From: a virus
Virus genome (UHGV): UHGV-1380525
Length of the DNA stretch: 47,960 bases
Direction: 5' to 3' (one strand)
Shown: piece by piece, positions 1-47,960 of the stretch
How the letters are laid out: each line of letters starts with the position of its first letter
Numbering within the stretch: position 1 is the first letter of the stretch
Made by a program: the position numbers and the translations under genes
Notes under the pieces: model-generated
What the model saw: only the letters and a program-made list of their open reading frames with translations
Told to the model about the DNA's origin: nothing
The model's database searches: none

Positions 1-20
1 ATTTTTTTTCATGGCTCAAG

Positions 21-470
21 ATGATTGCCCGCCAGCACGTAGAAAATGGCACAGGTTATCAACCGTTGATTAACCGGTGCGCTGTGAAGGTGGCGAAGAT
101 AGCCGGGATTCTTGCCTGCGATACTGGCGTTATTACAATGGAGCATCTGCGGTATGCCGTTGCGCTCACCATCAAATCAACAAGCGATTTGATGATGCGG
201 GCTGATAGTTTGTCAGGGGCTAACTCCAAGAGCAACGACAGGCGCGTTGAGGGGCTTGAATCGCTTGTCCGTGAGTACGTCAAGCGTGGAATGGCACGCA
301 AAGCGATCATCATTGGCGTGGCTAAGGATGGAAACTATAAACGAGCTGACTCTGAGCGCATGCTGGACAAGCTCATTGAAGACGGCGAGGTTATTGAGGA
401 TAAAGAGGCCAAGCGCACAAGCAACCGGGCCATCATCTACAAATTAGTTAATGATGAGGTAAGCATATGA
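21..470 (+). CDS. 3' portion of an ORF with no upstream stop in the window. The product has tandem winged-helix-like repeats ending ...KRTSNRAIIYKLVN. It is probably the C-terminus of the primase-helicase that begins at 46112 and wraps the circular junction.
   Basis: ORF track. The frame stays open back to position 3. The final primase codon (g at 47960 plus 'at' at 1-2) joins this ORF in frame. The SNRAIIYK motif is shared with the 886..1542 protein. Confidence 0.5.
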   Translation: MIARQHVENGTGYQPLINRCAVKVAKIAGILACDTGVITMEHLRYAVALTIKSTSDLMMRADSLSGANSKSNDRRVEGLESLVREYVKRGMARKAIIIGVAKDGNYKRADSERMLDKLIEDGEVIEDKEAKRTSNRAIIYKLVNDEVSI

Positions 471-850
471 TCCGCGTAATTCAGCAAAGCGATATATTTG
501 CATACAGCCAGTATGAAGCTGAGTGCGAGCCAGAAGCAGCGCTAAACATGATGACTGGACGTAACCTGATGGAAGTCTACTATCACAGCGTGCCGGTGTT
601 CCGTTGCAATATGGGGCACAGCATAGAGGATGATGTATTTTTCTGCCGCATAAACTACAAAGGTAACACGGCATTCATTTCACAGCCATATCGTGATGTG
701 GCGAAAAAATGTGGCAAGTGGACTCCAGATGAGCATTTCGCTGGAAATGCCGTGGCAAACTTCTGTGATGCGTTTGGCATCGACCGTGAGGAGTTGAAGC
801 GATATCTGGATGCCAGGAGAAGCAGGGACAGTGCCGTCAGTCCGTTTTGA
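467..850 (+). CDS. hypothetical protein, 127 aa
   Basis: ORF track. Its start overlaps the upstream stop (ATGA at 467-470). A rho-independent terminator follows. Confidence 0.5.
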   Translation: MIRVIQQSDIFAYSQYEAECEPEAALNMMTGRNLMEVYYHSVPVFRCNMGHSIEDDVFFCRINYKGNTAFISQPYRDVAKKCGKWTPDEHFAGNAVANFCDAFGIDREELKRYLDARRSRDSAVSPF

Positions 851-862
851 TGAAAAAGAAGA

Positions 863-888
863 AGCCCACGAAAGTGGGCTTTTTTTTA
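863..888. terminator. bidirectional rho-independent terminator
   Basis: agcccac-gaaa-gtgggct hairpin followed by T8. A-rich on the other side. Lies between convergent genes ending at 850 and 886. Confidence 0.75.
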
Positions 889-1542
889 ATTAACTTTATA
901 AATTATTGCTCTGTTACTTTTTCTTGGTGCAAGTTTATCCTCAGATATCAATCCTGTTGAAATCATCTTTTGAAGGCAAATCTCAACATTGTTTCTCGTA
1001 ACCCTCGCCTCTCTTGAGGTTGATATGATCAGCTCTTTCTTGGTCGTTCCTGCTTTTATTTTTTTTATGATGCAATCTTCTATGCCCTTGCTATCAATCC
1101 TTCTTATATCGTGAAGAGGAACAGCCAAACGGTACATTTCATGCGCTCTGTTGCTGCTTTTTGCGGCTGACTCGTCAGCGCATATGACACCAAGATCAAT
1201 CATTTCATCAAATGCCGCGTTTATTTTTTTTAATTCCACTCCAGATGCTGATGAAGCAGGTATTGTGATTGCACTTCTACTGGCGCAACCATCACGACCA
1301 ACCAGCATAGATATGATCCACATCTTTGCAATATCACATCCATTACCATGATGAGGCAATTTATTTGACGATGAAGCACCGCTTGTGCCGATGGCCATTT
1401 TCAATTGATATAGTTTATCTGAGAGCTTATCAAGAAACTCCTCCTCATCTTCATCAGTCACTGAGCACTGCCTAAGCTCAACCATTTTCGTGATGTCTAA
1501 AATACCCGCAACGCCATAAGAAAGTGATGTAGATTTGCTCAT
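886..1542 (-). CDS. stand-alone paralogue of the primase C-terminal DNA-binding (winged-helix repeat) region, 218 aa
   Basis: C-terminus ...LAPRKSNRAIIYKVN and an internal AKSSNRAHEMY repeat resemble the 21..470 C-terminus (...AKRTSNRAIIYKLVN, ...SKSNDRRVEG). GGAGG RBS 9 nt upstream. Confidence 0.6.
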   Translation of the reverse strand: MSKSTSLSYGVAGILDITKMVELRQCSVTDEDEEEFLDKLSDKLYQLKMAIGTSGASSSNKLPHHGNGCDIAKMWIISMLVGRDGCASRSAITIPASSASGVELKKINAAFDEMIDLGVICADESAAKSSNRAHEMYRLAVPLHDIRRIDSKGIEDCIIKKIKAGTTKKELIISTSREARVTRNNVEICLQKMISTGLISEDKLAPRKSNRAIIYKVN

Positions 1543-1636
1543 TGGTTAAAACCTCCATTTAGTTAGCCTAATCTAAAGTCTAACTCAAGATTAGAAGCAA
1601 GTAAAACAATACTTCCATCGGTATTATCCTGAGGCA

Positions 1637-1664
1637 TTTTACATGGTAAATAATGCAGTATAAT
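1637..1664 (+). promoter_or_regulatory. sigma70-like early promoter (TTTTAC -16- TATAAT)
   Basis: Read directly in the AT-rich region 1543-2170. Confidence 0.5.
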
Positions 1665-1681
1665 CATTAACTTAGAAGTTG

Positions 1682-1710
1682 TTGACTTTTTTCCATGCAA
1701 GTGTATTATG
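1682..1710 (+). promoter_or_regulatory. sigma70-like early promoter (TTGACT -16/17- TATTAT, with TG upstream of the -10)
   Basis: Near-consensus -35 and -10 hexamers. Confidence 0.6.
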
Positions 1711-2110
1711 ACTTACATTAAGTAATGAATAATTTCTATATCCCGAACGTCAGATTTAGAAAGTCATTCAAAACGATGTAACTAAATGATTTTACTTAAT
1801 ATTTTTCTAAAGAACCGAAAAAACACCGAAACACCAAAATCATCAACAAGAAAAAACCCACCTCGCTACACATGAAATTCACATCATTTTAGAACTTTAG
1901 GCCCGCAAGCCGCATGGTTGCTGGGTTTCTTAAAGTCACAAATAAATCCTAATGAAATCTTTCGGGAAATGCCTATAAGATACTTTTTTTACATCAGTGA
2001 CTTACATATTTTTTTAATATAAAAAATAGACTTTAAAACCTCTTAGAGATATAGTAACGCACGTTACAAAACTATTAGCTTGCTATTGTTTATTTATTTT
2101 CACCATCATA

Positions 2111-2139
2111 TTGACGTAGATTGAGCGCCATCGTATAGT
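2111..2139 (+). promoter_or_regulatory. early promoter TTGACG-17-TATAGT. The -35 sits inside the conserved TTGACGTAGATT module.
   Basis: Hexamers and spacing read directly. First gene ATG is at 2171, with an AAGAGG RBS. Confidence 0.65.
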
Positions 2140-2170
2140 TACCACACCAACAACAAAGAGGTGATGAAGA

Positions 2171-2356
2171 ATGACCAAAGCAATCTACACGCGCACTCAA
2201 CTGGAACCAGAAATGGGCGCAGTGAAAGCGCAAAACTTTATGATGGCGCAGGCGATGCATGCATACAGCAACGGTAAGCGCGTCTGTCGCGTTTTTATCG
2301 GCGAAGGCAAGCAGAGAGTGCTTGAGCAGGTTATCGTGTCATCTGGTGGAAACTAA
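2171..2356 (+). CDS. hypothetical early protein, 61 aa
   Basis: ORF track. Strong SD (AAAGAGGTGA). Confidence 0.55.
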   Translation: MTKAIYTRTQLEPEMGAVKAQNFMMAQAMHAYSNGKRVCRVFIGEGKQRVLEQVIVSSGGN

Positions 2357-2371
2357 ACCGGTTTAGCAACG

Positions 2372-2650
2372 ATGAATAAATTACTGGCAGTGGTTTTACT
2401 GGTTATCGCTAACGCAGCAATCGCTGAGACTATATGGGTTACGAAGTATGCATTGACCCGTGGCATTCAGAAGTACGAAAGCGCACAGCTGTTTGCCGAT
2501 GGTCAGGTGGCTGTAGTTGGCGATGTTTACTTTAAACGTGGTGAATACTGGCTTGATGAGCAACAGGCAAAAGAGCATACAGAGACTTTGCGGCAACGCC
2601 GGGTATCTGCACTAATGCGTGAGCTTGAGCGTTTACAGGCGTTTAAGTAA
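2372..2650 (+). CDS. small secreted protein, 92 aa, with an N-terminal signal peptide
   Basis: MNKLLAVVLLVIANAAIAE... hydrophobic h-region followed by an A-x-A-like cleavage site. Confidence 0.55.
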   Translation: MNKLLAVVLLVIANAAIAETIWVTKYALTRGIQKYESAQLFADGQVAVVGDVYFKRGEYWLDEQQAKEHTETLRQRRVSALMRELERLQAFK

Positions 2651-2671
2651 AGAATACTTGTGAGGTGTGTG

Positions 2672-2872
2672 ATGACAAGCAAAAAGAAGGTAGCAGACAA
2701 GAAATTTCAGGATGCAATGCAGGCAGTGCATGCTGCTGGCGAGGACAGGGTGAACTATTGCCTGAGTTTTATCCGAGGGTATCTTGAAAGCACCGGCAAA
2801 ACCGAAATGCTTCACGAATGGGATGATGCTTGTATGCGAATCAAGTTATCTTCTGGCGAGCAAATTCATTAA
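2672..2872 (+). CDS. hypothetical protein, about 66 aa (alternative start at 2660)
   Basis: ORF track. ATG at 2672 is preceded by a GAGGTG-like RBS. Confidence 0.45.
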   Translation: MTSKKKVADKKFQDAMQAVHAAGEDRVNYCLSFIRGYLESTGKTEMLHEWDDACMRIKLSSGEQIH

Positions 2873-2886
2873 CAGAGAGCATAAAA

Positions 2887-3330
2887 ATGACTATAAATAT
2901 TAACGAAGTTCAGGAAATTATTAAAAACCTTGAGAGCGTTGGTGAACTCTCAATCAAAGAGGAAAAATACCTCAAGGTTGCAAGGCTGTGCGTGCAGCTG
3001 GCCGCTGAGAATGTGGCGCTGAAGTCAAAAGGCAAGGAATTGCTCGGCGAAGCATGCGCCGTGTACTCGAGGCTTAATAAACTTATTGATCCATCAATCG
3101 GTGATTTTGTTGATGGTCAGACGCTCCATGAATTCCAGTTTGTTCTCGATGCGGAAACCCCCGTCACCGATCGCATCGTAGCCGGGATTAAGGCTGATGG
3201 GGTGGAGATGTTCGCTCTGATGTTTGCTGAAGAGGCGATCAAAGACAACAACATCACAACCGGCTGGAAAGCCAGAGCAAGCAGAGCGGCCTCTGAATAC
3301 GCAGAGTTGCTGCGCGAGGGTGCCAAATGA
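2887..3330 (+). CDS. hypothetical protein, 147 aa (alternative start at 2830)
   Basis: ORF track. Confidence 0.5.
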   Translation: MTININEVQEIIKNLESVGELSIKEEKYLKVARLCVQLAAENVALKSKGKELLGEACAVYSRLNKLIDPSIGDFVDGQTLHEFQFVLDAETPVTDRIVAGIKADGVEMFALMFAEEAIKDNNITTGWKARASRAASEYAELLREGAK

Positions 3331-3611
3331 GCCACGCTATCGATGCACATCTCACTGACGAAGTGATCAACGCCGCATTCGAAAACACTAATTTCGGGCG
3401 AGACGACTTTCGCACCATTCTGGCGGAAACCGTTATGAAGCGAGCCGCAGGTTATCACTCTGGCTGGACGGCGACGACCATTTGCACTCGCCTCAAACTG
3501 CTGGGTAAACAGGAGCGGCCAACAAAGCTCGGTCTGACGTTCGCCTTTCACCACTACTACCGCCAGAGCGTCCGTGATGCGCTGATGCCAAAACAGGAGC
3601 GTGCAGCATGA
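3327..3611 (+). CDS. hypothetical protein, 94 aa
   Basis: ORF track. Start overlaps the upstream stop (translational coupling). Confidence 0.5.
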   Translation: MSHAIDAHLTDEVINAAFENTNFGRDDFRTILAETVMKRAAGYHSGWTATTICTRLKLLGKQERPTKLGLTFAFHHYYRQSVRDALMPKQERAA

Positions 3612-3877
3612 GCAAATCATTCATCGTAATTATCCGGCGCGCCTGGTGTAACGAAGGCGGACACGGTATCGAATATTCATCTGACCTTATTCACTACGAG
3701 GCCCGCAATGGAGCCATATCACACGGTTTTCTGTCTGTGGATAGCGACGATTTCAATGTCGGCGTAATCGAGGACGGCAAGTTGATTTCATTTGACTGGA
3801 TGGACAAGCCGGTTGGTGAAAGCGAAGACACGCTGGCACAGATTGCCGAGCTAATTGGTCTGGAGGATGCAGCATGA
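3608..3877 (+). CDS. hypothetical protein, 89 aa
   Basis: ORF track. ATGA overlaps with both neighbours. Confidence 0.5.
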   Translation: MSKSFIVIIRRAWCNEGGHGIEYSSDLIHYEARNGAISHGFLSVDSDDFNVGVIEDGKLISFDWMDKPVGESEDTLAQIAELIGLEDAA

Positions 3878-4431
3878 CTGATATCACCAAACTGGCGCAG
3901 AGCCTGAAATCGGCAGCAGAGAAGGCCACTCAGGGGAACTGGAGAGCATTCAAATACCACGACGGGCGCTGTGGTATTGGTGGAGGCCATCACGATGAGA
4001 TCATGGTGTGTGAACACATAAGCAAAAGGCGTCCACATGACGCAGAATTCATCGCTATGGCTAACCCTGCCAACGTCATCGCGCTGGTAGAAGCGCTGGA
4101 GAAGGCGCAGACCATAAACGCAGCAGCCGAAAAACTGGTCCGCTGCAAAGGTCGTTATCACAGCGAGCAGAACTATCGCGCACTGGCGGCGCTGTTTGGC
4201 GTGAAAACCCCAGACCTGCCGCCGCTGGAGCATGAAAACGTTCATTATGCCGACGCAGCAGAGATGGAGATTGCAGCACTGCGCCAGCGCATCGCCGAGC
4301 TGGAGTCCCGCACCGTGAAGCTGCCAGAGCCATTCAAGTTGGCTAAATCATCGAGCGGATTAACGTACTACTACGCCGACGAGGTCGATGCTGCGATCAC
4401 CGCCGCTAGCATCAAGGTGGAGGCTGAGTGA
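3874..4431 (+). CDS. Ead/Ea22-like family protein, 185 aa
   Basis: N-terminal GNWRAF...CGIGGGHHDEIM...EFIAMANPANVIALVEALEKA matches the conserved Ea22-like domain. C-terminal half is a coiled coil. Confidence 0.6.
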   Translation: MTDITKLAQSLKSAAEKATQGNWRAFKYHDGRCGIGGGHHDEIMVCEHISKRRPHDAEFIAMANPANVIALVEALEKAQTINAAAEKLVRCKGRYHSEQNYRALAALFGVKTPDLPPLEHENVHYADAAEMEIAALRQRIAELESRTVKLPEPFKLAKSSSGLTYYYADEVDAAITAASIKVEAE

Positions 4432-4625
4432 TGGCTACCGTAACAGAAATTCGAGCAAAGCTGCGTGCCGGTGAGGTGGTGATTATGCCGGAAAATTCTG
4501 TATTCCTGTTCATGCGTGAATGCGAGCGCCATCCAGAAGGTGATGAGTGCTACAAAATTGAACCCCACTCTTATGGGTACTCAAAAGTTTTCGACCCCAA
4601 GCGGGCGAACGGAGCCAACCAATGA
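4428..4625 (+). CDS. hypothetical protein, 65 aa
   Basis: ORF track. Coupled overlaps. Confidence 0.45.
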   Translation: MMATVTEIRAKLRAGEVVIMPENSVFLFMRECERHPEGDECYKIEPHSYGYSKVFDPKRANGANQ

Positions 4626-5170
4626 CCAAATCAACCATAACCAGAGAGCAGCAGCGGCAGATTCTGATTGATACTGCGCAGCACATTATCAGCCGAGAAA
4701 GGACATCTCCGCATAGTGAGAATTTGCGTGAACTGGCACGTATAGCGCTGGCCGCAATGGACAGCAGCGATTCGGTTGAACTGCCTATTGACTACCTGCG
4801 GGGACACAAAGACGGTCTTGAGTGGGCCGCTCAACTGGCAGAATCCAACCACCCTGAGACAGGAGACTGGCTTTACGATGACCCTATCGAGCTGGCAAAA
4901 GCTATTCGCAAAGGTCCAGATATGCCGCCAGTTCAGCCGGCGCCGGTAGTTCCTGGTAAATGGATTCCGGTAAGCGAGCGGGTGCCGCCAAGAATTCCAG
5001 GCACATCTATCGAATATTTAGTGTATGAGACATTAAACGATAACGTACAACATGATTACTGGAATGTACCGGAAGGAAATATAAGTTGTCAGGCATTCTG
5101 GAACCACTACGGTGATTCCGTCACCCACTGGCAACCGCTACCCGAACCGCCACAGGAGACAAAACCATGA
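4622..5170 (+). CDS. protein with a C-terminal DUF551-like domain, 182 aa
   Basis: C-terminal WIPVSERVP...THWQPLPEPP pattern is typical of the phage DUF551 family. Confidence 0.5.
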   Translation: MTKSTITREQQRQILIDTAQHIISRERTSPHSENLRELARIALAAMDSSDSVELPIDYLRGHKDGLEWAAQLAESNHPETGDWLYDDPIELAKAIRKGPDMPPVQPAPVVPGKWIPVSERVPPRIPGTSIEYLVYETLNDNVQHDYWNVPEGNISCQAFWNHYGDSVTHWQPLPEPPQETKP

Positions 5171-5259
5171 AACCATACATCATCCGCAGACTGATTTTCG
5201 TAGCCTGCATTGCATTCTGGATTGCTGCTGCATTAGCCGTCTACTTTATCGTGAGGTGA
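5167..5259 (+). CDS. 30-aa hydrophobic micro-protein
   Basis: ATGA overlap with the upstream gene. MKPYIIRRLIFVACIAFWIAAALAVYFIVR has one TM helix. Confidence 0.3.
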   Translation: MKPYIIRRLIFVACIAFWIAAALAVYFIVR

Positions 5260-5262
5260 TTT

Positions 5263-5421
5263 ATGCTGTGGAGCGACATTCAGGCAGCATGCGAAGAGGC
5301 TGACTTTCTGTATGAGGAGACCGGAAAGCATCATGCCGTCATTCAGGTTGGCAGTATGATGATGGTGGTTGAGCATAACAGCATGCTTCGGCATATGTAC
5401 TCAACGATGAGGTATCAGTAA
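5263..5421 (+). CDS. hypothetical protein, 52 aa
   Basis: GAGGTGA RBS. TAATG overlap with the next gene. Confidence 0.4.
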   Translation: MLWSDIQAACEEADFLYEETGKHHAVIQVGSMMMVVEHNSMLRHMYSTMRYQ

Positions 5422-5615
5422 TGCCGCAAAAATCAAAGCGGGAGGTATGGCAAGCTGCGCAGATTGAAGGAGTCGACCACTTCATAGCAGCAATCGCCAA
5501 AGCCTTTCCTGATGCGATTGAGGTGGTTCACGTTCAAAGCAATAGCTGTAATGTTTGGTGTTATGCGAAAACTGATGTACAATCATCTCATCAATCATCA
5601 CCCACCACCCTTTAA
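5421..5615 (+). CDS. hypothetical protein, 64 aa
   Basis: ORF track. Confidence 0.4.
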   Translation: MPQKSKREVWQAAQIEGVDHFIAAIAKAFPDAIEVVHVQSNSCNVWCYAKTDVQSSHQSSPTTL

Positions 5616-5640
5616 CCCGCTTCGGCGGGTTCTTTTTTTA
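5614..5640 (+). terminator. rho-independent terminator at the end of the early operon
   Basis: aacccgc-ttcg-gcgggtt hairpin followed by T8. Confidence 0.75.
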
Positions 5641-5718
5641 TGTGCCATGCCACATGGTGTAGAATCTGATACAATATCGAATAACGGAAAAATAGCGAAA
5701 TATTGATGGGTTTTATCT

Positions 5719-6135
5719 ATGGCTAAAAAACTATTCAGTAGCGAAAATCAACCACAGAACAAGCGCGGGAAGGACAAGCGAAAGCTGCTTGTAGAGGCTC
5801 TTGAGCGCAAGGGATTCAGCGAGGAGAAGCTGTACGATACCATTATTGAAATGGCAATGATTGAGCGCGACACCGCGATGATGAAAGAGCTTATCGTGCG
5901 ATTTAGCCCCCTGCCCAAGCCTGTGGCCCCTGTGTTTGAGGTTGACTTCCCTGATAATGGCACGCCGGTAGAGAAGATTGACGCAGTCATTCGTGGCATT
6001 GCATCCGGCATTATCCCGGCCGACATCGGTAAGATGTTTGCCGAAGTTATTAAGACCGGCCTTGACGTAGCGGAAGTAACAGAGCTTGCGGCGCGCCTTG
6101 AGCGACTGGAGAAATTACTGGAGCAGCAACAGTAA
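5719..6135 (+). CDS. putative terminase small subunit, 138 aa
   Basis: Basic N-terminus (NKRGKDKRK). Lies immediately upstream of the large terminase. First gene after the early terminator and promoter. Confidence 0.45.
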   Translation: MAKKLFSSENQPQNKRGKDKRKLLVEALERKGFSEEKLYDTIIEMAMIERDTAMMKELIVRFSPLPKPVAPVFEVDFPDNGTPVEKIDAVIRGIASGIIPADIGKMFAEVIKTGLDVAEVTELAARLERLEKLLEQQQ

Positions 6136-6234
6136 CTGATTTATAATAATCAATGCGGCTAGGGGGCACCCGAAAAGCGACTCATCACCGCCTGCCGCAT
6201 TCACTTCAATGATGCCCTGATGAGGAATCTATAT

Positions 6235-8754
6235 ATGGCACGCAAAAGACTCTCAGCACCAGCAATTGAAAAACTCGAAGAGATTATTGGCGATGGCGTG
6301 ATTGATGCGCCTGAATCTGCGGTGTTCGGTGTTGTTAATACAGATAAGCAGATTGTTCGCAAACTAAAAATGACGCAAAGCGGAGTTGATGACGTTAGCG
6401 ACTCTGATATTGGCGTTGATCACCTGATACCAGAAAAGCTGGAAAAGCTACTTTACCCCAAGCGTAATAAGATTGTGTTTGGCGGGCGCGGATGCTTAGC
6501 CATCGGCACGATGGTGAGGATGTTTGATGGTAGCCTAAAACGCGTAGAGGATATCGTTGTTGGCGATAAGGTTATGGGTCCAGACAGTAAACCACGAAAT
6601 GTTTTAAACATCTGTCGGGGGTTTGATGACATGTATACGGTTCATCAAAAATATGCTGATGACTACACTGTCAACTCAAGTCACATACTGTCATTACGAA
6701 AGATTCCATCTGCTATCAGTGACGAGACAAAAACACCGGATGGTAAAAGAATTTATCGTTATTACCCGAATGAACCTGTAATACTGAATATTGGTGTTTC
6801 AGAATATTTGTCGCGCGCATCTTCCAAAAAGTTCCGCCATGTCTTTAAAGGGTGGCGAACAGGATGGGATTTTAATGACCAAAGCGTCCCAGTTGACCCG
6901 TACTTTCTTGGTTTATGGTTAGGTGATGGTTCATCTCGTGGTGTTGAAGTGTGCACGCCTGATCCAGAGATAGTTGACTACATTCACAACGTGGCAAGCA
7001 AATACGGGATGCAGGTAAAGGTTCGCGACGATGATAGATGCCCTGTCTATGCGATAACTAATGGTCGAGCTGCTGGCATGGGGAAGAACACCAACCCGTT
7101 ACTAACTAAAATGCAGCAGCTTGGGGTGATTAATAATAAACACATACCTGACTGCTATATCAAAAACAGCAGAGAGGTAAGACTTCAGATTCTGGCTGGG
7201 CTATTGGATACTGATTCGCATTATGACCAGAAAAAGAAAAGCTATTCTTTCACATCAATAAATAAAGAAATGGCCTTCTCTTTGATGGATGTGGCAAGAT
7301 CGCTTGGCTTCAAGTCAAGCATAATCAAAAAGACTGATGTCACCTTTGAATATAAAGGTGAGAAAAGAATATACGAAAAGGACGTATGGGAGGTGTTCGT
7401 TAGTGGTGACCTTCATACAATCCCATGCCGAGTAAAAAGGAAGATAGCAGAGAAAACCAAGTCAACCCGTGGAAAGATGACTGAGGTGTCATTGTCTTAT
7501 GTCGGGCATGGTGAATACGCTGGGTTCACTATTGATGGCGATCATCTTTTCCTGCTTGCTGATGGCACGGTTACACACAACAGCGGAAAAACAAGGACAG
7601 TAACAACAATACTTACGGAGCGTGCACGCTTTAAGCCTGACAGGATAGCTTGTTTTCGTGAGATTCAGCAGTCTATTGAGGATAGTTCATATCAGGAGCT
7701 GAAAGACGAGATTGACAGGAAGGGCGAGACAAAAGAGTTTCGCGTCATCAACAACGAAATAACACACAAGGTAACGAAAGCAAAGTTCCGCTTTAAAGGC
7801 CTGTATCGCAACCAGACGACCGTAAAAGGCTTCGCTGGCATTACAGTAGCTTGGGTCGAGGAGGCGGAAAACGTCAGCCAGACAAGCTGGGAAATCCTCA
7901 CCCCAACAGTCCGCGCTGAAGGGTCAGAGATATGGGTGACTTTCAACCCAAATAAAGAGCATGACCCGACGTGGAAAATATGGGTTGAGCCTTTTTATAA
8001 TAAATTGCGCGAAAATGGCGGCATCTATGAGGATGATGAAAACCTGATTATGGAGTGTAATTACTCAGACAATCCGTGGTTCTGGGATACTCCGCTCCCA
8101 AGCCAAATGCAACGCATGAAAGAGACCGACTTCGACCGCTATCAATGGGTGTGGGGTGGGCGCTTTAATAAGCGTAATGATGAGCAGGTATTTGGCGGTA
8201 AGTGGCGCGTTGCTGATTTCGAGGTTAAGCCGGAATGGCATGGGCCTTACTTTGGCATCGACTTTGGATTCTCGCAGGACGCAACGGCGATGGTTGAGGT
8301 TTACATTGAGAAACTTCCTGATGACCGCCGCAACCTTTACGTCGCGCGCGAATACGGCCGTGTAGGCCTTGAGATTACCGACACACCTACAGCGATGGAG
8401 CAATCATTCCCGCTCTCCAGGAAAGCAAGATGGTATGGGGACTGCTCTCGGCCAGAAACAATCAGTCACATCAAACGCGCAGGATTTGATATCCATCCAT
8501 GCAATAAGTGGCCCGGGAGCGTGGAGGATGGTGTAACCTGGCTCAGGGGTTGCGACAGCATCATCATTCATGACCGCTGCACACAGACTCAGGAAGAGTT
8601 CACTATGTACAGTTACAAGGTGGACAAGTTGACGGGTAACGTGCTCACAAATATTGTGGATGCGTGGAACCACTTCATTGACGCAATCAGATATGCATGC
8701 AACGATCACATCGTACAGCGTGGCTCTGGATGGATTAGAAGGAGCAGGAGATAA
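6235..8754 (+). CDS. terL: terminase large subunit precursor containing an intein (alternative start 6220). Exteins are 6235..6492 and 7582..8754.
   Basis: Walker A GGRG|SGKT is split by the intein. The C-extein has terminase ATPase and nuclease-like motifs. Confidence 0.85.
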   Translation: MARKRLSAPAIEKLEEIIGDGVIDAPESAVFGVVNTDKQIVRKLKMTQSGVDDVSDSDIGVDHLIPEKLEKLLYPKRNKIVFGGRGCLAIGTMVRMFDGSLKRVEDIVVGDKVMGPDSKPRNVLNICRGFDDMYTVHQKYADDYTVNSSHILSLRKIPSAISDETKTPDGKRIYRYYPNEPVILNIGVSEYLSRASSKKFRHVFKGWRTGWDFNDQSVPVDPYFLGLWLGDGSSRGVEVCTPDPEIVDYIHNVASKYGMQVKVRDDDRCPVYAITNGRAAGMGKNTNPLLTKMQQLGVINNKHIPDCYIKNSREVRLQILAGLLDTDSHYDQKKKSYSFTSINKEMAFSLMDVARSLGFKSSIIKKTDVTFEYKGEKRIYEKDVWEVFVSGDLHTIPCRVKRKIAEKTKSTRGKMTEVSLSYVGHGEYAGFTIDGDHLFLLADGTVTHNSGKTRTVTTILTERARFKPDRIACFREIQQSIEDSSYQELKDEIDRKGETKEFRVINNEITHKVTKAKFRFKGLYRNQTTVKGFAGITVAWVEEAENVSQTSWEILTPTVRAEGSEIWVTFNPNKEHDPTWKIWVEPFYNKLRENGGIYEDDENLIMECNYSDNPWFWDTPLPSQMQRMKETDFDRYQWVWGGRFNKRNDEQVFGGKWRVADFEVKPEWHGPYFGIDFGFSQDATAMVEVYIEKLPDDRRNLYVAREYGRVGLEITDTPTAMEQSFPLSRKARWYGDCSRPETISHIKRAGFDIHPCNKWPGSVEDGVTWLRGCDSIIIHDRCTQTQEEFTMYSYKVDKLTGNVLTNIVDAWNHFIDAIRYACNDHIVQRGSGWIRRSRR
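6493..7581 (+). mobile_element. intein (363 aa) with a LAGLIDADG homing-endonuclease domain, inserted in the terminase P-loop
   Basis: Starts with Cys (CLAIGTMV) and ends with ...VTHN followed by Ser as the +1 nucleophile. Two LAGLIDADG motifs are present: LGLWLGDGS and LAGLLDTDS. Confidence 0.8.
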
Positions 8755-8769
8755 GACCCCGACAGGGGT

Positions 8770-9060
8770 CTATTTGTAAAGCCAGCAGTGAATCCCCGCA
8801 TTTCGCATTGCGGCATAAATCACGTCATCAGACACGACCGCCATCGCCACCCTGTCTGCGTCAATCTGCTGGTGCGAAGCCATGATGTCGTCATAGAAGA
8901 CATCGTTAGCATGCAGCCACTCATATGCATGCTTTGCCCTCATAATCAGCACATCATGCCCGGCAGAGTAGAGTGACTTAGCCAGTGCGACGTTGCCAGC
9001 AATGGCATTTCCTTCAACATCACGCAGCACGCCATCAAGCTCGAAAATGACACATTTCAT
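8770..9060 (-). CDS. small protein (96 aa) with a HAD-like motif-I signature (FELDGVL)
   Basis: ORF track. GGAG RBS. Driven by the TTGACG(9115-9110)-17-TAGATT promoter. Too short to be a complete HAD hydrolase. Confidence 0.45.
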   Translation of the reverse strand: MKCVIFELDGVLRDVEGNAIAGNVALAKSLYSAGHDVLIMRAKHAYEWLHANDVFYDDIMASHQQIDADRVAMAVVSDDVIYAAMRNAGIHCWLYK

Positions 9061-9148
9061 AAGATTTCTCCGAGAGGTTTCATTTTAATCTACGCCATGC
9101 TAGAATCTACGTCAAGGCTCATTGACATAACTACATCACCGAGGCATC

Positions 9149-9358
9149 ATGAAGGCATACTCATCTTTTTCGTGGGAGCAGAAGGAAAAAATATACTCAC
9201 TCGCAAGAGCTGGTGTGTCGGATGAAGCTCTGTGCGAAAGGTACGATGTTGATGAGGCTATCCTTCTGCGCATGTATGATGAAGTGCTGTGTGAGTTGCA
9301 GCGGCGCCGTGGTTACAGTGGCCTGAAGACGATTAACGATTTCTTTCGGAATGTTTAG
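9149..9358 (+). CDS. hypothetical protein, 69 aa
   Basis: ORF track. GAGG RBS. Confidence 0.45.
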   Translation: MKAYSSFSWEQKEKIYSLARAGVSDEALCERYDVDEAILLRMYDEVLCELQRRRGYSGLKTINDFFRNV

Positions 9359-9419
9359 TTAAATAACGATGAGGGTGGTGATTTATGAAGGGTATCGTAT
9401 TTATGATTGAGGTGATGAA

Positions 9420-9908
9420 ATGACAACAATTGCATGGGATGGGGTTACGATTGCGCACGATAGTCAGTCCACTGCCGGGAGTCTGATTATGGCTAACCAG
9501 CAGAAGTCTTTTGTACTTGATGAAAATGATAAGTTTTTTATTTGCGGTGAGCTGGCTGTATTGATTGTTGGTAGTGGTGCTGCTGGCGATGAACGATATG
9601 CGAAGCAGTTCATGCGTCGGGCCGTTGATGACATTATGGAGATGCCAGAAGAGCTGGACTTTACTCAATGGGTATTCACAGACAAAGGGAACTGTTTTGC
9701 CATCCAGAAGATTCCTGATAATAAATATCCGGCGGTTTACGCGGTAATTCCCCCACTTGCCGCTGGTTGCGGGCGAGACTTTGCTATGACCGCAATGTAC
9801 TTGGGGCAGACTGCTGAACAGGCGGTAATTACTGCGTCAGTTCTGGATGCTTTCACTGATTCAAATGTTAAAACATATAAATTTAAACACGGCGAGGGGA
9901 TGAAATGA
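9420..9908 (+). CDS. HslV/proteasome beta-subunit-like Ntn hydrolase, 162 aa
   Basis: MTTIAWDGVTIAHDSQSTAGS parallels the HslV N-terminus (MTTIVSV..GDGQATLG), with Thr directly after the initiator Met. Later glycine-rich segments (SGAAGD, AAGCG) parallel HslV AGGTAD and GSGG. GAGGTGA RBS. Confidence 0.6.
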   Translation: MTTIAWDGVTIAHDSQSTAGSLIMANQQKSFVLDENDKFFICGELAVLIVGSGAAGDERYAKQFMRRAVDDIMEMPEELDFTQWVFTDKGNCFAIQKIPDNKYPAVYAVIPPLAAGCGRDFAMTAMYLGQTAEQAVITASVLDAFTDSNVKTYKFKHGEGMK

Positions 9909-10085
9909 TTATTGAAGGTGAATGTTTTCACGATGTTAAATTGTTCCTAAGCGACAGCGGCGCGCTGCATTGTTCGCAGCAAAATGAGGGACCGGAAGAG
10001 ATGACAAGTTAATCATCGACAAACACCAGGCCGCGCAGCTTATCGAAGTACTGCAACGATGGGTTTATGGTGGGGAGATCGAGTG

Positions 10086-10274
10086 ATGAGCATTTACTTT
10101 ATTCATGCAGAAGCCATTCTCAGAAATGGTTGCGTTGCCGAGAAGGTAGGGAAAGTGGTAGTTGCTACTAATGCGGTTGCTGCACTTGAGGGGTTTTGGA
10201 AAGAAGATGACGTGTCAAAGTTAACTGGCCAAGGCATCAAAGTAGTTATCGACAAATTTGAAAAGGTGGAATGA
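10086..10274 (+). CDS. hypothetical protein, about 62 aa
   Basis: ORF track. Internal ATG with a GGGGAG RBS. Confidence 0.4.
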   Translation: MSIYFIHAEAILRNGCVAEKVGKVVVATNAVAALEGFWKEDDVSKLTGQGIKVVIDKFEKVE

Positions 10275-10477
10275 TGAAGCGATTCCTTTTTGCGTGGTGT
10301 GGCATGTTCGCTATTTTTATGACATGCCTAGCTCTGGCCTTTCCGGTTGCGTGGTTCATCAAGTGGCAGCCACCGATGCTGAGCGATATCATGAACATCG
10401 GCGTTCTGCGAATTACGGTGTTTATGCTGGTTGCGTCTATGGTTGGCGCGCTGTTTCTTAGTAGAATTGGGGAATAG
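10271..10477 (+). CDS. small membrane protein with 2 TM helices, 68 aa
   Basis: Two hydrophobic helices. ATGA overlap. Confidence 0.5.
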   Translation: MMKRFLFAWCGMFAIFMTCLALAFPVAWFIKWQPPMLSDIMNIGVLRITVFMLVASMVGALFLSRIGE

Positions 10478-10585
10478 CTGCCAAACACTTTATAATAAAT
10501 TGCGGATAGGAAGGCCATCCGATAAGTGCGTTAGTCAGCGCATTTCCGCAATCCTCTACTGACTCCTGATGACAAGGTATAAATC

Positions 10586-11068
10586 ATGAATTGGAATGAA
10601 ATATTTTCTTACTCCGATGGAAATCTTATATGGGAGAGGGTTAACAGGAATAGATACAATAAGCCTGGCGATATTGCTGGCAGGCTAAACCCGACAAACG
10701 GTTACTTGTATGTAAAAGTAAATCAGGAGGTGAGATCGGTTCATAGCATCATATGGGAGATGCACAACGGGAAGGTGCCTGACGATATGGAAATTGACCA
10801 CATAAACCACATTAGAACAGATAACCGCATTGAAAATTTAAGGATTGTTTCTCATCAGCAAAACGCTATGAACAGGAGCAAAACATTAAGGAATACATCG
10901 GGCGTTGTTGGCGTATCTTGGTGCAAGATGAAAGGGAAATGGTATGCGCACATAAAGAAAGATGGAGTAATGCATAACCTTGGGAGATACACCAATTTTG
11001 AGGATGCTGTTCTGGCAAGAGCGTCTGCCGAAAAGAGGCTTGGCTTCCATGAGAACCACGGCTCTTGA
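10586..11068 (+). CDS. free-standing HNH homing endonuclease (NUMOD4-like N-terminus, HNH core, AP2-like C-terminus)
   Basis: HSIIWEMHNGKVPDDMEIDHINHIRTDNRIENLR is an HNH motif. C-terminal GVSW..KW.A.I is AP2-like. Paralogue of 29977..30462. Confidence 0.85.
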   Translation: MNWNEIFSYSDGNLIWERVNRNRYNKPGDIAGRLNPTNGYLYVKVNQEVRSVHSIIWEMHNGKVPDDMEIDHINHIRTDNRIENLRIVSHQQNAMNRSKTLRNTSGVVGVSWCKMKGKWYAHIKKDGVMHNLGRYTNFEDAVLARASAEKRLGFHENHGS

Positions 11069-11105
11069 TGATATAATGACCCTTACAGAAATGTGAGGGT
11101 TTTTT

Positions 11106-12551
11106 ATGAGCGATAAAATCGCAGCACTGAATGCATACATTCAGCAAAGAGTAGCAAACAATAGCCGGGTTATAGAACGCCAGAGGCGTGAGTTTGGCGG
11201 CGTAAACATAGACCAAAAGCACACCCGACTGTATGTCGAATGCGGCTACCCCGATGAAATCACCGCCGAGATGTTCCGCTATGCCTATGAGCGCTATGCA
11301 CCGGCAACTGCTGGCGTCAATCGCGTACTCGATAAGTGCTGGCAGACTCCGCCGCAAATCCTCGAAGAAGGCGCCGATGACAAAGCAAGCACCTCGTGGG
11401 AGAAGGCCGCCAATAAGCTGTTTAAGCGTGCTGCGCCATTCATCAAGGATGCTGACCGCAGAAACCTCATTAACCGCTACTCCGGACTCATACTGCAAAT
11501 CCGTGACGGAAAGCAGTGGAATGAGCCGGTAGACACCACGAAAACAAGACGCATCAAGGATGCTGCCATTGTCCGTTACATTCCGGTATGGGAAGAGCAG
11601 CTTCGCGTTAGCGAGTGGGAAAACGACGAAGCCAGTGAGGACTATGGTCAGCCGAAGATGTACGAATATCAGGAGTCGGTAGTCGGCGCCTGCAACAGCG
11701 ACGGCAAACCAACGCGCTCCCTGAGCATTCATCCAGATCGCATTATTGTATTTGCCGAGGGTGCGATGGATGGCTCCATTTACTCTGGCGTCCCACTTCT
11801 TCGTGCCGGGTATAACCACCTCATCGACATGGCGAAAGTCACCGGCTCAAGCGCTGAGGGCTTCCTGAAGAATGCAAGCCGACAACTTAACGTTAATTAT
11901 AATAAAGACAACGTTTCCGCTCAGGCATTGGCACAGCAAATGGGCGTGCCGCTGGAAGAGCTGGCAGACGTCCTCAATGAGGATGTGGCGCGCCTGAATG
12001 AGGCCATTGACGCAGCTATGTTCACGATGGGCGCTGATGTCAAAGTGCTCTCAGTAACACCAGCTGACCCAAGCCCAACGTGGACTATCGCAGCCAACCA
12101 GTTTGCGGCATCCATCAAGAAGCCATTCACCATCCTGTTTGGTCAGCAGACTGGCCGCCTTGCATCCGATGAGGATAAAACCGACGACGCCATGAGCGCC
12201 AAACAGCGCCGTGAGGACTGGCTGGACTACATTATTTCGGTATTCATTGACCGGATGATTTCCTTTGGCATCCTGGATAAGGCGCCAGAGAGCGGCTATT
12301 ACTGCAAATGGGATGACCTGCTTGCACCTTCCGAGCTGAACAAGGCCGACCTGCTGGTCAAACTTGCCGCTGCAAACAAATCCGTATTCGACGCAGGTCA
12401 GATGGCTCTGATGACCGCCGATGAGATGCGTGGCATTGTTGGTATGGAGCCTCTGGAAGAGAAGCTTCCTGAAGGATTGCAGGAAGGTCAGCAGCAGCAA
12501 TCACAGCAAGACCAACAGCAGGGCCAGACTGATGCGCCTCCTCAAAATTAA
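11106..12551 (+). CDS. portal protein, 481 aa
   Basis: Size, position between terminase and head-morphogenesis genes, and a Q-rich acidic C-terminus. Confidence 0.65.
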
Positions 12552-13476
12552 TGCCAGGCTTCCGCAGCCAAAATTAAGCATGAGCCTCACAGACCCGCTC
12601 GGAGCAGTGGGTCGCGTCAATAAGATGGTGCGCGATGTTGACGCCAGATATGTGACGTTAAAATCGCAGGTTGCCGAGTTGTTCCGTACTATTCCTGTGG
12701 CGACCGGTAATGCCGAGACTGGAAATTATTATTATGATTTCTCCGCTTACCGCGCATCGACATTCTTTGATGAGCTTCAGCGCATTCTTGATGGTCAGCT
12801 GCTGGAAGGTGATGATTTCACGCATGGAAGATTGTGGGCCTCATCCTACGTCAGCGACGCCATGTATGCCGGTACGCAGAAGGCTAACTCAGACCTTGGC
12901 GACCTGTCGTCGGCATACAAAGACAGCAGACCGCTTGCTGAAATTCTGTACTCTCAGCCGTATCTCGACAGGCTTCAGCTTGCGTACACGCGCACGTATA
13001 ACGATTGGGGTGGCCTTTCAGATTACACGCGACAACAGGTGGCAGAAGTCATCACTGCTGGCATTGCAAATGGCGACGCTCCGGGAGTGGTTGAGCAAAA
13101 CATCGTTAACCGCATGGACGTATCAAGGAGCTATGCACGGTCAATCGCTCAAACTGAAATCACCAACACCCTGCGTGAGGCTAACAGGCGCGAAGTGAAA
13201 GAGGCGCAGGTCACGCTTGGTATGGATACCATCATGCTCTGGCAGTCGGCGCTGATGAAGACCACCCGCGTCACTCATGCCGCGCGTCATGGGAAATATT
13301 ACACCCCGGAAGAGATTGATGAGTTCTACAGTGAGGGCGCAAACCGCAGGAATTGTCACTGCGCTCAGATACCTGCATTGGTGATGGATGGCAAGCCTGT
13401 GATACTTGAGAAGACGCAGGAAAGGCTCGATAAGCAGCGTGAAGCATGGCAGGATACACACAAGAAAGCCGCCTGA
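12532..13476 (+). CDS. head morphogenesis protein, Mu gpF / SPP1 gp7-like
   Basis: C-terminal [18 protein letters not shown] region resembles the Mu-F family. Start is uncertain (12532 or 12580). The ORF track's 12421 start lies inside the portal gene. Confidence 0.55.
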
Positions 13477-13486
13477 TGGCGGCTTC
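13464..13486. terminator. weak hairpin/terminator between convergent units
   Basis: agccgcc-tgat-ggcggct stem overlapping the stop codon. T-rich only on the minus side. Confidence 0.35.
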
Positions 13487-13528
13487 TGTCAAATATTACT
13501 TTTCTTGTTGTGAAGGGTGCGCATAGAC

Positions 13529-13654
13529 TCAAGCCATTCTATTTTGTTCATTTAAATAAACCTCTCTAAGTTCACCCATCACGCTCAGCCATGCTGCATG
13601 CTCATCCATGCCGCGCATCACCAGCTTAACGTAGCGATTACGGGCCTTAAACAT
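13529..13654 (-). CDS. hypothetical micro-protein, 41 aa
   Basis: Hand translation of the minus strand downstream of 13669..13959. Confidence 0.3.
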   Translation of the reverse strand: MFKARNRYVKLVMRGMDEHAAWLSVMGELREVYLNEQNRMA

Positions 13655-13668
13655 CAGTAGCGGGCACA

Positions 13669-13959
13669 TTATTTGTCGCCCACCGTTGACAGGCAGACTT
13701 CACGGGCGACAGCGGCCACTTCTTTCGGTGTCTTGTCTGTCATTTTGTATGCCCCATCTACGATAGCCTTGCTGAGTTGGTTAAATTCAGCGCTATACTG
13801 GCCTCCAGAAGAAACCATCAGCGCGAGCTGCTTTGATACGCCAGCATCACGGGCTTCTGCTGCCGCTTCACCGAGCTCACCAACTGCATTGCAAAACTCG
13901 CCAGCCGACGCACCAAATGAAGCCATTGCGAATACTGCTGCTGCGATTAATTTTTTCAT
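13669..13959 (-). CDS. small secreted (periplasmic) protein, 96 aa, with a signal peptide
   Basis: MKKLIAAAVFAMASFGASA signal peptide. AGGAGAG RBS. Own promoter in the divergent module. Confidence 0.55.
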   Translation of the reverse strand: MKKLIAAAVFAMASFGASAGEFCNAVGELGEAAAEARDAGVSKQLALMVSSGGQYSAEFNQLSKAIVDGAYKMTDKTPKEVAAVAREVCLSTVGDK

Positions 13960-14005
13960 TTTTTACTCTCCTGTGTTTGTGTATCTACATCATCGCTTAC
14001 GATTC

Positions 14006-14034
14006 AATCTACGTCAAGACTATTGTGATAAAAT
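14006..14034 (+). promoter_or_regulatory. divergent promoter module. AATCTACGTCAA is TTGACGTAGATT on the minus strand, the -35 for the leftward gene. An extended -10 TGaTAAAAT drives the rightward lysis genes.
   Basis: Read directly. The same module recurs at 2111, 9104, 16795, 25781, 28685 and 30614. Confidence 0.55.
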
Positions 14035-14057
14035 AATCTGCATCACCGGAGGTAAAA

Positions 14058-14492
14058 ATGAAACTATCGCAGCGTGGCATTGATTTAATTAAACAATTCG
14101 AGGGTTACAGCTCGAAGGCATATCCAGACCCAGCCACTGGCGGAGCGCCGTGGACTATCGGTTACGGTACAACCAAAGGCGTTAAGCCAGGCATGGTTAT
14201 CACCGCACAGCAAGCGGAAAAGATGCTGCGTGACGACGTAGCGAAATTTGAAAGCGGCGTCTCATCACTCATCACTGCCCCAACCACTCAAGGTCAGTTT
14301 GATGCAATGGTGTCGCTGGCCTACAACATCGGGCTTGGTAACTTTGGCAAATCAACTCTGCTGAAAAAGCATAATGCCCGCTGCTACACCTGCGCCGCCG
14401 ACCAGTTCCGGGTATGGAATCGCGCCAATGGCAAAGTCATGAACGGACTGACCAAGCGCAGGGCGGCAGAACGTCAGGTCTACATGTCATGA
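14058..14492 (+). CDS. endolysin, GH24 lysozyme (T4 e / P22 gp19 type)
   Basis: IDLIKQFEGYSSKAYPDPATGGAPWTIGYGTT is the catalytic N-terminal signature of phage lysozymes. Confidence 0.9.
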   Translation: MKLSQRGIDLIKQFEGYSSKAYPDPATGGAPWTIGYGTTKGVKPGMVITAQQAEKMLRDDVAKFESGVSSLITAPTTQGQFDAMVSLAYNIGLGNFGKSTLLKKHNARCYTCAADQFRVWNRANGKVMNGLTKRRAAERQVYMS

Positions 14493-14734
14493 AGCGCATC
14501 AGTAACTGGCTTATCGGCATTTGGGCATCATTCTGCTCGCTGATTCAGCTCTGGCCTGACACCATGGTTCATGTGTGGGCTTTCATGCCTGAAGACCTCA
14601 GGTCTGCCATTCCGCCGATTGCGGTAAAGGCGATCAGCTACAGCATCCTTCTTGCCTCGCTGTTTGGAAAAATGCACGGCATGAAGAAAGAGATTAAGGC
14701 GCTGAAAAATGATTCTGCAAATCCTCAAGGCTAA
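14489..14734 (+). CDS. putative holin with 2 TM helices, 81 aa
   Basis: ATGA overlap with the endolysin. Two hydrophobic helices and a charged C-terminus. Lies between the endolysin and the spanins. Confidence 0.5.
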   Translation: MKRISNWLIGIWASFCSLIQLWPDTMVHVWAFMPEDLRSAIPPIAVKAISYSILLASLFGKMHGMKKEIKALKNDSANPQG

Positions 14735-15203
14735 CTGGAAAGTTATTACGGCCATTATCGGCGTCGCACTGCTGGCGCTGATTATCTACGGGAAGTGGGT
14801 CAATTACGGGAAGGAGAAATATAACTCTGGATATCTGGCCGCCGTAGAGGCACAGAAGGTCAAAGACAAAGAGGCAAGCGAACAACATGAGCAAGACAAA
14901 AAGACCATCGAGCAGGAAGCGCAAGGCCGCATTGATGCCGCGCGTGCTGATGCTTCCGCTGCTGCTGTTAAGTCTGGCAGGTTGCAGCAACAGCTCGCCA
15001 CAATCAGAAAGCAGCTCGTCGATTATTCCCGCGCTGAGTCCATTGGCAATCCAACCGCCAGTACCGGAGTTTTGCTCTCCCAACTGCTCAGCGAATCTGT
15101 CGAAAGAAATCGACAACTGGCAGAATATGCTGACTCAGCAAGAGAAGCGGGATTGACGTGCCAGGCACAATACAACTCCCTCCGTAATAAAAAAGCCCCG
15201 TAA
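14709..15203 (+). CDS. i-spanin (Rz-like)
   Basis: N-terminal TM helix, periplasmic coiled coil. Position after the holin. Confidence 0.75.
   Translation: MILQILKANWKVITAIIGVALLALIIYGKWVNYGKEKYNSGYLAAVEAQKVKDKEASEQHEQDKKTIEQEAQGRIDAARADASAAAVKSGRLQQQLATIRKQLVDYSRAESIGNPTASTGVLLSQLLSESVERNRQLAEYADSAREAGLTCQAQYNSLRNKKAP
14935..15156 (+). CDS. o-spanin (Rz1-like lipoprotein), fully embedded in the +1 frame of the i-spanin (alternative start 14887)
   Basis: Lipobox LSLAG|C. Pro/Ser-rich mature region. Confidence 0.7.
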   Translation: MPRVLMLPLLLLSLAGCSNSSPQSESSSSIIPALSPLAIQPPVPEFCSPNCSANLSKEIDNWQNMLTQQEKRD

Positions 15204-15217
15204 AGGGGCTTTGTTTT
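15191..15217. terminator. bidirectional rho-independent terminator
   Basis: gcccc-gtaaa-ggggc hairpin with A-run and T-run flanks, between convergent units. Confidence 0.75.
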
Positions 15218-15380
15218 ACAGGTCATTAAGCCTGTCGACAATCTTGCTTCCTGCGCTCTCAAGGTCTTTATCTTCAAAGCCATCGGCCCACGCCTGCTTG
15301 ATACACTCCATTACCTGATTAAGCTCACCCTCAGTGAACTCAACAACATACTTTTTCTCTTCCATTTTTCTCTCACTCAT
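15216..15380 (-). CDS. hypothetical protein, about 54 aa (MSERKMEEKKYVVEF...)
   Basis: ORF track, with the start trimmed. ATGA-coupled to the upstream micro-ORF. Confidence 0.35.
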   Translation of the reverse strand: MSERKMEEKKYVVEFTEGELNQVMECIKQAWADGFEDKDLESAGSKIVDRLNDL

Positions 15381-15513
15381 ACAGTGGTTTAATTTTATAC
15401 CCAAACATGGCCGCGTTCTGATGCTCAACACTACCAGCAAAAGCCAGATAGCGGCGGCCACGGTTGCTGGTGATGATGTAGGCCTTTGGTACTCTATTCT
15501 GCTTTACCGGCAT
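15373..15513 (-). CDS. hypothetical basic micro-protein, 46 aa
   Basis: GAGGAGG RBS. Hand translation. Confidence 0.35.
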   Translation of the reverse strand: MPVKQNRVPKAYIITSNRGRRYLAFAGSVEHQNAAMFGYKIKPLYE

Positions 15514-15532
15514 TATTTACCAGCCTCCTCTG

Positions 15533-15874
15533 TCACTTTTCCTTGGCGGCAGCGCGAAACAGCGTCGCGGTCAGATAAAATCCACCAAGCCAGAAATAAC
15601 CAAGCGCGAACATTACTGCTATTTCGCAAAATGTCGTCACAACCTGGTATTTATGATGAATCCATAGCGGCTTTTTGTAGCGAGCAACGGATTTATCAAG
15701 CAGGTCTTTGCTTGACAGCAAGCCAACCGATGCAATGATTGACGCAATCGACATGAACCAGAAAAAAGCCACAGCCATATTGTATGCATACACATTCTGC
15801 ATAAACAGGCCGAAGTAAATCAGCGGCCACATCAGGAGGATATCCCATGCGATGTTTTTCAGGAGTCTTTTCAT
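15533..15874 (-). CDS. membrane protein with 3-4 TM helices, 113 aa
   Basis: Hydrophobic helices throughout. Overlaps its neighbours. Confidence 0.55.
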   Translation of the reverse strand: MKRLLKNIAWDILLMWPLIYFGLFMQNVYAYNMAVAFFWFMSIASIIASVGLLSSKDLLDKSVARYKKPLWIHHKYQVVTTFCEIAVMFALGYFWLGGFYLTATLFRAAAKEK

Positions 15875-16098
15875 AGTTTCACCATCGATGCTTTGCTAAC
15901 ACTTTTGTTGATGTGCTGGATGCATTTTATAATCTCCCCAACCTCATCAATGGTGAATACGCTGCCATCATATAAGATGCTGACCCTGTCACCGGTCACT
16001 TCAATAGTCAGGTGCTTGCCTTTTAATCGTGCGGCAAACCCATTGCACTCAAAGTGCCCCGACTCTTGTGCTTCAGTGATTTTGCATTGTGCCATCAC
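15871..16098 (-). CDS. hypothetical protein, 75 aa
   Basis: ORF track. Confidence 0.5.
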   Translation of the reverse strand: MMAQCKITEAQESGHFECNGFAARLKGKHLTIEVTGDRVSILYDGSVFTIDEVGEIIKCIQHINKSVSKASMVKL

Positions 16099-16568
16099 TT
16101 TACCTCCCCATTCAGTTCATTAACAATTAATGTTGCATAGCCAGCAATGTCTTTCCAGCTATCGTCGTATGTCGGGTCGCCATTCAAGATTCTACCGATT
16201 TTATGCTGAATCATGTCGAGCGCCTCCTTCTGGCTCGCCGTCAGGGTATTCCAGCCGTCAACGTCGCGCATGGTGTCTTTCAGTGACTGCATGATATCTG
16301 CGCCATATTTGAATTTGCCATAACGGCTGCCGCGCTCGGTGATGAGGGCTTCTGTGGAGCTGGCGCGCCCATTCAAGTCATCATCAGTTACTGGCTCACG
16401 ATGAGCGATAACAATATCGCCAGACTTTTCGATATCCTTATCTCGCCCTGCATAATCCGCGCTGAGGTAGTGGATTTTGCCACTGGTTGCTGATTTTACA
16501 GCAAGAACGGCATCTTCATGACCATTAAAATAATCAGCACTTCCCTTCAGGTATTTGTATTTCATCAC
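16095..16568 (-). CDS. hypothetical protein, 157 aa
   Basis: ORF track. Confidence 0.55.
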   Translation of the reverse strand: MMKYKYLKGSADYFNGHEDAVLAVKSATSGKIHYLSADYAGRDKDIEKSGDIVIAHREPVTDDDLNGRASSTEALITERGSRYGKFKYGADIMQSLKDTMRDVDGWNTLTASQKEALDMIQHKIGRILNGDPTYDDSWKDIAGYATLIVNELNGEVK

Positions 16569-16765
16569 TCCACCCTCAGCGTAACCTTGTTTTTCTCATC
16601 CACACTGAAGTGTTCGCGCACAAACGCATACATTTCTTCAGTGCTCCATTCCCGCATTGCTACATAGCAGTGCGCGTAATATCTGACATCTCGCAGGCTT
16701 AACGGCTGGCGCTTAGCGATAATTTCAGTCAGTGCTTCCAGTGGTTCTTTGCGTTGTCTCGCCAT
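16565..16765 (-). CDS. hypothetical protein, 66 aa, first gene of the minus-strand cassette
   Basis: CAGGAG RBS. Promoter lies in the 16786-16840 module. Confidence 0.5.
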   Translation of the reverse strand: MARQRKEPLEALTEIIAKRQPLSLRDVRYYAHCYVAMREWSTEEMYAFVREHFSVDEKNKVTLRVE

Positions 16766-16860
16766 TGTCGCTCTCCTGTGAAATCATCTTGACTAATCTA
16801 CGTCAATTAGTCAATACTAGGTGTTGTAGATTGTATCATAGTTGCGAGAGGTGGTGTGGA

Positions 16861-17076
16861 ATGAAGAAGTGGCAGGAGGTGACAGAAGTTCATAAGCGCG
16901 ATTGCCGGGAGACTCTGCAAATGCTTAATGTGCCAGAGTCAATCATTAAATCTATCGAGCAGCGCATTGACCTCGCTGCTATGGAGGCCGCCCATGAAGC
17001 CGAGGAAGCGCAAATGTTGTCATGGATGGACGGAACTCTACCGGGCGTTTTACGTCGTGGTAAGACTACCGATTGA
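16861..17076 (+). CDS. hypothetical protein, 71 aa
   Basis: ATG with an AGAGGTGG RBS. Confidence 0.5.
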   Translation: MKKWQEVTEVHKRDCRETLQMLNVPESIIKSIEQRIDLAAMEAAHEAEEAQMLSWMDGTLPGVLRRGKTTD

Positions 17077-17159
17077 AGATGATGACGGGTATCTGCACAG
17101 CCATAGTCAGGTGCTCAAATATTATGGCGTTCACTACAAAGTGCTGATGGAGAGAAAAA

Positions 17160-17351
17160 ATGAATGCTGATCAGGTGTACGAAAAAGAGTTGCTGAACAA
17201 GCTGGAGGAACTTGACCGTACTCGAGCCTGGGTTGAAAGCGAATTGCGCGAGGTTCGCAACCGCATGCAACGGCAGGTTAACCGCGAAATTATTGAGTGG
17301 CGCGAAGGGCGCCCGCATTTCAGCAATATTGGTGAATGGGTGGCGAAATGA
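17160..17351 (+). CDS. hypothetical coiled-coil protein, 63 aa
   Basis: GGAGAG RBS. Confidence 0.45.
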   Translation: MNADQVYEKELLNKLEELDRTRAWVESELREVRNRMQRQVNREIIEWREGRPHFSNIGEWVAK

Positions 17352-17584
17352 AACCAATGATGAATGATGAGAAATTACTAGAGTGTCCGTTTTGCGGTAG
17401 CGAAAATTCCATGCGGAACAAGGATGGGCAATGGCATTTTGTAGTATGCCAGGATTGCGGCTGCCGTACTGATGACTGGATGGTTGCGGCGACAGCAATC
17501 ATTAAATGGAATACCAGAAATGGCCACCTCTATACCGCTGACGACTACAAGCAAGATGCAATGGAGCGCGCAAATGGACTTTAA
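17348..17584 (+). CDS. Lar-like restriction-alleviation family protein (zinc ribbon)
   Basis: LLECPFCGSEN...VVCQDCGC is the CPFCG motif typical of the Lar family. ATGA overlap. Confidence 0.55.
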   Translation: MKPMMNDEKLLECPFCGSENSMRNKDGQWHFVVCQDCGCRTDDWMVAATAIIKWNTRNGHLYTADDYKQDAMERANGL

Positions 17585-18044
17585 AACGCAAATACTCACG
17601 GTGATAGAGCGCTGCGGCGGCGCAACCAATGCCATGATACGCAAGCAGACTGGCATGACAAACCGAGCCAGCGTTACAGGCTATCTGATTGAGCTGGAGG
17701 GTATGGGATTTATTATTAAAGAGGAAAGCGTCAGATATGGCAGGCGCTGCTTTAAGTATTTCCTCAATCCCGATAATACTGCGCTCGATTTGGCTATTCA
17801 GACTTATCTTGAGGCGAATCCTGGGCGTAAGAGCAAGCAGATAGCAGAGGCTGTCGGCGTCAACTACACCATTCTCAAGGCACGCATGCGCTATCTGGCA
17901 AGCATTGGTCAGGTTGACCGTGAAATGCTTCCCGGCGGTGCATGGAAATATTACTGGCAGGAGATCATCCCGTTTGGCATGAGCCGTGACAGGATGATGT
18001 TTGAAAAGCTGCTTGCTGGGGCACGTCAGTCATGTGGGCGGTAA
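17574..18044 (+). CDS. double winged-helix DNA-binding protein, 156 aa
   Basis: Two wH-like repeats: ILTVIERCGGATNAMIRKQTGMT... and QIAEAVGVNYTILKARMRYL... Confidence 0.5.
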   Translation: MDFKTQILTVIERCGGATNAMIRKQTGMTNRASVTGYLIELEGMGFIIKEESVRYGRRCFKYFLNPDNTALDLAIQTYLEANPGRKSKQIAEAVGVNYTILKARMRYLASIGQVDREMLPGGAWKYYWQEIIPFGMSRDRMMFEKLLAGARQSCGR

Positions 18045-18322
18045 AGCATAAATCAGGAACCGTGCTGTTTGTCACCAACTGTGAGCGTACGGCTAGTAAT
18101 CGCAGAGAGATGGGGTGGATAGTGGAGGAAGTGAATGTGAGCAAACCAAAAAACGCATTAATTAAAATTACATGGCATGACGACACGGTTAGCCAGTGGC
18201 ATGCAGATTCATTCAGAGAGGGTGAGCACTCCATTGAAATGAATATTGGTGGATGCATCGTTTGCATCCCCTGGAGGTTATACAAAGATGGCGAAGTTAA
18301 ACATTTGGATGTGGAGTCGTAA
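18032..18322 (+). CDS. hypothetical protein, 96 aa
   Basis: ORF track. Confidence 0.5.
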   Translation: MWAVKHKSGTVLFVTNCERTASNRREMGWIVEEVNVSKPKNALIKITWHDDTVSQWHADSFREGEHSIEMNIGGCIVCIPWRLYKDGEVKHLDVES

Positions 18323-18667
18323 ATGAAACTACAACTTAACGAAATCATGGAAGCAACAATCAGCGAACTGGATGACATTGATATGACGCTTGCCTTTGAG
18401 ATTGAGGCTATCGAGCGCCAGCTTGCTGGCAATCAGAATGGAAATAAGGTATGGAGAGAGAAGGCCATGAAGGCGAAGGGACACATGCAGCGCACCCGCG
18501 CGCTGGTTCGCACTCGCCTTGATAAGCTCTATTACGGCGAAGAAAGAATGTTACACGGCGCCATTCTGGCTGAAATCCGAAAAACGATGCCTGTCGGGAA
18601 ATTTATGGATGCCGTAAACCGCGCAAAAATTAACTGCGGATTGCTAAATAAGAATAGTCCTCAATAA
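18323..18667 (+). CDS. hypothetical protein, 114 aa
   Basis: ORF track. Confidence 0.5.
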   Translation: MKLQLNEIMEATISELDDIDMTLAFEIEAIERQLAGNQNGNKVWREKAMKAKGHMQRTRALVRTRLDKLYYGEERMLHGAILAEIRKTMPVGKFMDAVNRAKINCGLLNKNSPQ

Positions 18668-18711
18668 ATTCTCTTCCGTGGCTGTTACCTTGCACTCAGG
18701 AGGTAGCAGCC

Positions 18712-18834
18712 ATGCCAATCATACTGATATCATTCTTTGCTACTCTTTTCGCTTTTACCGCATCTCCGCTTTACCTTCTCGCGTACGTTTCGTGGTGCAT
18801 ATTCATGGTGTGTTATAATCCGGGCATAAAGTAA
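18712..18834 (+). CDS. 40-aa hydrophobic micro-protein
   Basis: AGGAGG RBS. The RBS sits in the loop of an imperfect 10-bp hairpin at 18674-18709. Confidence 0.35.
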   Translation: MPIILISFFATLFAFTASPLYLLAYVSWCIFMVCYNPGIK

Positions 18835-18849
18835 GCGCGGAGAAAGGTC

Positions 18850-20250
18850 ATGATTGTCAAAATTGGCGGCAAGTGGGTCGTTAAATCTAAGGATGGCTCG
18901 CACCAGTTTGGCGAGTACGACACCGAAGAGGCGGCGAAAAAGCGCCTTGCTGAGGTGGAGGCATTCAAGCACATGAATAATAAATTACAGGTTAACATCC
19001 TGTATACCATCAACTCAGCCAGCAACATCAGTGAAAAAATCATTGATGGCGACCCGCATTATGTCATCAAGAATGTTGTGCCGGTGGTGGATGACATCGT
19101 CATGAATGGCGGTCTGTACCCTGGCGATGAGATTAAAAAGTCATTCCATGGTCTTGACGGGAAACCGGCGCCATATGACCACCCGAAGATTGATGGCAAA
19201 TATGTGTCAGCAAACATGACGCGAGCCGCCAATCAGTTCAGCGTTGGTGCATGGATTGAGAACTCATCTCATGACGGCAGCAAAGCACTGGTAGACCTTT
19301 ATATTAACAAGGTGGTGGCTGAGCGCTCTGATAAAGGCAGGGAATTGCTGTCGCGCATTGACGGACTCAAAGTTAACAGCGCCGATGCTGAACCTGTTCA
19401 GGTGTCTACCGGTCTGTTACTCAACCGCGAGCAGGCATCAGGAACTTCTAAGGGCAAAAAATATTCCTGGATTGCCCGGAATATGGAGTGGGATCACCTC
19501 GCCATTCTTCCACCTGGCATTCCAGGTGCTGGCGGCCCTGCTGATGGTGTCGGTATCTTTGCTGCTAACGGCGAAGACATTGAGCGCGTTGTAGTTAACC
19601 TTGAGGAATCAGCAATGACCGACGAAAGTGCAAACAAAATCAAATGGTGGCAGCGTGCCATCAATCGACTGACTGGGAATCAGCTGTCATTCACTGATAT
19701 TACTGAGCAACTCCGCAATATCATCAAGGCAGAGACTCAGTCTGATGTATGGCCCTATATCGTCGCCGTTTATGATAGTTACTTCGGCGTTGAGATTGAC
19801 GGCACCATTTATATGCAGTCCTACATCGTCCGCGAGGATATGGTAGAATTAGTCGGTGAACGGGTTAAGGCTGTTTATAAGACAGAGCTTGAACCGGTAA
19901 AAACAACTCAAGGGGAAATCTCAATGACTAACGAGGAATTACAGGCTGTATTAGCCGATGCCCTCAAACCGGTTCAGGAATCGTTGACCGCAGTCAACCA
20001 GAAACTGGCCGATGTGGAGGCGCAAAACAAAACCCTGCGCGACCAGCTGCAAGCCAATGCCGCACAGGAAGAAACCGCAATGCGCGCCGCCATTATGGCT
20101 GAGCTGAAGTTGCCGGAATCTGCTGTTAATGCGCTGACTGGCGAAGCACTGCGTGAAACCTATGCGCTCACCAGTAAAGCGGCTCCGATTTCCGGCGGGT
20201 TCCAGCCGAACCGTGCCGAAGAAGATTTTGATATGGAGGCACCTGAATAA
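18850..20250 (+). CDS. putative prohead protease/scaffold fusion (DUF2213-like N-terminus, coiled-coil C-terminus)
   Basis: Position just upstream of the decoration and capsid genes. C-terminal heptad-rich region. Confidence 0.5.
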
Positions 20251-20714
20251 TGGCTACTATCCGTTATGGCACCATCATCGGTGGCCCGGCCCGCAAAAAC
20301 GACCCACAGTTGCGCGAAGGCCTGATGAACGTCTCGCTGCAACCTGGCGCACTGGTCGACTTCAACTCCTCTGACAAAATCATCGCGCATGCGACTGATG
20401 GCGGTCAGGGTTTCCCCTACGTTCTGCAACACAACTATGTTGGCGGCGGCGACGTGAGCGAAGCTGTACCGGCAAATGCTACCGGCATGGCAGTACAATG
20501 CGAATTTGGCGTAACGTATCACGCTCTGGTTGCGGCATCCTCCGCGCTGGAAAAAGGTACTCCGCTGGCAAGCGATGGCTCCGGCGCGTTAAAAGTGGCT
20601 GGCACAGGTGATAAAATCCTGTTCTATGCGTATGAAGCCTACACCGTAGCATCTGATGGCGCTGAACTCGTTGCAGTTCGTCGCGCTGGCAATGCTGCAA
20701 TGCCTGCGGCGTAA
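20250..20714 (+). CDS. head decoration-like protein, 154 aa
   Basis: Position immediately before the major capsid gene. Gly/Ala-rich beta protein. Confidence 0.45.
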
Positions 20715-20725
20715 GGAGCCGAACA

Positions 20726-21814
20726 ATGGAAAAGATTATCTTTACGAAAGGCCTGATCACCAACTCGCAGGTGGTTAGAGAGCAGTGGCGCCATCTGACC
20801 GTTGACCGCAAGGTTTTCATCAATGGTGAAAACGCTCTGGCGAAAGAATACGGTGTGAACGCCACCGCGCTGGTAACGAAAGACTACTGGCGCGAAGTGG
20901 ACGACGTGACCACCCGTGTATTCCGCAACGAGTCCGGCATGGACATGATGGCCGACCTGATGACGCTGGCGACCAACATCAACATCGGTAAGACCGTGGC
21001 AGTTAGCCGCATGGCTTCCGACGCTGGTAAGGTTGTGCGCACCATCTCCGGGCAGGAGCCTGAAGACCTGGATAAAACCCGCTACTCCTACAGCGGCGAT
21101 GTAATCCCGATCTTCAAAACCGGTTATGGCCGTGAGTGGCGTGAGCTGCTGGGTATGCAATCTGAAGGTTTCGACCCGCTGATTGATGACCAGGAAAGCA
21201 CCACCTTCAACCTGCGCGCAGACATGGCGGATTATCTGCTTGTCGGCGATGCAAGCCTGAACGTGAACGGCGTTTATACTGCTTACGGCATCACCAACCA
21301 CCCGAACACCGTGCAGCTCAACCTGAGCACCTCTGGTACTGGCGCGCTGAAAATCGACCTGCAAACGGCAACTCCTGATGAAATCGTTGGGTTCTTCAAC
21401 CAGGATTTCCAGGCGGTTCTGGATGCGCAGAACGTGTTCGAGCCGGTTACTCTGTGGGTATCTCCGTCTGTTCGCCGTTCCTTCAGCCGTCCGTACTCCA
21501 ACGCGGCAGGCTTCAAAGGCGGCACCATTGAGGATTATATCCTCGCATTCGGCAAAACCGGCAACGTTGGCCGCATCGCGTCTATCGGCACCAACTTCAA
21601 GCTGACCGGAAACCATTTCGTCGGCTATGTGAAGAATGCGCTGTATATTCGCCCTCGCGTCGCTCAGCCGGTATCTACCTATGCAGAGCCGCGTACCACG
21701 CCGCACGCTAACTTTAACTTCCTGACCTGGGCTGCTATGGGTTTGCAGGTGAAAAAGGATTTTGCGGGGCGCTCAAAGGTATTTAACGCATACGGTACAC
21801 AAGCAGCACTGTAA
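20726..21814 (+). CDS. major capsid protein, 362 aa
   Basis: Size, position, and strong codon bias typical of a highly expressed gene. Confidence 0.7.
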   Translation: MEKIIFTKGLITNSQVVREQWRHLTVDRKVFINGENALAKEYGVNATALVTKDYWREVDDVTTRVFRNESGMDMMADLMTLATNINIGKTVAVSRMASDAGKVVRTISGQEPEDLDKTRYSYSGDVIPIFKTGYGREWRELLGMQSEGFDPLIDDQESTTFNLRADMADYLLVGDASLNVNGVYTAYGITNHPNTVQLNLSTSGTGALKIDLQTATPDEIVGFFNQDFQAVLDAQNVFEPVTLWVSPSVRRSFSRPYSNAAGFKGGTIEDYILAFGKTGNVGRIASIGTNFKLTGNHFVGYVKNALYIRPRVAQPVSTYAEPRTTPHANFNFLTWAAMGLQVKKDFAGRSKVFNAYGTQAAL

Positions 21815-21820
21815 TTGATA

Positions 21821-21846
21821 AGGGGGGCGTTAGCCCCCTTCTTTAT
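21821..21846. terminator. rho-independent terminator (gggggc-gtta-gccccc followed by a T-rich run)
   Basis: Read directly. Confidence 0.7.
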
Positions 21847-22627
21847 ACCTTATCTCGCCATAAACCATCCACTGAAGCATGTAGCACCACTCCCACTCTG
21901 TAATATCATCCCTTAGCCATCGGCTATTCTTTTTGAAATTATACTCGGCAGGCTCGGCTTTAAGGTTATGCAAGCAATTAACTAGCTCTGGATACACAAG
22001 CCCATTCTTAACAAACCAGTTCACAGGAAGAATATGGTCAATATGCCAAGAGCTTCTATCATCAAAGCTCATCCATGGCTCCATTGTCGACTCTATATGG
22101 TTGACAAATTCATCCTTTGAGTAACCAAGAACTTCATCAATGCTTGAATCAGAAAGAATGGCGCCGATCTTGATATCCATTCTTTCCAGGGCCTTCCTAA
22201 GGAGTAGATGGTGCGGGTTATCCATCATCCATTGTTTTACGTTTTGCAATGCCTTTGCGTTACCATTTTTTGAGTAATACCATTTACGATAAATCTTCCT
22301 TTTCTTTTCCAGGAACGCTTCACGCCTTGAAGGGTCAGACTTTACGCGCCTTATGTAGGCTTTATCTTTTTCTGATTTCTTTTTCCTGTTTTCAGGCATA
22401 GAGTAATATTTGTCATATGATTTTTTCCGGCTAATGCGCTCCTTTTCCTGCCCCTCGCTTGTTGCGCGCTTAGCTCTGGTGAACTCATACAAGCAATCCT
22501 TGCATTTCCCACAGCCAGCAGTAAAGAAAGTAGTGCACCCACACTTTGCGCAAGGGAACTCAGTGCAGACAAACTGCTTTAATCCCTGCTCTCTGGCTTT
22601 AATGGCCAGTTCTTTTCTTGTGGTCAT
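21830..22627 (-). CDS. HNH-type endonuclease with an N-terminal Cys-rich zinc finger, 265 aa
   Basis: C-terminal SSWHIDHILPVN...NCLHNL...N is an HNH-like motif. CxxC x4 N-terminus. AAGGA RBS. Confidence 0.55.
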   Translation of the reverse strand: MTTRKELAIKAREQGLKQFVCTEFPCAKCGCTTFFTAGCGKCKDCLYEFTRAKRATSEGQEKERISRKKSYDKYYSMPENRKKKSEKDKAYIRRVKSDPSRREAFLEKKRKIYRKWYYSKNGNAKALQNVKQWMMDNPHHLLLRKALERMDIKIGAILSDSSIDEVLGYSKDEFVNHIESTMEPWMSFDDRSSWHIDHILPVNWFVKNGLVYPELVNCLHNLKAEPAEYNFKKNSRWLRDDITEWEWCYMLQWMVYGEIRYKEGG

Positions 22628-22670
22628 AGTGTAATCCTTGCTGATTTGGTTTTGCCATCTTAGCACATAT

Positions 22671-22679
22671 ACATGTCAT
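22671..22679 (+). promoter_or_regulatory. extended -10 promoter TGtTATAAT
   Basis: Perfect extended -10 located 40 nt upstream of the 22719 ATG. Confidence 0.6.
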
Positions 22680-22718
22680 GTGTTATAATTAATCAACATC
22701 AAAATAGAGGTATTTATC

Positions 22719-22913
22719 ATGGCTAAATACGAAGTTATCGCCAGCGGAATCTTCGTCAAAGATAAAGATGGTCGCCTGCGCGAGCTTGCTATTGGCGACG
22801 TCATTGACGAATCCACTCCGCACATCGAGTCAAAACTTCGCCCGGTTAGTGAGAAAATTCTGGAAGTTGCAACTCCGCAAGAATCGCAGCCAAAGGCGAA
22901 GAAAACCAAGTAA
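22719..22913 (+). CDS. stand-alone small Lys/Glu-rich protein, 64 aa, flanked by its own promoter and terminator
   Basis: ORF track. Confidence 0.55.
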   Translation: MAKYEVIASGIFVKDKDGRLRELAIGDVIDESTPHIESKLRPVSEKILEVATPQESQPKAKKTK

Positions 22914-22917
22914 AATA

Positions 22918-22945
22918 AACCCGCAAACAAGCGGGTTTTTTGTTG
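22918..22945 (+). terminator. rho-independent terminator
   Basis: aaacccgc-aaacaa-gcgggttttttgtt. Confidence 0.8.
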
Positions 22946-22954
22946 GGGGTTATC

Positions 22955-23773
22955 ATGGCTGTCAGGTACGAAATAAACACAACTCCGGCTGACGGGGAGG
23001 TTTTGCTTAGCGAAACCATGTCAGCAGACTGGACTGCATTGCAGGTGCAGATTGTGCTATTAAACTCTTCCGGCGGCCACGTGCCATTAACAAGCGGCTC
23101 TGTTTCCGTAATGGTATCGCCGTTTGCATCTGGTGACTTCTGGATTGACGTCAACAATAATAATTATTATGGCGTTGCGCTACGACTAAAAGTGATCAAG
23201 TCACAGCTTCCTGCTGGCGTTGCATCCCTGAAAGTCCTGGTGTGGCGAGCTGATACCTCAGTGCCATCAAGTCAGGTTGTCGCGCAGTCCTACTCGGAGC
23301 TTGCCAATAAGCAGGGAAAGCTATTCACCGCATCGCGTCGCGTGACCGATGTTGCTGGCGGGGCCAACCTTGACAGCATTTTTATTACCGGCTCAAAGCA
23401 GGTCGTGTTCAATCAGCGCATCATTGGCTACACCGGTAAAGGTGTTGTAGCGTCAATCTACCGTGGAGCTGTAGCCACTGGCGGCACCGCTGCGGAGATT
23501 AATAACCCAAATGACATCGCACCGCATGCTGCAACGGCACAGATTCTGACTGGCTCTACGATTACAAGTATTGGGCAGCTGACGGTGGCGGCTACGTATA
23601 GTGAAGGGAACGCATCCAATCAGGGTCAGGGCAATTCGCAGGCAAAACTCGGTGAACAGGTCATCATGGCGCCTAATACTACCTACCTGTTACGCATCAC
23701 ATCCCTGGATACTGCGGCACAAAATATCAATGCTTACGTTTCGTGGTTTGAGGATGACGCTTATCTTCCGTGA
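22955..23773 (+). CDS. beta-rich structural protein of unknown role, 272 aa (head or tail accessory fibre?)
   Basis: GGGGG RBS. Gly/Ala/Thr-rich. Followed by its own terminator. Confidence 0.5.
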   Translation: MAVRYEINTTPADGEVLLSETMSADWTALQVQIVLLNSSGGHVPLTSGSVSVMVSPFASGDFWIDVNNNNYYGVALRLKVIKSQLPAGVASLKVLVWRADTSVPSSQVVAQSYSELANKQGKLFTASRRVTDVAGGANLDSIFITGSKQVVFNQRIIGYTGKGVVASIYRGAVATGGTAAEINNPNDIAPHAATAQILTGSTITSIGQLTVAATYSEGNASNQGQGNSQAKLGEQVIMAPNTTYLLRITSLDTAAQNINAYVSWFEDDAYLP

Positions 23774-23780
23774 TAAAAGA

Positions 23781-23805
23781 AAAGCCCCGGAAGGGGCTTT
23801 GTTTG
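23781..23805. terminator. bidirectional rho-independent terminator
   Basis: gcccc-ggaa-ggggc followed by a T-rich run, with an A-run upstream. Confidence 0.75.
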
Positions 23806-24342
23806 CTAAATTCGCATTGGCATAACGATAACCTTGGCAGTCTCGCCAGTAGGCGCATTAATGTTTGCGACGGCGGCGCTGGTGTTTCCATTAAGCTCAA
23901 ATAACACCGCCTCACATTTATGGTTAAACAGCTTCGCCAGCTTCTCTACATCTGCCAGATATTTGGCGTTGAAGCAGATTTGCTCTGTTGCCGCTGTCTG
24001 CTTTGGGATAACACGATCAATGTCAGGGAATCGGCCATAAATCTCAGAGCAGATACCTGCGCCTACCATGATTTCATGCTCGTCATGGTAAGTAACAATA
24101 CCTGTTTTGGTGTCCAGTAGCGCATACGCATAGCGCTTGGTTGGCGACTTGCTGACAGAAACGATAACGTTATCTTTCAATTTATTTTCATGCTTACTGG
24201 AAATCATGGCGCGATGACCGTCAGTAGCGGCAACGCGACCATCAGGCATAAAGCAAATGCCATTCAGGTAATAGCGAGCATCCTGTTTGGCCTGGAACAT
24301 CAATGCGCCTTCAAGAAGTAATTTGCTGATTTTTAATTTCAT
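23806..24342 (-). CDS. truncated DNA polymerase III beta sliding-clamp (DnaN) homologue: domain II plus the distal half of domain III, 178 aa
   Basis: QDARYYLNGICF...VAATDGHRAM matches E. coli beta QDVRYYLNGMLF...TVATDGHRLA. GRFPDIDRVIP matches GRFPDYRRVLP. C-terminal VIVMPMRI matches YVVMPMRL. AAGGTGA RBS. Confidence 0.7.
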   Translation of the reverse strand: MKLKISKLLLEGALMFQAKQDARYYLNGICFMPDGRVAATDGHRAMISSKHENKLKDNVIVSVSKSPTKRYAYALLDTKTGIVTYHDEHEIMVGAGICSEIYGRFPDIDRVIPKQTAATEQICFNAKYLADVEKLAKLFNHKCEAVLFELNGNTSAAVANINAPTGETAKVIVMPMRI

Positions 24343-24515
24343 CACTTCACCTTTATCATGTGTTGTTTTGCAACCTTCAGACATTCATCGAAAATCTTGC
24401 CTTTCTTTTCACTCTGGTTGCGCATGTAGTGGGTAATTGCAGCCTCTATGGCCGCGTTGTCGATGCCCGGCAGTTTTTCGCGCAGGTTTTTCTCTATGAA
24501 TTGCTCGTGGTTCAT
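24342..24515 (-). CDS. hypothetical protein, 57 aa, translationally coupled between ParB-like and clamp-like genes
   Basis: TGATG overlaps at both ends. Hand translation: MNHEQFIEKNLREKLPGIDNAAIEAAITHYMRNQSEKKGKIFDECLKVAKQHMIKVK. Confidence 0.4.
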   Translation of the reverse strand: MNHEQFIEKNLREKLPGIDNAAIEAAITHYMRNQSEKKGKIFDECLKVAKQHMIKVK

Positions 24516-25330
24516 CACAGCTTCTCCAGAATCGCCAGCACTTCATTCAACTCAGCAGAAGGAAGGCGCAAAAATTCTTCTGTCTCCTGTGCCACATGCC
24601 CCTCGGCTACCACCATGTGATCTGCTTCTTTCAGCAACTGAATCAGGCGGTCAATCGGCTTAACTTTTTTGGCCTTGAGGGTTTTCGCCGTCACCTTATC
24701 TTTTCCCTGCGCTTTCGCTTCCTCAACGGCTGCATCAATAACGTTAACAGCATCATCGCCATGCTCACGTGCTACCGCAACGGCGTTGGCATAGCTGATT
24801 TGGCCTGCATTGATGCGTTGCTTGATGGCATCAGGTACATCACCAAGTGACAGGTGCATCTGCACATCAGAAACTGAGCGACCAACCTTCTTGGCGATTT
24901 CTTCATTCGTCCATCCGAACCCTTTCAGGCGCACATAAGCCTTTGCACGCTCAAGCGGGTCAAGCTGCTTTCCTTGACTGGATGACACCATGAAGGCGAT
25001 TTTATCCGCTTCATCGCCGGTGAAGTCTTTGCACTCAATGCGCGCAATTGGTACGCCGCGCTCAATGGCGCGCAATGCGCCAAGATAACGATGCTGGCCG
25101 TCAAGAATCTTGATGCGCTTTCCGTCGGCATCAGGAATAACAGTTAACGCCGGGATTGGCTGGCCTGATTCCCAGCACTGCGCGAAGTATTCAACGTGCT
25201 GCTCATCGGCTTCGCGGATGTTGTATCCCGGCTCAAGATAAAGCTGGTCGACAGGAACCTGATAACCTTTGTTGACCACGATTCCGCCGCGAGTTTCTTT
25301 GTCTGAGTAAATTTTTCCGAGAGATGTCAT
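24515..25330 (-). CDS. ParB-like nuclease-domain protein (ParB/Srx N-terminus plus HTH), 271 aa
   Basis: IKILDGQHRYLGALRA is the GxxRxxA ParB box. HTH at WTNEEIAKKVGRSVSDVQ. GAGGAAAAG RBS. Confidence 0.7.
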   Translation of the reverse strand: MTSLGKIYSDKETRGGIVVNKGYQVPVDQLYLEPGYNIREADEQHVEYFAQCWESGQPIPALTVIPDADGKRIKILDGQHRYLGALRAIERGVPIARIECKDFTGDEADKIAFMVSSSQGKQLDPLERAKAYVRLKGFGWTNEEIAKKVGRSVSDVQMHLSLGDVPDAIKQRINAGQISYANAVAVAREHGDDAVNVIDAAVEEAKAQGKDKVTAKTLKAKKVKPIDRLIQLLKEADHMVVAEGHVAQETEEFLRLPSAELNEVLAILEKL

Positions 25331-25340
25331 CTTTTCCTCA

Positions 25341-25454
25341 CTTTGATAAACAGATTGCGCTGGCAATGGCGAATCCGATAACGATTAATGCCAGCTTTAT
25401 TTTGAAGTTGCGCCATGCTTTAAGGTCTTCTTTGCGGATTTCGTGGCGAATCAT
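25341..25454 (-). CDS. 37-aa single-TM micro-protein
   Basis: ATGA-coupled to the upstream gene. Hydrophobic KLALIVIGFAIASAICL segment. Confidence 0.3.
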
Positions 25455-25729
25455 TGGGATTCTCCGAGTGCTTTTGCGATTGCAGCTTTAGCTTCCGAGG
25501 TATTAACGTAGATGCATGCGCGAGCTTCTAAATCCAGCAGTGCTTCCAGCAATTCAGGCGCGGCGGCGATGAGATTGGCATCTTCGCGCTGATAAACCGT
25601 ATCGCAAATGCATTCGCCATCCTCACCAAAAATAACTTCCAGATGGGTTAATGATTTATTATTCCAGTGCTGGCCCTTTTCATTCACTGACCACGGCCCC
25701 GGCGTACCTTTGAATTCATTCATCTTCAT
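25451..25729 (-). CDS. Ead/Ea22-like small protein, about 92 aa
   Basis: GPWSV...GECICD...DANLIAAAPELLEALLDLEA resembles the Ea22 domain of 3874..4431. AGAGGTGA RBS. Confidence 0.5.
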   Translation of the reverse strand: MKMNEFKGTPGPWSVNEKGQHWNNKSLTHLEVIFGEDGECICDTVYQREDANLIAAAPELLEALLDLEARACIYVNTSEAKAAIAKALGESQ

Positions 25730-25763
25730 CACCTCTAACATTTATTGTTGTTTCTACGTCATC

Positions 25764-25792
25764 ACTATAGCGACACCCTCAATCTACGTCAA
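25764..25792 (-). promoter_or_regulatory. leftward promoter TTGACG-17-TATAGT inside the conserved module. A second CTACGTCA copy lies at 25754-25761.
   Basis: Identical hexamers to the 2111 promoter. Confidence 0.6.
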
Positions 25793-25799
25793 CACTTTA

Positions 25800-25808
25800 T
25801 GATAAAAT
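25800..25808 (+). promoter_or_regulatory. rightward extended -10 promoter TGaTAAAAT
   Basis: Read directly. Confidence 0.5.
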
Positions 25809-25953
25809 TAAACCAACAACACTCACCCCGCGCTGTTCCGTCCTGAAAAACGTAAGGCGGCGAAATTGGATATAGCAATCGGCGTTATCGTCATGGCGTT
25901 TTCGCTGGTTCAGGTGTACAGATGCTGGAAGTTCATCATTCGGAGAATAATTA

Positions 25954-26241
25954 ATGAGAGACGCGCTTCAGCACGCCGCAAACCAGATAATTAGTGGCAC
26001 TGTCGGCCAGGTAATCGACAAAGCCGGTTATACATCCATCGGCACGGGTCTTGGCCTGAAAGTGGCAGAGCAGACGCCAGTCGCACAATCATACATTGCC
26101 TCAATGATCCCCCATTCGATTACCGAGTGGGCAGCGGTAGCCTCTATACTTGGCGCGTTGTCACTGGTGGCAAAAAACCTTTTTGAGATGTGGTGGAAGA
26201 TTCGGGAGAGCAAAAAGAATGGCAGCACCGACAGCAAGTGA
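25954..26241 (+). CDS. hypothetical protein with a C-terminal hydrophobic helix, 95 aa
   Basis: ORF track. Confidence 0.5.
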   Translation: MRDALQHAANQIISGTVGQVIDKAGYTSIGTGLGLKVAEQTPVAQSYIASMIPHSITEWAAVASILGALSLVAKNLFEMWWKIRESKKNGSTDSK

Positions 26242-26611
26242 ACTTGTCGCCGCCATGGCGTCAAGAGGCGTAACTATCACCACGGCAGACGCAACGGGAA
26301 TCCTGTGTCTGGTAGCGAGCATCACAGAGTGCCTTGAGCTTAATTACCCTGAAGACACATGCAGGCAGGATGCAATTCTACTATGGGCATCTATCCTGAT
26401 TGCCTCGAATACCGCCGGGAGATACATCACCAGCCACCGGGCGCCATCTGGTGCGTCGCAGTCATTTGGCTATGGCAGTAAGCCGTGGATGGCCCTTTAC
26501 AATCAGATGAAACTACTCGACACGGCAGACTGCACAGGTGACCTTGTGGAAGAGCCTGATGGAAGTGCAAAGCCGTGGTTTCGGGTTGTTACCGGGAGTA
26601 AATGCAGATGA
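26219..26611 (+). CDS. hypothetical head-tail region protein, about 130 aa
   Basis: ORF track, with the start trimmed to the ATG that has a GAGAG RBS. Confidence 0.45.
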   Translation: MAAPTASELVAAMASRGVTITTADATGILCLVASITECLELNYPEDTCRQDAILLWASILIASNTAGRYITSHRAPSGASQSFGYGSKPWMALYNQMKLLDTADCTGDLVEEPDGSAKPWFRVVTGSKCR

Positions 26612-26729
26612 AAACGCAAACATTAACTGTAAATATCGCAATCCGTAAATGGTGCCTGCCACTGCTGGTTATTCTGGTATTGCTGCGCCTTCCTGTTCCG
26701 CGCTGGGTTTATACTCTTGAGGCTGCGCC

Positions 26730-27074
26730 ATGTCAGCAATAGCCAGATGGACTTACACATATCCATGCACAATCTGGCGGCTTACTGGCAAGGATAAGTA
26801 TGGCAAACCGACATTCGCCGCGCCAGAGTCCCTCATGTGTGATTATGGCTTCGATAAGAATCTGACCACCGGCACAGCTGGCAATGAGATTGCACAGAAA
26901 AACACATTCTGGACGGAATACCAGAATGCGTCTGTTGGCGACTTCATCATGCTTGGCACCATCACCACTGCTGACCCGCTGGCCGCCGGAGCTGACCAGA
27001 TTAGAAACGTTGTGAATTACGGCAACACACTAAATCGCAACGACCTGCCTGATTTTGCGCTGGTAACGGGATAA
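26730..27074 (+). CDS. putative head-tail connector/adaptor protein, 114 aa
   Basis: Position and size. Confidence 0.45.
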   Translation: MSAIARWTYTYPCTIWRLTGKDKYGKPTFAAPESLMCDYGFDKNLTTGTAGNEIAQKNTFWTEYQNASVGDFIMLGTITTADPLAAGADQIRNVVNYGNTLNRNDLPDFALVTG

Positions 27075-27077
27075 TGT

Positions 27078-27494
27078 ATGGCCGCCAAAATGCGAGGTAT
27101 CCAGCAGGCGATTAAGCGCACTCAGCAGATAGTCGGTGAGATTACTGGCGAGAAGGCAGTGTCAGCAATAAAAGCCGCCACCTACATCATCAGGACTGAA
27201 TCGGCGTCTATGACTCCAGTAGCTACATCTGCGCTGATAAACAGCCAGTTTGACACCGTTGAGGTTAATGGCACTCGCATAACTGGCAAGATTGGGTATG
27301 CTGCTAATTACGCCCTGTATGTCCACAATGCACCTGGTAAACTGCTTGGCACGAATACGCCGCGCACAGGACGGCTCAAAGGAAAGGGTAACGTATGGGA
27401 TAAGAGCGGCGAGCCTAAATTCCTTCTCAAGGCTGGCGAAAACACACGCGAGCTTGTCGATCAGGTAATTAAAAAAGAGATGACACTAAAATGA
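27078..27494 (+). CDS. HK97 gp10-like head-tail joining protein, 138 aa
   Basis: YALYVHNAPGK resembles the gp10-family YAxYVExGT motif. Position. Confidence 0.5.
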   Translation: MAAKMRGIQQAIKRTQQIVGEITGEKAVSAIKAATYIIRTESASMTPVATSALINSQFDTVEVNGTRITGKIGYAANYALYVHNAPGKLLGTNTPRTGRLKGKGNVWDKSGEPKFLLKAGENTRELVDQVIKKEMTLK

Positions 27495-27874
27495 GAGATA
27501 TGCTTGAGCTTGTTGACCAGTACCTTAGCGATGCCGGTCTTTATGATGGGTGGACTTCTCAGTTTGAGTTCTGGAATGATACCGAAGTTGGCACAGACCG
27601 GTTCATGGTGCTGCAATCCAATGGCGGCACGAACGTAAGCAAAGGACTCGGCGGCGATTACTATTTTTCACTCTATGTTGTCGGCCAGCAGGGTCAGTAC
27701 AACATCGAGGAGACAAAAGCAAAAGCGCTTGATGTCATCTCATACATCAAAGAGCATCCCGTTGATAGTTGCATTGGCATGATTCAGCTACAGGCGCCGC
27801 TTGGTCGTCCAACACTCACTACAGAGCAGAGGCCAGTTTATGAGTTGTTGCTGAGGGTTGTTTTTGGTGAGTGA
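27491..27874 (+). CDS. tail completion/terminator-like protein, 127 aa
   Basis: Position upstream of the tail tube region. Confidence 0.45.
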   Translation: MRDMLELVDQYLSDAGLYDGWTSQFEFWNDTEVGTDRFMVLQSNGGTNVSKGLGGDYYFSLYVVGQQGQYNIEETKAKALDVISYIKEHPVDSCIGMIQLQAPLGRPTLTTEQRPVYELLLRVVFGE

Positions 27875-27951
27875 TGGTTCCCGCGACAGGATTCGAACCT
27901 GTAATCATCCGATTATGAGTCGGGTGCTTTAACCAGTTAAGCTAAACTGGA
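27875..27951 (-). tRNA. tRNA-Met(CAT): tRNA-Met/Ile2-like (anticodon CAT) with a degenerate acceptor stem
   Basis: Hand-folded cloverleaf: D-stem GCTT/AAGC, anticodon loop CTCATAA, T-arm ACAGG-TTCGAAT-CCTGT, encoded CCA. Two acceptor pairs (4-69 A.G and 7-66 U.C) are non-Watson-Crick. Confidence 0.55.
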
Positions 27952-27954
27952 ATT

Positions 27955-28031
27955 TGGTGCACCATTCAGGATTCGAACCTGAAACCCAGAGGATAGAAGC
28001 CTCTTGCGCTATCCAATTACGCTAATGGTGC
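27955..28031 (-). tRNA. tRNA-Arg(TCT): tRNA-Arg (anticodon TCT)
   Basis: Acceptor GCACCAT/ATGGTGC is perfect. Anticodon stem AGAGG/CCTCT with loop CTTCTAT. T-loop TTCGAAT. CCA encoded. Confidence 0.85.
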
Positions 28032-28037
28032 TGAATG

Positions 28038-28125
28038 TGGCGGATAGTACAGGATTCGAACCTGTGAACCGTTTCCGGTTTATCGGTTAGCAACCGACTG
28101 CTTTCGGCCTCTCAGCCAACTATCC
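28038..28125 (-). tRNA. tRNA-Ser(GCT): tRNA-Ser (anticodon GCT), type II with a long variable arm
   Basis: Acceptor GGATAGT/ACTATCC. Anticodon loop TTGCTAA. 16-nt variable arm. T-arm ACAGG-TTCGAAT-CCTGT. CCA encoded. Confidence 0.85.
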
Positions 28126-28715
28126 GTATGTGCCTTTCTCACTCTCCCGACTAAATCGTAACATTGGGAGACTACGCGACCATTTGGTTTCTGCTATCAG
28201 CGTCATCAGGCGTAGTGTGTTCCGACCCGGATGCCTACTTGAAAGGCGGTGGTATCGTATGCTCGTTGTGTGGTGGCAGGTGCTGATATCCTGCTTGATG
28301 GTGAGCACCTCGTCTTAGGAGGCTATCTGTAACGTTGCCATCGCGTATCCTCTTTGCGCATCAGCCTGCGCATTCACCACAACGGAAAGAGCACTGAACG
28401 CTGCATTATGGCTCTATCTCAGCTGCGCCGACTGCAGTCCCGATATGACCAACCACTGAGAGGGTATCTGCCAATTACTTTTATGCTCGGTCAATGCTCT
28501 TACCTGTTGTGTGCCCATTATTAATCACACCGGGCCAGTGCGCCGAATTCATTGACAAGGATTCGGAAGACCTTGCTGGTGTTTAGCCGTTAGGCTACTG
28601 CCAGATACATTTCTTCGTTTGCATTTATCTTTGTGGTCAGTTTCTAAAAACCCGCAAAGTCGCACCGAAAACTATCTGACATTTAATCTACACCACCAAT
28701 AAAAACCTGTCAACA

Positions 28716-28724
28716 TGATATAAT
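28716..28724 (+). promoter_or_regulatory. extended -10 promoter TGaTATAAT for the major tail gene. The AATCTACACCA module variant lies at 28685-28695.
   Basis: Read directly. Confidence 0.6.
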
Positions 28725-28758
28725 GCGATTGTTTAGCTAAACACAGAGGATTCTAAAC

Positions 28759-29511
28759 ATGGCTATTTGTGCAAATGATAACGGCATCATCACAGGTCGC
28801 CAGTCGCTCATTGAGCTGGCTGATGGCTGCTGGGATGCTGTGCCAGCAGAGGAAGATTGGAAGTTTTTTGCCCCCATGACCTCAAAAGGCGTCGACTTCA
28901 GCCCAAGCACCACCACTTCTGAGGCTGACGATGGCGATGGCTTTGTTGCAACGCTGGTAACTACCGCAGACCTCACCATTTCCGGTGATTTTGAAGTTCG
29001 CAAGGCTGACAAGGCTGATGAGTATGGCGTGCACAACCTCATCAAATACTTTGTCACCGAAGTAAAAGCGCGTCGCCAGCCGTCGCTGTGGGTTCGCCAG
29101 ACCACCGGTAATACTGTTGTCGTGGCTTACTGCAACATTACCGCTCTGAGCTACGATGGCGGCACCAACGACATCATCACCGGCTCTGTTGAATTCAAGC
29201 CGTATGATGGCTCTACCGTTGACGTGTCCAGCATCGAAGACCTGACGCTGACTACTGATATCAGCGCAACAAAAAGCGTTGCCACTGGCGACACTCTGAC
29301 GCTCGGTCCGGTGGTTGCGGCTGGCGGTGTAGAGCCTTATACCTACCAATGGTATAAAGGCACCACGCCGATCAGCGGTGCTAATACCGACACGTTCACC
29401 AAGGCCACTGCTGCCACAGGTGATGCTGGTACGTACTTCTGCCGCGTGATGGACTCGGCAACCAGTCCTGATTACGTTGACTCTACTAAGTGTGTCGTCA
29501 CCGTGACCTAA
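28759..29511 (+). CDS. major tail (tube) protein with a C-terminal Ig-like (Big_2-type) domain
   Basis: Position upstream of the chaperone and tape measure genes. C-terminal TLGPVVAAGGVEPYTYQWYKG...GTYFCRV is the Ig-like signature also seen on lambda gpV. Confidence 0.75.
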   Translation: MAICANDNGIITGRQSLIELADGCWDAVPAEEDWKFFAPMTSKGVDFSPSTTTSEADDGDGFVATLVTTADLTISGDFEVRKADKADEYGVHNLIKYFVTEVKARRQPSLWVRQTTGNTVVVAYCNITALSYDGGTNDIITGSVEFKPYDGSTVDVSSIEDLTLTTDISATKSVATGDTLTLGPVVAAGGVEPYTYQWYKGTTPISGANTDTFTKATAATGDAGTYFCRVMDSATSPDYVDSTKCVVTVT

Positions 29512-29536
29512 TAAAGAAAACCCCCGAAAGGGGGTT
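29508..29536. terminator. bidirectional rho-independent terminator
   Basis: aaaaccccc-gaaa-gggggttt followed by T7. Confidence 0.8.
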
Positions 29537-29718
29537 TATTTTTTCAGCAATGAAGATACGCGGATTCTCCACAATGACAAGTTAGCGAGCGATACCGCTA
29601 ACTCCATGTGAATCAATCTAAGTTTTTCAATATCAACAAAGACCGGGGCGTTGTATTGTTGATTGCTTCTTATGTACTTTGAAATAGTATCAGCATCATT
29701 ATTATCAAGAGTCATCAT
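29536..29718 (-). CDS. hypothetical protein, about 60 aa
   Basis: ORF track, with the start trimmed to the MMM cluster that has a GAGGAGA RBS. Confidence 0.4.
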   Translation of the reverse strand: MMTLDNNDADTISKYIRSNQQYNAPVFVDIEKLRLIHMELAVSLANLSLWRIRVSSLLKK

Positions 29719-29980
29719 CATTCTCCTCTCTGATTGCAGCATCAAGTTGTCGACGCAACATACACAGCGCGCCATGCGGCATAAACTGATTAGCCATGCC
29801 ATCGAATATCTGCCGGTTTAATTTATTATCAATCCGCGGCCTTATTGCTGACCAGCATGCCCTGATTGCGTGATTTACAGGTCTGCGGTCCAGCATTGCG
29901 AGTCGTGCAGCTAACTCAATGGTAACGAGCGCATCAAGATACTGCTCGCAGGCGTAGCGATTTTCGTTATCCATCATCAT
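29705..29980 (-). CDS. hypothetical protein, 91 aa
   Basis: ORF track. ATGA-coupled to the HNH gene. Confidence 0.5.
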   Translation of the reverse strand: MMMDNENRYACEQYLDALVTIELAARLAMLDRRPVNHAIRACWSAIRPRIDNKLNRQIFDGMANQFMPHGALCMLRRQLDAAIREENDDDS

Positions 29981-30462
29981 TTACCATGGTTCTCATGAAA
30001 ATTATACTTAACCTCCGCCTTTCTCCTTGCTTCAGCGGCCATATTTAAGTCAGAAAACAATCCAAGATGAATCTTTACGCCATCAACTTTTATGTTTGAG
30101 GCCCATTTTTTATGTTGCTTATCCCATGAAACACCAGTAACACCTGATTTGTTTGTCACCCTGAACTTCATGTTGTGATTATTCTCTTTTGGAGTGACAA
30201 GCCTGAGGTTATCTATCTTATTGTTTGTTTTATTGTGGTCTATATGATCAATCTGCATTCCGTCAGGAATTTTCCCATTATGCATTTCCCAGATGATGCG
30301 ATGAACAAGATACTTGAAGCCATAGATTCCAACAATCTTATATCCATTACCTCCTACCGCCTTCACCTCGCTTCCTATTTTCACTCTGTTTGAGGTTCTT
30401 ATCTTCCAGTAAATAGCCCCATCACAATAATAAAAAATATCTGACCAATCAGTTATTTTCAT
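29977..30462 (-). CDS. free-standing HNH homing endonuclease, paralogue of 10586..11068
   Basis: HRIIWEMHNGKIPDGMQIDHIDHNKTNNKIDNLR. AP2-like C-terminus GVSWDKQHKKW. Confidence 0.85.
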   Translation of the reverse strand: MKITDWSDIFYYCDGAIYWKIRTSNRVKIGSEVKAVGGNGYKIVGIYGFKYLVHRIIWEMHNGKIPDGMQIDHIDHNKTNNKIDNLRLVTPKENNHNMKFRVTNKSGVTGVSWDKQHKKWASNIKVDGVKIHLGLFSDLNMAAEARRKAEVKYNFHENHGK

Positions 30463-30583
30463 CGAATGTCACCCCTACCATTGCAAGTAATTTTTTCGCC
30501 ATCAACTCGGCCTCATCATAGGTAAACCCGCAATCAACGTACAGGTCGATGTAAAATCTCAAATCAACATCAGTCTCGTTCAT
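30449..30583 (-). CDS. hypothetical acidic micro-protein, 44 aa
   Basis: Hand translation. GAGGG RBS. Overlaps the HNH start. Confidence 0.3.
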   Translation of the reverse strand: MNETDVDLRFYIDLYVDCGFTYDEAELMAKKLLAMVGVTFDENN

Positions 30584-30680
30584 ATGTCAAACCCTCAATC
30601 AACTTATGCTTTCAATCTACGTCAGTTTTGCGCCCCCTGTCAATGGTATAATTACGTCATTGTGAAAACAGGATTTAGAC

Positions 30681-31388
30681 ATGAGACAACGCACACCGCT
30701 AACAGAAATCGGAGAGATGCGCATCTCCCTGGATGACAGGTCTTTTTTCTTCAAACCATCATTTGCGGCGATGAATGAGCTTGGCTCACCTAAAGAGATT
30801 GTCGAACTGTACGCTACGCTTAATGGCTATGAGTACGCAGCCATACTTGGCGCCATTCAATCAATGCCATATGGCGCGCAGATTCAGGTGGCAAAAATCC
30901 TGTCACGTCCTGCCTATGGCAAGAAAGTGCTCAGTGCTGCCTGCCTCATCATGCAGTCCTGTTGCGATGATGATATCTCGGTACTGATTGGGTCATGGAA
31001 GCCAACCCCGCGTGGGGTGAAGTACGTCACTGGAAGAATGCCAGTAAATGACATTATTATTATTGCTCGTAACCTGATGGAGCATGGCATCATCGGCAAG
31101 TCTCCGCTCAAGGTTCCTCAGCGCTCGGAAAATCAAAAGCGCACAACCAGTGAGCTGAGAATGTCGGATTACATCATTTCAGCTCGCACTCACTTCGGGA
31201 TTACCCGCGAGGAAGCCGAAGACCTTACCATGACCGAGTATCAGCAGATGATAAAATCAAAATACCCGGAACCGGAAGGCATGACGCGCGAGCAGTATGA
31301 TGCGTCCTATGAACGGGCCAAGATGAATAAACAGAAACTGAAAGAGAAAGCCGCCAGAAAGGCCGCTAAAAGCAAAGGAGCAAAATAA
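30681..31388 (+). CDS. tail assembly chaperone, 235 aa
   Basis: Position between the tail tube and tape measure genes. AGGA RBS. Confidence 0.5.
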   Translation: MRQRTPLTEIGEMRISLDDRSFFFKPSFAAMNELGSPKEIVELYATLNGYEYAAILGAIQSMPYGAQIQVAKILSRPAYGKKVLSAACLIMQSCCDDDISVLIGSWKPTPRGVKYVTGRMPVNDIIIIARNLMEHGIIGKSPLKVPQRSENQKRTTSELRMSDYIISARTHFGITREEAEDLTMTEYQQMIKSKYPEPEGMTREQYDASYERAKMNKQKLKEKAARKAAKSKGAK

Positions 31389-34306
31389 TGGCAGAAGAAG
31401 TTGGCGGCATTGTCTATGAGGTTGGCATGGAGGTCTCAGGCCTCACTGCTGGCGCTAAACAGGCAGAGGATGCACTTGACAGCATCGACAAGTCAGCGCA
31501 GAACTCATCAAAAAGTATGGATAAACTGGATGGTGCAGCATCATCATCTGGCAAAGAGCTTTCAGCCCTGGCAAAAATTGTAAGCTCCATTGATGCAACG
31601 TTGAAGGATATGGCTTCATCGTCGAAGACTGCCGCCAGCTCAGTAGAAGCAACAACCTCGAGCGTTACTGGTGCCGAGCAAGTTATTGCAGCCCTAAACC
31701 AACAGCTCGCACAGATGCAGCAGGCGCAGGTATCCGCGAACGCAACCGGCCTTGCACTTCAAAACTCAGTCAATCAGGTCACTCAGGCAATTCGCGCGCT
31801 TGGCGCTCAGTCAACTGAAACGGGTGGCTCAATCTCTGGCATTGACAGAATGATTGAGGGTCTTGGAAACCAGATAGCAATCCTCGACGAGCAAGCCGAA
31901 AAAGGCGCAAGAAGTGCGGCGATACTGGCTGCGCAGCTTCGTGCAGGAGATAGCGCCACCGATGCGCAGAAAGCAAAAATAGCTGAGCTTACTGGTCGCC
32001 TGTATGACATGAAAAATGGCACAGAGGCCGCCGGGAAGTCAACCGGTAACTTTAAAAATATAATGCAGCAGGGCGGCTATCAGATACAGGACTTTATCGT
32101 TCAGGTTCAGGGAGGGCAGTCTGCGATTGTGGCATTTAGTCAGCAAGGTTCGCAGCTGGCTTCTGTGTTTAGCCCTGTGGCAGGCGCCGTGCTGACCATC
32201 GCAACGGTTATTGCTGGCTCACTGATAGCGTCACTCGGCAATGGCAAAAATGCCGTTGATTCACTGAAAGAAGCCATAGCGACCATGGATAGTGTCGTGT
32301 CGGTTTCATCTTCTGGTGTTGCTGTCTATACCGAAAAATTCGCACGGCTTGCAAAAGCCAACTCAGCGGTGGCTACCCTGATGCGAAAACAAGCCCAACT
32401 TGAGTTACAAGCCGCCCTGTCTAAAGTATCAGCAGAAGTCACGAAAGCATCAAGTGACTTTATCGGCTTTGGTGATTCGCTTGTCTCATCACTTGGCGGT
32501 GGATATGCCAGCGTGAAGCTGTTCAATGACTACATGTCACAGCTTAATATCACAACGAATAGCTGGACAGAGGCCATTAAGCAAGCGTCAGCAGCAGGTC
32601 AGGTCGGTCAGACGTCAATGAATGGCATGATTGCTACGGTGGGCGCGCTGGCGAGTAAATTCCAGCTATCAGACCAACAGGCTTTCGAATTCGCAAAACA
32701 GCTTTCTGATATTGCAAAAAACCCATCTGATGAAAAGCTAAAAGCGCTTATTGTTACACTGCAAAATCTCAGCGATGGAACATCCAGTGGTGCAAAAACA
32801 GCACGAGAATATGCAAAAAGTCTGCTAGCTATTGTAAATAGCACAGATGATGCAACGGAACGCCTTCGAGCACTGAAGCAAATGACTGATGAGTTAACTG
32901 ACTCTCAGGATAAAGCATTGCAGCAGGCCAGGCAGACGCTTTTCATTGAGCGACAGACTGGAGTAGAGAAGCAGAAGGCTCTCGCATGGCGTGATGCTGA
33001 AAATCAGGGCCTAAAGGCCGGGACTCAGGCATTTCGTGATTATTATAATGTTCGCCTGCAAACCTATCAGCAGCAAGAGAAAAATGCGCAAGCCCTGAAA
33101 GATGAGCGTAGTGCGCAAAGTGCGGCAAACTCAGAGGCTAAAAAAGCAGCCACAGAGCAGGAGAATATCGCCAATAAACTTGAGCAGCTTCGCCAGAAGT
33201 CACTGCTTACCGCTGAAAGTACAAGAGAGCTTAGCCGTGAACAGTCAATACTGGCCGCTCAGCAGTCTCTTGGAAAAGGCGCCACTCAGGAGCAAATTAA
33301 CCTTGCAGGACAATATGCAGCCAAGGCATGGGATAATGCCAACGCGATAAAGGCTCAGGCAGAGGCGGAGAAGAAAAGAGTTGAAGCCGTCAAGGGATTC
33401 GCTGCATTAAAGTCGCAGACATCCCCAATGTTTGCCGTTGAAACAAATTACCAGAAGGATTTAGCCGCGCTCAATGCTTACGCAGTAGCTTACCCGCAAA
33501 AGATAGCGGAGGTTGAGCAGGCTAGAGCAGCTATTGAGGAGCAATACCGCCAGCAGCGCCTTGATGCCATGTGGCAGGAGTGGAGTCAGCAAAATGCGGC
33601 TACGCAAGCAGCAGCTGCTGCATTTGATGCTTTTGGGCAAACCGCAAGTAATGCCTTAACTGGCGTTCTGACTGGCTCAATGTCTGTTAGTGAGGCGCTA
33701 CAGTCAATCGGCAGCACTGTGTTGAACGCTGTGATTAACTCATTCGTTCAGATGGGTGTGGAGTGGCTTAAATCGGTGATTATGGGGCAGGTTGGGATGA
33801 CCGCAGCCTCAGCGATGGCGGCGACTCAGGCCCAGCTAATCGCAGCGGCAATGGCGCCAGCAGCAGCGATGACATCACTTGCCACGGGTGGCGCTAACGC
33901 AGTACCTGCACAGGCTGGCATTGTTTCCACCGTTGGTGTGGCTAAAGCCATGTCGGTTGCCGGAGCGCTGAAGAATGGCGGGCCTGCGCAGGCTGGATCA
34001 ATGTATCAGGTCGGCGAGAACAACCTCCCTGAAATCTTCCAGGCCAGTAATGGTAATCAGTACATGATACCCGGGGACAACGGAAAGGTTATCAGCAACA
34101 AAGACCTTACCGGAGGTGGCAGTGGTATTGTGATTTATAATAGCGTCACAAACTACAGCAGCGGAGCAACAACAACTACCAGTGCCAGAGACAATGGAGA
34201 TGGGTCTGTTACAATTGAGACGATTGTGGCAGATATCGAGGCTGGCGGCCCGATATCAAACGCTATTACCAGTCACACCACTGCAACCAGAAGGGCAACA
34301 GAATAA
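31388..34306 (+). CDS. tape measure protein, 972 aa
   Basis: Long A/Q/S-rich coiled-coil. Size and position. Confidence 0.9.
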   Translation: MAEEVGGIVYEVGMEVSGLTAGAKQAEDALDSIDKSAQNSSKSMDKLDGAASSSGKELSALAKIVSSIDATLKDMASSSKTAASSVEATTSSVTGAEQVIAALNQQLAQMQQAQVSANATGLALQNSVNQVTQAIRALGAQSTETGGSISGIDRMIEGLGNQIAILDEQAEKGARSAAILAAQLRAGDSATDAQKAKIAELTGRLYDMKNGTEAAGKSTGNFKNIMQQGGYQIQDFIVQVQGGQSAIVAFSQQGSQLASVFSPVAGAVLTIATVIAGSLIASLGNGKNAVDSLKEAIATMDSVVSVSSSGVAVYTEKFARLAKANSAVATLMRKQAQLELQAALSKVSAEVTKASSDFIGFGDSLVSSLGGGYASVKLFNDYMSQLNITTNSWTEAIKQASAAGQVGQTSMNGMIATVGALASKFQLSDQQAFEFAKQLSDIAKNPSDEKLKALIVTLQNLSDGTSSGAKTAREYAKSLLAIVNSTDDATERLRALKQMTDELTDSQDKALQQARQTLFIERQTGVEKQKALAWRDAENQGLKAGTQAFRDYYNVRLQTYQQQEKNAQALKDERSAQSAANSEAKKAATEQENIANKLEQLRQKSLLTAESTRELSREQSILAAQQSLGKGATQEQINLAGQYAAKAWDNANAIKAQAEAEKKRVEAVKGFAALKSQTSPMFAVETNYQKDLAALNAYAVAYPQKIAEVEQARAAIEEQYRQQRLDAMWQEWSQQNAATQAAAAAFDAFGQTASNALTGVLTGSMSVSEALQSIGSTVLNAVINSFVQMGVEWLKSVIMGQVGMTAASAMAATQAQLIAAAMAPAAAMTSLATGGANAVPAQAGIVSTVGVAKAMSVAGALKNGGPAQAGSMYQVGENNLPEIFQASNGNQYMIPGDNGKVISNKDLTGGGSGIVIYNSVTNYSSGATTTTSARDNGDGSVTIETIVADIEAGGPISNAITSHTTATRRATE

Positions 34307-34776
34307 TGGCTATAGCTTATCCATCATGGCTACCGCTTGCGCAACGTGCCAGCAAGAACATGACGACTCAAACCCCATTCCGCAGCGATCAGCCTGCGGT
34401 TGGGGCGCCAATATTTCAAAAGTTAACTACCGATGTTGCAGTAACATGGAGTTTGACATGGGTTTTCACGCTCAGGCAGGAGCGGGCATTTATGCAGTGG
34501 TTGAGAAGCCCAAATTATCTCAACAAGTGCAATGAATGGTTCACGATGGATATCGATCTTGGTGGCAGCGGATTACAGAATCAGACTTTGCACTTTACTG
34601 ATTACCCCGTGCAGACAAGCATCAATGGCGGTATCGTCACATGGACTGGAAATGTCATCTGTAAAACCCTCAATAACTCCATGGATGAGTTTGATGATGT
34701 GCTTGTTGAGCTTGATGAGAGATGGTATTCATGGATCGATGAAGTCGTTAACAGGGATTTGCCGGAGTATCCATAA
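34306..34776 (+). CDS. minor tail protein (gpM-like), 156 aa
   Basis: Synteny after the tape measure gene. ATGG overlap. Confidence 0.55.
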
Positions 34777-35246
34777 TGCCAACATTGCGTGAATACCAGT
34801 CAAAAAGGCCAAACTGGAAGCTGTATGACACCATAACCTTTTATCATTCTTCATTTGGTTACGTCCGGCTAGTTGGCAACGAGTTTTCTGATATTGTACT
34901 TGGCGGCCAGACTTACCAGCCAGTGCGCATGGATGTAACCAGAAGCCAGCAGTCAAACACGCCGGTAATCAATGCCACTCTGAAGTTTGCAAGACTGGCA
35001 AATGACTTTAAGCAATATTTAAAGTTATGGTCAGGCTCTGGACGCATTGAACCTATCACTGCGTTATACCAGCGTTTTGACGAGACCGACAAAGACACAC
35101 CATTAAAACCATATACGCTTTATGTGAACGATGTGACGCTTGATCAGTCTGATGTAACTGTCTCCATCTCCATAAAAAACCCAATCAATGGCAACGTGGC
35201 AAAACTTTATGACATCACAGAATTCCCCGGATTGCGTACCGTTTGA
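34776..35246 (+). CDS. minor tail protein (gpL-like), 156 aa
   Basis: Synteny. Confidence 0.55.
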
Positions 35247-35259
35247 CTATTTTGAGAGG

Positions 35260-35667
35260 ATGATGCTTGGCAAGCCATACGTCGACAGGTGTTGTCACGT
35301 TGACGCGGTGGACTGCTGGGGTCTGGTGGTGCTGTTCTATCGCCTGTGCATGAATGTCAATGTTCATCACGATGATTCATATTCAAGTGGCGGCGATTTT
35401 GTCACTTGTTTCAATGGAGAAGTTTCATTCTGGAAAGATACCGAACAACCAAAAGTTGGCGATGTGGTGGTTGCTTATCGCGGGAGTCATCCGGTACATG
35501 TCGCGCTGTGGTGGGGTCGTGATAAAATACTGCATGCGCGAGAGAAAACGGCAGTCAAGACAGACCGCCTTAAAACACTCGAAAAATTATCAACAAAATT
35601 AAGGTTCCTGACTTATGCCGGTTATTCACATTCAGAAGATGCCAGGAGTTACAAAAGAGACGGGTAA
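35260..35667 (+). CDS. NlpC/P60-family tail protein (gpK-like), about 135 aa (alternative start 35188)
   Basis: Cys in [10 protein letters not shown] and His in HVALWW are the papain-like catalytic pair. GAGAGG sits just upstream of ATGATG. Confidence 0.6.
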
Positions 35668-38095
35668 TGTTCCTGCTGGCACTAATCTGTGGAGATGGCT
35701 GGAGAATTCCAGCCTTCCATCTGATATCAGGATTGCACTGAATGGCCGCATTTTTGGACCTGATGATGAATTGTCGATATCGTTAAAGCAAAACGATATT
35801 GTTAACATTTACTGTCAGCCTCGCGGCGCCATTGGCGACCTTATCAGCACGATACTCAAGCCTGTAACTAAGGTTCTTTCTTTTCTGCTGCCAAAAGCAT
35901 CAACGCCATCAACCAGCACCGGCACGACGGTTGAATCACCCAATAACAGCCTGAAATCGCAAACTAATATTGCGCGCAATGGAGAGGCAAGACCTGACAA
36001 CTTCGGTCAGATAAGGGCATTCCCTGACCTGATTCAGGAATCGCTTTTTGAATACATTGACGATCTGAAGTACGTCACTGAGTTCATGAACTTTGGCCTT
36101 GGGAAATACACCATTTCATCGGTTCGCTATGCGGAAACTAATCTTGGTTCTCTGCCCGGCGCCACTCATGTCATCTACAATCCAGGTGATGTGATCGGGC
36201 AAATCATTGAGCCTTACCAGTTCGACGGGCTTGATGGTCAGGAGGTTCCAGGACTGAACGAATCAGAGGACACCCCGATAGAGACAGCGACCACAACATC
36301 TGTTACCAGTGGTGATTATGCTGGCGGACAGTTGTTAATGGTCATACCAAAAAACACTGATTTCGATTACTTTATGGGCCTCTCTTTGCCGCACTCTGTG
36401 TCATTAACAATAAATATTACCTATAACTCGACATCCGGGCCAGTTACTGAAAATATTCAGCTTAGTGGCAACATCATTTCGGCTGAGGAAACTGAAACAG
36501 GCGTCATTCCTGATATTCAGTATTTCTATAATTTCACCTTCAATAACTTGACCGGCGCAAACCTTGGCAATCTGACCGGCGCAACCATCAACAACACTTA
36601 TTTCCAGATTGTGGATAATGAGGCGCTCGTTGTTGGCCCATATGTTGGAGCTGTGGAATCAACGCAGGTATGGGTTCATGTTCAGTCTGAGCTTGGTCCT
36701 ACCAGTGGCACAGCAGATTACCTGATCAAGGTATGGGCAGTTGATGATAATGGGGATGCCATTCCAGGAACTGAGGAGCAGCTTGCAGACAGTATTGACA
36801 ACCCATTCAATCAGACAACCAAAACCTATTATCGCACGTATAAGTTAACTCCTGCTCATGGGCTGGCTAAGTATGCCATCAGCATTGAAAGGACAAACAA
36901 CTCAAACTCTGGCAACCGCGTAACGTTGCAGGCGGCGCATGCCATCAATATCCGTGAAAACGTGGTTTATCCAGATGACACTCTGGTTAAAGTGACAGTG
37001 AAGGCCACGCTTCAGCCCACATCAGTTACTGAGCGCAAATATAATGCGCTGATTACCCGATGGACTATTGGATACAACAGAACAACCGGGACAGTCGACT
37101 ATACGTTAACTCCATCAAGAAGTTTTGCAGATTCAGTACTGCATAACTGGCTTATTACTGCTGGTCAGCCTGAAAGCACCATTGATATAGGCAGGCTCTA
37201 TGAAATAGCTGATGCGCTGCCTGATGCGCGCCTTGGGTATTTTGATTACACCTTTGACGATGAGGATAAGTCCATTGGTGAGCGAATTCAGACCATCTGT
37301 GATGCAGCTCGCGTGACGGTGTTTTGGGATGATGGCGTCTTATCGTTTTCAAGGGATGAGCAAAAATCAGCCCCTGAAACTGTGTTTAATACCAGAAACA
37401 CGCAGGCTGATGGCTATAAAATGTCTTATGACATGACTTTGCCAGGGGCATATGATGGCGTAAGCGTTCAGTACCGCGACCCAAACACCAACAAACAGGC
37501 TTACGTTTATTATAAAGTTGGCGCTTCTGGTATCGAACCTGGGGAGCCAACTAAACCGAAAAAATTCGACATGCTATACGTTCGAAATCTGTATCAGGCA
37601 ACAGACCGGGCTATGCTTGAGTGCAATCGCCTCATGTACTCACGTCGCGGAATGGAGATAAAAGCGCTTGCTGATGGCGAGTGGGTGAACGTTGGCGATA
37701 TGATTTCCGTTGTCGATATTTATGATTCAGTGCAGCAGACTGGTGTTATCCGCTCAAGGTCAGGAAATGTGTTCACCACCAGTGAGCAGCTCACAGCGGC
37801 AAGCAATCTGTTTGTGGTGATCACCGGCGCCAATGGTAATGTATCAGAACGTCTTGCTTGTGCCATTACTGGTTTGAACACATTCGAGTGCGCGTTGCCA
37901 TCTGATTTCGAGTTGAACATTTTTGACGGTGTTAATGTTCAGTCAGAATCAAGATATGCCATCTCCACAGAGGTCGAACTTGACTCAACGTTATGGACAG
38001 TCAGCCAGAAAACTCCAGGTACAGATGGCACGGTGTCTCTCACAGTAACTGAGTACAATGACGCCATGTACGCCTACACCAATCCTGTTGCGTGA
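35615..38095 (+). CDS. tail tip / central fibre protein (gpJ-like host specificity protein), 826 aa
   Basis: Size and synteny after the M/L/K-like genes. Confidence 0.7.
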
Positions 38096-38124
38096 TACAA
38101 TAGGGCAATTAATGATTACGGAGA

Positions 38125-40116
38125 TTGCAGCCGATGGCTACTACCCCAACTAACAAGCCGATCCCTTCTGAAGACCCGCGCGACCTGAAGTTTAACGCTG
38201 GGAAGATTGATGAAGAGGTCAACGGAAGTGCTGATTACTACACCGACCGATTCGGCATGCAGAGGCTGACTAATACCGGAAGGAATAACCAGTTCCAGGC
38301 AGCTCAGACTCAAAGGGAGTCTGATTTCCAGCAATTCCTCTTGAATTCTGGTTATAAGTTTTTAGGAGATTATGAAAATGGGCCTTATACAATTGCCGCT
38401 CGTAATCAGATTATTCGTTATCAGAATGAATTCTGGCGTTTAAATGCGGCTACCAATCCACCATACACAACCACGGGTATTAATAGTACATCATGGGCTA
38501 CCGATGTTACGCATTTGGTGAGCGTTGGTGATGCTAATTTGAGGCAGGAATTATCTTCGTCTGTAATACCGGGGACTTCATTAGTAACCCACTCTGATGG
38601 TATACAGCTCGATGATTATATGGAGATTTTTAACAGAAGAACTAAGTTTATAATGCCGGAGGATTTCCCAGGCACTGACACCGAACAGTTACTGGCCGCA
38701 AACAGCTATGCGAAAGCAAACAGAGTCAATGTGGTGTTACAGGCGGGGAAAACCTATTATGTAACCGGGTCGCAAGGGTTGGAAGTAGATTTAGGGTACT
38801 ATTCTTTCGAGAGCCCCAATGGCATTGCCTATATTGACTTTACTGGTTGTACGGCCACTTACTGCTTGTGGGTCCATTCCAGCCGACCGTATCCTGCTGG
38901 GTCGGAGAACCACTGTACAGCCATGCGCGGTATAAAATTTAAAAGCTCGATCAAAGGTATTAGTCAGCGGTTGCTGCTAACTGGAAACAATAACGATTCC
39001 AGCAACGGCACCTATAATGGTGATTGTAAAATCGAAAACTGTATTTTTTCTACTGCTGACATTGTTTTAGGTGCCTCTAACAGTACCTGGCGTTATAAAT
39101 TCATTAATTGCGGATTTATGATGGAGTCACCTGGAGGTACATATGCGATGCACTTCCCGGTGGGCATTTCGGACTCTGGAGAGTCGGTTACTTTTCAAAA
39201 TTGCAAAATATTCGACATGAAAGGATGCCCGATACTTGTTGAATGCGCAAGTTTTGCCATTGGGATGCCTGGCACATCGGTATTGAATACCCCGATTAAG
39301 ATAACTGGTAACGGTGCCATGGTCATCTTGGATTCGGCGGCCAACATTGAAAATCCAGGCGCGTCGGAGTGGTATCGCTACGGGGAAGTAACAGGAACTG
39401 GCGCGCGGCTCATCCTTAATGGGTGTACACTTGTGTGTAACAAGCCGTCGCTGCAAACGAAACCATTATTCTACGTGGGGGCAAACGCCTTCATCGATGT
39501 AACCCTTGTTAAAACACCAGGAAATGATTATCTCTTTCAGAATGGAGACGAAGGATTAAGAACTTTTGTTGAGGGAGATGGGTATGTTACCGCAACTCAT
39601 TGTATAGGAGATATCTTGTCCGGGGTGGGAAATATTCCACTCCATAAATCCCTTAACCCAACATTGAATCCCGGATTTGAGACAGGGGATTTATCATCGT
39701 GGACATTTAATAATCAGAGTTCTGCCAGTCAAACATGTGTAGTTGGTACAGCATATAAGAAAACAGGCACTTATGGTGCGAGAATGACATCGTTCGGGTC
39801 GTTAAGTTGTTTCTTAGTTCAAAAGGTAAAAGTAACACAGCATGGTTATTACTCGACAACGTGTCAAATCAATACAATAACGGCTGGAACAGGAGCAACA
39901 GCAGGGGCGTTAACCGTTACATTTTACGATAGGGCTGGCAACCCCCTCCAATCAGGTGCAAGTAGTAATTTTACTAACACCCCGAGCGGATGGCAATCTG
40001 TAGGACGGTTCATACAGGGTCGCGTGCCACAAGCCGCTGAGTACTGCGAAGTATCTATCCGCTGCCGTGAAGGTGCGGTGATCGACGTCGATAATTTCAT
40101 TATTAATTTTACATAG
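38125..40116 (+). CDS. tail fibre/tailspike with a conserved N-terminal anchor, central right-handed beta-helix (pectate-lyase-like) and a C-terminal carbohydrate-binding-like domain
   Basis: The N-terminal ~150 aa are predicted anchor-like. Beta-helix-like repeats occur at NCGFMMESPGG and FQNCKIFDMKGCP. C-terminal jelly-roll-like segment at GDLSSWTFNNQSS... Confidence 0.7.
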   Translation: MQPMATTPTNKPIPSEDPRDLKFNAGKIDEEVNGSADYYTDRFGMQRLTNTGRNNQFQAAQTQRESDFQQFLLNSGYKFLGDYENGPYTIAARNQIIRYQNEFWRLNAATNPPYTTTGINSTSWATDVTHLVSVGDANLRQELSSSVIPGTSLVTHSDGIQLDDYMEIFNRRTKFIMPEDFPGTDTEQLLAANSYAKANRVNVVLQAGKTYYVTGSQGLEVDLGYYSFESPNGIAYIDFTGCTATYCLWVHSSRPYPAGSENHCTAMRGIKFKSSIKGISQRLLLTGNNNDSSNGTYNGDCKIENCIFSTADIVLGASNSTWRYKFINCGFMMESPGGTYAMHFPVGISDSGESVTFQNCKIFDMKGCPILVECASFAIGMPGTSVLNTPIKITGNGAMVILDSAANIENPGASEWYRYGEVTGTGARLILNGCTLVCNKPSLQTKPLFYVGANAFIDVTLVKTPGNDYLFQNGDEGLRTFVEGDGYVTATHCIGDILSGVGNIPLHKSLNPTLNPGFETGDLSSWTFNNQSSASQTCVVGTAYKKTGTYGARMTSFGSLSCFLVQKVKVTQHGYYSTTCQINTITAGTGATAGALTVTFYDRAGNPLQSGASSNFTNTPSGWQSVGRFIQGRVPQAAEYCEVSIRCREGAVIDVDNFIINFT

Positions 40117-40125
40117 AGGTGTTAA

Positions 40126-40299
40126 ATGTTAAAAGTAAATGTGTGGTTTATGACAACTGACGCTCTTCCGGTTACAGTGGAAATAGATGATGGCGGCTCA
40201 TCGTTTTCCGACGAAATTGAAAAACAAGATTATGTGTTAGATTACTTAATGAACAATGGGTTTTCTGACAAAGAAGAATTGACATTTAAGATAGTTTAA
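40126..40299 (+). CDS. hypothetical acidic protein, 57 aa
   Basis: AGAGGTG RBS. Followed by a terminator. Confidence 0.45.
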   Translation: MLKVNVWFMTTDALPVTVEIDDGGSSFSDEIEKQDYVLDYLMNNGFSDKEELTFKIV

Positions 40300-40320
40300 G
40301 GGGCTTACGCCCCTTTTATT
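40298..40320 (+). terminator. rho-independent terminator
   Basis: ggggc-ttac-gcccc followed by ttttatttt. Confidence 0.8.
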
Positions 40321-40338
40321 TTAAATTTTTGCATTATG

Positions 40339-40358
40339 ATTTAGCATTAATGCTAAAT
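40339..40358. repeat. 20-bp perfect palindrome ATTTAGCATTAATGCTAAAT
   Basis: Read directly. Confidence 0.9.
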
Positions 40359-40416
40359 TTACACAAAAATCTAGCACCTTGCGCATTTCGTTCCATGTCT
40401 ATACGGTCTTTTTGCG

Positions 40417-40432
40417 CTGGAAAAATTTCCAG
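40417..40432. repeat. 16-bp perfect palindrome CTGGAAAAATTTCCAG
   Basis: Read directly. Confidence 0.9.
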
Positions 40433-40528
40433 GGGTCTAATTCAATATTAAACCCTGAATAAACATCGAAACATAAAACTTTATCATTTTTGAATTCCTT
40501 TGCGATAACTAGTGTTGCATCAGGCCCT

Positions 40529-40560
40529 GGCAATCCGTATATGTATAATTACGGATTGCC
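40529..40560. repeat. 11-bp inverted repeat GGCAATCCGTA / TACGGATTGCC around a TATGTATAAT loop
   Basis: Read directly. Confidence 0.9.
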
Positions 40561-40624
40561 TAAAATTACATCAACACCATGTTCATCTTTCATAGTCATA
40601 TACCTTATGTTGTTTTTTGAAAAC

Positions 40625-40699
40625 TCAAAACGGAATATCATCGTCAAAATCCATCGGCGGCTCGTTTGCCGGTGTTTTTTGTGTGCTTGATGGTTTCAT
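40625..40699 (-). CDS. micro-ORF (23 aa) encoding an SSB C-terminal-tail-like peptide, MKPSSTQKTPANEPPMDFDDDIPF. It is a partial duplicate of the 3' end of the 43895..44431 gene.
   Basis: Hand translation. TGAATG junction with the VRR-NUC stop. DNA and peptide both resemble ...EEPPVDFDDDVPF of the DUF669 gene. Weak RBS. Confidence 0.3.
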   Translation of the reverse strand: MKPSSTQKTPANEPPMDFDDDIPF

Positions 40700-41158
40700 T
40701 CAAAAGCTATCAATTTGTATACTCTTATCATGATGCTTTTTCAAAGGGTAATACGTTGCTCTCCAGCCATTGAATGCCATCATGGCTGCTTCCCATCCAA
40801 GGCATACGCACACAAAGCACCCCGCTCTTTTACTTGCCTCGAGATACTCAAGCTGACCATCCTCCCATTCGCAAAGTGTATGGTCTCTCCTCTTCATCTC
40901 AATGACAAGCGAGGGGTTCCCAGGGATTATTATATCTGAAGCTCCTTTGTTTAAAGCCCCCTTCTTTTTTAGATTATTAACTTCGTGCGCTCTTCTCTTT
41001 CCCTCGTTTGGGACGTGAAGAGCAAGGCGCCCAAAACTGTCAGGATACATTTTCTTCAACTGATTTATGAATGTTACAAGTTCAGCATCTTCTACAGGAC
41101 ATTTTTTATTGCGGTAGTCCTTTTCACCATAAATTTTTAACCATTCTGGAAAAATCAT
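40700..41158 (-). CDS. VRR-NUC domain nuclease, 152 aa
   Basis: PD-(D/E)xK-like DIIIPG...LVIEMKRRD. Confidence 0.65.
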   Translation of the reverse strand: MIFPEWLKIYGEKDYRNKKCPVEDAELVTFINQLKKMYPDSFGRLALHVPNEGKRRAHEVNNLKKKGALNKGASDIIIPGNPSLVIEMKRRDHTLCEWEDGQLEYLEASKRAGCFVCVCLGWEAAMMAFNGWRATYYPLKKHHDKSIQIDSF

Positions 41159-43020
41159 AATTCACCCCAGTACATACCTTTCACATTGTAATATTTGCTG
41201 CCTTTATCCTTTCTGAACATAATGGCAGTAGGATATGTAGCATCTTCTCTTCTCGATAGTGCTTCATCTATCTCCAGCACTTCTCCAAAAGATTTAATAC
41301 TGAAATCCTCCCACTCTCTTCTTTGCCATGTCTTTTCTGCCATAGGTTTAAAGAACTTGTTAACGAACCATGGTGACTGCTCAATAGCAAACTTAACTAC
41401 CAACATATCATCACCACTGCTTACATAGTGGCGAGTTATGCTCATCATTGTAACTTTTGATTGCTTGGTTGCATCAGGAGCAGAGTCAAGCCTTGCCGCT
41501 TCTTCCTGTAGCTTCTGGTTAGGGTCGATTATTTCTGCTTTACAACTCACGCAGTTACGCGCAGCAATATCATTTTCAAAACCACAATCAGGACATTCTT
41601 TGAATGACCATTTATGCGTGCAGCGACGCATTTCACGCAGCGCACCAACCATAATATAGTTCTTACAGCGGCGCCCAAAGTGTCCGGGCATTGGCTTTTG
41701 CCCTATCTTTTCGCCAGATTTATCATAAATATCTACCATTATTCTGTCACCAGCGAGATCAAGCCAATATCCCTCACTGTCCATATCAAGGCCTTCTGGA
41801 TTTGGACGCACTCCAAATTCATTAACAAATCCGCAAGATGGGCATTTTACTTCCATTGGAACAGACGGTTTTTTTCGTGTTGCTTTAATCTCAGGAGTAA
41901 ACAGGTCTCCTGTCTCAGCAAAATGACGCTCTATGTTTCCTGCATAGTCGCTAACGAGAAAGTTTTCCTTCCCTTCGTAAAGCCTTGTCCCACGGCCTAT
42001 TATCTGCTGATACAGGCGCTGAGATTCTGTGGCGCGCATAACTGCAATGTGATCGCAGTGCGGAACATCCACACCAACTGTAAGTATATTCTGGTTGACA
42101 ATGTATTTAACCTTCTGAGCCTTAAAGTCTGATATAGCCTTGTTGCGCTCAGCAGTAGGCATATCACCGAAAACATAGCTATAACTACCAGGAGGCAGAG
42201 ATTCCATAATCTCCATGGCATGCTTTTTCGTGCTGGCGAAAATCATAGTTCCCCGGCGATTCACTGATCGCCTGACGATATCCTCAACAATGCGAGACGT
42301 CTTGCGTCCTTTTCCAACCATGGCGCGCTCTACCGATGCCGTTGTATAACGCCCAAGCTTATCCTTCTCAAGTCCAGAGGTATCATATTCTTCTTCTACG
42401 TGCTCAGTAACTGGAGGCGTCAGGTAGCCATTATCAATCAGGAATTTTGCCTCAAGCTCATAAACAACCTTGTCATAGTAAGGATCAATGGCCGTTTCTT
42501 CGTCGGTTGGACCATCAATATAGTGCTCTTTATATATATAACCCGTACCAAGGCGATAAGGCGTTGCGGTCATGCCAATGATGCGCAGCTTTGGGTTGCG
42601 ACGCCTCATCTCATTAATAATAAATTTAATGGTTGGCGTGATTCCGTCGCACTCGTCAATAATTACAGCTCCATATTTATCGCCGAACATTTCAATAGAG
42701 TTTTTGATTGTGACAGGAGAGCCAAAAACAACAGGGTGGCGAAGATTTTTAGGGCCAGCCTTGGCGCTGAACATGCTTGCTGGCTCGCCAGTCATAGATA
42801 AAAAGCGCAACCTATTCTGCACAACTAACTCGCTGGTGGGGGCTACGCATAAGACTCTCTTACCAGTATTCCCCCACAACCAATTTGCAATAGAGGCAAC
42901 GACGGCGCTCTTTCCGCTGCCTGTTGGTAGAATAATCATACACGATGATATGCTGGATTTTATATGCCTGATCACTGCATCAACTGCTTCTTCTTGATAT
43001 GGTCTAAGCTTAAAAGTCAT
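41155..43020 (-). CDS. SF2 DEAD/DEAH-box helicase (type III restriction res-subunit-like) with C-terminal zinc ribbons
   Basis: Walker A ILPTGSGKS. DExD box IIDECD. Two CPxCG zinc ribbons in the C-terminal half. AGGTGA RBS for the MTFKL start. Confidence 0.85.
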   Translation of the reverse strand: MTFKLRPYQEEAVDAVIRHIKSSISSCMIILPTGSGKSAVVASIANWLWGNTGKRVLCVAPTSELVVQNRLRFLSMTGEPASMFSAKAGPKNLRHPVVFGSPVTIKNSIEMFGDKYGAVIIDECDGITPTIKFIINEMRRRNPKLRIIGMTATPYRLGTGYIYKEHYIDGPTDEETAIDPYYDKVVYELEAKFLIDNGYLTPPVTEHVEEEYDTSGLEKDKLGRYTTASVERAMVGKGRKTSRIVEDIVRRSVNRRGTMIFASTKKHAMEIMESLPPGSYSYVFGDMPTAERNKAISDFKAQKVKYIVNQNILTVGVDVPHCDHIAVMRATESQRLYQQIIGRGTRLYEGKENFLVSDYAGNIERHFAETGDLFTPEIKATRKKPSVPMEVKCPSCGFVNEFGVRPNPEGLDMDSEGYWLDLAGDRIMVDIYDKSGEKIGQKPMPGHFGRRCKNYIMVGALREMRRCTHKWSFKECPDCGFENDIAARNCVSCKAEIIDPNQKLQEEAARLDSAPDATKQSKVTMMSITRHYVSSGDDMLVVKFAIEQSPWFVNKFFKPMAEKTWQRREWEDFSIKSFGEVLEIDEALSRREDATYPTAIMFRKDKGSKYYNVKGMYWGEL

Positions 43021-43789
43021 TTTCATCACCTAAAAATTTAAATTTCTTACCTTTGACTGTTTTTTTGTTTTTGATAGCCCATGATATTGCACTGCCAGTA
43101 ACACCAACTGACTCAGCAGCAAGGCTTACTGTATCGTAAGAATTTCCACAAGAATCAATAACTGCCTTGCTAGTAGGTGAATTTCTACCAGACCTATACC
43201 CTTTTAGATTGCTTGTGAACTTATAATTACCAGAGTTATAATCATCAAGATATGCAAATCTGAACCCGCCAGCTGTACCACCTTCCTTTATGGCGTAATG
43301 AATATTACCTCCATGCTTTCTTCTTGCAGCAGTTAGTGTCTCAAAAACCTCGCCGGTATCTATATTGATTATTGGCCTTGCCTTTGGATTCATTGCGCCA
43401 ACTCTTTTAGACGCCATATCACCAATGATCTTTTTTGTTAAATCTGTATGTCTTTTCCCGTAATTTGGGTTTCCAGAGCCACTCATCAGTGTGGAAGCAA
43501 CCTGTCTGGCGTAGTGAAATGACCATGATGTATACCTTTTTCCACTCTTTCTACATTGCGATGTCATGGCAAAAAATGCTAACCCCATAGATTGATTCCT
43601 GTGAATCTTCCATAAGAGCCAGTGAATGATAAAGTGCTCTCTTCCAGTAAGAGTTACCAAGTTTCCCTTTTCATCTGTCCCACCCATACTTTTAGGAAGT
43701 ACATGATGCCTCTCCGTATAAACTTCCTTTGGTAACTTCCTGTTTTTTGCATTTTCAATTATTGAATCATGCACCTTTTGATAGTTCAT
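43010..43789 (-). CDS. HNH homing endonuclease with NUMOD3-like repeats, about 260 aa
   Basis: ERHHVLPKSMGGTDEKGNLVTLTGREHFIIH is the HNH motif. GNPNYGKRHT and GAMNPKARPI are NUMOD3-like. AAAGGAGAAAGC RBS. Own promoter. A terminator lies just upstream. Confidence 0.8.
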   Translation of the reverse strand: MNYQKVHDSIIENAKNRKLPKEVYTERHHVLPKSMGGTDEKGNLVTLTGREHFIIHWLLWKIHRNQSMGLAFFAMTSQCRKSGKRYTSWSFHYARQVASTLMSGSGNPNYGKRHTDLTKKIIGDMASKRVGAMNPKARPIINIDTGEVFETLTAARRKHGGNIHYAIKEGGTAGGFRFAYLDDYNSGNYKFTSNLKGYRSGRNSPTSKAVIDSCGNSYDTVSLAAESVGVTGSAISWAIKNKKTVKGKKFKFLGDENDF

Positions 43790-43851
43790 GCTTTCTCCTT
43801 TTTTGATTAACGAATTGTACATTAAATTCAAAACAGACGAAAGTGAATTGA

Positions 43852-43878
43852 TGTAAAAAAAGGGCCACGAATGGCCCT
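43852..43878 (-). terminator. rho-independent terminator on the minus strand after the DUF669 gene
   Basis: Minus strand reads AGGGCCA-TTCG-TGGCCCT followed by T7. Confidence 0.7.
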
Positions 43879-43894
43879 TGGTTATTTATTTAAA

Positions 43895-44431
43895 TCAAAA
43901 TGGTACATCATCGTCGAAGTCAACCGGCGGCTCTTCATCCTGCTGCTTTGCCGTTTGCTTTTGTTGCTTTGCTGCTGGAGCGGATTTAGTCTTCTGGCGA
44001 CCAAATACCCCGGCAACGTAGTTGCCTGACTTCTGCTTATCGTCAGACTGCCAGACGCGAAGCAGGAGGATCATCGGGCGGTTAGCCAGCGCACTTGCGA
44101 TTGCAAAATCAGTAGGCTCTTTCCCTGACGCCATCAATTTACCTCCAGCGTTTGCATCAATTGCTGCCAGCATGCTGATGGCGTTATCGCGCTGCTTATC
44201 CTTCTGGCTGAACACTTTCAGCTTCTGGAATATGATGCGGTTTTTGTAATCACCGTCCAGGATGCGCCATTTAAGGTTAAAGAAGCGCTCACCTTCCCAT
44301 TCATCGTCCTTGCACTCCTCCACCGCTGCCAGCACGCGGGTGCCATCAGGAATAACCTCAAAACCACCACCAGCCTCAAATTCAGACTTTGACTCAACTT
44401 CTTTACCGTCAGAAAGATTCCAGAAACCCAT
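43895..44431 (-). CDS. DUF669-like single-strand DNA-binding/annealing accessory protein with an SSB-type acidic tail (DFDDDVPF)
   Basis: C-terminal ...EEPPVDFDDDVPF. Synteny with the Gp157 and Sak4-like genes. Confidence 0.55.
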   Translation of the reverse strand: MGFWNLSDGKEVESKSEFEAGGGFEVIPDGTRVLAAVEECKDDEWEGERFFNLKWRILDGDYKNRIIFQKLKVFSQKDKQRDNAISMLAAIDANAGGKLMASGKEPTDFAIASALANRPMILLLRVWQSDDKQKSGNYVAGVFGRQKTKSAPAAKQQKQTAKQQDEEPPVDFDDDVPF

Positions 44432-44447
44432 TTTTATGTCCTCTCGA

Positions 44448-44927
44448 TTATTTGATGATCAGCTTTGGTTTTCCATCAGTGATGGCACAACCTTTAATTT
44501 CAGTTCCGGCTTTCAGTGCCGCTTTAATGGCTGCATTATCTGCCGAAAATTTTACAACGCGATACTGCTCTGGCAACTGCTCAACCGGGACAAACACATC
44601 CAAAACATGAGACGGTTTGCCAAGCGTGATGCTGAACAGCTTGCCTTTGATATTCGTTTTTCCAGATGCCAGCATGTTCTGACGAAGATAATCTTTAAGG
44701 TTATCTATCTTCGCAGTCAGCACACGTTTGCGTTCTGACAGGCGATCAATCTCAGCCTTCATGCCAGCCTCATCCGCCTCAAGCTCGCTGATATAAGCGG
44801 CCACCATCTCGGCCTTTCCTTCAAACTCCTCCTCAATCAGGTTAATGGTATCTTCAATCTGCTCGCGCGGAATATCTTCCATCGCAAGCAGTTCGTTAAG
44901 CTGTTTCGTTATCTCGTAAAGACGCAT
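44448..44927 (-). CDS. Siphovirus Gp157-family protein, 159 aa
   Basis: Coiled-coil N-terminus. Position between the Sak4-like ATPase and the DUF669 gene. Confidence 0.55.
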   Translation of the reverse strand: MRLYEITKQLNELLAMEDIPREQIEDTINLIEEEFEGKAEMVAAYISELEADEAGMKAEIDRLSERKRVLTAKIDNLKDYLRQNMLASGKTNIKGKLFSITLGKPSHVLDVFVPVEQLPEQYRVVKFSADNAAIKAALKAGTEIKGCAITDGKPKLIIK

Positions 44928-45738
44928 AATACTTAATCTCTGTCAGAAGTGGATTTTCGCCTTTATCAAACTGAATCTCAGGCTCAAGGTTGAAGCGATT
45001 TTTCGCATTGACGTAACCAACCCGGCCATCACCGGAGGTGACAAGTACACGTTGCCCGGTCTGCACAACTTTACCGAACTTAGTTACCTGCCCTTTTTTA
45101 TCTGTCTCAGTACCCTTCACAAACTCCTCATTGCGGATATAGATAACAGCATCGCTAAGCGCAACGTAACCATCAATACTGGCTTCGTGCATGTTGAGAG
45201 TATAAACGGTGTACTCGTCAGAATCAGGTCGGTTCTTCATCTTACGTATGCCGGCATGCGCAAGATAAATGATGCTCATCCCTTTGTTAGAGCGAAGATA
45301 CTTGCATGCGTTAATAATTTCAGCATGCATCTCAGCCACAACCAGATAGCCCTTGTTGTAACCACCAGCTGCTGCTCCAACGTTATCTACTCCATAGTTT
45401 TCGCAAACCTCATGCTCAAACATGGCGTGGAGGCTGGTGATAGAGTCGATAACCAGAGTTTTATAGTCATGCTCTTCTGTGATAAGAGCGCGCAACTGCG
45501 ACAACAAGTCTTCTTTGGTACTAGTTTTACGCTTTGCATCAGCCCGCTTCAGAACCGGGAATGAATCAGGCTTGTTTTCTTCGTCCCAGTCATCGAATAC
45601 GCCTGTAATCTCTTCCGCCTGAATGAAAACAGGCTTTGGGAAGAGCGCCGCCAGAGTCGTCTTGCCAACACCAGGGGTGCCAACAAGAGTAATGATAGGT
45701 GCAACTGGTTTTGGTTTTTGAATCATTGATAAGCTCAT
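44896..45738 (-). CDS. Sak4-like RecA-fold ATPase (AAA_24 family)
   Basis: Walker A LVGTPGVGKTT. Walker B-like LVIDSITS. GAGAGGA RBS. Confidence 0.7.
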   Translation of the reverse strand: MSLSMIQKPKPVAPIITLVGTPGVGKTTLAALFPKPVFIQAEEITGVFDDWDEENKPDSFPVLKRADAKRKTSTKEDLLSQLRALITEEHDYKTLVIDSITSLHAMFEHEVCENYGVDNVGAAAGGYNKGYLVVAEMHAEIINACKYLRSNKGMSIIYLAHAGIRKMKNRPDSDEYTVYTLNMHEASIDGYVALSDAVIYIRNEEFVKGTETDKKGQVTKFGKVVQTGQRVLVTSGDGRVGYVNAKNRFNLEPEIQFDKGENPLLTEIKYYASLRDNETA

Positions 45739-45781
45739 AGTGTCCTCTCGAATAACTCAGCGTTGTTGCTGGTGTGACTAA

Positions 45782-45810
45782 AAGATACGACAGGACATTC
45801 GTCAGGTCAA
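45782..45810 (-). promoter_or_regulatory. leftward promoter TTGACC-17-TATCTT for the replication/recombination operon
   Basis: Read on the minus strand. Confidence 0.45.
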
Positions 45811-45814
45811 TAGC

Positions 45815-45843
45815 TTTACATAAAAATATTTTGCGTTTATCAT
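45815..45843 (+). promoter_or_regulatory. rightward promoter TTTACA-17-TATCAT
   Basis: Read directly. Gene ATG at 45870. Confidence 0.55.
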
Positions 45844-45869
45844 TCTTCCATAAATTAGCAGGAGGAAAG

Positions 45870-46112
45870 ATGAAAACCATCGCTGAACAAATCAAAGAAA
45901 TGGAAAAGAAGGCTCTCGATGCTCTTATTGAGCACATGGGGGGGCAGGCATCGCTAGCGCGATTCCTTGGCGTTTCTCGTCAATCAGTAAATGAATGGGT
46001 TTCCCGTGGGCGCATCAGCGCAACGGCTGCCATAGAGGTAGATAAGCTAACCAACGGACTTTTTAAAAAGGAAGATTTGCGCCCAGCAGTTACTCAATGG
46101 AGAGCGAAATAA
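45870..46112 (+). CDS. HTH (Cro/YdaS-like) transcriptional regulator, 80 aa
   Basis: QASLARFLGVSRQSVNEWVSRGRIS helix-turn-helix. AGGAGG RBS. Confidence 0.6.
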   Translation: MKTIAEQIKEMEKKALDALIEHMGGQASLARFLGVSRQSVNEWVSRGRISATAAIEVDKLTNGLFKKEDLRPAVTQWRAK

Positions 46113-47960
46113 TGACAGGATACAAGGATTATCACGCCGCCGGATTCCCTGTTATAGGAATCCATCCAATGGATCATGACAGGAAATGTACCTGCGAGCG
46201 GCCAGAATGTGATGCAGCAGGCAAGCATCCCATAATGTCAAACTGGCAATGTGGAATCATATGGGAAGATGACCAACTCGAAAACATGCGTGAGTTTGGC
46301 CAGCTAAACAGTTTCGGCGTTCTGGTAGATGGCTATCTTGTCGTGGATGTTGATCCGAGAAATGGTGGCAATGAAGGGTATGAGGCGCTTTGCGAGGCGC
46401 TTGATATGGAGCTTGCCGATGAATCAGGATTTGTGGTGAACACTGGTGGTGGCGGAAAGCATATTTATTATAAATTGCCAGATGGAGTGAAGCTCAATTC
46501 TCACGACAAGCGATTCAAAGGAATTGACTTTAAGTCTTCAGGCTTCGTGATCGGATGTGGCTCATTCCATAAATCAGGCAACTTTTATGAAGCTGAGCAT
46601 GGCTCTCCGTCATCCATAACAGAGCCTCCGTTGCCACTTATTGAGCTACTGCAACGAGCAGAGCGCGAGGAATTTTCACTCGGCGCCGAATCGTTTTCCA
46701 TGCAGGAACTTCAGGACATGCTGAACCACATTAACTGTGGTGAAGATTATGAGGACTGGATTCGAGTTGGCATGGCAATTCATGAGGCAACAGATGGCAA
46801 CGGATTCGAGTTGTGGGACTCTTGGTCATCGCGCTTCTCAAAGTATGACCCATCTGATATGGATTACCACTGGCACTCATACGGCAAGGGAAATGGCGAC
46901 CGCGTCACTGCTGCTACGCTTGTTCATCTGGCGGAAGAGGGTGGATGGGTTCGTCCAGTTTCATTTCAGGCGTCGCCAGAAGAGATTGCATTGCTTGAGA
47001 AGTTTGAGAAAAAAATGGCGATGGGCGTTGGAGAATGCCCCGTTGATTACAAATCTGTTGATGTGCGTTTCCCGCCAGGGTTCGTCGGCAAGTTGACGGA
47101 ATGGATTAACAGAAACTGTGCAGAAAAAAGGGAATACCTCGCAGCTCTGGCAGCCATCCATGCGGCATCAATCATCTGCGGCGCCTCTTCAGATATTTAC
47201 CTTACCAATCGTAAGGCTGTGCCAAATCTTTTTTCTATTGGCATCGCCGGGTCTGGCTCAGGAAAGGGTGACGTGCTTGCGGCTCTGCAAAAAATTATCG
47301 ACTGCTCAGGTCTCAGCAAGACAGTGGCCGGTAAAATCCGTTCTGAAAGAGCAATATATGAGGGGCTGGCAGCTAATCAGATGTTTAACCTCATCATGGA
47401 TGAGATTGGCATCAAGCTCGGCAGCGTGGTTGGGCAAAAGGTCAGTGAGTACAACATGGCCACGGCTGGCGCACTGATGGAGTCTTACACCGCAGAAATA
47501 CTGTACTGTGACCAGCGCATCACTGATGAATACGTCAAGCAGTTTGAAAAAAGGCTTGGCACTCTTATGATGATGATCGAAGAAAATGAGTTGCAGGCAG
47601 ATCCTGTCGATATTAAGCGTCAGTTTGAAGATGTGATTAGTCGCATAGATGGTGCGATACGAAATCCCTTCTTTTCCATGTTTGGCGTTTCTACTGATGA
47701 CCAGTTCAAAAAACTCATTACCGAAGAGAACATAAAATCAGGTCTCATGGGGCGCGCCATGATTATGCAGGAGCTTCAGGAAATCGCAGACGAAAACGAA
47801 GATGTGGAATACTGCGACCTGCCAATGCCTATGCAAATGACCATAAAAACAATAATAAATGGCACTACTGCTGGTTACAAAAACTGGACAGAATCAATTA
47901 TAAGCAGCAAAGAAAGGCGAGCAATAAAGGCAACGCCAGAGGTTTCAGCAATGGCAAAAG
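46112..47960 (+). CDS. bifunctional primase-polymerase (PrimPol N-terminus, PriCT-like) / D5-like helicase. The 3' end is truncated by the window, or continues into 1..470 if the genome is circular.
   Basis: GKHP...VVDVDPRNGG is the PrimPol DxD motif. WIRVGMAIH is PriCT-like. Walker A GIAGSGSGKG. Open frame to the last base. This ORF is absent from the ORF track because it has no stop in the window. Confidence 0.8.
   Translation, partial: MTGYKDYHAAGFPVIGIHPMDHDRKCTCERPECDAAGKHPIMSNWQCGIIWEDDQLENMREFGQLNSFGVLVDGYLVVDVDPRNGGNEGYEALCEALDMELADESGFVVNTGGGGKHIYYKLPDGVKLNSHDKRFKGIDFKSSGFVIGCGSFHKSGNFYEAEHGSPSSITEPPLPLIELLQRAEREEFSLGAESFSMQELQDMLNHINCGEDYEDWIRVGMAIHEATDGNGFELWDSWSSRFSKYDPSDMDYHWHSYGKGNGDRVTAATLVHLAEEGGWVRPVSFQASPEEIALLEKFEKKMAMGVGECPVDYKSVDVRFPPGFVGKLTEWINRNCAEKREYLAALAAIHAASIICGASSDIYLTNRKAVPNLFSIGIAGSGSGKGDVLAALQKIIDCSGLSKTVAGKIRSERAIYEGLAANQMFNLIMDEIGIKLGSVVGQKVSEYNMATAGALMESYTAEILYCDQRITDEYVKQFEKRLGTLMMMIEENELQADPVDIKRQFEDVISRIDGAIRNPFFSMFGVSTDDQFKKLITEENIKSGLMGRAMIMQELQEIADENEDVEYCDLPMPMQMTIKTIINGTTAGYKNWTESIISSKERRAIKATPEVSAMAK

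Follow-up and report, generated by a model that had tools for sequence, protein, structure and literature searches.

The locus examined here, positions 14006-14034 of a 47,960-nt stretch of Klebsiella phage DNA (UHGV-1380525; the whole stretch is hereafter called the window), lies between a leftward gene (13669-13959) and the rightward endolysin gene. The junction carries copies of an 11-mer with the consensus TGAYGTAGATT (hereafter the box) and an element of a rightward promoter:

14006-14016, minus strand: box TGACGTAGATT, an exact match and the focal site
13982-13992, minus strand: box TGATGTAGATA, one mismatch, over the -10/+1 region of the 14006 leftward promoter
14035-14045, minus strand: box TGATGCAGATT, one mismatch
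14026-14034, plus strand: rightward extended -10 TGATAAAAT, upstream of the endolysin gene (14058-14492)

Together with the T at 14017, the 14006 box forms the -35 hexamer (TTGACG) of the leftward promoter of gene 13669-13959, called by the promoter tool at 14017..13989 as TTGACG-17-GATGAT. The rightward promoter at 14026 lacks a usable -35 because the box fills that position, and the 14035 box is placed directly downstream of the rightward -10, over the position where endolysin transcription probably starts.

An unbiased k-mer count returns the box as the commonest 10-mer and 12-mer of the window and ranks it top among intergenic 8-mers. Counted with a fixed consensus and a mismatch limit, TGAYGTAGATT occurs in seven exact copies where 0.06 are expected and, allowing one mismatch, in 15 copies where 1.69 are expected (no more than 6 in any of 200 first-order Markov simulations); 12 of these 15 are situated in non-coding DNA, which makes up 7.8% of the genome. 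The 12-mer form at up to two mismatches gave 13 matches against 3.26 expected, a number reached in none of 100 dinucleotide-preserving shuffles, which bears out the enrichment assumed in an earlier note on this DNA. Iterative refinement of a weight matrix (six seeds, 9-bit threshold) drifted into generic TGATG-rich coding sequence and was dropped for the mismatch counts. The box coordinates listed in the earlier note all check out: exact copies of TTGACGTAGATT are found at 2111(+), 9104(-), 14006(-), 16795(-) and 25781(-), the copy at 30614(-) reads CTGACGTAGATT with one mismatch to it, second copies occur at 9087, 13982, 25751, 30649 and 16822(+), and a variant copy at 28685. The list overlooked an exact box at 1525-1535(+) and the one-mismatch boxes at 14035-14045(-) and 22691-22701(-), and the AATCTA...TAGATT pair that it placed at 1569-1591 is really CTAATCT-N13-AGATTAG (1568-1594), without the GTAGAT core and hence no box.

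Spread across 30 kb, the boxes occupy about eight junctions. They are found at the proximal early promoter and at every divergent junction of the lysis/morphogenesis half of the genome, and the box is built into promoters at nearly every point where the transcription of this phage switches direction. The copies are mostly in direct orientation with an irregular spacing of 17-35 bp, 13 of the 14 boxes in divergent regions point leftward, and for every box except that at 1525 a gene start follows 20-130 nt ahead on the same strand. The box is thus a recurrent, specific sequence, enriched and concentrated in regulatory DNA, as expected of an operator. Replication-origin iterons were considered and rejected, as the copies are dispersed over junctions and absent from the intergenic region of the replication module (45739-45869); so was an explanation at the RNA level, as the copies sit upstream of starts and on both strands. 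We searched the literature for the box itself, for the genera of these phages and for phage regulators of the ParB type, and retrieved no account of the motif.

Box-bearing junctions and their promoters

The remaining boxes, the promoter elements beside them and one further gene that bears on them are as follows:

1525-1535, plus strand: exact box TGATGTAGATT, within codons 3-6 of the orphan leftward gene 886-1542
2112-2122, plus strand: box at the proximal rightward early promoter, giving its -35 (TTGACG from 2111), with the -10 TATAGT at 2134-2139
9087-9097, minus strand: box TGGCGTAGATT, giving the -10 (TAGATT) of the 9104 leftward promoter, 17 bp from the 9104 box
9104-9114, minus strand: box at the leftward promoter of the PNK/HAD-like gene 8770-9060, giving its -35 (TTGACG to 9115)
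9128-9138, minus strand: weaker third box TGATGTAGTTA, two mismatches, upstream of the 9104 leftward promoter
16795-16805, minus strand: box in the spacer of overlapping divergent promoters
16822-16832, plus strand: inverted partner box TGTTGTAGATT, whose TAGATT can act as a rightward -10 for gene 16861-17076
22681-22689, plus strand: rightward extended -10 TGTTATAAT, the promoter being called at 22660..22689 with TG
22691-22701, minus strand: box TGATGTTGATT, one mismatch, one base after the preceding element
24515-25330, minus strand: ParB/Spo0J/KorB-family protein with an N-terminal ParB domain and an HTH, candidate box-binding regulator
25751-25761, minus strand: box TGACGTAGAAA at +1 of the 25781 leftward promoter, near-invariant across clades
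25781-25791, minus strand: box at the leftward promoter of the ParB-like gene's operon, giving its -35 (TTGACG to 25792), with the -10 TATAGT at 25769..25764
25800-25808, plus strand: rightward extended -10 TGATAAAAT, 8 nt from the 25781 box
28685-28695, minus strand: variant box TGGTGTAGATT, the -10 of the leftward promoter TTGACA(28713..28708)-17-TAGATT, 10/12 by the promoter tool
28716-28724, plus strand: rightward extended -10 TGATATAAT ahead of the major tail gene, back to back with the leftward -35
30614-30624, minus strand: box, the -10 of the leftward promoter TTGACA(30643..30638)-18-TAGATT of the cassette 29536-30583
30644-30652, plus strand: rightward extended -10 TGGTATAAT
30649-30659, minus strand: weak box TGACGTAATTA, overlapping the end of TGGTATAAT

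Within the promoters called by the tool the box serves as the -35 at 2111, 9104, 14006 and 25781 and as the -10 at 9087, 28685 and 30614 (TTGACG-N17-TAGATT or TTGACA-N17/18-TAGATT), so that the reading of TTGACG as the -35 at every site applies to the first four and fails for the last three. Elsewhere the box covers +1 (13982 and 25751), falls within a spacer (16795) or is reversed directly after a rightward -10 (14035, 22691 and 30649). The six tool-called promoters at 2111, 9115, 14017, 25792, 28713 and 30643 all have -35/-10-like hexamers 16-18 bp apart; those at 2111 and 25792, both TTGACG-17-TATAGT, score 10/12, as does that at 30643, and the promoter at 9115..9087 was called as TTGACG-17-TAGATT, its box being conserved. 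Since promoter-like sequences are overall no more numerous than in shuffles, the support for these sigma-70 promoters comes from conservation and not from the scan alone.

Extended -10 elements, that is TGn followed by a hexamer with the -35 dispensable, are found at 14026, 22681, 25800, 28716 and 30644; across clades the TG and the hexamer are kept and n is free (TGATAAAAT vs TGCTAAAAT). The earlier note placed such a rightward element beside every site, which is correct for 14026-14034, 25800-25808, 28716-28724 and 30644-30652 and incorrect for the 9104 and 16795 junctions, and the 2111 box, described there as lying upstream of a rightward promoter, itself points rightward. Its single stereotyped bidirectional cassette holds in part: four of the junctions have a conserved rightward extended -10, and the genome has at least two promoter architectures plus a quasi-palindromic one at 16795, where TTGACT (16789-16794) is used rightward and the reverse complement of AGTCAA (16809-16814) leftward. 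The boxes do mark conserved divergent junctions, each leftward cassette running from a box-bearing sigma-70 promoter to a terminator.

The 14006 junction is a clear paralogue of the 25781 junction, and the 28685 junction of the 30614 one; the element at 25800-25808 is the paralogue of the 14026 extended -10 and is kept across clades as TGnTAAAAT. The 28685 promoter heads a 555-nt leader and three tRNA genes (27875-28125, minus strand); the leader folds no better than its shuffles (z = -0.18) and has only sub-threshold matches in Rfam. The box-to-(-10) distances of about 12, 22-23 and 32 bp hint at helical phasing, the independent promoters being too few for more than a hint.

Conservation of the box in related phages

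The box is shared with distant relatives, the Salmonella phage Skate (~75% DNA identity in capsid genes) and an uncultured clade, and the spacers adjoining the boxes differ between the window, Skate and the uncultured-clade genomes. The enrichment recurs in Skate, which has 18 boxes where 1.87 are expected, 13 of them within the 5.5% of its genome that is non-coding. The replication module of Skate is wholly non-orthologous to that of the window. In IMG/VR, paired boxes are almost confined to this phage family: of 12 matches on atypical contigs that were checked, two proved to be family fragments and the rest are unlike promoter boxes. Several of the atypical-contig matches fall in apparent coding repeats. 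Close inverted GTAGAT pairs (e.g. GTAGATAATAATCTAC) are found in one clade only, that of the genomes L072 and L074.

At individual sites the box is kept while its surroundings change. In Skate and the L074 clade, the orthologues of the early promoter have TTGACGTAGATA at the -35 and a second box at the -10, and the two-box architecture of 9087/9104 recurs in Skate at 45162/45179. The 14006 box is kept in 25 distinct orthologous sequences with a varying spacer, the 14035 box within the Klebsiella clade, the 9128 box in seven distinct sequences (one of them reading TGATGTAGATT) and the 16795 box, as TGAYGTAGATT, in 50. Among 67 distinct orthologous sequences the elements GTTGACGTAGATTGA and TGACGTAGAAAC at the 25781 junction are near-invariant, unlike the 9-nt spacer that separates them; a fully conserved 5' UTR comes after the 25751 box. 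At 28685, GTGGTGTAGATT is kept in 37 distinct sequences with a variable spacer, and the 30614 box in 29, the spacer to TTGACA again varying; the Skate equivalents of the 30644/30649 arrangement read TATAATCTACATCA and TATAATCAACATCA. Gene 886-1542, in which the 1525 box is embedded, has no Skate homologue. The 12-mer TGATGTAGATAC at 13982 is flipped in place in the Salmonella/E. coli clade (GTATCTACATCA), and the Skate counterpart of the 16822 box is a perfect TTGACGTAGATT on the plus strand, 40 nt from an ATG, so that it cannot be a -35 there.

The box is thus conserved irrespective of hexamer role, position and orientation and, because its promoter role varies and one copy is inverted between clades, the 11-mer is probably recognised as a unit; purifying selection appears to act on all 11 positions. 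Such behaviour fits an operator embedded in core promoters. It does not resemble a T4 MotA box, which has a fixed position near -30 and replaces the -35: the phage box ranges from -35 to +1, canonical -35 hexamers are present at box promoters, and no protein among the window proteins scanned matches MotA or AsiA.

A rather unlikely alternative is that the boxes are pure promoter architecture, a strong sigma-70 module spread by duplication with accessory cassettes and kept for the host RNA polymerase. The good sigma-70 geometry (TTGACG-17-TATAGT, TTGACA-17/18-TAGATT and TTGACG-17-TAGATT), the two pairs of paralogous junctions and the alignment of 13 of 14 boxes in divergent regions with leftward transcription are all as it predicts. 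However, sigma-70 reads neither the TAGATT(GA) downstream of a -35 nor the TGAYG at -17 to -13, and these are the parts conserved across clades while true spacers drift; moreover, boxes at +1 or in reverse have no hexamer function, one copy is flipped between clades, and Skate has a full box in a position precluding a -35 role. The leftward bias as such is expected if the box is part of leftward promoters, and the operator model can account for it only with dual-coded hexamers.

The strong orientation of the boxes towards gene starts 20-130 nt away (1525 excepted) might also mean that the box is a single-element promoter or specificity element for a phage-redirected host RNA polymerase, comparable to T4 late or middle promoters, with the start just downstream and tandem boxes as tandem start sites. 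We deem this improbable: the gene-pointing test is weak, as either orientation meets a gene in divergent regions, the promoters already carry canonical -35/-10 pairs at 17-18 bp, the position of the box relative to the hexamers is variable, and no sigma-like or AsiA/MotA-like protein is found among those scanned.

Another reading would see the conserved promoter/5' UTR blocks mainly as recombination linkers for the exchange of accessory cassettes between related phages. Indeed, the gene right after the invariant 25781 promoter and 5' UTR differs among relatives, with many unrelated N-termini, and the contents of the cassettes differ among the window, DP01 and Skate. Linkers would explain long blocks but not an 11-mer repeated two to three times per junction, in either orientation and with variable spacers, and recombination is more likely a consequence of the conservation than its cause; of all readings considered here we give this one the least credence.

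Candidate box-binding proteins

The conserved part of the box exceeds what sigma-70 needs, and we agree with the earlier note that this argues for the site of a regulator. Its two candidates do not fare well. The HTH protein 45870-46112 is of the Cro/YdaS type (Pfam 1.6e-17) and the double winged-helix protein 17574-18044 matches the PHROG 'MarR family' (1.3e-49), hence both have DNA-binding folds; two different wHTH domains in one protein could read an asymmetric site, and gene 17574 is downstream of the box-bearing junction 16766-16860. Nevertheless, the Cro-type gene has no homologue in Skate with its 18 boxes, and its own intergenic region (45739-45869) is devoid of the box. The wHTH protein is only 36-43% identical between clades with an identical box (37% for the Skate protein), with differing putative recognition helices, and no homologue was found in the L072/L074 clade by HMM or tblastn (about 42.5 of 48.6 kb, ~87%, covered) or by a pattern scan of the L072/L074 contigs. 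An operator for either protein consequently has little probability in our judgement.

The protein encoded at 24515-25330 fits the phyletic and conservation pattern much better. It combines a ParB N-terminal domain with an HTH, matching HTH_ParB (4.3e-11) and KorB (2.6e-6) in Pfam and, among PDB structures, Spo0J (1vz0, 1.4e-11, residues 41-193) and KorB (8qa8, 8.9e-5). Identity between the window and Skate proteins is 81.5%, and the HTH (FGWTNEEIAKKV[G/A]RSVSDVQMHLSL) is invariant in three box-bearing clades apart from one G/A change in one sequence, an invariance that holds down to 68% overall identity. In every arrangement the gene is found behind a box-bearing promoter, the boxes being directly upstream in the rearranged L072/L074 clade. 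More distant homologues go along with absence of the box: the Klebsiella phage Kp4864-1 has a 48%-identical ParB homologue with an altered recognition helix and a genome without the box, in which no alternative intergenic motif was found, and the group of 43-44% homologues (L078-L082) belongs to a different kind of element, without boxes and with no repeated motif found. The protein and the box hence co-occur and are co-conserved, and no other conserved repeated non-coding motif or palindrome was found for this protein to bind.

What counts against this protein as the binder is that ParB-family proteins normally bind palindromes, and the box is asymmetric where a palindromic site of 13-16 bp would be expected. 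A search for palindromic parS-like sites returned only terminator hairpins and one palindrome (40339-40358), which is the only long perfect non-terminator palindrome, is present in a single copy and was not found in the relatives' loci examined, most of which do not cover the region. In the region of the CTP-binding motif GERRxRA, GQHRYLGA aligns with GERRYRAA of Spo0J, the G and the second R being kept and the E and the first R not, and neither a ParA/SopA ATPase nor a KorA partner was found among the window proteins scanned. The ParB-dependent thymine dioxygenase systems (PMC13229309) were considered as a parallel and set aside, as those ParBs have no DNA-binding domain. Other binders are possible among small conserved proteins of unassigned role, e.g. 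16565-16765, 24342-24515 and 9149-9358; no DNA-binding domain was detected by Pfam in the other small conserved proteins.

The binder might instead come from the host, as a transcription factor or nucleoid protein that Klebsiella, Salmonella and E. coli share and that the phage would exploit or evade. Phages of three host genera with differing regulators of their own carry an identical box, an invariance that a conserved enterobacterial factor would account for; the phage's invariant ParB-type HTH accounts for it equally well, the box is restricted to one phage family in IMG/VR, and it is not known to match the consensus of any enterobacterial regulator convincingly. We therefore attach only a small probability to a host binder. 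Compared with the two proteins proposed earlier, the box binder is most plausibly the ParB/KorB-like protein.

Proposed regulation and known parallels

We propose, with moderate confidence, that TGAYGTAGATT is an operator placed in the cores of host sigma-70 promoters and that its likeliest binder, the ParB-like protein, occludes these promoters. One half of the box, (T)TGACG, is -35-like and the other, TAGATT, is -10-like, so evolution could place it as whichever hexamer a promoter needs, and a phage-encoded protein reading the whole 11-mer would occlude the promoters that contain it. At junctions such as 14006 and 25781 the bound protein would fill the place of the -35 that is missing from the rightward extended -10 promoter. 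A single protein could thus switch off the leftward cassettes of accessory genes in a coordinated way and tune rightward late transcription. With the ParB/KorB-family protein 24515-25330 as the binder, it would be an autoregulated global regulator of the KorB type. Protein binding at the box, the ParB-like protein as its binder and repression as the outcome are all inferred. As the boxes also cover rightward late promoters, they do not point to a plain 'early off, late on' scheme.

The closest parallel may be the global KorB-OB regulon of the IncP plasmid RK2 (for aspects of its mechanism, see PMC11790492). In both cases a ParB-family HTH protein is paired with sites, here candidate ones, dispersed over the replicon in promoter regions, that of its own operon included, an arrangement that would put many operons under a single regulator. 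OB, however, is a 13-bp palindrome, whereas the phage box is asymmetric and lies inside the -35/-10 hexamers, and the phage is virulent and not a plasmid, with no KorA-like partner or ParA among its proteins scanned. SopB of the phage-plasmid N15 reportedly binds scattered sites near promoters and influences late gene expression (Ravin, Rech and Lane, J Bacteriol 2008). The likeness, by analogy, is that of a phage ParB-family protein with candidate dispersed sites near promoters; the N15 sites, unlike the box, are inverted repeats for plasmid partition with the SopA ATPase, and the box phage is lytic with no evident partition ATPase.

Two phage switches resemble the proposed arrangement in layout. 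Protein p4 of phi29 governs the early/late switch at the divergent A2b/A2c-A3 promoters, where, as in our phage, a late promoter without a -35 stands back to back with a strong early promoter and the regulator site, in our phage a candidate one, overlaps the early -35 upstream of the late -10, an arrangement by which a single protein can hold down transcription one way and promote it the other way. There is no sequence relationship, the p4 sites are inverted repeats at one locus as opposed to the roughly eight loci here, and here a box covers +1 at several of the rightward promoters, so that repression may act both ways. Like the operators of lambda CI/Cro at PR/PRM, the boxes are written into divergent core promoters in multiple, graded copies per region; the lambda operators are, in contrast, 17-bp palindromes at one or two loci read by a dimeric HTH repressor, and the Cro-like protein of the box phage does not co-occur with the box.

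Repurposing of a ParB-family protein for transcription is also represented by the anti-silencer VirB of Shigella (cited in PMC12704722). By analogy, the phage protein could counter H-NS on AT-rich DNA, although the sites of VirB need not overlap core promoters and the phage boxes, located on the -35, the -10 and +1, fit occlusion better. The phage, at 47% GC, is AT-rich for its Klebsiella host.

For the Roufvirus/Skatevirus group of virulent enterobacterial siphophages as a whole we tentatively put forward, as a possibility, that a protein of the ParB-CTPase family has taken on a new role as a transcription switch for the whole genome, reading an asymmetric 11-bp box inside the -35 or -10 hexamers of host-type promoters at every divergent junction, i.e. 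a KorB/VirB-like regulon of a lytic phage with a non-palindromic site. Members of the family are being gathered as therapeutic agents against Klebsiella, Salmonella and E. coli, their transcription programme has so far been undescribed, and the box yields a map of about eight candidate regulated junctions together with a single candidate regulator. For phage engineering, the conserved promoter/UTR slots that take varied accessory genes are insertion points already in place and under native regulation. Should the ParB-like protein be the binder, the roles of the ParB fold outside segregation would extend to a virulent phage and an asymmetric site, and this would explain why a 'partition' protein is kept by lytic phages without a plasmid stage.

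Genome organization and leftward cassettes

The sequence represents the complete, circularly permuted genome (47,960 bp) of a virulent Klebsiella siphophage, with the primase gene split by the window ends (46109 wrapping to 470). The nearest records, at 95% identity, are the phages DP01, KlebP_265 and KpV2811 of a Roufvirus-like cluster; farther relatives, with capsid genes ~75% identical, include Salmonella phage Skate/seszw and the E. coli phages Sa179lw and swi2. Gene order is as annotated in DP01, VLCpiS13c and Skate, with short leftward cassettes breaking up the rightward genes for early functions, packaging, lysis, head and tail; these cassettes end in terminator-like hairpins (at 13486-13465, 15212-15192, 23800-23781 or 29537-29518).

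Leftward segments of the genome
8770-9060 (-), leftward cassette
13529-13959 (-), leftward cassette
15216-16765 (-), leftward cassette
21830-22627 (-), leftward cassette
23806-25741 (-), leftward cassette
27875-28680 (-), leftward cassette with tRNAs and leader
29536-30583 (-), leftward cassette
40700-45738 (-), leftward replication module

The entire replication module (40700-46112 plus primase), encoding a helicase, Sak4-like and Gam-like proteins, SSB, primase and a Cro-like HTH protein, is non-orthologous to that of Skate, whereas structural genes are 55-90% identical; the module has been swapped cleanly. An intein interrupts the gene for the large terminase subunit (6220-8754, +), with Hint (1.2e-19) and LAGLIDADG homing-endonuclease (8.6e-10 and 2.9e-8) domains ahead of Terminase_3 and Terminase_3C; in relatives such as VLCpiS13c and Skate the terminase is uninterrupted (~475 aa). 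Two leftward cassettes contain HNH-type endonuclease genes (21830-22627 and 29977-30462, both -), probably free-standing homing endonucleases, the former missing from DP01 at the equivalent position. Annotations of relatives call the product of 23806-24342 (-) a RusA-like Holliday-junction resolvase; our Pfam scan gave no RusA match, only weak, below-threshold matches (E ~3e-3) to DNA polymerase III beta-clamp domains 2 and 3.

A conserved 11-mer embedded in promoters

The repeated motif described in the earlier note is real, and each of its coordinates checks out. The 12-mer TTGACGTAGATT occurs in five exact copies, and a sixth copy, at 30614, differs at a single base; allowing up to two mismatches gives 13 matches against 3.26 expected, a number attained in 0 of 100 shuffles. 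The actual unit is the 11-mer TGAYGTAGATT (hereafter the box), with seven exact copies (0.06 expected) and 15 at up to one mismatch (1.69 expected), 12 of which lie in the non-coding 7.8% of the genome (our own curation). The box tops the genome's 10-mer and 12-mer counts and represents the top intergenic 8-mer family; the replication module is the one region free of it. Further, previously overlooked boxes are at 1525(+), 14035(-) and 22691(-). The pair at 1569-1591, listed earlier with the boxes, is a separate inverted repeat, CTAATCT-N13-AGATTAG (1568-1594), just upstream of the start codon of 886-1542 (-), an orphan leftward gene (218 aa) that has an exact box (1525-1535) within its first codons, no Pfam or PHROG match and no Skate homologue.

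A promoter scan combined with junction alignments shows that the box occupies different positions in different promoters. It constitutes the -35 (TTGACG-17-TATAGT/TAGATT/GATGAT) at 2111, 9104, 14006 and 25781, and the -10 (TTGACA-17/18-TAGATT or TTGACG-17-TAGATT) at 28685, 30614 and 9087. Two copies (13982 and 25751) cover +1, one (16795) falls within the spacer, and three (14035, 22691 and 30649), in reverse orientation, immediately follow rightward -10 elements. The notion that it is simply "the -35" was thus rejected. The same arrangements occur in Skate (e.g. TATAATCTACATCA), which has TTGACGTAGATT at three orthologous junctions and 18 boxes at up to one mismatch (1.87 expected), 13 of them in the non-coding 5.5%. 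Even the uncultured L072/L074 clade, with another gene order, has TGWCGTAGATA boxes at promoters. An IMG/VR scan for two boxes within 30 bp retrieved almost exclusively the same phage family; of 12 matches checked on atypical contigs, two were fragments of this family, and the others were unlike promoter boxes, several lying in apparent coding repeats such as I-D-V-D.

Upstream of 25451-25741 (-) and in the orthologous slots of L004-L077 (67 distinct sequences), there is hardly any variation in the promoter and throughout the 5' UTR as far as the RBS: GTTGACGTAGATTGA, TATAG, TGACGTAGAAAC and the whole UTR are kept, while the 9-nt spacer varies freely. The first gene behind this 25781 promoter is any of many unrelated genes differing between phages. 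The slot acts as a hot spot where accessory genes are exchanged. A translation-initiation context, GAGGTGATGAAGAATG / GAGGTGATGAAGATG, is common to 2158-2172, 25717-25735 and Skate 37672, recurring where several box-driven transcripts have their first gene; there are four copies of AGGTGATGAA. The 28685 and 30614 alignments likewise show a constant TTGACA hexamer and box around a variable spacer.

Could the box be promoter architecture and nothing more? This reading is kept alive by the strong orientation bias (13 of 14 boxes in divergent regions point leftward), which is explained by the box doubling as a -35 or -10. It is hard to reconcile, however, with the 12-mer TGATGTAGATAC that covers +1 of the leftward promoter at the lysis junction, and that the Salmonella/E. 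coli clade has at this position in the opposite orientation, or with a perfect plus-strand TTGACGTAGATT in Skate, 40 nt from a start codon and hence incapable of a -35 role there. Nor is any sigma-70 contact known that would conserve TAGATT(GA) beside the -35, or TGAYG at -17 to -13. The 11-mer is thus selected as one unit, as expected if a site for a protein overlies the core elements of the promoters.

The idea of an operator, raised in the earlier note, is a good one, but the single stereotyped bidirectional cassette proposed there is an oversimplification: divergent box junctions with conserved rightward extended -10 elements do exist, yet three kinds of junction can be told apart. At type I junctions (14006 and 25781, which are paralogous and cross-match in BLAST) the box serves as the leftward -35, and 8-9 nt separate it from a rightward extended -10, TGATAAAAT. 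At type II junctions (28685, 30614; Skate 24322) the box is instead the -10 of a leftward promoter, whose TTGACA adjoins, back to back, a rightward TGnTATAAT. Distinct again are 9104, with two boxes 17 bp apart as -35 and -10, and 16795, where an inverted pair of boxes makes up a quasi-palindrome. Conservation shows the rightward extended -10 elements to be real, since TG and the hexamer are constant across alignments and the middle base is free.

Between the 28685 promoter and three tRNA genes (Met, Arg, Ser; 27875-28125) lie 555 nt (28126-28680, -) with no gene called, short ORFs (56-62 aa) on both strands, folding no better than shuffles (z = -0.18) and only sub-threshold, tmRNA-like Rfam matches; the Skate equivalent is annotated with small hypothetical ORFs on the opposite strand.

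Candidate box-binding proteins

Because the box is identical in clades with strongly diverged genomes, candidate binders were judged by phyletic pattern and conservation. The two regulators suggested earlier are unlikely on these grounds. The Cro/YdaS-type HTH protein (45870-46112) has no homologue in Skate, whose replication module is non-orthologous, and its own intergenic region is box-free. The MarR-like double-wHTH protein (17574-18044) is 36-43% identical between clades, differs in putative recognition-helix residues, and was undetected by HMM and tblastn in the ~42.5 of 48.6 kb sampled of an L074-clade genome, including the syntenic interval between lysis and head genes.

The product of 24515-25330 (-) truly belongs with the ParB/Spo0J/Noc/KorB proteins, having both the N-terminal domain and an HTH. 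At 81.5% identity to its Skate counterpart (68% to that of the L072/L074 clade), it is among the most conserved non-structural proteins, and its HTH, FGWTNEEIAKKV[G/A]RSVSDVQMHLSL, is constant in three clades bar one G/A substitution in one sequence. A box-bearing promoter would drive its gene in every arrangement; in the rearranged L072/L074 clade this promoter, with an inverted GTAGAT pair, is directly upstream. Klebsiella phage Kp4864-1 has a 48% homologue with an altered helix, RSLSDVDYHLHL, and a genome without the box. The case for this protein is circumstantial: the asymmetric box is atypical as a ParB-protein site, and other small conserved proteins with no assigned function may be the binder instead.

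A perfect 20-bp palindrome, ATTTAGCATTAATGCTAAAT, lies in non-coding DNA after the tail-fibre gene (40339-40358); its arms, TTTAGC/GCTAAA, here 6 bp apart, are those of the RK2 KorB operator (TTTAGCSGCTAAA). It is single-copy in the window and was not found in the relatives' loci compared, most of which do not span that region.

A possible regulatory programme

The model that follows builds on what is observed: the geometry of the promoters, where the boxes lie, what is conserved, and how the candidate regulators are distributed among clades. A phage protein, most probably the ParB/KorB-like one, would bind the boxes and occlude the promoters hosting them, turning off the proximal early promoter together with the leftward accessory cassettes. 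Where the junction is of type I, the bound protein would cover the position of the -35 that the rightward extended -10 promoter does not have, and could thus tip the balance between overlapping promoters. Several rightward promoters also have a box on +1, so the likelihood of KorB-type general repression or homeostasis would be no lower than that of a switch from early to late transcription as made by phi29 p4; VirB-type anti-silencing by the box-binding protein may also be considered.

The literature searched yielded no description of the motif, nor one of how this phage family programmes its transcription. The general scheme, in which divergent promoters contain operators and one global regulator has scattered sites, is familiar. 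The variant seen here is not: the box is asymmetric, can stand for either hexamer, recurs at about eight junctions in the genome of a virulent phage and may be read by a ParB-fold protein.

Follow-up and report, generated by a model that had tools for sequence, protein, structure and literature searches.

Sliding clamps and their shortened relatives

Replication and repair in bacteria have their central docking hub in the β sliding clamp, DnaN, which is an antibiotic target. Each protomer has three domains, every one a duplicated β-α-β-β-β unit, making six units and six inner helices, and in E. coli a cleft on β docks the QL[SD]LF-type motifs of Pol III α, ε and δ, of Pol II, IV and V, and of MutS, MutL, Hda and RecB. 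A naturally shortened form, β*, was reportedly described by Skaliter, Paz-Elizur and Livneh in 1996 as the UV-inducible product of an internal start in dnaN, comprising domains II and III; it is said to serve as a processivity clamp and, in E. coli, to act as a trimer. Laboratory work on full-length β has shown that I272 and L273 of domain III lie in the dimer interface, that attempts to clone a monomeric β whose cleft was intact failed (a hint of dominant negativity), and that deletion of residues 362–366 abolishes cleft function (PMC3022782). Phage Twort encodes Gp168 (PDB 7EVP), a small, unrelated protein that attaches to the clamp ring of the host.

We consider here a Klebsiella phage protein of 178 aa (compared with about 366 aa for E. 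coli β; PDB 1MMI, 1JQJ) that is almost certainly a genuine DnaN homologue, corresponding to domain II and the C-terminal half of domain III, and that we call a half-clamp. Like β*, it is a natural, N-terminally shortened β starting near domain II, but β* keeps all of domain III, half of which is missing from the half-clamp together with an inner helix. With monomeric E. coli β (I272A/L273A) it shares the condition of a non-ring β with an intact cleft; that protein and the cleft-deleted β-C are, however, laboratory mutants of full length, whereas the half-clamp is natural and much shorter. Phage-encoded interference with the clamp hub would be a theme shared with Gp168, except that the half-clamp would mimic the docking site of the ring instead of binding to the ring.

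The gene is already known, both as PHROG 3007 and, in GenBank, as 'DNA polymerase III beta subunit'. A protein of Klebsiella phage DP01 (98% identical) belongs to the same family, as do gp15 of Bcep781 ('DNA Pol III b subunit fragment') and the genes annotated 'DNA polymerase III beta subunit' in small siphoviruses, for instance Salmonella phages Skate and seszw (gene 16); none of these differs in kind. The remark in the initial annotation that no described phage system of this composition came to mind was therefore overstated, the family being large and long annotated as Pol III β subunit or a fragment of it. In the literature on truncated or DnaN-like proteins and phage clamps, we found no functional study, and no binding, toxicity or localisation data for members of the family. 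PHROG 3007 and RefSeq copies also bear the label 'RusA-like Holliday junction resolvase', which we reject, as it has no support from RusA sequence or fold.

A minus-strand cassette ending in the half-clamp gene

The half-clamp gene is the last of five minus-strand ORFs that make up one cassette, at 25741 to 23806 of the 47,960-nucleotide stretch of viral DNA that was analysed (UHGV-1380525; hereafter, the window). The cassette and its flanking elements are as follows.

25764-25792, minus strand: sigma-70-like promoter TTGACG-17-TATAGT (10/12 consensus matches)
25451-25741, minus strand: 96-aa protein of PHROG 1273, function unknown (ORF and PHROG match)
25338-25454, minus strand: 38-aa peptide whose start codon overlaps the stop of the 96-aa gene (ATGA), with a hydrophobic C-terminal segment, LALIVIGFAIASAICL
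24515-25330, minus strand: 271-aa ParB/Spo0J/KorB-like DNA-binding protein of PHROG 1033 (N-terminal ParB domain and ParB HTH)
24342-24515, minus strand: 57-aa protein of PHROG 4439, function unknown, coupled on both sides (TGATG)
23806-24342, minus strand: 178-aa half-clamp gene, a β-clamp homologue (homology and AlphaFold2 model)
24004-24342, minus strand: half-clamp residues 1-113, domain II equivalent (E. coli β about 135-249), with QDARYYLNG, ATDGHR and GRFPDIDRVIP
23806-24003, minus strand: half-clamp residues 114-178 and stop, equivalent of domain III's C-terminal half (E. coli β about 310-366), with ICFNAKYL and VIVMPMRI
23777-23804, unstranded: element between convergent genes, with GC-rich hairpin AAAGCCCCTTCCGGGGCTTT (23781-23800) flanked by A- and T-runs

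All five ORFs of this cassette had been correctly placed in the initial annotation, and the junction sequences agree with the TGATG/ATGA coupling proposed for them: CAATGA between the 96-aa and 38-aa genes, CTGTGATGAAC between the ParB-like and 57-aa genes, and AAGGTGAAGTGATGAAA between the 57-aa and 178-aa genes, the last also supplying a good Shine–Dalgarno sequence for translation of the 178-aa protein. No such sequence precedes the alternative start at 24384, which many gene callers choose and which would give 192 aa. The 271-aa ORF is counted from the ATG 3′ of a GAGGAAAAG ribosome-binding site.

The cassette had also been credited with its own promoter and with bidirectional termination, and both attributions stand. 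The promoter is a sigma-70-like sequence and the only promoter-like site in a scan of 23500–26200, where chance alone would give 3.5. The −35 region, however, belongs to a phage-wide motif, TTGACGTAGATTGA, whose repetition is above chance, and a second copy of TGACGTAGA is found just downstream of the promoter (25753–25761); this repeated TGACGTAGA motif is a candidate parS-type site for the ParB-like protein. Two 96-aa ORFs lying behind the shared promoter motif were compared, and are not paralogues. The hairpin AAAGCCCCTTCCGGGGCTTT, with its A- and T-runs, looks like a bidirectional intrinsic terminator; four such elements, much alike, occur in the window.

The label 'Ea22-like', given initially to the 96-aa protein, is not sustained, since the match of this protein to PF13935 (E 0.038) scores 15 bits, short of the cut-off of 27. 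The 57-aa gene is directly upstream of the clamp-like gene in all the relatives that carry it. A PADLOC defence-protein search with all five cassette proteins gave no match at E values up to 0.01.

What the half-clamp has kept and lost

Over residues 1–178 the protein matches positions 1–186 of the 190-position PHROG 3007 profile (E 4.4e-57). The match to the dnaN model TIGR00663 (E 2e-10, 40.1 bits) does not reach the curated cut-off of 137.65, and those to Pfam DNA_pol3_beta_2 and DNA_pol3_beta_3 (18.3 and 17.5 bits) are below the cut-off of 27; a profile of the half-clamp family, on the other hand, matched E. coli β in the PDB at E 1e-26. Residues 6–113 align to β 135–249 (domain II), while residues 115–178 score 70.5 with β 310–366 as against 27.5 with the first half of domain III. 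The segments QDARYYLNG, ATDGHR, GRFPDIDRVIP and VIVMPMRI are all present, and align to E. coli β as originally described. No counterpart of domain I or of β 251–309 was seen in the alignments. The AlphaFold2 model is of high confidence (pLDDT 96.5, pTM 0.90), and its fold, like the profile matches and the alignment, upholds the earlier proposal of a β clamp of one and a half domains.

The model comprises three units but only two long helices (7–16 and 126–139). In comparison with E. coli β, the second inner helix of domain II, as well as domain I and the first half of domain III, is absent; in its place there is a 9-residue loop, with no helix between strands 59–63 and 73–77. The same architecture holds across 102 diverse relatives: the helix-replacing loop has 7–14 residues in every one of them, and loops and linkers are of uniform length.

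The alignment contains neither half of the dimer interface, so the half-clamp cannot form the normal three-domain dimeric ring, as had been supposed from the start; lacking domain I and the first half of domain III, it should neither encircle DNA nor join the host ring. The missing interfaces and the missing helix argue against any closed DNA-encircling ring.

The possibility that the short gene is an artefact of frameshift or assembly was rejected, because close and distant relatives are equally short, with the same uniform linkers and loops: the 120 closest database proteins are all of 178–193 aa, and the best 150 of the 1608 cluster representatives that match are nearly all of 170–220 aa, aligned end to end. 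A scan of genome contigs for prophage hosts was dominated by genuine full-length dnaN, matching only residues about 7–170 at 26–38% identity.

The clamp-binding cleft

Our list of subsite-1 residues follows published β–peptide structures; for part of it, PMC6511837 gives the same placement, with H175, N320, M362, P363, M364 and R365 as cleft residues of E. coli β. The segments retained in the half-clamp had been supposed to be those that form the pocket for clamp-binding motifs, and this proves to be so: 17 of 22 clamp-binding-cleft residues are identical in the half-clamp and E. coli β, and the corresponding columns are the most conserved in the family. In the family alignment, the mean frequency of the top residue is 0.70 in cleft columns vs 0.36 elsewhere (Mann–Whitney p 7e-8), and cleft positions account for 12 of the 22 most conserved columns (p 1.6e-7); the cleft is also the most conserved part of DnaN generally, so that its conservation in the family partly reflects how the relatives were found. 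It counts against motif binding that F278, a residue lining the cleft of E. coli β, falls in the half-domain that is missing. Cleft residues are altered in some members (MPARV in Skarpretter, STNGHM in Vibrio R19R).

A search of the 92 ORFs of the window with four clamp-binding-motif patterns found nothing above chance. The sole match, QMHLSL, is inside the HTH helix of the ParB-like protein, and was rejected as a clamp-binding motif, the pattern being loose and about two chance matches being expected, by our estimate, in such a proteome.

Neighbours and genomic contexts

The 271-aa protein was at first taken for a 'ParB-like nuclease', which is a historical name of the ParB N-terminal domain. 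The protein is instead of the ParB/Spo0J/KorB type with an HTH (Pfam HTH_ParB, 43.4 bits, cut-off 22.6; KorB, 27.9 bits, cut-off 22.3; Spo0J 1VZ0, E 1.4e-11 over residues 41–193), and no match to a nuclease family was seen. Its N-terminal ParB domain and ParB HTH liken it to the CTP-switch DNA clamps of this group, from which it differs in that the position of the GERRxRA CTP-binding box aligns to LDGQHRYLGA (the box thus being replaced by DGQHRYLGA), that the near-identical DP01 genome has no annotated ParA, and that no parS was identified for it. It shows no similarity to Nmad5. The paper on Dhillonvirus Nmad5 is silent on the adjacent clamp gene, as is a survey of the ParB fold on any β-clamp partner.

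Only the Skatevirus-like lineage keeps the ParB-like, 57-aa and clamp genes together. The trio is present in 42 of the 44 viral contigs in which the clamp is at least 64% identical, but of 40 loci sampled at clamp identities under 67% just two, L050 and (weakly) L052, have a ParB-type gene close by, those under about 57%, which are the majority, having none; nor was any found near the clamp in a further scan of 45 loci. Relatives have variable genes, for a C5-methyltransferase or endonuclease VII, inserted between the ParB and 57-aa genes, and ParB identities (99–100%) are uncoupled from clamp identities (70–94%), indicating mosaic exchange.

Elsewhere, the half-clamp gene of lambdoid prophages is found between cII and O/P or DnaB; in other genomes it follows an ORF6N gene close to the integrase, stands beside Nmad5 or methyltransferases, or is alone among head genes. 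At 23 of 40 divergent loci it is immediately upstream of a λ O-type initiator gene, followed by DnaB or λ P, and in Gungnir39 and Skarpretter it is among primase and helicase genes; many copies, however, are near an integrase or among structural genes, far from replication genes. That the gene occurs in several contexts suggests a host rather than a phage partner.

Dispensability can be judged from the deposited genomes of viable, engineered, genome-reduced mutants of Salmonella phage seszw (PMC9825161). About 25 of these have lost the clamp gene, and the 57-aa gene is gone from most of the mutants, whereas the ParB-like gene is kept, being present in 70 of 72 near-identical records. The half-clamp is probably a dispensable, host-manipulating accessory.

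What might the half-clamp do?

We think that the half-clamp may well be a soluble cleft, acting off DNA, that serves as a competitor or decoy by binding host proteins at their clamp-binding motifs. The very large family of half-clamps in PHROG 3007 is derived from bacterial DnaN, from which it has kept a unit (the sheet across the boundary of domains II and III, the two helices that support it, and the C-terminal strand) that forms a hydrophobic cleft; domain I has gone, as have one helix that faces DNA and the first half of domain III. On this reading, a host-type promoter would drive production of the half-clamp along with the ParB/KorB-like protein and three small proteins; the cleft could then bind motifs on host proteins, and by competition with the host clamp part of the clamp interactome would be sequestered or re-routed during infection. 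A consideration on the other side is that this phage encodes a helicase, a primase, SSB and a recombinase but no DNA polymerase, so that strong sequestration of Pol III or of the clamp loader would harm the phage as well.

The same lack of a polymerase could be turned into an argument for a positive adaptor, whose cleft would bring host Pol III (α/ε) or the clamp loader to a phage helicase–primase or O/P-type complex, and so help the phage to capture the host replicase. The loci upstream of O-type initiators and the copies in Gungnir39 and Skarpretter fit such a role, which we nevertheless consider unlikely, given the dispensability of the gene in seszw, the many copies remote from replication genes, the lack of any phage-encoded neighbour conserved across lineages to which it might bridge, and the lack of canonical clamp-binding motifs above chance in the window's proteins. 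It had also been suggested that the ParB-like protein and the half-clamp act as one DNA-transaction module, the former loading on phage DNA and working with the half-clamp and the 57-aa protein. The adjacency and translational coupling of the three genes here, and their persistence as a trio in close relatives, might be so explained, but the confinement of the linkage to one lineage, the variable genes inserted into it, the uncoupled identities and the seszw mutants that dispense with the clamp and not with ParB make this idea very unlikely.

Of the roles first suggested for the half-clamp alone, a decoy is the best reading, while the missing interfaces and the absence of an inner helix tell against a poison subunit and a PCNA-like ring. 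A ring of a new kind has some numerical appeal, since a β2 or PCNA3 ring has twelve units, which four protomers of three units could also provide; the sheet edges exposed at both ends of the model could perhaps pair, and there is the trimer that β* reportedly forms. We find this highly improbable when both natural ring-closing surfaces are absent, one of the three inner helices expected has given way to a short loop throughout the family, the modelled monomer is compact and very confident, no clamp loader is encoded and the gene is dispensable. That the half-clamp, as a homologue of β with exposed sheet edges, might pair with a host β protomer and so break or block the ring is scarcely credible, for the dimer interface (domain I, and the equivalents of I272/L273 in domain III) is just what it lacks.

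Wider significance

The proposed decoy at this locus may exemplify an unrecognised but widespread class of host-takeover or counter-defence proteins, cleft-only mimics that titrate motif-bearing proteins off the host ring. If so, candidate targets would include SOS-induced translesion polymerases, MutS/MutL, Hda, the δ subunit of the clamp loader, and RecB, whose nuclease activity, according to a recent report (bioRxiv 10.1101/2025.08.20.671105), relies on clamp binding, and a single 20-kDa protein would reprogramme the whole clamp interactome. A natural cleft-only protein of 178 residues would also serve as a minimal probe of, or competitor for, the clamp hub. The idea is cheap to test, as viable deletion mutants of a close relative, seszw, exist, and a mis-annotation that has been propagated ('RusA-like Holliday junction resolvase') can now be corrected. 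Thousands of phages carry a half-clamp, including lambdoid prophages in which it precedes the replication initiator, and this breadth suggests that phages commonly tune the replication, repair or DNA-degradation machinery of their hosts in a way that has gone unstudied.

Architecture of the clamp relative

The 178-aa product of the last gene in the five-gene minus-strand cassette (23806–24342), here called the half-clamp, is a derivative of the beta sliding clamp, DnaN, in which the partner-binding cleft (the pocket between domains II and III of E. coli beta) has been kept, whereas the elements that form the ring, and some of those that face DNA, have been lost. Its single sequence matches Pfam DNA_pol3_beta_2 (residues 18–61) and DNA_pol3_beta_3 (113–177) at about 18 bits each, below the cut-offs, NCBIfam dnaN at E 2e-10, and PHROG 3007 over its full length (E 4e-57); a profile built on 102 diverse relatives retrieves solved clamps, E. 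coli beta included, at E 1e-26, and an AlphaFold2 model from the same alignment has a pLDDT of 96.5 and a pTM of 0.90. The dnaN match, the profile and the model bear out the initial annotation of the protein as a beta-clamp homologue.

By alignment, residues 6–113 correspond to E. coli beta 135–249 (domain II), and residues 115–178 score 70.5 against beta 310–366 versus 27.5 against the first half of domain III; domain I and beta 251–309 are absent. (Mutation of I272 and L273, at the beta dimer interface, monomerises beta: PMC3022782.) The model runs from a first unit (strand, helix at residues 7–16, three strands) through a second (strand, no helix, three strands, then the FPD..RV turn) to a last unit of one helix (126–139) and three strands. 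With no helix in the second unit, a nine-residue loop takes the place of domain II's second inner helix (the segment RKGVIELMRML in E. coli). In all 102 relatives this loop measures 7–14 residues and the connection to the last unit 5–15, a uniformity indicating that the architecture is family-wide. The residues that superpose on a single beta chain are so numerous that the last 65 must pack on the domain II part as in the native clamp. Clamp topology suggests that what is retained is the sheet across the domain II/III boundary, two supporting helices and what remains of domain II's other sheet, and that this unit is the part bearing the cleft. The earlier structural reading of a 1.5-domain fragment was largely right.

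Conservation of the cleft

The cleft was represented by 22 E. coli residues compiled from published beta–peptide structures, which we take to fall into two subsites:
Subsite 1: L155, T172, G174, H175, R176, L177, P242, R246, V247, V360, M362
Subsite 2: R152, Y153, Y154, N320, Y323, V344, S346, P363, M364, R365, L366

H175, N320, M362, P363, M364 and R365 are confirmed as cleft residues by PMC6511837, according to which F278, in the segment missing from the half-clamp, also lines subsite 2. The 178-aa protein is identical to E. coli beta at 17 of the 22 positions and conservative at the remainder. Among the 102 relatives (25–49% identical to it), mean top-residue frequency is 0.70 in cleft columns versus 0.36 in others (Mann–Whitney p 7e-8), and cleft positions supply 12 of the 22 most conserved columns (hypergeometric p 1.6e-7). 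Ten of the 12 nearly invariant columns belong to the cleft (R23, Y25, L26, T40, G42, H43, P106, Y128, M174 and P175), and the other two, D21 and G28, flank cleft residues; in some members the cleft sequence varies (e.g. MPARV, STNGHM). The strongest constraint on the family is therefore at the cleft, although this is also the best-conserved part of DnaN anyway.

Family size and annotation

Matches at E ≤1e-3 were found to 1608 representatives of 50%-identity clusters, the weaker of which may include full-length DnaN; the best 150 of these are nearly all of 170–220 aa and align end to end. Of 285 phage records with a match, 268 cover at least 80% of the query, the hosts including Salmonella, Escherichia, Vibrio, Klebsiella, Burkholderia, Proteus, Pseudomonas and Pantoea. 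BFVD holds many viral models of 180–210 aa with the same fold (TM 0.8–0.9), and no short member was among the solved structures matched. In GenBank, family genes appear as 'DNA polymerase III beta subunit', 'DNA clamp protein' or, for Bcep781 gp15, 'DNA Pol III b subunit fragment'. PHROG (family 3007), RefSeq and the annotation of the close Klebsiella phage relative DP01, for the gene at window 23806–24384, use 'RusA-like Holliday junction resolvase' or 'Holliday junction resolvase'. Neither sequence nor fold agrees with this label: both are those of a beta-clamp fragment, and the mistaken name has been propagated through many RefSeq phage records.

The cassette and its signals

The five open reading frames were confirmed where initially placed, between structural genes (major capsid, 20726–21814, and head genes on one side, further virion genes on the other), and the proposed translational coupling is borne out by the overlaps CAATGA, CTGTGATG and AAGTGATG. 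The ribosome-binding site AAGGTGAAG precedes the half-clamp start at 24342; no such site precedes the ATG further upstream, at 24384, which many gene callers choose (192-aa version) and which lies inside the 57-aa gene. The predicted cassette promoter was recovered as one promoter-like TTGACG-17-TATAGT (25792–25764, 10 of 12 matches), and the predicted bidirectional terminator as a GC-rich hairpin with flanking A- and T-runs, set where the cassette and the upstream plus-strand gene end towards each other. Four such elements (AAGAAAAGCCCCGGAAGGGGCTTTGTTT type) stand in the window and look like bidirectional intrinsic terminators:
859–886
15189–15216
23777–23804 (the copy checked, where oppositely oriented gene blocks meet)
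29514–29541

The conserved promoter-type motif TTGACGTAGATTGA recurs as follows:
2112, plus strand, followed by TATAGT
9114, minus strand
14016, minus strand
16805, minus strand
25791, minus strand, the cassette promoter, followed by TATAGT
30624, minus strand
25761, minus strand, second copy beside the cassette promoter

With up to one mismatch, TGACGTAGA occurs 18 times in the window against 6.1 expected, a count reached in none of 100 shuffles. Each of the six main TTGACGTAGATTGA copies precedes, by 40–350 nt, a block of small genes on its own strand (for the most part minus-strand blocks interspersed among virion genes), which suggests one co-regulated promoter family, probably early. The copy at 25761, just downstream of the cassette –10, could be an operator.

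The 271-aa protein is of the ParB/Spo0J/KorB type (Pfam HTH_ParB and KorB above threshold; Spo0J 1VZ0, E 1.4e-11, over the N-terminal domain and helix-turn-helix). It shows no sign of the nuclease in its original label, and its GERRxRA box reads DGQHRYLGA, so that nucleotide use is uncertain. The Ea22 resemblance attributed to the 96-aa protein is sub-threshold; it and the 57-aa protein belong to PHROG 1273 and PHROG 4439 respectively, families without assigned function. None of the five cassette proteins matched PADLOC defence models.

Genomic contexts

Window 23700–25850 is 99.7% identical to DP01 (PP824815.1) and 85–96% identical to siphoviruses of 45–49 kb from Klebsiella, Salmonella and Escherichia, genus Skatevirus among them; a handful of records in the group bear the names of Vibrio, Aeromonas and a bat-faeces virus. 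The DP01 annotation lists helicase, primase, SSB, recombinase and exonuclease VIII, and no DNA polymerase or ParA. Minus-strand tRNA genes Met-CAT, Arg-TCT and Ser-GCT stand in tandem at 27875–28125 within the virion-gene region, and DP01 has the same set. A 278-aa open reading frame (21830–22666, minus strand; 265 aa from the first ATG) fills the 905 nt that separate the major capsid gene from the plus-strand gene after it, where DP01 has only 44 nt; with N-terminal Cys-rich CxxC pairs, an HNH-looking stretch (WHIDHILPVNW...NLKAEPAEYNFKKN) and no match in Pfam, it is possibly a homing-endonuclease-type insertion.

In the Skatevirus-like lineage (clamp identity at least 64%), the order ParB-like gene, 57-aa gene, half-clamp is kept in 42 of 44 viral contigs. 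ParB is 99–100% identical where the clamp is only 70–94% identical, implying mosaic exchange. Relatives have an insertion hot spot where the ParB-like gene meets the 57-aa gene (L007, 1880–3317; also loci L014, L020, L030, L031, L033 and L042); this junction holds nothing, about 0.25–0.7 kb of other sequence, a C5-cytosine methyltransferase gene, or methyltransferase and endonuclease VII genes; in the window (24515–24518) nothing is inserted and the ParB-like stop overlaps the 57-aa start.

Elsewhere the half-clamp keeps different company. The divergent loci (37–66% identity) show the lambdoid order cII, half-clamp, O, P: a CII-like gene precedes it in 22 of 40, a lambda O-type initiator directly follows in 23 of 40, succeeded by DnaB helicase or lambda P, and an S24-family repressor lies up to four genes upstream in 32 of 40. 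In other prophage-like contigs (45 loci), an ORF6N-domain gene is directly upstream in 31, an integrase three or four genes downstream in eight, and a Band_7 gene sometimes upstream. Kagunavirus and Bcep781 have it as a solitary reverse-oriented gene amid portal, head and structural genes, and Skarpretter, Gungnir39 and Vibrio R19R amid methyltransferase, helicase, primase and SSB genes. In Dhillonvirus it is reverse-oriented among capsid genes, with an Nmad5 gene directly upstream (in Escherichia phage vB_EcoS-101114BS4, L010 2676–3440, Pfam E 1e-54); one mutation in Nmad5 is enough for these phages to evade the Tmn defence system (PMC11846954).

The half-clamp gene is accessory and moves between contexts, and its dispensability can be seen in the Salmonella phage seszw (half-clamp about 70% identical to the window's), which was put through CRISPR-based iterative genome reduction (PMC9825161). 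Counts were made over the deposited records that are at least 99% identical.

Records retaining seszw genes
Major coat gene: 72
ParB-like gene: 70
Half-clamp gene: 47

Mutants seszw_150S and seszw_170L have lost genes 16 (half-clamp) and 17 (57-aa) and kept 18 (ParB-like) and 19; in most other mutants a 173-bp deletion takes out the 57-aa gene alone, leaving the half-clamp (mutant records MZ375299–MZ375333; the deletion is seen in, e.g., MZ375322.1). Neither gene, then, is needed for plaque growth on the laboratory host.

Possible mode of action

To our knowledge, every known clamp partner docks via the cleft. Deletion of the last five residues of beta abolishes the cleft, and monomeric beta with its cleft intact appears dominant-negative (PMC3022782). 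We tentatively favour, at somewhat short of even chances, a half-clamp that, soluble and off DNA, would offer its cleft to the clamp-binding motifs of host proteins and so compete for them with the host ring. The lack of a constant phage-encoded neighbour across the contexts surveyed argues for a host partner. A general poison of replication is less plausible than a competitor that is selective or of moderate affinity, because the phage itself depends on host Pol III; candidate partners include translesion polymerases, proteins of mismatch repair, Hda, free delta and also RecB, in which a clamp-binding motif supports DNA degradation (bioRxiv 10.1101/2025.08.20.671105).

The cII–O position would also suit a positive adaptor recruiting Pol III to the phage replisome, which we consider rather unlikely. 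The obligate ParB–clamp module of the initial annotation does not survive the survey, a ParB-type gene being near only two of the 40 divergent loci (L050 and, weakly, L052), and a role coupled to ParB seems improbable. A new oligomeric ring appears still more doubtful, and a poison subunit the least probable of all.

The half-clamp gene is already in databases, loosely annotated. In the literature searched we found no paper studying the short phage clamps and could not find an earlier description of a natural cleft-only half-clamp family. The features that mark this family here are its defined architecture, the selective conservation of its cleft, its recurrent site before lambdoid replication genes, and its demonstrated dispensability.

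Follow-up and report, generated by a model that had tools for sequence, protein, structure and literature searches.

What lies at positions 28126–28758 of the virus genome UHGV-1380525, between a tRNA cluster and the major tail gene? In the window (the whole 47,960-nt stretch of DNA analysed), this gap had been described as free of any credible ORF, and it is: the longest frames are two of 62 aa, at 28120–28308 (minus strand) and 28130–28318 (plus strand). Both had been said to overlap the tRNA-Ser gene; the minus-strand frame does so by 6 nt, and the plus-strand frame does not touch it. The gap does adjoin a tRNA cluster, whose three tRNAs were confirmed on the minus strand. A protein-coding gene at this place in relatives, which was to have spoken against an RNA, did not turn up: in most of the hundreds of relatives the matching stretch is unannotated, in a few it holds a 'hypothetical protein' and nothing more, and the close relatives have no annotation at all across the corresponding stretch.

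We conclude that the gap holds the 5′ portion of a promoter-driven, minus-strand operon of non-coding RNA and tRNAs. Its first module, called TAG RNA here, is very probably homologous to the message half of tmRNA, without the alanine-accepting tRNA-like domain. The statement as a whole, namely a minus-strand operon with a tmRNA-message homologue that would be processed from a precursor and would play a role in ribosome rescue, appears on balance probable to us.

Local inverted repeats had been noted as a further feature of the gap. Their richness does not exceed chance: single-sequence folding was no better than that of dinucleotide shuffles on either strand (MFE z-score −0.25 for the minus and −1.38 for the plus strand). 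The two repeats named explicitly exist at corrected positions, AGGTGCT/AGCACCT at 28278–28284 and 28304–28310 and TGCGCA-tcagcc-TGCGCA at 28355–28372, and among the 6–8 bp stem-loops listed, the TGCGCA hairpin alone belongs to a conserved structure. The evidence of an element came instead from comparison with other phages.

Layout of the proposed operon

The locus contains the following features.

28716–28758, plus strand: candidate divergent promoter TGATATAAT with an extended −10 (28716–28724), followed by a putative 5′ UTR for the major tail gene; read from the sequence
28685–28713, minus strand: sigma-70 promoter; −35 TTGACA (28713–28708), 17-nt spacer, −10 TAGATT (28690–28685)
28513–28677, minus strand: TAG RNA, a tmRNA-like message module of ∼165 nt; 5′ segment GAUAGUUUUCG..GCGAC, hairpin, tag frame, helix 5 and two pseudoknots
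28378–28511, minus strand: stem-closed spacer; helix CACAAC-A-GG-U-AAGAGCAU (28511–28494) with GUGCUCUU-U-CC-GUUGUG (28394–28378), variable 99-nt interior
28269–28381, minus strand: module B, tRNA-shaped; closing helix UGUGGUG/CACCACA (28381–28375 with 28275–28269)
28126–28268, minus strand: leader from module B to tRNA-Ser, 143 nt; starts with a shortened version of the 3′ stem motif, CACAAC-GAGCAU
28038–28125, minus strand: tRNA-Ser(GCU) (ARAGORN, Rfam)
27955–28031, minus strand: tRNA-Arg(UCU) (ARAGORN, Rfam)
27875–27951, minus strand: tRNA-Met(CAU) (ARAGORN, Rfam)

The proposed order on the minus strand would run from the sigma-70 promoter through TAG RNA, stem-closed spacer, module B and leader to tRNA-Ser, tRNA-Arg and tRNA-Met. 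In a consensus scan, the promoter matched at 10 of 12 positions; the leftward promoter-module variant noticed earlier at 28685–28695 is its −10 element. The promoter is unchanged in close relatives (L102), and Felix O1-like phages carry an equivalent TTGACA-17-TATAGT just upstream of their own TAG copy. Transcription is predicted to start near A28677/G28676. A scan of the window revealed no terminator-like site between the promoter and the three tRNAs, which score 55–65 bits with Rfam. A common strand, an upstream promoter and the absence of an intervening terminator are the marks of a phage tRNA operon; with the promoter 5′ and the tRNAs 3′, TAG RNA most simply shares one precursor with the tRNAs, and the tRNA genes (27875–28125) would most simply be the downstream genes of its transcription unit. 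This precursor would be cut at the acceptor-like stems and at the tRNAs by host tRNA-processing enzymes, releasing TAG RNA. The T4 species 1 and 2 RNAs are stable non-tRNAs of a phage tRNA cluster, co-transcribed with it and released by tRNA-processing enzymes; they are likened to TAG RNA by context and are not known to carry a tag frame. The leader is common only to Klebsiella phages DP01 (99%) and T751 (Ackermannviridae, 98%). On the opposite strand, a divergent promoter with a 5′ UTR may lie upstream of the major tail gene (start 28759); the promoter scan made no call at 28716–28724.

The compensatory changes and the codon-periodic reading frame described below, together with a constant orientation relative to the tRNAs, point to a minus-strand RNA. 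TAG lies on the tRNA strand in every locus examined (six loci were compared for relative orientation). A plus-strand RNA, which would follow from annotation tables of Pollock and VpaE1 that put the tRNAs on the query plus strand, was rejected: in every locus, ARAGORN and Rfam assign them to the minus strand. The cis-acting DNA site offered by the original prediction is not supported, on the same evidence. The sigma-70 promoter and the candidate promoter back to back with it at 28685–28724 would suit a replication, packaging or regulatory site, but the compensatory changes tolerate G-U and are strand-specific, and the orientation is fixed. A degraded protein gene fares no better, since protein calls in relatives amount to an occasional short 'hypothetical protein' and the tag is the sole codon-periodic frame. 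The chance that the element acts as DNA or is a decayed gene is close to negligible.

Structure and tag frame of TAG RNA

Within TAG RNA we distinguish the following parts.

28629–28659, minus strand: 5′ hairpin, CUUUG...CAAAG enclosing GUUU-UUAG-AAAC, where tmRNA has pseudoknot 1
28590–28622, minus strand: tag frame of 10 codons, GCA AAC GAA GAA AUG UAU CUG GCA GUA GCC UAA (ANEEMYLAVA*)
28576–28604, minus strand: helix 5 equivalent; CUGG...CCAG encloses UAGCC-UAAC-GGCUA, whose loop holds the stop codon
28543–28575, minus strand: H-type pseudoknot PK2; hairpin CAAGG...CCUUG (28575–28556), whose loop CCGAAU (28566–28561) pairs with AUUCGG (28548–28543)
28513–28542, minus strand: H-type pseudoknot PK3; CGCACU (28542–28537) pairs with GGUGUG (28531–28526) and GCCC (28535–28532) with GGGC (28516–28513)

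Covariation in related phages, named at the outset as a check, supports these folds. In an alignment of 52 sequences (A3), the covariation score was 0.249 versus 0.132 in shuffles, none of 500 reaching the observed value, and 0.06–0.10 in slid controls. The outer helix of helix 5 was 96.5% paired, with compensatory changes in all four pairs (e.g. GC 30 / AU 19). Stem 1 of PK2 was 98% paired, including one pair with CG 26 / UA 25, and stem 2 was 100% paired with compensatory changes in 4/4 counted pairs. In PK3, stem 1, obtained from RNAalifold, contains a pair with CG 36 / UA 8 / GC 7; all four pairs of stem 2 showed compensatory changes, and the loop AUUAAUAAU is conserved. The compensatory changes in TAG accept G-U and are specific to the strand. 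Pairing of the 5′ hairpin was 88% in the outer helix, with UUAUG/CAUAA variants, and 74% in the weakly supported inner helix; for this conserved nested hairpin (28659–28629), no covarying PK1-type pseudoknot partner was found. A brute-force search of column pairs for extra helices was swamped by phylogenetic signal.

The tag frame has neither a start codon nor a Shine-Dalgarno sequence; AUAAAU stands directly 5′ of it, as at the resume sites of tmRNA, and no in-frame start codon upstream is visible in the sequence. All 128 copies are open and then stop, after 10 codons in 127 and after 14 in one. The 34 distinct frames agree in having Ala at codon 10 (GCC 14, GCT 12, GCG 7, GCA 1) and a hydrophobic residue at position 6; their stop is TAA in 31, TAG in two and TGA in one, and variation is highest at third codon positions. 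The 10-codon tag is the sole codon-periodic frame. An alternative AUG-initiated frame (AUG CAA ACG...) was discarded, being unconserved in length and sequence. Helix 5 overlaps part of the codon-level pattern, and the same bases are also constrained by the helix. Nucleotide conservation is strong in the AUAAAU-GCA resume context and in the PK3 loop. The analysis establishes the structure of TAG RNA, its conservation and selection on its tag frame, as well as its orientation relative to the tRNAs.

Probable kinship with tmRNA and occurrence in phages

A tmRNA is defined by a tRNA-like domain joined to a message. The message side of TAG RNA is that of a tmRNA: an internal frame with a resume codon devoid of initiation signals, a hydrophobic/Ala C-terminal end resembling a degron, a stop in the helix-5 loop and, after the tag, PK2 and PK3, both stems of each with compensatory changes. 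An Infernal/Rfam search, also named at the outset, gave weak matches in the TAG segment, and the only models matched were those of tmRNA (RF04321, 26.2 bits, E 0.0057; RF00023, 11.7 bits; the gathering score is 47 for each). Neither the window nor nine related loci yielded a gathering-level tmRNA call with Rfam, whereas two phage contigs, L073 and L089, scored 117.7 and 92.4 bits; ARAGORN found no tmRNA in the window or in L002–L010. A tRNA-like domain (7-bp acceptor stem, G3-U70, A73, 3′ CCA) is absent, both flanks having also been read by eye, and between 28126 and 28760 there is no GGUUCGA-type T-arm, and with it no T-arm/D-loop elbow, apart from those of the three tRNAs. The positive controls display the acceptor stem plainly (GGGGCCG/CGGCUCC-ACCA in L073, GGGGGCG/CGCCUCC-ACCA in L089). 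TAG RNA differs from tmRNA in lacking the G3-U70 acceptor stem, T-arm, D-loop/T-loop pair and CCA. Downstream of the tag it has no more than two pseudoknots, and the pseudoknot 1 position is taken by a plain hairpin.

Among tmRNAs, the nearest counterpart of TAG RNA is the coding piece of the two-piece molecules that phages carry. By ARAGORN and Rfam, L073 and L089 contain genuine permuted two-piece tmRNAs, and both share the resume and PK3 motifs of TAG; in L073, a PK3-like a-b-a′-b′ arrangement was read from the sequence. The common traits are the AUAAAU-GCA resume site, a short tag with hydrophobic/Ala residues at its end and its stop in the helix-5 loop, H-type pseudoknots 3′ of this tag, with the PK3 layout of L073, and a location among phage tRNA genes. 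A circularly permuted two-piece tmRNA is also carried by the Methylophilales phage Melnitz (PMC9004378). The tmRNA of mycobacteriophage DS6A, discussed as a tmRNA inhibitor, consists of the tRNA domain only (PMC4131195, PMC11915505). DS6A and TAG are alike in that a phage carries one half of a tmRNA, which suggests that one half of a rescue RNA can be exploited alone; they differ in that DS6A keeps the tRNA-like domain without a tag, and TAG the tag and pseudoknots without a tRNA-like domain.

Other known RNAs did not account for the module. A fragment of host ssrA left by faulty excision was rejected: the sole match to E. coli ssrA is GCAAACGA(A/C)GAAA, and TAG also occurs in strictly lytic phages; ssrA was not among the matches listed in an E. 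coli-wide blastn search. Pairing of TAG with host tmRNA was dismissed because the duplex energy was no better than that of shuffles (22/200 equalled it). Rfam gave no match to RNAs already described from phages or prophages (svsR, Pas sRNAs, large GOLLD/ROOL-type, Y-RNA-like); the place of svsR is at cI, and every Pas sRNA has a terminator. In the literature on tag peptides and phage tmRNA-like RNAs we found nothing that matched. The original prediction, in naming a structured RNA or a tRNA leader or precursor, was right in general terms and missed the identity of the RNA, that is, a tmRNA-type tag module followed by an STnc100-like one.

The TAG core was present, at 72–100% identity, in 775 of 50,697 phage records from unrelated families (Felix O1, Ackermannviridae, N4-like, P1-like, lambdoid) and in 780 of 5,426 complete E. 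coli genomes (14%), mostly in phage-plasmids. Its distribution is confined to phages and prophages of Enterobacterales. In a pattern scan of genome contigs, 5 of the 11 matches were chance hits inside coding sequence of unrelated MAGs. TAG is almost never annotated as RNA, a few records overlaying it with 'hypothetical protein'; it is present in classic model phages and is missed by the standard pipelines (ARAGORN, Rfam/PGAP). It lies inside or beside tRNA clusters in Felix O1-like, N4-like and P1-like phages and in the window's own group. In lambdoid prophages, its place is on the strand of the late transcript, with the gene for the Q antiterminator on one side and the holin gene on the other. 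It explains recurrent unannotated gaps, both beside the tRNA genes of phages and, in lambdoid prophages, from Q to the lysis genes, and provides a simple search pattern for annotation.

Two readings that deny TAG RNA a role of its own can be judged here. As a mere processing scaffold, it would be a leader guiding maturation, stability or dosage of the three tRNAs, its resemblance to tmRNA being historical. The strand and promoter shared with the tRNAs, the acceptor-like stems and U-CC(A/G) that flank the modules and the location within or near tRNA clusters in several phage families agree with this. However, several lambdoid prophages have TAG between Q and holin with no tRNA nearby, the tag frame is under coding-type constraint and the conservation of the pseudoknots far exceeds the needs of a spacer; we regard a scaffold alone as improbable. 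The second reading is that of a decaying relic, a phage tmRNA pseudogene that is carried along by a mobile tRNA module after loss of the tRNA-like domain. The modules around TAG have clearly been shuffled by recombination, and tRNA-domain-like remnants occur near TAG in some lineages (Ackermannviridae, L102). Decay is nevertheless quite improbable, with 0 of 128 tag frames broken, three helices and two pseudoknots maintained by compensatory changes and TAG kept in the compact genomes of lytic phages (Felix O1, N4-like). Its 93–96% identity between unrelated Klebsiella phages, which also speaks against decay, points to recent transfer of an intact unit.

Possible roles and the downstream modules

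Some lambda–P22 hybrid phages and Mu depend on host tmRNA. We propose that TAG RNA would act in ribosome rescue during phage growth, templating tagging on stalled ribosomes with a tRNA-like function supplied by a partner, either an adjacent tRNA-like element or the host tmRNA–SmpB machinery. This tag-template mechanism is put forward tentatively and at short of even chances. Classical trans-translation cannot be performed by TAG RNA alone, and no partner is constant across loci. That TAG is a working tag template which, lacking its own tRNA-like domain, gains access to the ribosome by a split tmRNA or by internal entry, we consider unlikely. On the split route, the acceptor half would be a separate or 3′-attached tRNA-like element; candidates are the neighbouring U-CCA acceptor-like stem, module B and the G3-U70 tRNA-like RNA of Felix O1-like phages. 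On the internal route, structure-driven entry at GCA would yield a free ssrA-like degron peptide competing for ClpXP/SspB. If TAG does act as a working template, many well-studied coliphages and phage-plasmids (Felix O1, P1-like, lambdoid, Vi01-like) would be re-programming ribosome rescue or proteolysis via an unannotated RNA. A widespread, selectively maintained message-only tmRNA would be a new form, the counterpart of the tRNA-domain-only phage form, and would offer an experimental route into phage effects on ribosome rescue.

A decoy or inhibitor would also use the resemblance to tmRNA. By mimicking its message and pseudoknots, TAG RNA would titrate SmpB, ribosomal protein S1, RNase R or the ribosome, and host trans-translation would be damped or redirected during infection, in a mirror image of the DS6A tmRNA. 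No tRNA-like domain was detected in TAG, the AUAAAU-GCA context and PK3 loop are strongly conserved as nucleotides, and the DS6A tRNA-domain-only molecule discussed as an inhibitor is a precedent (PMC4131195, PMC11915505). On the other hand, a pure binder needs no frame of fixed length, no synonymous Ala codons and no interchangeable TAA/TAG/TGA. We give the decoy only a small chance.

Downstream of TAG RNA, the stem-closed spacer is a probable processing element, to judge from its helix, which resembles an acceptor stem followed by U-CC(G/A). The helix corresponds to a long, interrupted inverted repeat (I1) and forms in the MFE fold. A closure of each module by its conserved GUGCUCUUUCC and GGUAAGAGCAU motifs was rejected, since the compensatory changes speak instead for pairing that spans the variable spacer. 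When each 3′ motif was paired with the 5′ motif that follows it across loci, 89% of cells paired and 30 were compensatory (e.g. AAGGCAAU/GUUGCCUU), and the alternative cross-module pairing reached 74% only. The interior of the spacer is swapped among relatives.

Module B contains two hairpins, with a variable centre beyond the first.

28356–28371, minus strand: 5′ hairpin GCGC-AGGCUGAU-GCGC
28276–28294, minus strand: 3′ hairpin GCAGG-AUAUCAGCA-CCUGC, its loop complementary to that of the 5′ hairpin

In alignment A4 (the conserved ends of 32 distinct module B copies, with a 5-nt linker in place of the variable centre), 96.9% of cells were paired, and 8 pairs had compensatory changes versus 1.5 in shuffles. 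The copy in L061 has two pairs of the loop–loop helix changed on both sides. Module B lies downstream of TAG in only 43 of 111 loci and was discarded as an obligatory acceptor partner. By inspection, it resembles STnc100 (Rfam RF02076) in the consensus frame UGGUGAAU...CACCA, the 5′ hairpin and the 3′ hairpin abutting CACCA; an Rfam search of 27500–29200 gave no STnc100 match even at E ≤ 10. STnc100/PasD also share the neighbourhood between Q and the lysis genes of lambdoid prophages (PasD: bioRxiv 10.64898/2026.05.13.724894). Module B differs from them in having no intrinsic terminator and in the mutual complementarity of its two hairpin loops. The TAG module is not described in the STnc100/PasD literature (bioRxiv 10.64898/2026.05.13.724894).

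A few observations concern the surroundings of TAG. Its 5′ GUUUUCG loosely resembles GGAUUCGAC in a comparison by eye that has no statistical backing. Near TAG, a T-arm plus CGGCUCCA without CCA was seen in Ackermannviridae, and a T-arm plus GGAUUCC-A-CCA in L102; in Felix O1-like phages, a G3-U70 tRNA-like RNA adjoins TAG. Klebsiella phage T751 has a true STnc100 match downstream of its TAG copy.

A probable tmRNA-type message in the ORF-free gap

The window, a Klebsiella siphophage genome (~99% identity to phage DP01 across the 1 kb compared), contains a real gap without any credible ORF between a tRNA cluster and the major tail gene. The longest frames are two of 62 aa; one overlaps tRNA-Ser by 6 nt, and the other, contrary to the original prediction, does not. 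The features of the region are as follows (tRNAs by ARAGORN and Rfam).

27875-27951, minus strand, tRNA-Met(CAU)
27955-28031, minus strand, tRNA-Arg(UCU)
28038-28125, minus strand, tRNA-Ser(GCU)
28381-28269, minus strand, module B, a tRNA-shaped RNA (closing helix, 5' hairpin, variable centre, and 3' hairpin abutting the closing helix)
28513-28677, minus strand, TAG, a tmRNA-like message module (the core)
28759, plus strand, start of the major tail gene, the far border of the gap from the tRNA cluster

TAG RNA, a structured and conserved RNA with a tag-type frame, is encoded on the tRNA strand behind the predicted leftward promoter (TTGACA-17-TAGATT, 28713-28685), with no terminator-like site before the tRNAs. 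It may thus be co-transcribed with them. The inverted repeats named previously were found a few bases from their assigned positions. The claimed richness in stem-loops is no signal in itself, because the gap folds no better than shuffled sequence (z = -0.25 on the minus and -1.38 on the plus strand). The proposal of a structured ncRNA or tRNA precursor was broadly right, but the actual content is more specific: a relative of tmRNA and an STnc100-like module. We consider it very probable that TAG is a tmRNA-derived message module within an ncRNA/tRNA operon.

The minus strand of the core includes AUAAAU GCA AAC GAA GAA AUG UAU CUG GCA GUA GCC UAA, that is, ANEEMYLAVA*. Relatives encode ANDDVVLMAA, ANDEQFLAVA, ANDNVFLAVA, ANDNTFLAVA and similar tags; for comparison, the E. 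coli tmRNA tag is ANDENYALAA. Among 128 TAG copies gathered by DNA pattern from IMG/VR and phage records, the frame was intact in every one and exactly 10 codons long in 127. All 34 distinct frames have a hydrophobic residue 6 and end with Ala, spelled GCC, GCT, GCG or GCA. Their stop codons are TAA (31), TAG (2) and TGA (1), and entropy peaks at third codon positions (1.26 versus 0.85 and 0.72). Neither an in-frame start codon nor a Shine-Dalgarno sequence was found upstream of the frame. Such a pattern marks a tmRNA tag frame, not an ordinary small gene. An overlapping AUG frame was not conserved. That TAG is a decaying relic is one of the lesser alternatives.

A 52-sequence alignment (RNA sense) supports a helix with the stop codon in its loop, as in helix 5 of tmRNA, and two H-type pseudoknots. 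In PK2, the loop CCGAAU of hairpin CAAGG/CCUUG pairs with AUUCGG; PK3 consists of CGCACU/GGUGUG and GCCC/GGGC with the conserved loop AUUAAUAAU. In 100% of the sequences the bases of the PK2 loop helix pair, and every counted pair shows compensatory changes. Covariation of the whole structure was 0.249, versus 0.132 in shuffles (reached by 0 of 500) and 0.06-0.10 in slid controls. The position of tmRNA pseudoknot 1 is occupied by a nested hairpin, and a search for a pseudoknot partner of this 5' hairpin found none. A DNA site, also raised in the original prediction, is likewise given little weight as an explanation of this element.

Relation of TAG to genuine tmRNA

When the TAG segment was searched against Rfam, tmRNA models were the only matches, all weak: RF04321 ('permuted tmRNA') gave 26.2 bits (E 0.006) and RF00023 11.7 bits. 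Phages T751 and FEC14 likewise gave weak tmRNA matches, including beta_tmRNA over the pseudoknot region. The DNA pattern used to gather TAG copies also picked up two contigs, L073 and L089, that encode true two-piece tmRNAs of the circularly permuted type (117.7 and 92.4 bits with Rfam tmRNA models). According to ARAGORN both possess a T-arm, ACCA ends and acceptor stems with G3-U70 (GGGGCCG/CGGCUCC and GGGGGCG/CGCCUCC); the PK3 layout is common to TAG RNA and the L073 tmRNA. The TAG copies of enterobacterial phages reached no tmRNA threshold in Rfam, and ARAGORN found no tRNA-like domain in them. A 'permuted' tmRNA call in the Felix-like locus L108 was an artefact of borrowing neighbouring tRNAs. 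TAG is not a piece of host ssrA, since the E. coli ssrA match comprises only 13 nt at the tag start; no significant complementarity to E. coli ssrA was detected. Because of the likeness to L073 and L089, the weak tmRNA matches, the missing tRNA-like domain and the distinctness from ssrA, we read TAG as a probable descendant of the coding piece of a phage two-piece tmRNA, now without its acceptor half. By defining features TAG falls outside the tmRNA family, because the tRNA-like domain was tested for and not found.

The published surveys consulted describe phage tmRNAs in mycobacteriophages, Bacillus phage G and marine phages, and a form with the tRNA domain only in mycobacteriophage DS6A (PMC4131195, PMC11915505). 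Neither a tag-only form nor the phages analysed here appear in those surveys, and the tag peptides had no match in the literature searched.

Spacer stems, module B and candidate entry devices

TAG RNA ends with CACAAC-A-GG-U-AAGAGCAU (28511-28494), which pairs with GUGCUCUU-U-CC-GUUGUG (28394-28378) over a 99-nt interior. Arrays of these two motifs also occur in lambdoid prophages, P1-like phages and relatives of the window. Compensatory variants (such as AAGGCAAU/GUUGCCUU and AAGGGUAU/GUACCCUU) show that the 3' motif pairs with the next 5' motif across the variable spacer (89% of cells paired, 30 of them compensatory); the alternative, in which the conserved modules are bridged, reached only 74%. 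The spacer stem has the look of a tRNA acceptor stem with U-CC(A/G) after it, and T-arm-like hairpins lie within some spacers. We infer that the stem-closed spacers are processing elements that release the modules; tRNA-processing enzymes would carry out the release. A mere processing scaffold is a further minor alternative for TAG RNA itself.

The 5' hairpin of module B is the TGCGCA repeat noted originally, and its two hairpin loops are complementary, making the overall shape tRNA-like. When the conserved ends of 32 distinct copies were aligned, 96.9% of cells were paired and 8 pairs showed compensatory changes versus 1.5 expected; one copy alters two loop-loop pairs on both sides. Support for the structure is moderate, since diversity is low and copies were chosen by pattern. 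The frame agrees with the Rfam consensus of STnc100, which, like PasD, is a known prophage sRNA of the Q-to-lysis region (bioRxiv 10.64898/2026.05.13.724894); module B of the window gave no STnc100 score in Rfam. Module B follows TAG in only 43 of 111 loci and is therefore no obligatory partner. Downstream of TAG, module B and leader, an unannotated region of Klebsiella phage T751 contains a true STnc100 (1600-1814, minus strand; 48.8 bits, gathering score 47). In the P1-like Escherichia phage vB_EcoM-813R1, the 5' part of module B recurs as four diverged copies (at ~1330, 1578, 1828 and 2001) around tRNA-Asn and tRNA-Thr genes. Unrelated temperate phages infecting Pseudomonas, Erwinia and E. 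coli carry this ~45-nt motif (GUGCUCUUUCCGUUGUGGUGAAUGCGC...) at >90% identity.

Other elements accompany TAG elsewhere. Directly 3' of TAG, Escherichia phage VpaE1_ev035 (Felixounavirus) has an odd 82-nt tRNA-like gene (1961->1880, minus strand) with C1-G72, G2-C71, G3-U70, A73, an encoded CCA, a T-arm and an anticodon-type loop CUUCUAA (UCU); a clear D-arm is absent. Rfam scored it as tRNA (31.7 bits) and ARAGORN did not call it; the acceptor stem resembles the alanine identity set, and the anticodon is of Arg type. In Ackermannviridae (L007, 2540->2260, and equivalents in L006, L067, L085 and L104), a nearly invariant ~165-nt block 3' of TAG ends with GGGUUCGACUCCCUAAAACGGCUCCA(C/U)AU, which comprises a T-arm and the 3' strand of a tmRNA-like acceptor, lacking CCA. 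Some have an extra tRNA-like unit between block and TAG (GAAA-capped hairpin, CUCCAAU-C-CCA), and the entire 2.5-3.3 kb beside the tRNAs is unannotated. L102, an IMG/VR contig closely related to the window, has different modules at the same operon position (~400-520 nt 3' of the TAG start), which suggests that recombination at the conserved stem motifs swaps modules. One starts like module B and ends with a canonical T-arm, ACCGGUUCGACUCCGGU, then A-GGAUUCC-A-CCA.

The coding-type constraint on the tag frame speaks for its being read by ribosomes. Such reading would need a tRNA-like entry device, which is absent from TAG RNA. Candidates near TAG in different lineages would be module B, the acceptor-like stem-closed elements, the odd tRNA-like RNA (G3-U70, A73, CCA) that immediately follows TAG in Felix O1-like phages, the conserved T-arm and CGGCUCCA block after TAG in Ackermannviridae, and the T-arm with GGAUUCC-A-CCA in L102. 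None is universal among the loci. TAG RNA may act in ribosome rescue, and we tentatively entertain a tag-template function. The main rival, that TAG RNA is a decoy titrating tmRNA-handling factors, seems unlikely.

Distribution and mobility

A blastn search of the 633-bp gap against 50,697 phage records matched 833; the core alone (~28510-28678) matched 775, at 72-100% identity. Carriers include Felix O1, many Felixounavirus, Ackermannviridae (Kuttervirus, Taipeivirus), N4-like Schitoviridae, P1-like phages, lambdoid phages (e.g. HK633) and relatives of the window. An annotated feature almost never underlies the match: TAG is a very widespread, almost never annotated relative of tmRNA without the tRNA domain. 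Of 5,426 complete E. coli genomes, 780 have the core, in 683 plasmid and 150 chromosomal places; the phage-plasmids include P1-like ones (~90-100 kb) and others of 105-112 kb. TAG in the lambdoid prophages examined lies between the Q antiterminator and holin genes on the late-transcript strand. A search of 185,579 species-representative genomes yielded just six true copies, all in Enterobacterales.

The tRNA strand relative to TAG was as in the window in six of six loci by ARAGORN, five of these also by Rfam. Plus-strand tRNAs in the annotation tables of L004 (Pollock) and L005 (VpaE1) were rejected, since both programs assign these genes to the minus strand; strands taken from such tables need an independent check. 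T751 belongs to a different family (Ackermannviridae), yet its TAG, module B and leader are 93-98% identical to those of the window, with only the spacer interior and module B centre replaced. The unit thus moves horizontally. The leader (28268-28126, 143 nt) is common only to the window, DP01 and T751.

Elsewhere in the window, Rfam identified an int-alpA RNA (RF02996; 6152-6215, plus strand; 42.6 bits, gathering score 35.8). A 161-aa ORF lies downstream of the major tail gene on the opposite strand (29977-30462, minus strand). Inspection by eye shows an HNH-like motif (DHIDHNKTNN...N) and, towards the C-terminus, a region resembling an AP2-type DNA-binding domain; the ORF probably encodes a homing endonuclease that has inserted among the tail genes.

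Follow-up and report, generated by a model that had tools for sequence, protein, structure and literature searches.

Directly behind the last full gene of a leftward early operon in a T1-like (Webervirus-type) Klebsiella siphophage lies a short open reading frame whose product ends in the acidic tip of an SSB, and this raises the question of whether the frame is a gene for a free SSB-tip peptide, an extension of the protein encoded upstream of it, or a piece of another gene that marks a site of recombination. We addressed this question using the whole stretch of phage DNA that contains the frame (47,960 nucleotides, referred to below as the window). Translation of the window places this frame, which we call the micro-ORF, at 40625-40699 on the minus strand, where it runs from ATG to TGA over 24 codons (minus-strand letters ATG AAA CCA ... 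CCG TTT TGA) and encodes MKPSSTQKTPANEPPMDFDDDIPF*, with the peptide stretch KPSSTQKTPANEPPMDFDDDIPF. Its ATG abuts the TGA of a 152-aa nuclease-like ORF located at 40700-41158 (...GAT AGC TTT TGA ATG AAA...), i.e., stop and start follow each other directly, and the two ORFs are in the same reading frame. The earlier note on this DNA had described an ORF straight after the stop codon of a VRR-NUC gene; the TGAATG abutment is as described and extends to a shared frame, and the number of codons is 24, not the 23 given there. The VRR-NUC label was not confirmed: the nuclease-like ORF has no sequence match in Pfam, NCBIfam or the PDB and matches only phrog_824, although GenBank entries of some relatives label this ORF VRR-NUC or type III restriction endonuclease. 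The features of the window that surround the micro-ORF are as follows.

38125-40116, plus strand: tailspike gene, part of the tailspike cassette and of a region (37500-40695) with 99.0% identity to phages DP01 and KlebP_265
40126-40299, plus strand: 57-aa ORF of the tailspike cassette; phrog_29315
40298-40316: GC-rich hairpin, a bidirectional terminator that separates the leftward early operon from the rightward tail genes
40317-40624, minus strand: spacer, ~98-99% identical to the region downstream of the intact ssb gene in DP01 and KlebP_265
40625-40699, minus strand: micro-ORF, the remnant of an ssb 3' end, in which the DP01-like and type B blocks described below overlap by 71 nt
40700-41158, minus strand: nuclease-like 152-aa ORF (TTTTGAATGAAA); phrog_824, "unknown function", E 1e-36
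41155-43029, minus strand: RadD(YejH)-like SF2 helicase; PDB 6jde (RadD), E 2.9e-99; Pfam ResIII and Helicase_C
43010-43831, minus strand: HNH/NUMOD3 homing endonuclease; phrog_655, E 9e-49; weak Pfam matches to HNH and NUMOD3
43895-44431, minus strand: DUF669-type phage SSB; Pfam PF05037, E 9.7e-5; phrog_9002 (SSB), E 4.7e-68
44448-44927, minus strand: Gp157-like gene; Pfam Sipho_Gp157, E 2.8e-37
44896-45738, minus strand: Sak4-like AAA_24 annealase; Pfam AAA_24, E 1.5e-27

The helicase also matches the NCBIfam model heli_RadD_YejH with an E value of 7.7e-132, which is below the equivalog cut-off of that model, and the Gp157-like and Sak4-like genes, which are annotated as Gam-like and Sak4-like in relatives, make up the rest of the recombination module to which the helicase and the DUF669 gene belong. 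The spacer contains ORFs of 16 and 44 codons that lie in one frame with a TAA between them, and a perfect 11-bp inverted repeat at 40529-40560. The micro-ORF is annotated in none of four GenBank relatives. A functional RNA or terminator inside it was considered and rejected, as our searches returned only a sub-threshold His_leader match (E 0.22) and, on the plus strand at 40652-40674, a single terminator-like hairpin in antisense orientation, which is within chance expectation.

Origin of the micro-ORF sequence

The sequence of the micro-ORF is that of the end of a different, canonical ssb gene. Codons 3-24 and the stop codon are identical at 69 of 69 nucleotides to the 3' end of ssb in Klebsiella phage DP01, a sibling that encodes, at the same genomic position, a 167-aa canonical OB-fold SSB (PF00436, residues 6-107, E 3.2e-39 in Pfam) with the C-terminus ...GWGKPQQPSSTQKTPANEPPMDFDDDIPF. 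In DP01, ssb is the last gene of the leftward operon that converges on the tail genes, and the 330 nt that follow it are ~98% identical to positions 40300-40624 of the window. Because both the 69 nucleotides and the flanking 330 nt match DP01, we conclude that the micro-ORF derives from the 3' end of canonical ssb. It is composed of ATG AAA, the last 22 ssb codons and TGA, and of its letters only those of the ATG and some of the AAA codon come from the junction. These last 22 codons contain the end of the disordered linker and the acidic tip (...DFDDDIPF) of a canonical SSB, and the OB-fold ssDNA-binding domain, which in the DP01 homologue occupies PF00436 residues 6-107, is missing. The earlier proposal to look in related phages for a full SSB gene at this locus was therefore a productive one, with siblings such as DP01 carrying ssb intact.

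The source named in the earlier note was the DUF669 gene of the same genome, whose 3' end would have been duplicated within the window, possibly through an event associated with the neighboring homing endonuclease gene. Part of the observation behind this proposal holds. The DUF669 protein ends in ...EEPPVDFDDDVPF, with a tail that reads ...KQQDEEPPVDFDDDVPF, and 12 of 19 residues are identical between this tail and the micro-ORF peptide, which is significant within the window (tblastn, E 2.6e-6); in addition, an HNH homing endonuclease gene does lie next to the DUF669 gene. The claimed homology at the DNA level is nonetheless at chance level, with 33 of 42 nt identical over the tail codons and no similarity upstream of them, and with a blastn-short match of 27 nt at 85% identity (E 0.59) that is no better than those of random 11-mers in the window. 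The third position matches in 7 of the 10 codons for shared residues, a proportion that is not distinguishable from codon constraint. Set against this is the complete 69-nt identity to canonical ssb, together with flanking DNA that corresponds to what follows ssb in DP01. Insertion of the HNH gene between those for DUF669 and the helicase is specific to the window; this gene is 2.3 kb away from the micro-ORF and is missing from that position in phages 6991, RSU-F4K5, VLCpiS13c (S13c) and XY3, all of which have the same junction. We therefore rejected both the duplication of the DUF669 tail and the homing-endonuclease origin, and regard an intragenomic duplication as extremely improbable. The suggestion that the locus is the scar of a rearrangement is supported, with canonical ssb and not DUF669 as its source and with the HNH gene uninvolved.

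Two module types and the patch they share

Comparison of the window with its relatives identified two types of replication and recombination module at this location. Type A, or DP01-type, modules have the order helicase-HNH-RecE-Erf-SSB, and the leftward early operon thus ends in RecE-Erf-SSB. Type B modules, found in the window and in phages 6991, RSU-F4K5, S13c and XY3, have the order Sak4-Gp157-DUF669 SSB-RadD-like helicase-nuclease, with an HNH gene in the window only, and the DUF669 protein is the functional SSB of this module. The helicases of the two types share only 27% protein identity, i.e., the whole module differs between them, and in both types alike the operon converges on a highly exchangeable tailspike cassette.

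The window joins sequence from both sides of this division. Using megablast, we found that the 99.0% identity to DP01 and KlebP_265 spans the tailspike gene, the 57-aa ORF, the spacer and the ssb 3' end, and that positions 40625-42792 are 94% identical to the type B phages S13c and XY3; the DNA of the nuclease-like ORF is likewise 94% identical to that of 6991, S13c and XY3. The DP01-like block ends at 40695 and the type B block at 40625, and the 71 nt by which they overlap are the micro-ORF. A three-way alignment demonstrated that the window follows the type B phages up to ATGAAACCATCAA and from there on carries the DP01 allele, including private SNPs, into the downstream region. The overlap between the blocks shared with different relatives is thus exactly the patch, inside which there is evidence of a crossover, and the sequence upstream of the patch is one of two alternatives, either Erf and the body of ssb (type A) or the nuclease (type B).

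From these observations we consider it likely that the micro-ORF represents a remnant of the ssb 3' end and acts as a recombination seam, and that it is not a peptide gene. In the mechanism that we propose, the short ssb 3' piece of type B phages, placed between the nuclease stop codon and the block of terminator and tailspike, would provide a homology patch for crossovers between type A phages, with an intact ssb, and type B phages, with the remnant. Crossovers inside this patch would swap tailspike cassettes or, viewed from the other side, the replication/recombination module, and would at the same time overwrite the remnant with alleles that had been shaped by selection in functional ssb genes. 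Such overwriting would account for the conserved look of the frame and of its ...NEPPMDFDDDIPF tip. In the window, the tailspike cassette (38125-40299) may have arrived together with the ssb 3' seam or may have been exchanged through it.

Conservation and decay of the remnant

The window-type junction is present in 12 distinct alleles from GenBank, IMG/VR and ENA metagenomes, and has the pattern of a nuclease ending ...IDSF-stop followed by AT[G/T] [A/C]AA CCA TCA.... Scans with this junction pattern found seven loci in IMG/VR and four in a metagenome collection, which were mostly the same contigs, and the statistics on the start codon therefore remain at 12 alleles. The frame is open to ...IPF-stop in all 12; the start is ATG in 11 of them and ATT in allele L011, and the nuclease gene ends with TGA in 11 alleles, the exception being RSU-F4K5 with TAA. 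Downstream, the alleles continue into at least nine unrelated sequences, which start at, or just past, the micro-ORF stop codon. Pairwise DNA distances between window-type phages average 0.059 in the helicase, 0.053 in the nuclease, 0.078 in the remnant and 0.66 downstream. Because divergence is only about 5-8%, the retention of the ATG and of an open 24-codon frame is uninformative about selection; under neutrality, one would not expect the ATG or the frame to be lost at so low a divergence, and by the same measure the neutrality of the window allele is not positively demonstrated.

The variants found in the remnant are also found in intact ssb genes. Full-length type A ssb alleles (L031, L033-L036, L038 and L039) contain the same S/N/T and TQK/TSK/TPK variants in the linker, and the in-frame 6-nt deletion that gives MDDDIPF in some remnant alleles is present in the full-length SSBs of L036 and L038. 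Remnant and full-length alleles are interspersed, such that the allele of the window matches that of DP01, and the allele of phage 6991 that of L035. In addition, allele L007 has a Pro-to-Thr change in the conserved NEPPMDF motif. Since its variants also occur in full-length ssb genes, we interpret the conservation of the remnant as imported by recombination, and we found no conservation of the start codon or frame beyond that given by neutral descent or exchange. We infer that the micro-ORF peptide itself is not under selection and that its ATG is a by-product of the junction.

A second junction family was identified in YX3973, Sf11, ECO111, Sa179lw and three IMG/VR contigs (seven alleles). 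This YX type has a 64%-identical nuclease that ends in ...FDGF-TAG/TAA and is followed by a remnant of 38 ssb codons in frame with it (QPRQQSGQQ...GGNEPPMDFDDDIPF*); the junction itself lacks a start codon. Changes among these remnants are distributed over the three codon positions as 8/5/26, a third-position bias with p = 5e-5, and pN/pS is 0.10 with pS at 0.5. Purifying selection on the YX-type remnant, which such a value could be taken to indicate, was rejected on the following evidence. Divergence among the YX-type phages rises along the locus, from ~0.06 in the helicase and ~0.05 in the nuclease to ~0.11 in the linker and ~0.19 in the tail, and the downstream sequences are unalignable. 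Full-length ssb genes of many related phages, e.g., HC6, STGO-35-1, DS8 and seszw, have 3' ends that are ~90% identical to these remnants, and two Klebsiella phages, YX3973 and L032, have a linker of E. coli-phage type onto which a tail and downstream region of Webervirus type are grafted. This gradient, the full-length counterparts and the grafts argue that the synonymous variation was imported and not inherited vertically; it arose in functional ssb genes and entered the remnant through crossovers within it. Caution is needed before a pN/pS of 0.1 is read as selection on a gene remnant itself, as such a value can come from functional copies via recombination.

The third junction, in VLCpiS13b (S13b), contains a shrunken remnant of 15 codons (QQPSNSPPMEDDIPF*) that is in the +1 frame relative to the nuclease and has no start codon; this remnant has no counterpart in the database. 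The remnant is missing from the junction in gmqsjt-1, ECO95 and P400.

Remnants of the same kind are also present beside tailspikes in unrelated phages. In the G7C-like podophage PBM-2, an intergenic region that converges on an endosialidase tailspike gene contains ...PQGGNEPPMDFDDDIPF*, which includes ...GGNEPPMDFDDDIPF*, together with the same terminator, and G7C has a decayed version of this PBM-2 remnant (MGFED*). In the Kuttervirus ECML-4, the decayed 3' half of the nuclease gene and the terminator are located between tail-fibre genes. From these three phages we conclude that the 3' end of whichever gene converges on the tailspike travels with the tailspike cassette, and that remnants decay where they cannot be refreshed. 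No ssb remnants flanking tailspikes surfaced in full-text literature searches on Webervirus tailspike mosaicism and on the transfer of G7C gp63.1.

Alternative readings and comparison with known systems

Could the frame be translated and its product be of use to the phage, as the earlier note proposed? Abutment of stop and start (TGAATG) is a classic layout for termination-reinitiation, and for this reason some translation of the micro-ORF is plausible, although no Shine-Dalgarno motif is present in the 20 nt upstream of the ATG. Ribosomes that reinitiate there would release a free 24-residue SSB-tip peptide, an outcome that we judge unlikely; equally doubtful is the associated proposal that this peptide titrates host SSB partners (ExoI, RecQ, PriA, chi and others) or binds and activates Sak4 or, allosterically, the RadD-like helicase of the phage. 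The nearly constant ATG and the frame that is open in every window-type allele would fit such a gene, but L011 has ATT, L007 alters the conserved NEPPMDF motif, and remnants of independent structure (YX-type, S13b and PBM-2) persist without a start codon or out of frame. As every remnant variant also exists in full-length ssb genes, there is no selection signal specific to the remnant. With its final nine residues, MDFDDDIPF, the peptide matches the SSB-Ct nonapeptide of E. coli exactly, and free SSB-Ct peptides of 9-10 residues bind SSB partners with micromolar Kd values; E. coli RadD binds such a peptide with a Kd of ~5 uM, and its ATPase is stimulated by it (PMC10238739). A 24-mer with the exact E. 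coli-type tip would have biochemical activity. Two genes upstream of the micro-ORF, the phage encodes a RadD homologue that retains two of the three basic residues of the pocket, K24 and the equivalent of R145, with Trp in place of R49. In phage HK620, the tail of the DUF669 SSB, a distant SSB homologue found beside sak4, is required for stimulation of Sak4 (PMC5928155). Competition at micromolar affinity against thousands of tetrameric SSB tails would, by inference, require high levels of a peptide that is encoded last in an operon. Full-text literature searches on SSB-Ct peptides brought up no gene that naturally encodes such a peptide in free form, and if this reading were true, the micro-ORF would be the first natural "SSB-tail-only" gene.

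The shared frame allows a further reading, in which read-through of the nuclease stop codon adds an SSB-type tail to some nuclease molecules and thereby recruits them to SSB partners. The remnant is in frame with the nuclease in all 12 window-type and all seven YX-type alleles, but in terms of junction families this is two of three, with a chance of about 1/9 to 1/3. UGA followed by A is a comparatively leaky stop context and would favor read-through at the window junction. The stop codon itself varies, however, from TGA to TAA (RSU-F4K5, Sf11 and Sa179lw) and TAG (YX3973 and ECO111), and neither a conserved leaky stop nor a consistently in-frame extension is seen, the S13b remnant being out of frame. 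A frameshift version could be considered for S13b, in which UUU UGA C, a sequence that we take to resemble the prfB +1 shift site, precedes a tail in the +1 frame. Three separate recoding mechanisms would be required. In addition, the nuclease homologue of gmqsjt-1, which has no remnant behind it, ends at the same C-terminal Phe. Given the variable stops and the relatives without a remnant, we rejected fusion by read-through or +1 frameshifting as a general mechanism, and consider it very improbable.

If the micro-ORF is a recombination seam, as we favor, then as a peptide gene it is probably without importance, and its interest lies in what it reveals about exchange between phages. It would represent a nucleotide-resolved case in which virulent Klebsiella and E. 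coli siphophages swap a tailspike cassette and a replication/recombination module of >5 kb via a patch of ~70 nt, with tailspike genes carrying gene-end fragments into the unrelated families Schitoviridae and Ackermannviridae. The persistence of the remnant in several nuclease lineages would be unexplained unless the seam itself gives an evolutionary advantage. A weaker, and novel, reading invokes second-order selection for the seam, in that it would let phages without this ssb acquire tailspike cassettes from relatives that carry ssb. In annotation, neither such ORFs nor the overlapping ORF of the Sf11 gp12 type should be called genes. Remnants of this kind could be used to trace the routes of tailspike transfer and, because the seam would be a natural crossover site, for host-range engineering of therapeutic Webervirus-type phages.

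Several known systems resemble this locus in part. The canonical PF00436 SSB tip (SSB-Ct, ...PMDFDDDIPF) is what the last 22 codons of the micro-ORF encode, with identity to DP01 ssb at every nucleotide, but canonical SSBs have the OB-fold, tetramerize and bind ssDNA, whereas the micro-ORF is a fragment behind two junction-derived codons (ATG AAA) with none of these properties. Synthetic SSB-Ct peptides that act as competitors or activators (e.g., WMDFDDDIPF with RadD) have the same terminal sequence as the micro-ORF product and indicate what it could do if it were made, but are laboratory reagents, whereas the micro-ORF is phage DNA. The DUF669 SSB of HK620 is comparable to the window's own DUF669 SSB, which has a very similar tip, but the HK620 tail is NDYPPF and the micro-ORF is not derived from a DUF669 gene. 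The loci in PBM-2 and G7C (Gamaleyavirus) and in ECML-4 (Kuttervirus) are alike in that the 3' end of a converging gene and the shared terminator lie beside a tailspike gene in an unrelated genome; they differ in that no upstream ORF or ATG abuts the remnant, which in G7C and ECML-4 is visibly decayed.

Mosaic junctions are already known to harbor gene remnants and homology patches; what did not come up in our literature searches was an ssb-tail seam beside a T1-like tailspike, with its spread into Schitoviridae and Ackermannviridae. Lambdoid phages, which evolve in modular fashion, have short conserved "linker" or boundary sequences where mosaic modules meet. The seam described here is like these linkers in being a short conserved patch between alternative, unrelated modules, with crossovers inside it and with alleles shared across phages. 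It differs from them in that the patch is a recognizable coding remnant whose conservation is supplied by intact copies in other phages, and in that it borders the tailspike cassette of virulent T1-like phages.

Remnants of the ssb and nuclease genes in other phages

Three loci from phages outside the T1-like siphophages carry pieces of the ssb and nuclease genes:
L044 (Escherichia phage PBM-2, PV029541) 3501-3604: ssb 3′ remnant, reading ...PQGGNEPPMDFDDDIPF*
L045 (G7C, NC_015933) 3501-3559: ssb 3′ remnant, decayed to MGFED*
L049 (Escherichia phage ECML-4, JX128257) 3477-3800: decayed 3′ half of the nuclease gene, with the T1-like terminator

PBM-2 and G7C are both G7C-like N4-type podophages, and in each the ssb remnant is followed by the same hairpin terminator, converging on the tailspike genes. 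The presence of the remnant and this terminator beside podophage tailspikes implies that a tailspike cassette moved from T1-like siphophages into G7C-like podophages, flank included. The ECML-4 stretch, which is intergenic, carries no annotation and is flanked by Kuttervirus tail-fibre genes, is a further hitch-hiking flank; it reads ...GWEAAMMAFND*...PITINNF* and derives from the same gene as the nuclease-like protein of the window:
40700-41158 (-): nuclease-like protein, with homologues in L003, L014, L017 and L018

This protein is labeled VRR-NUC in the annotations of relatives, and has no sequence match in Pfam, NCBIfam or PDB. All of the nuclease homologues except that of P400 end in Phe (..IDSF, ..FDGF, ..INEF, ..INNF), and the tail of the window protein, QIDSF, loosely resembles a beta-clamp-binding pentapeptide. 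The nuclease ORF of Escherichia phage ECO95 1-6-1 (L015, ~2950-3000) contains an apparent in-frame TAG, 11 codons short of the end of the gmqsjt-1 homologue (...KQN* PSSPITISHF*). The record is unverified, and this TAG could reflect either a sequencing error or a true nonsense mutation. One annotated gene overlaps the ssb remnant in another frame and extends through the terminator:
L018 (Shigella phage Sf11) 2302-2484 (-): gp12, 60 aa
This is probably a spurious gene call, made because the ssb remnant is stop-poor and Q-rich.

Sequence around the micro-ORF

Three features lie downstream of, or antisense to, the micro-ORF:
40399-40599 (-): two small ORFs of 16 and 44 codons in one frame, downstream
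40529-40560: perfect 11-bp inverted repeat, GGCAATCCGTA-N10-TACGGATTGCC
40652-40684 (+): terminator-like hairpin and T-run, antisense, CATCGGCGGCTCGTTTGCCGGTG TTTTTTGTGT

The 16-codon ORF, encoding MTMKDEHGVDVILGNP*, is split from the 44-codon ORF by a single TAA located within the inverted repeat, and the layout of both ORFs and the repeat is identical in the sibling phage DP01. Neither ORF has a match in Pfam or PHROG. Possible explanations for the arrangement are a small gene that has been interrupted and an element that forms a hairpin in RNA. The antisense hairpin, which is no more than expected by chance for the region, could be a back-up terminator of rightward tail transcripts.

Homing endonuclease and RadD-like helicase

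Two further genes lie beyond the nuclease gene:
43010-43831 (-): HNH/NUMOD3 homing endonuclease, inserted between the DUF669 SSB and helicase genes
41155-43029 (-): helicase, a close RadD/YejH homologue (E = 2.9e-99 against PDB 6jde)

The endonuclease gene and the helicase start share a 20-nt overlap. This insertion is absent from relatives 6991, RSU-F4K5, S13c and XY3, and S13b has an endonuclease VII gene in its place. The tail of the DUF669 SSB is a possible docking site for this helicase. E. coli RadD binds the SSB-Ct through three Arg residues (R21, R49 and R145), and in the window helicase the counterparts of R21 and R145 are kept, as Lys and Arg, respectively, with Trp at the position of R49.
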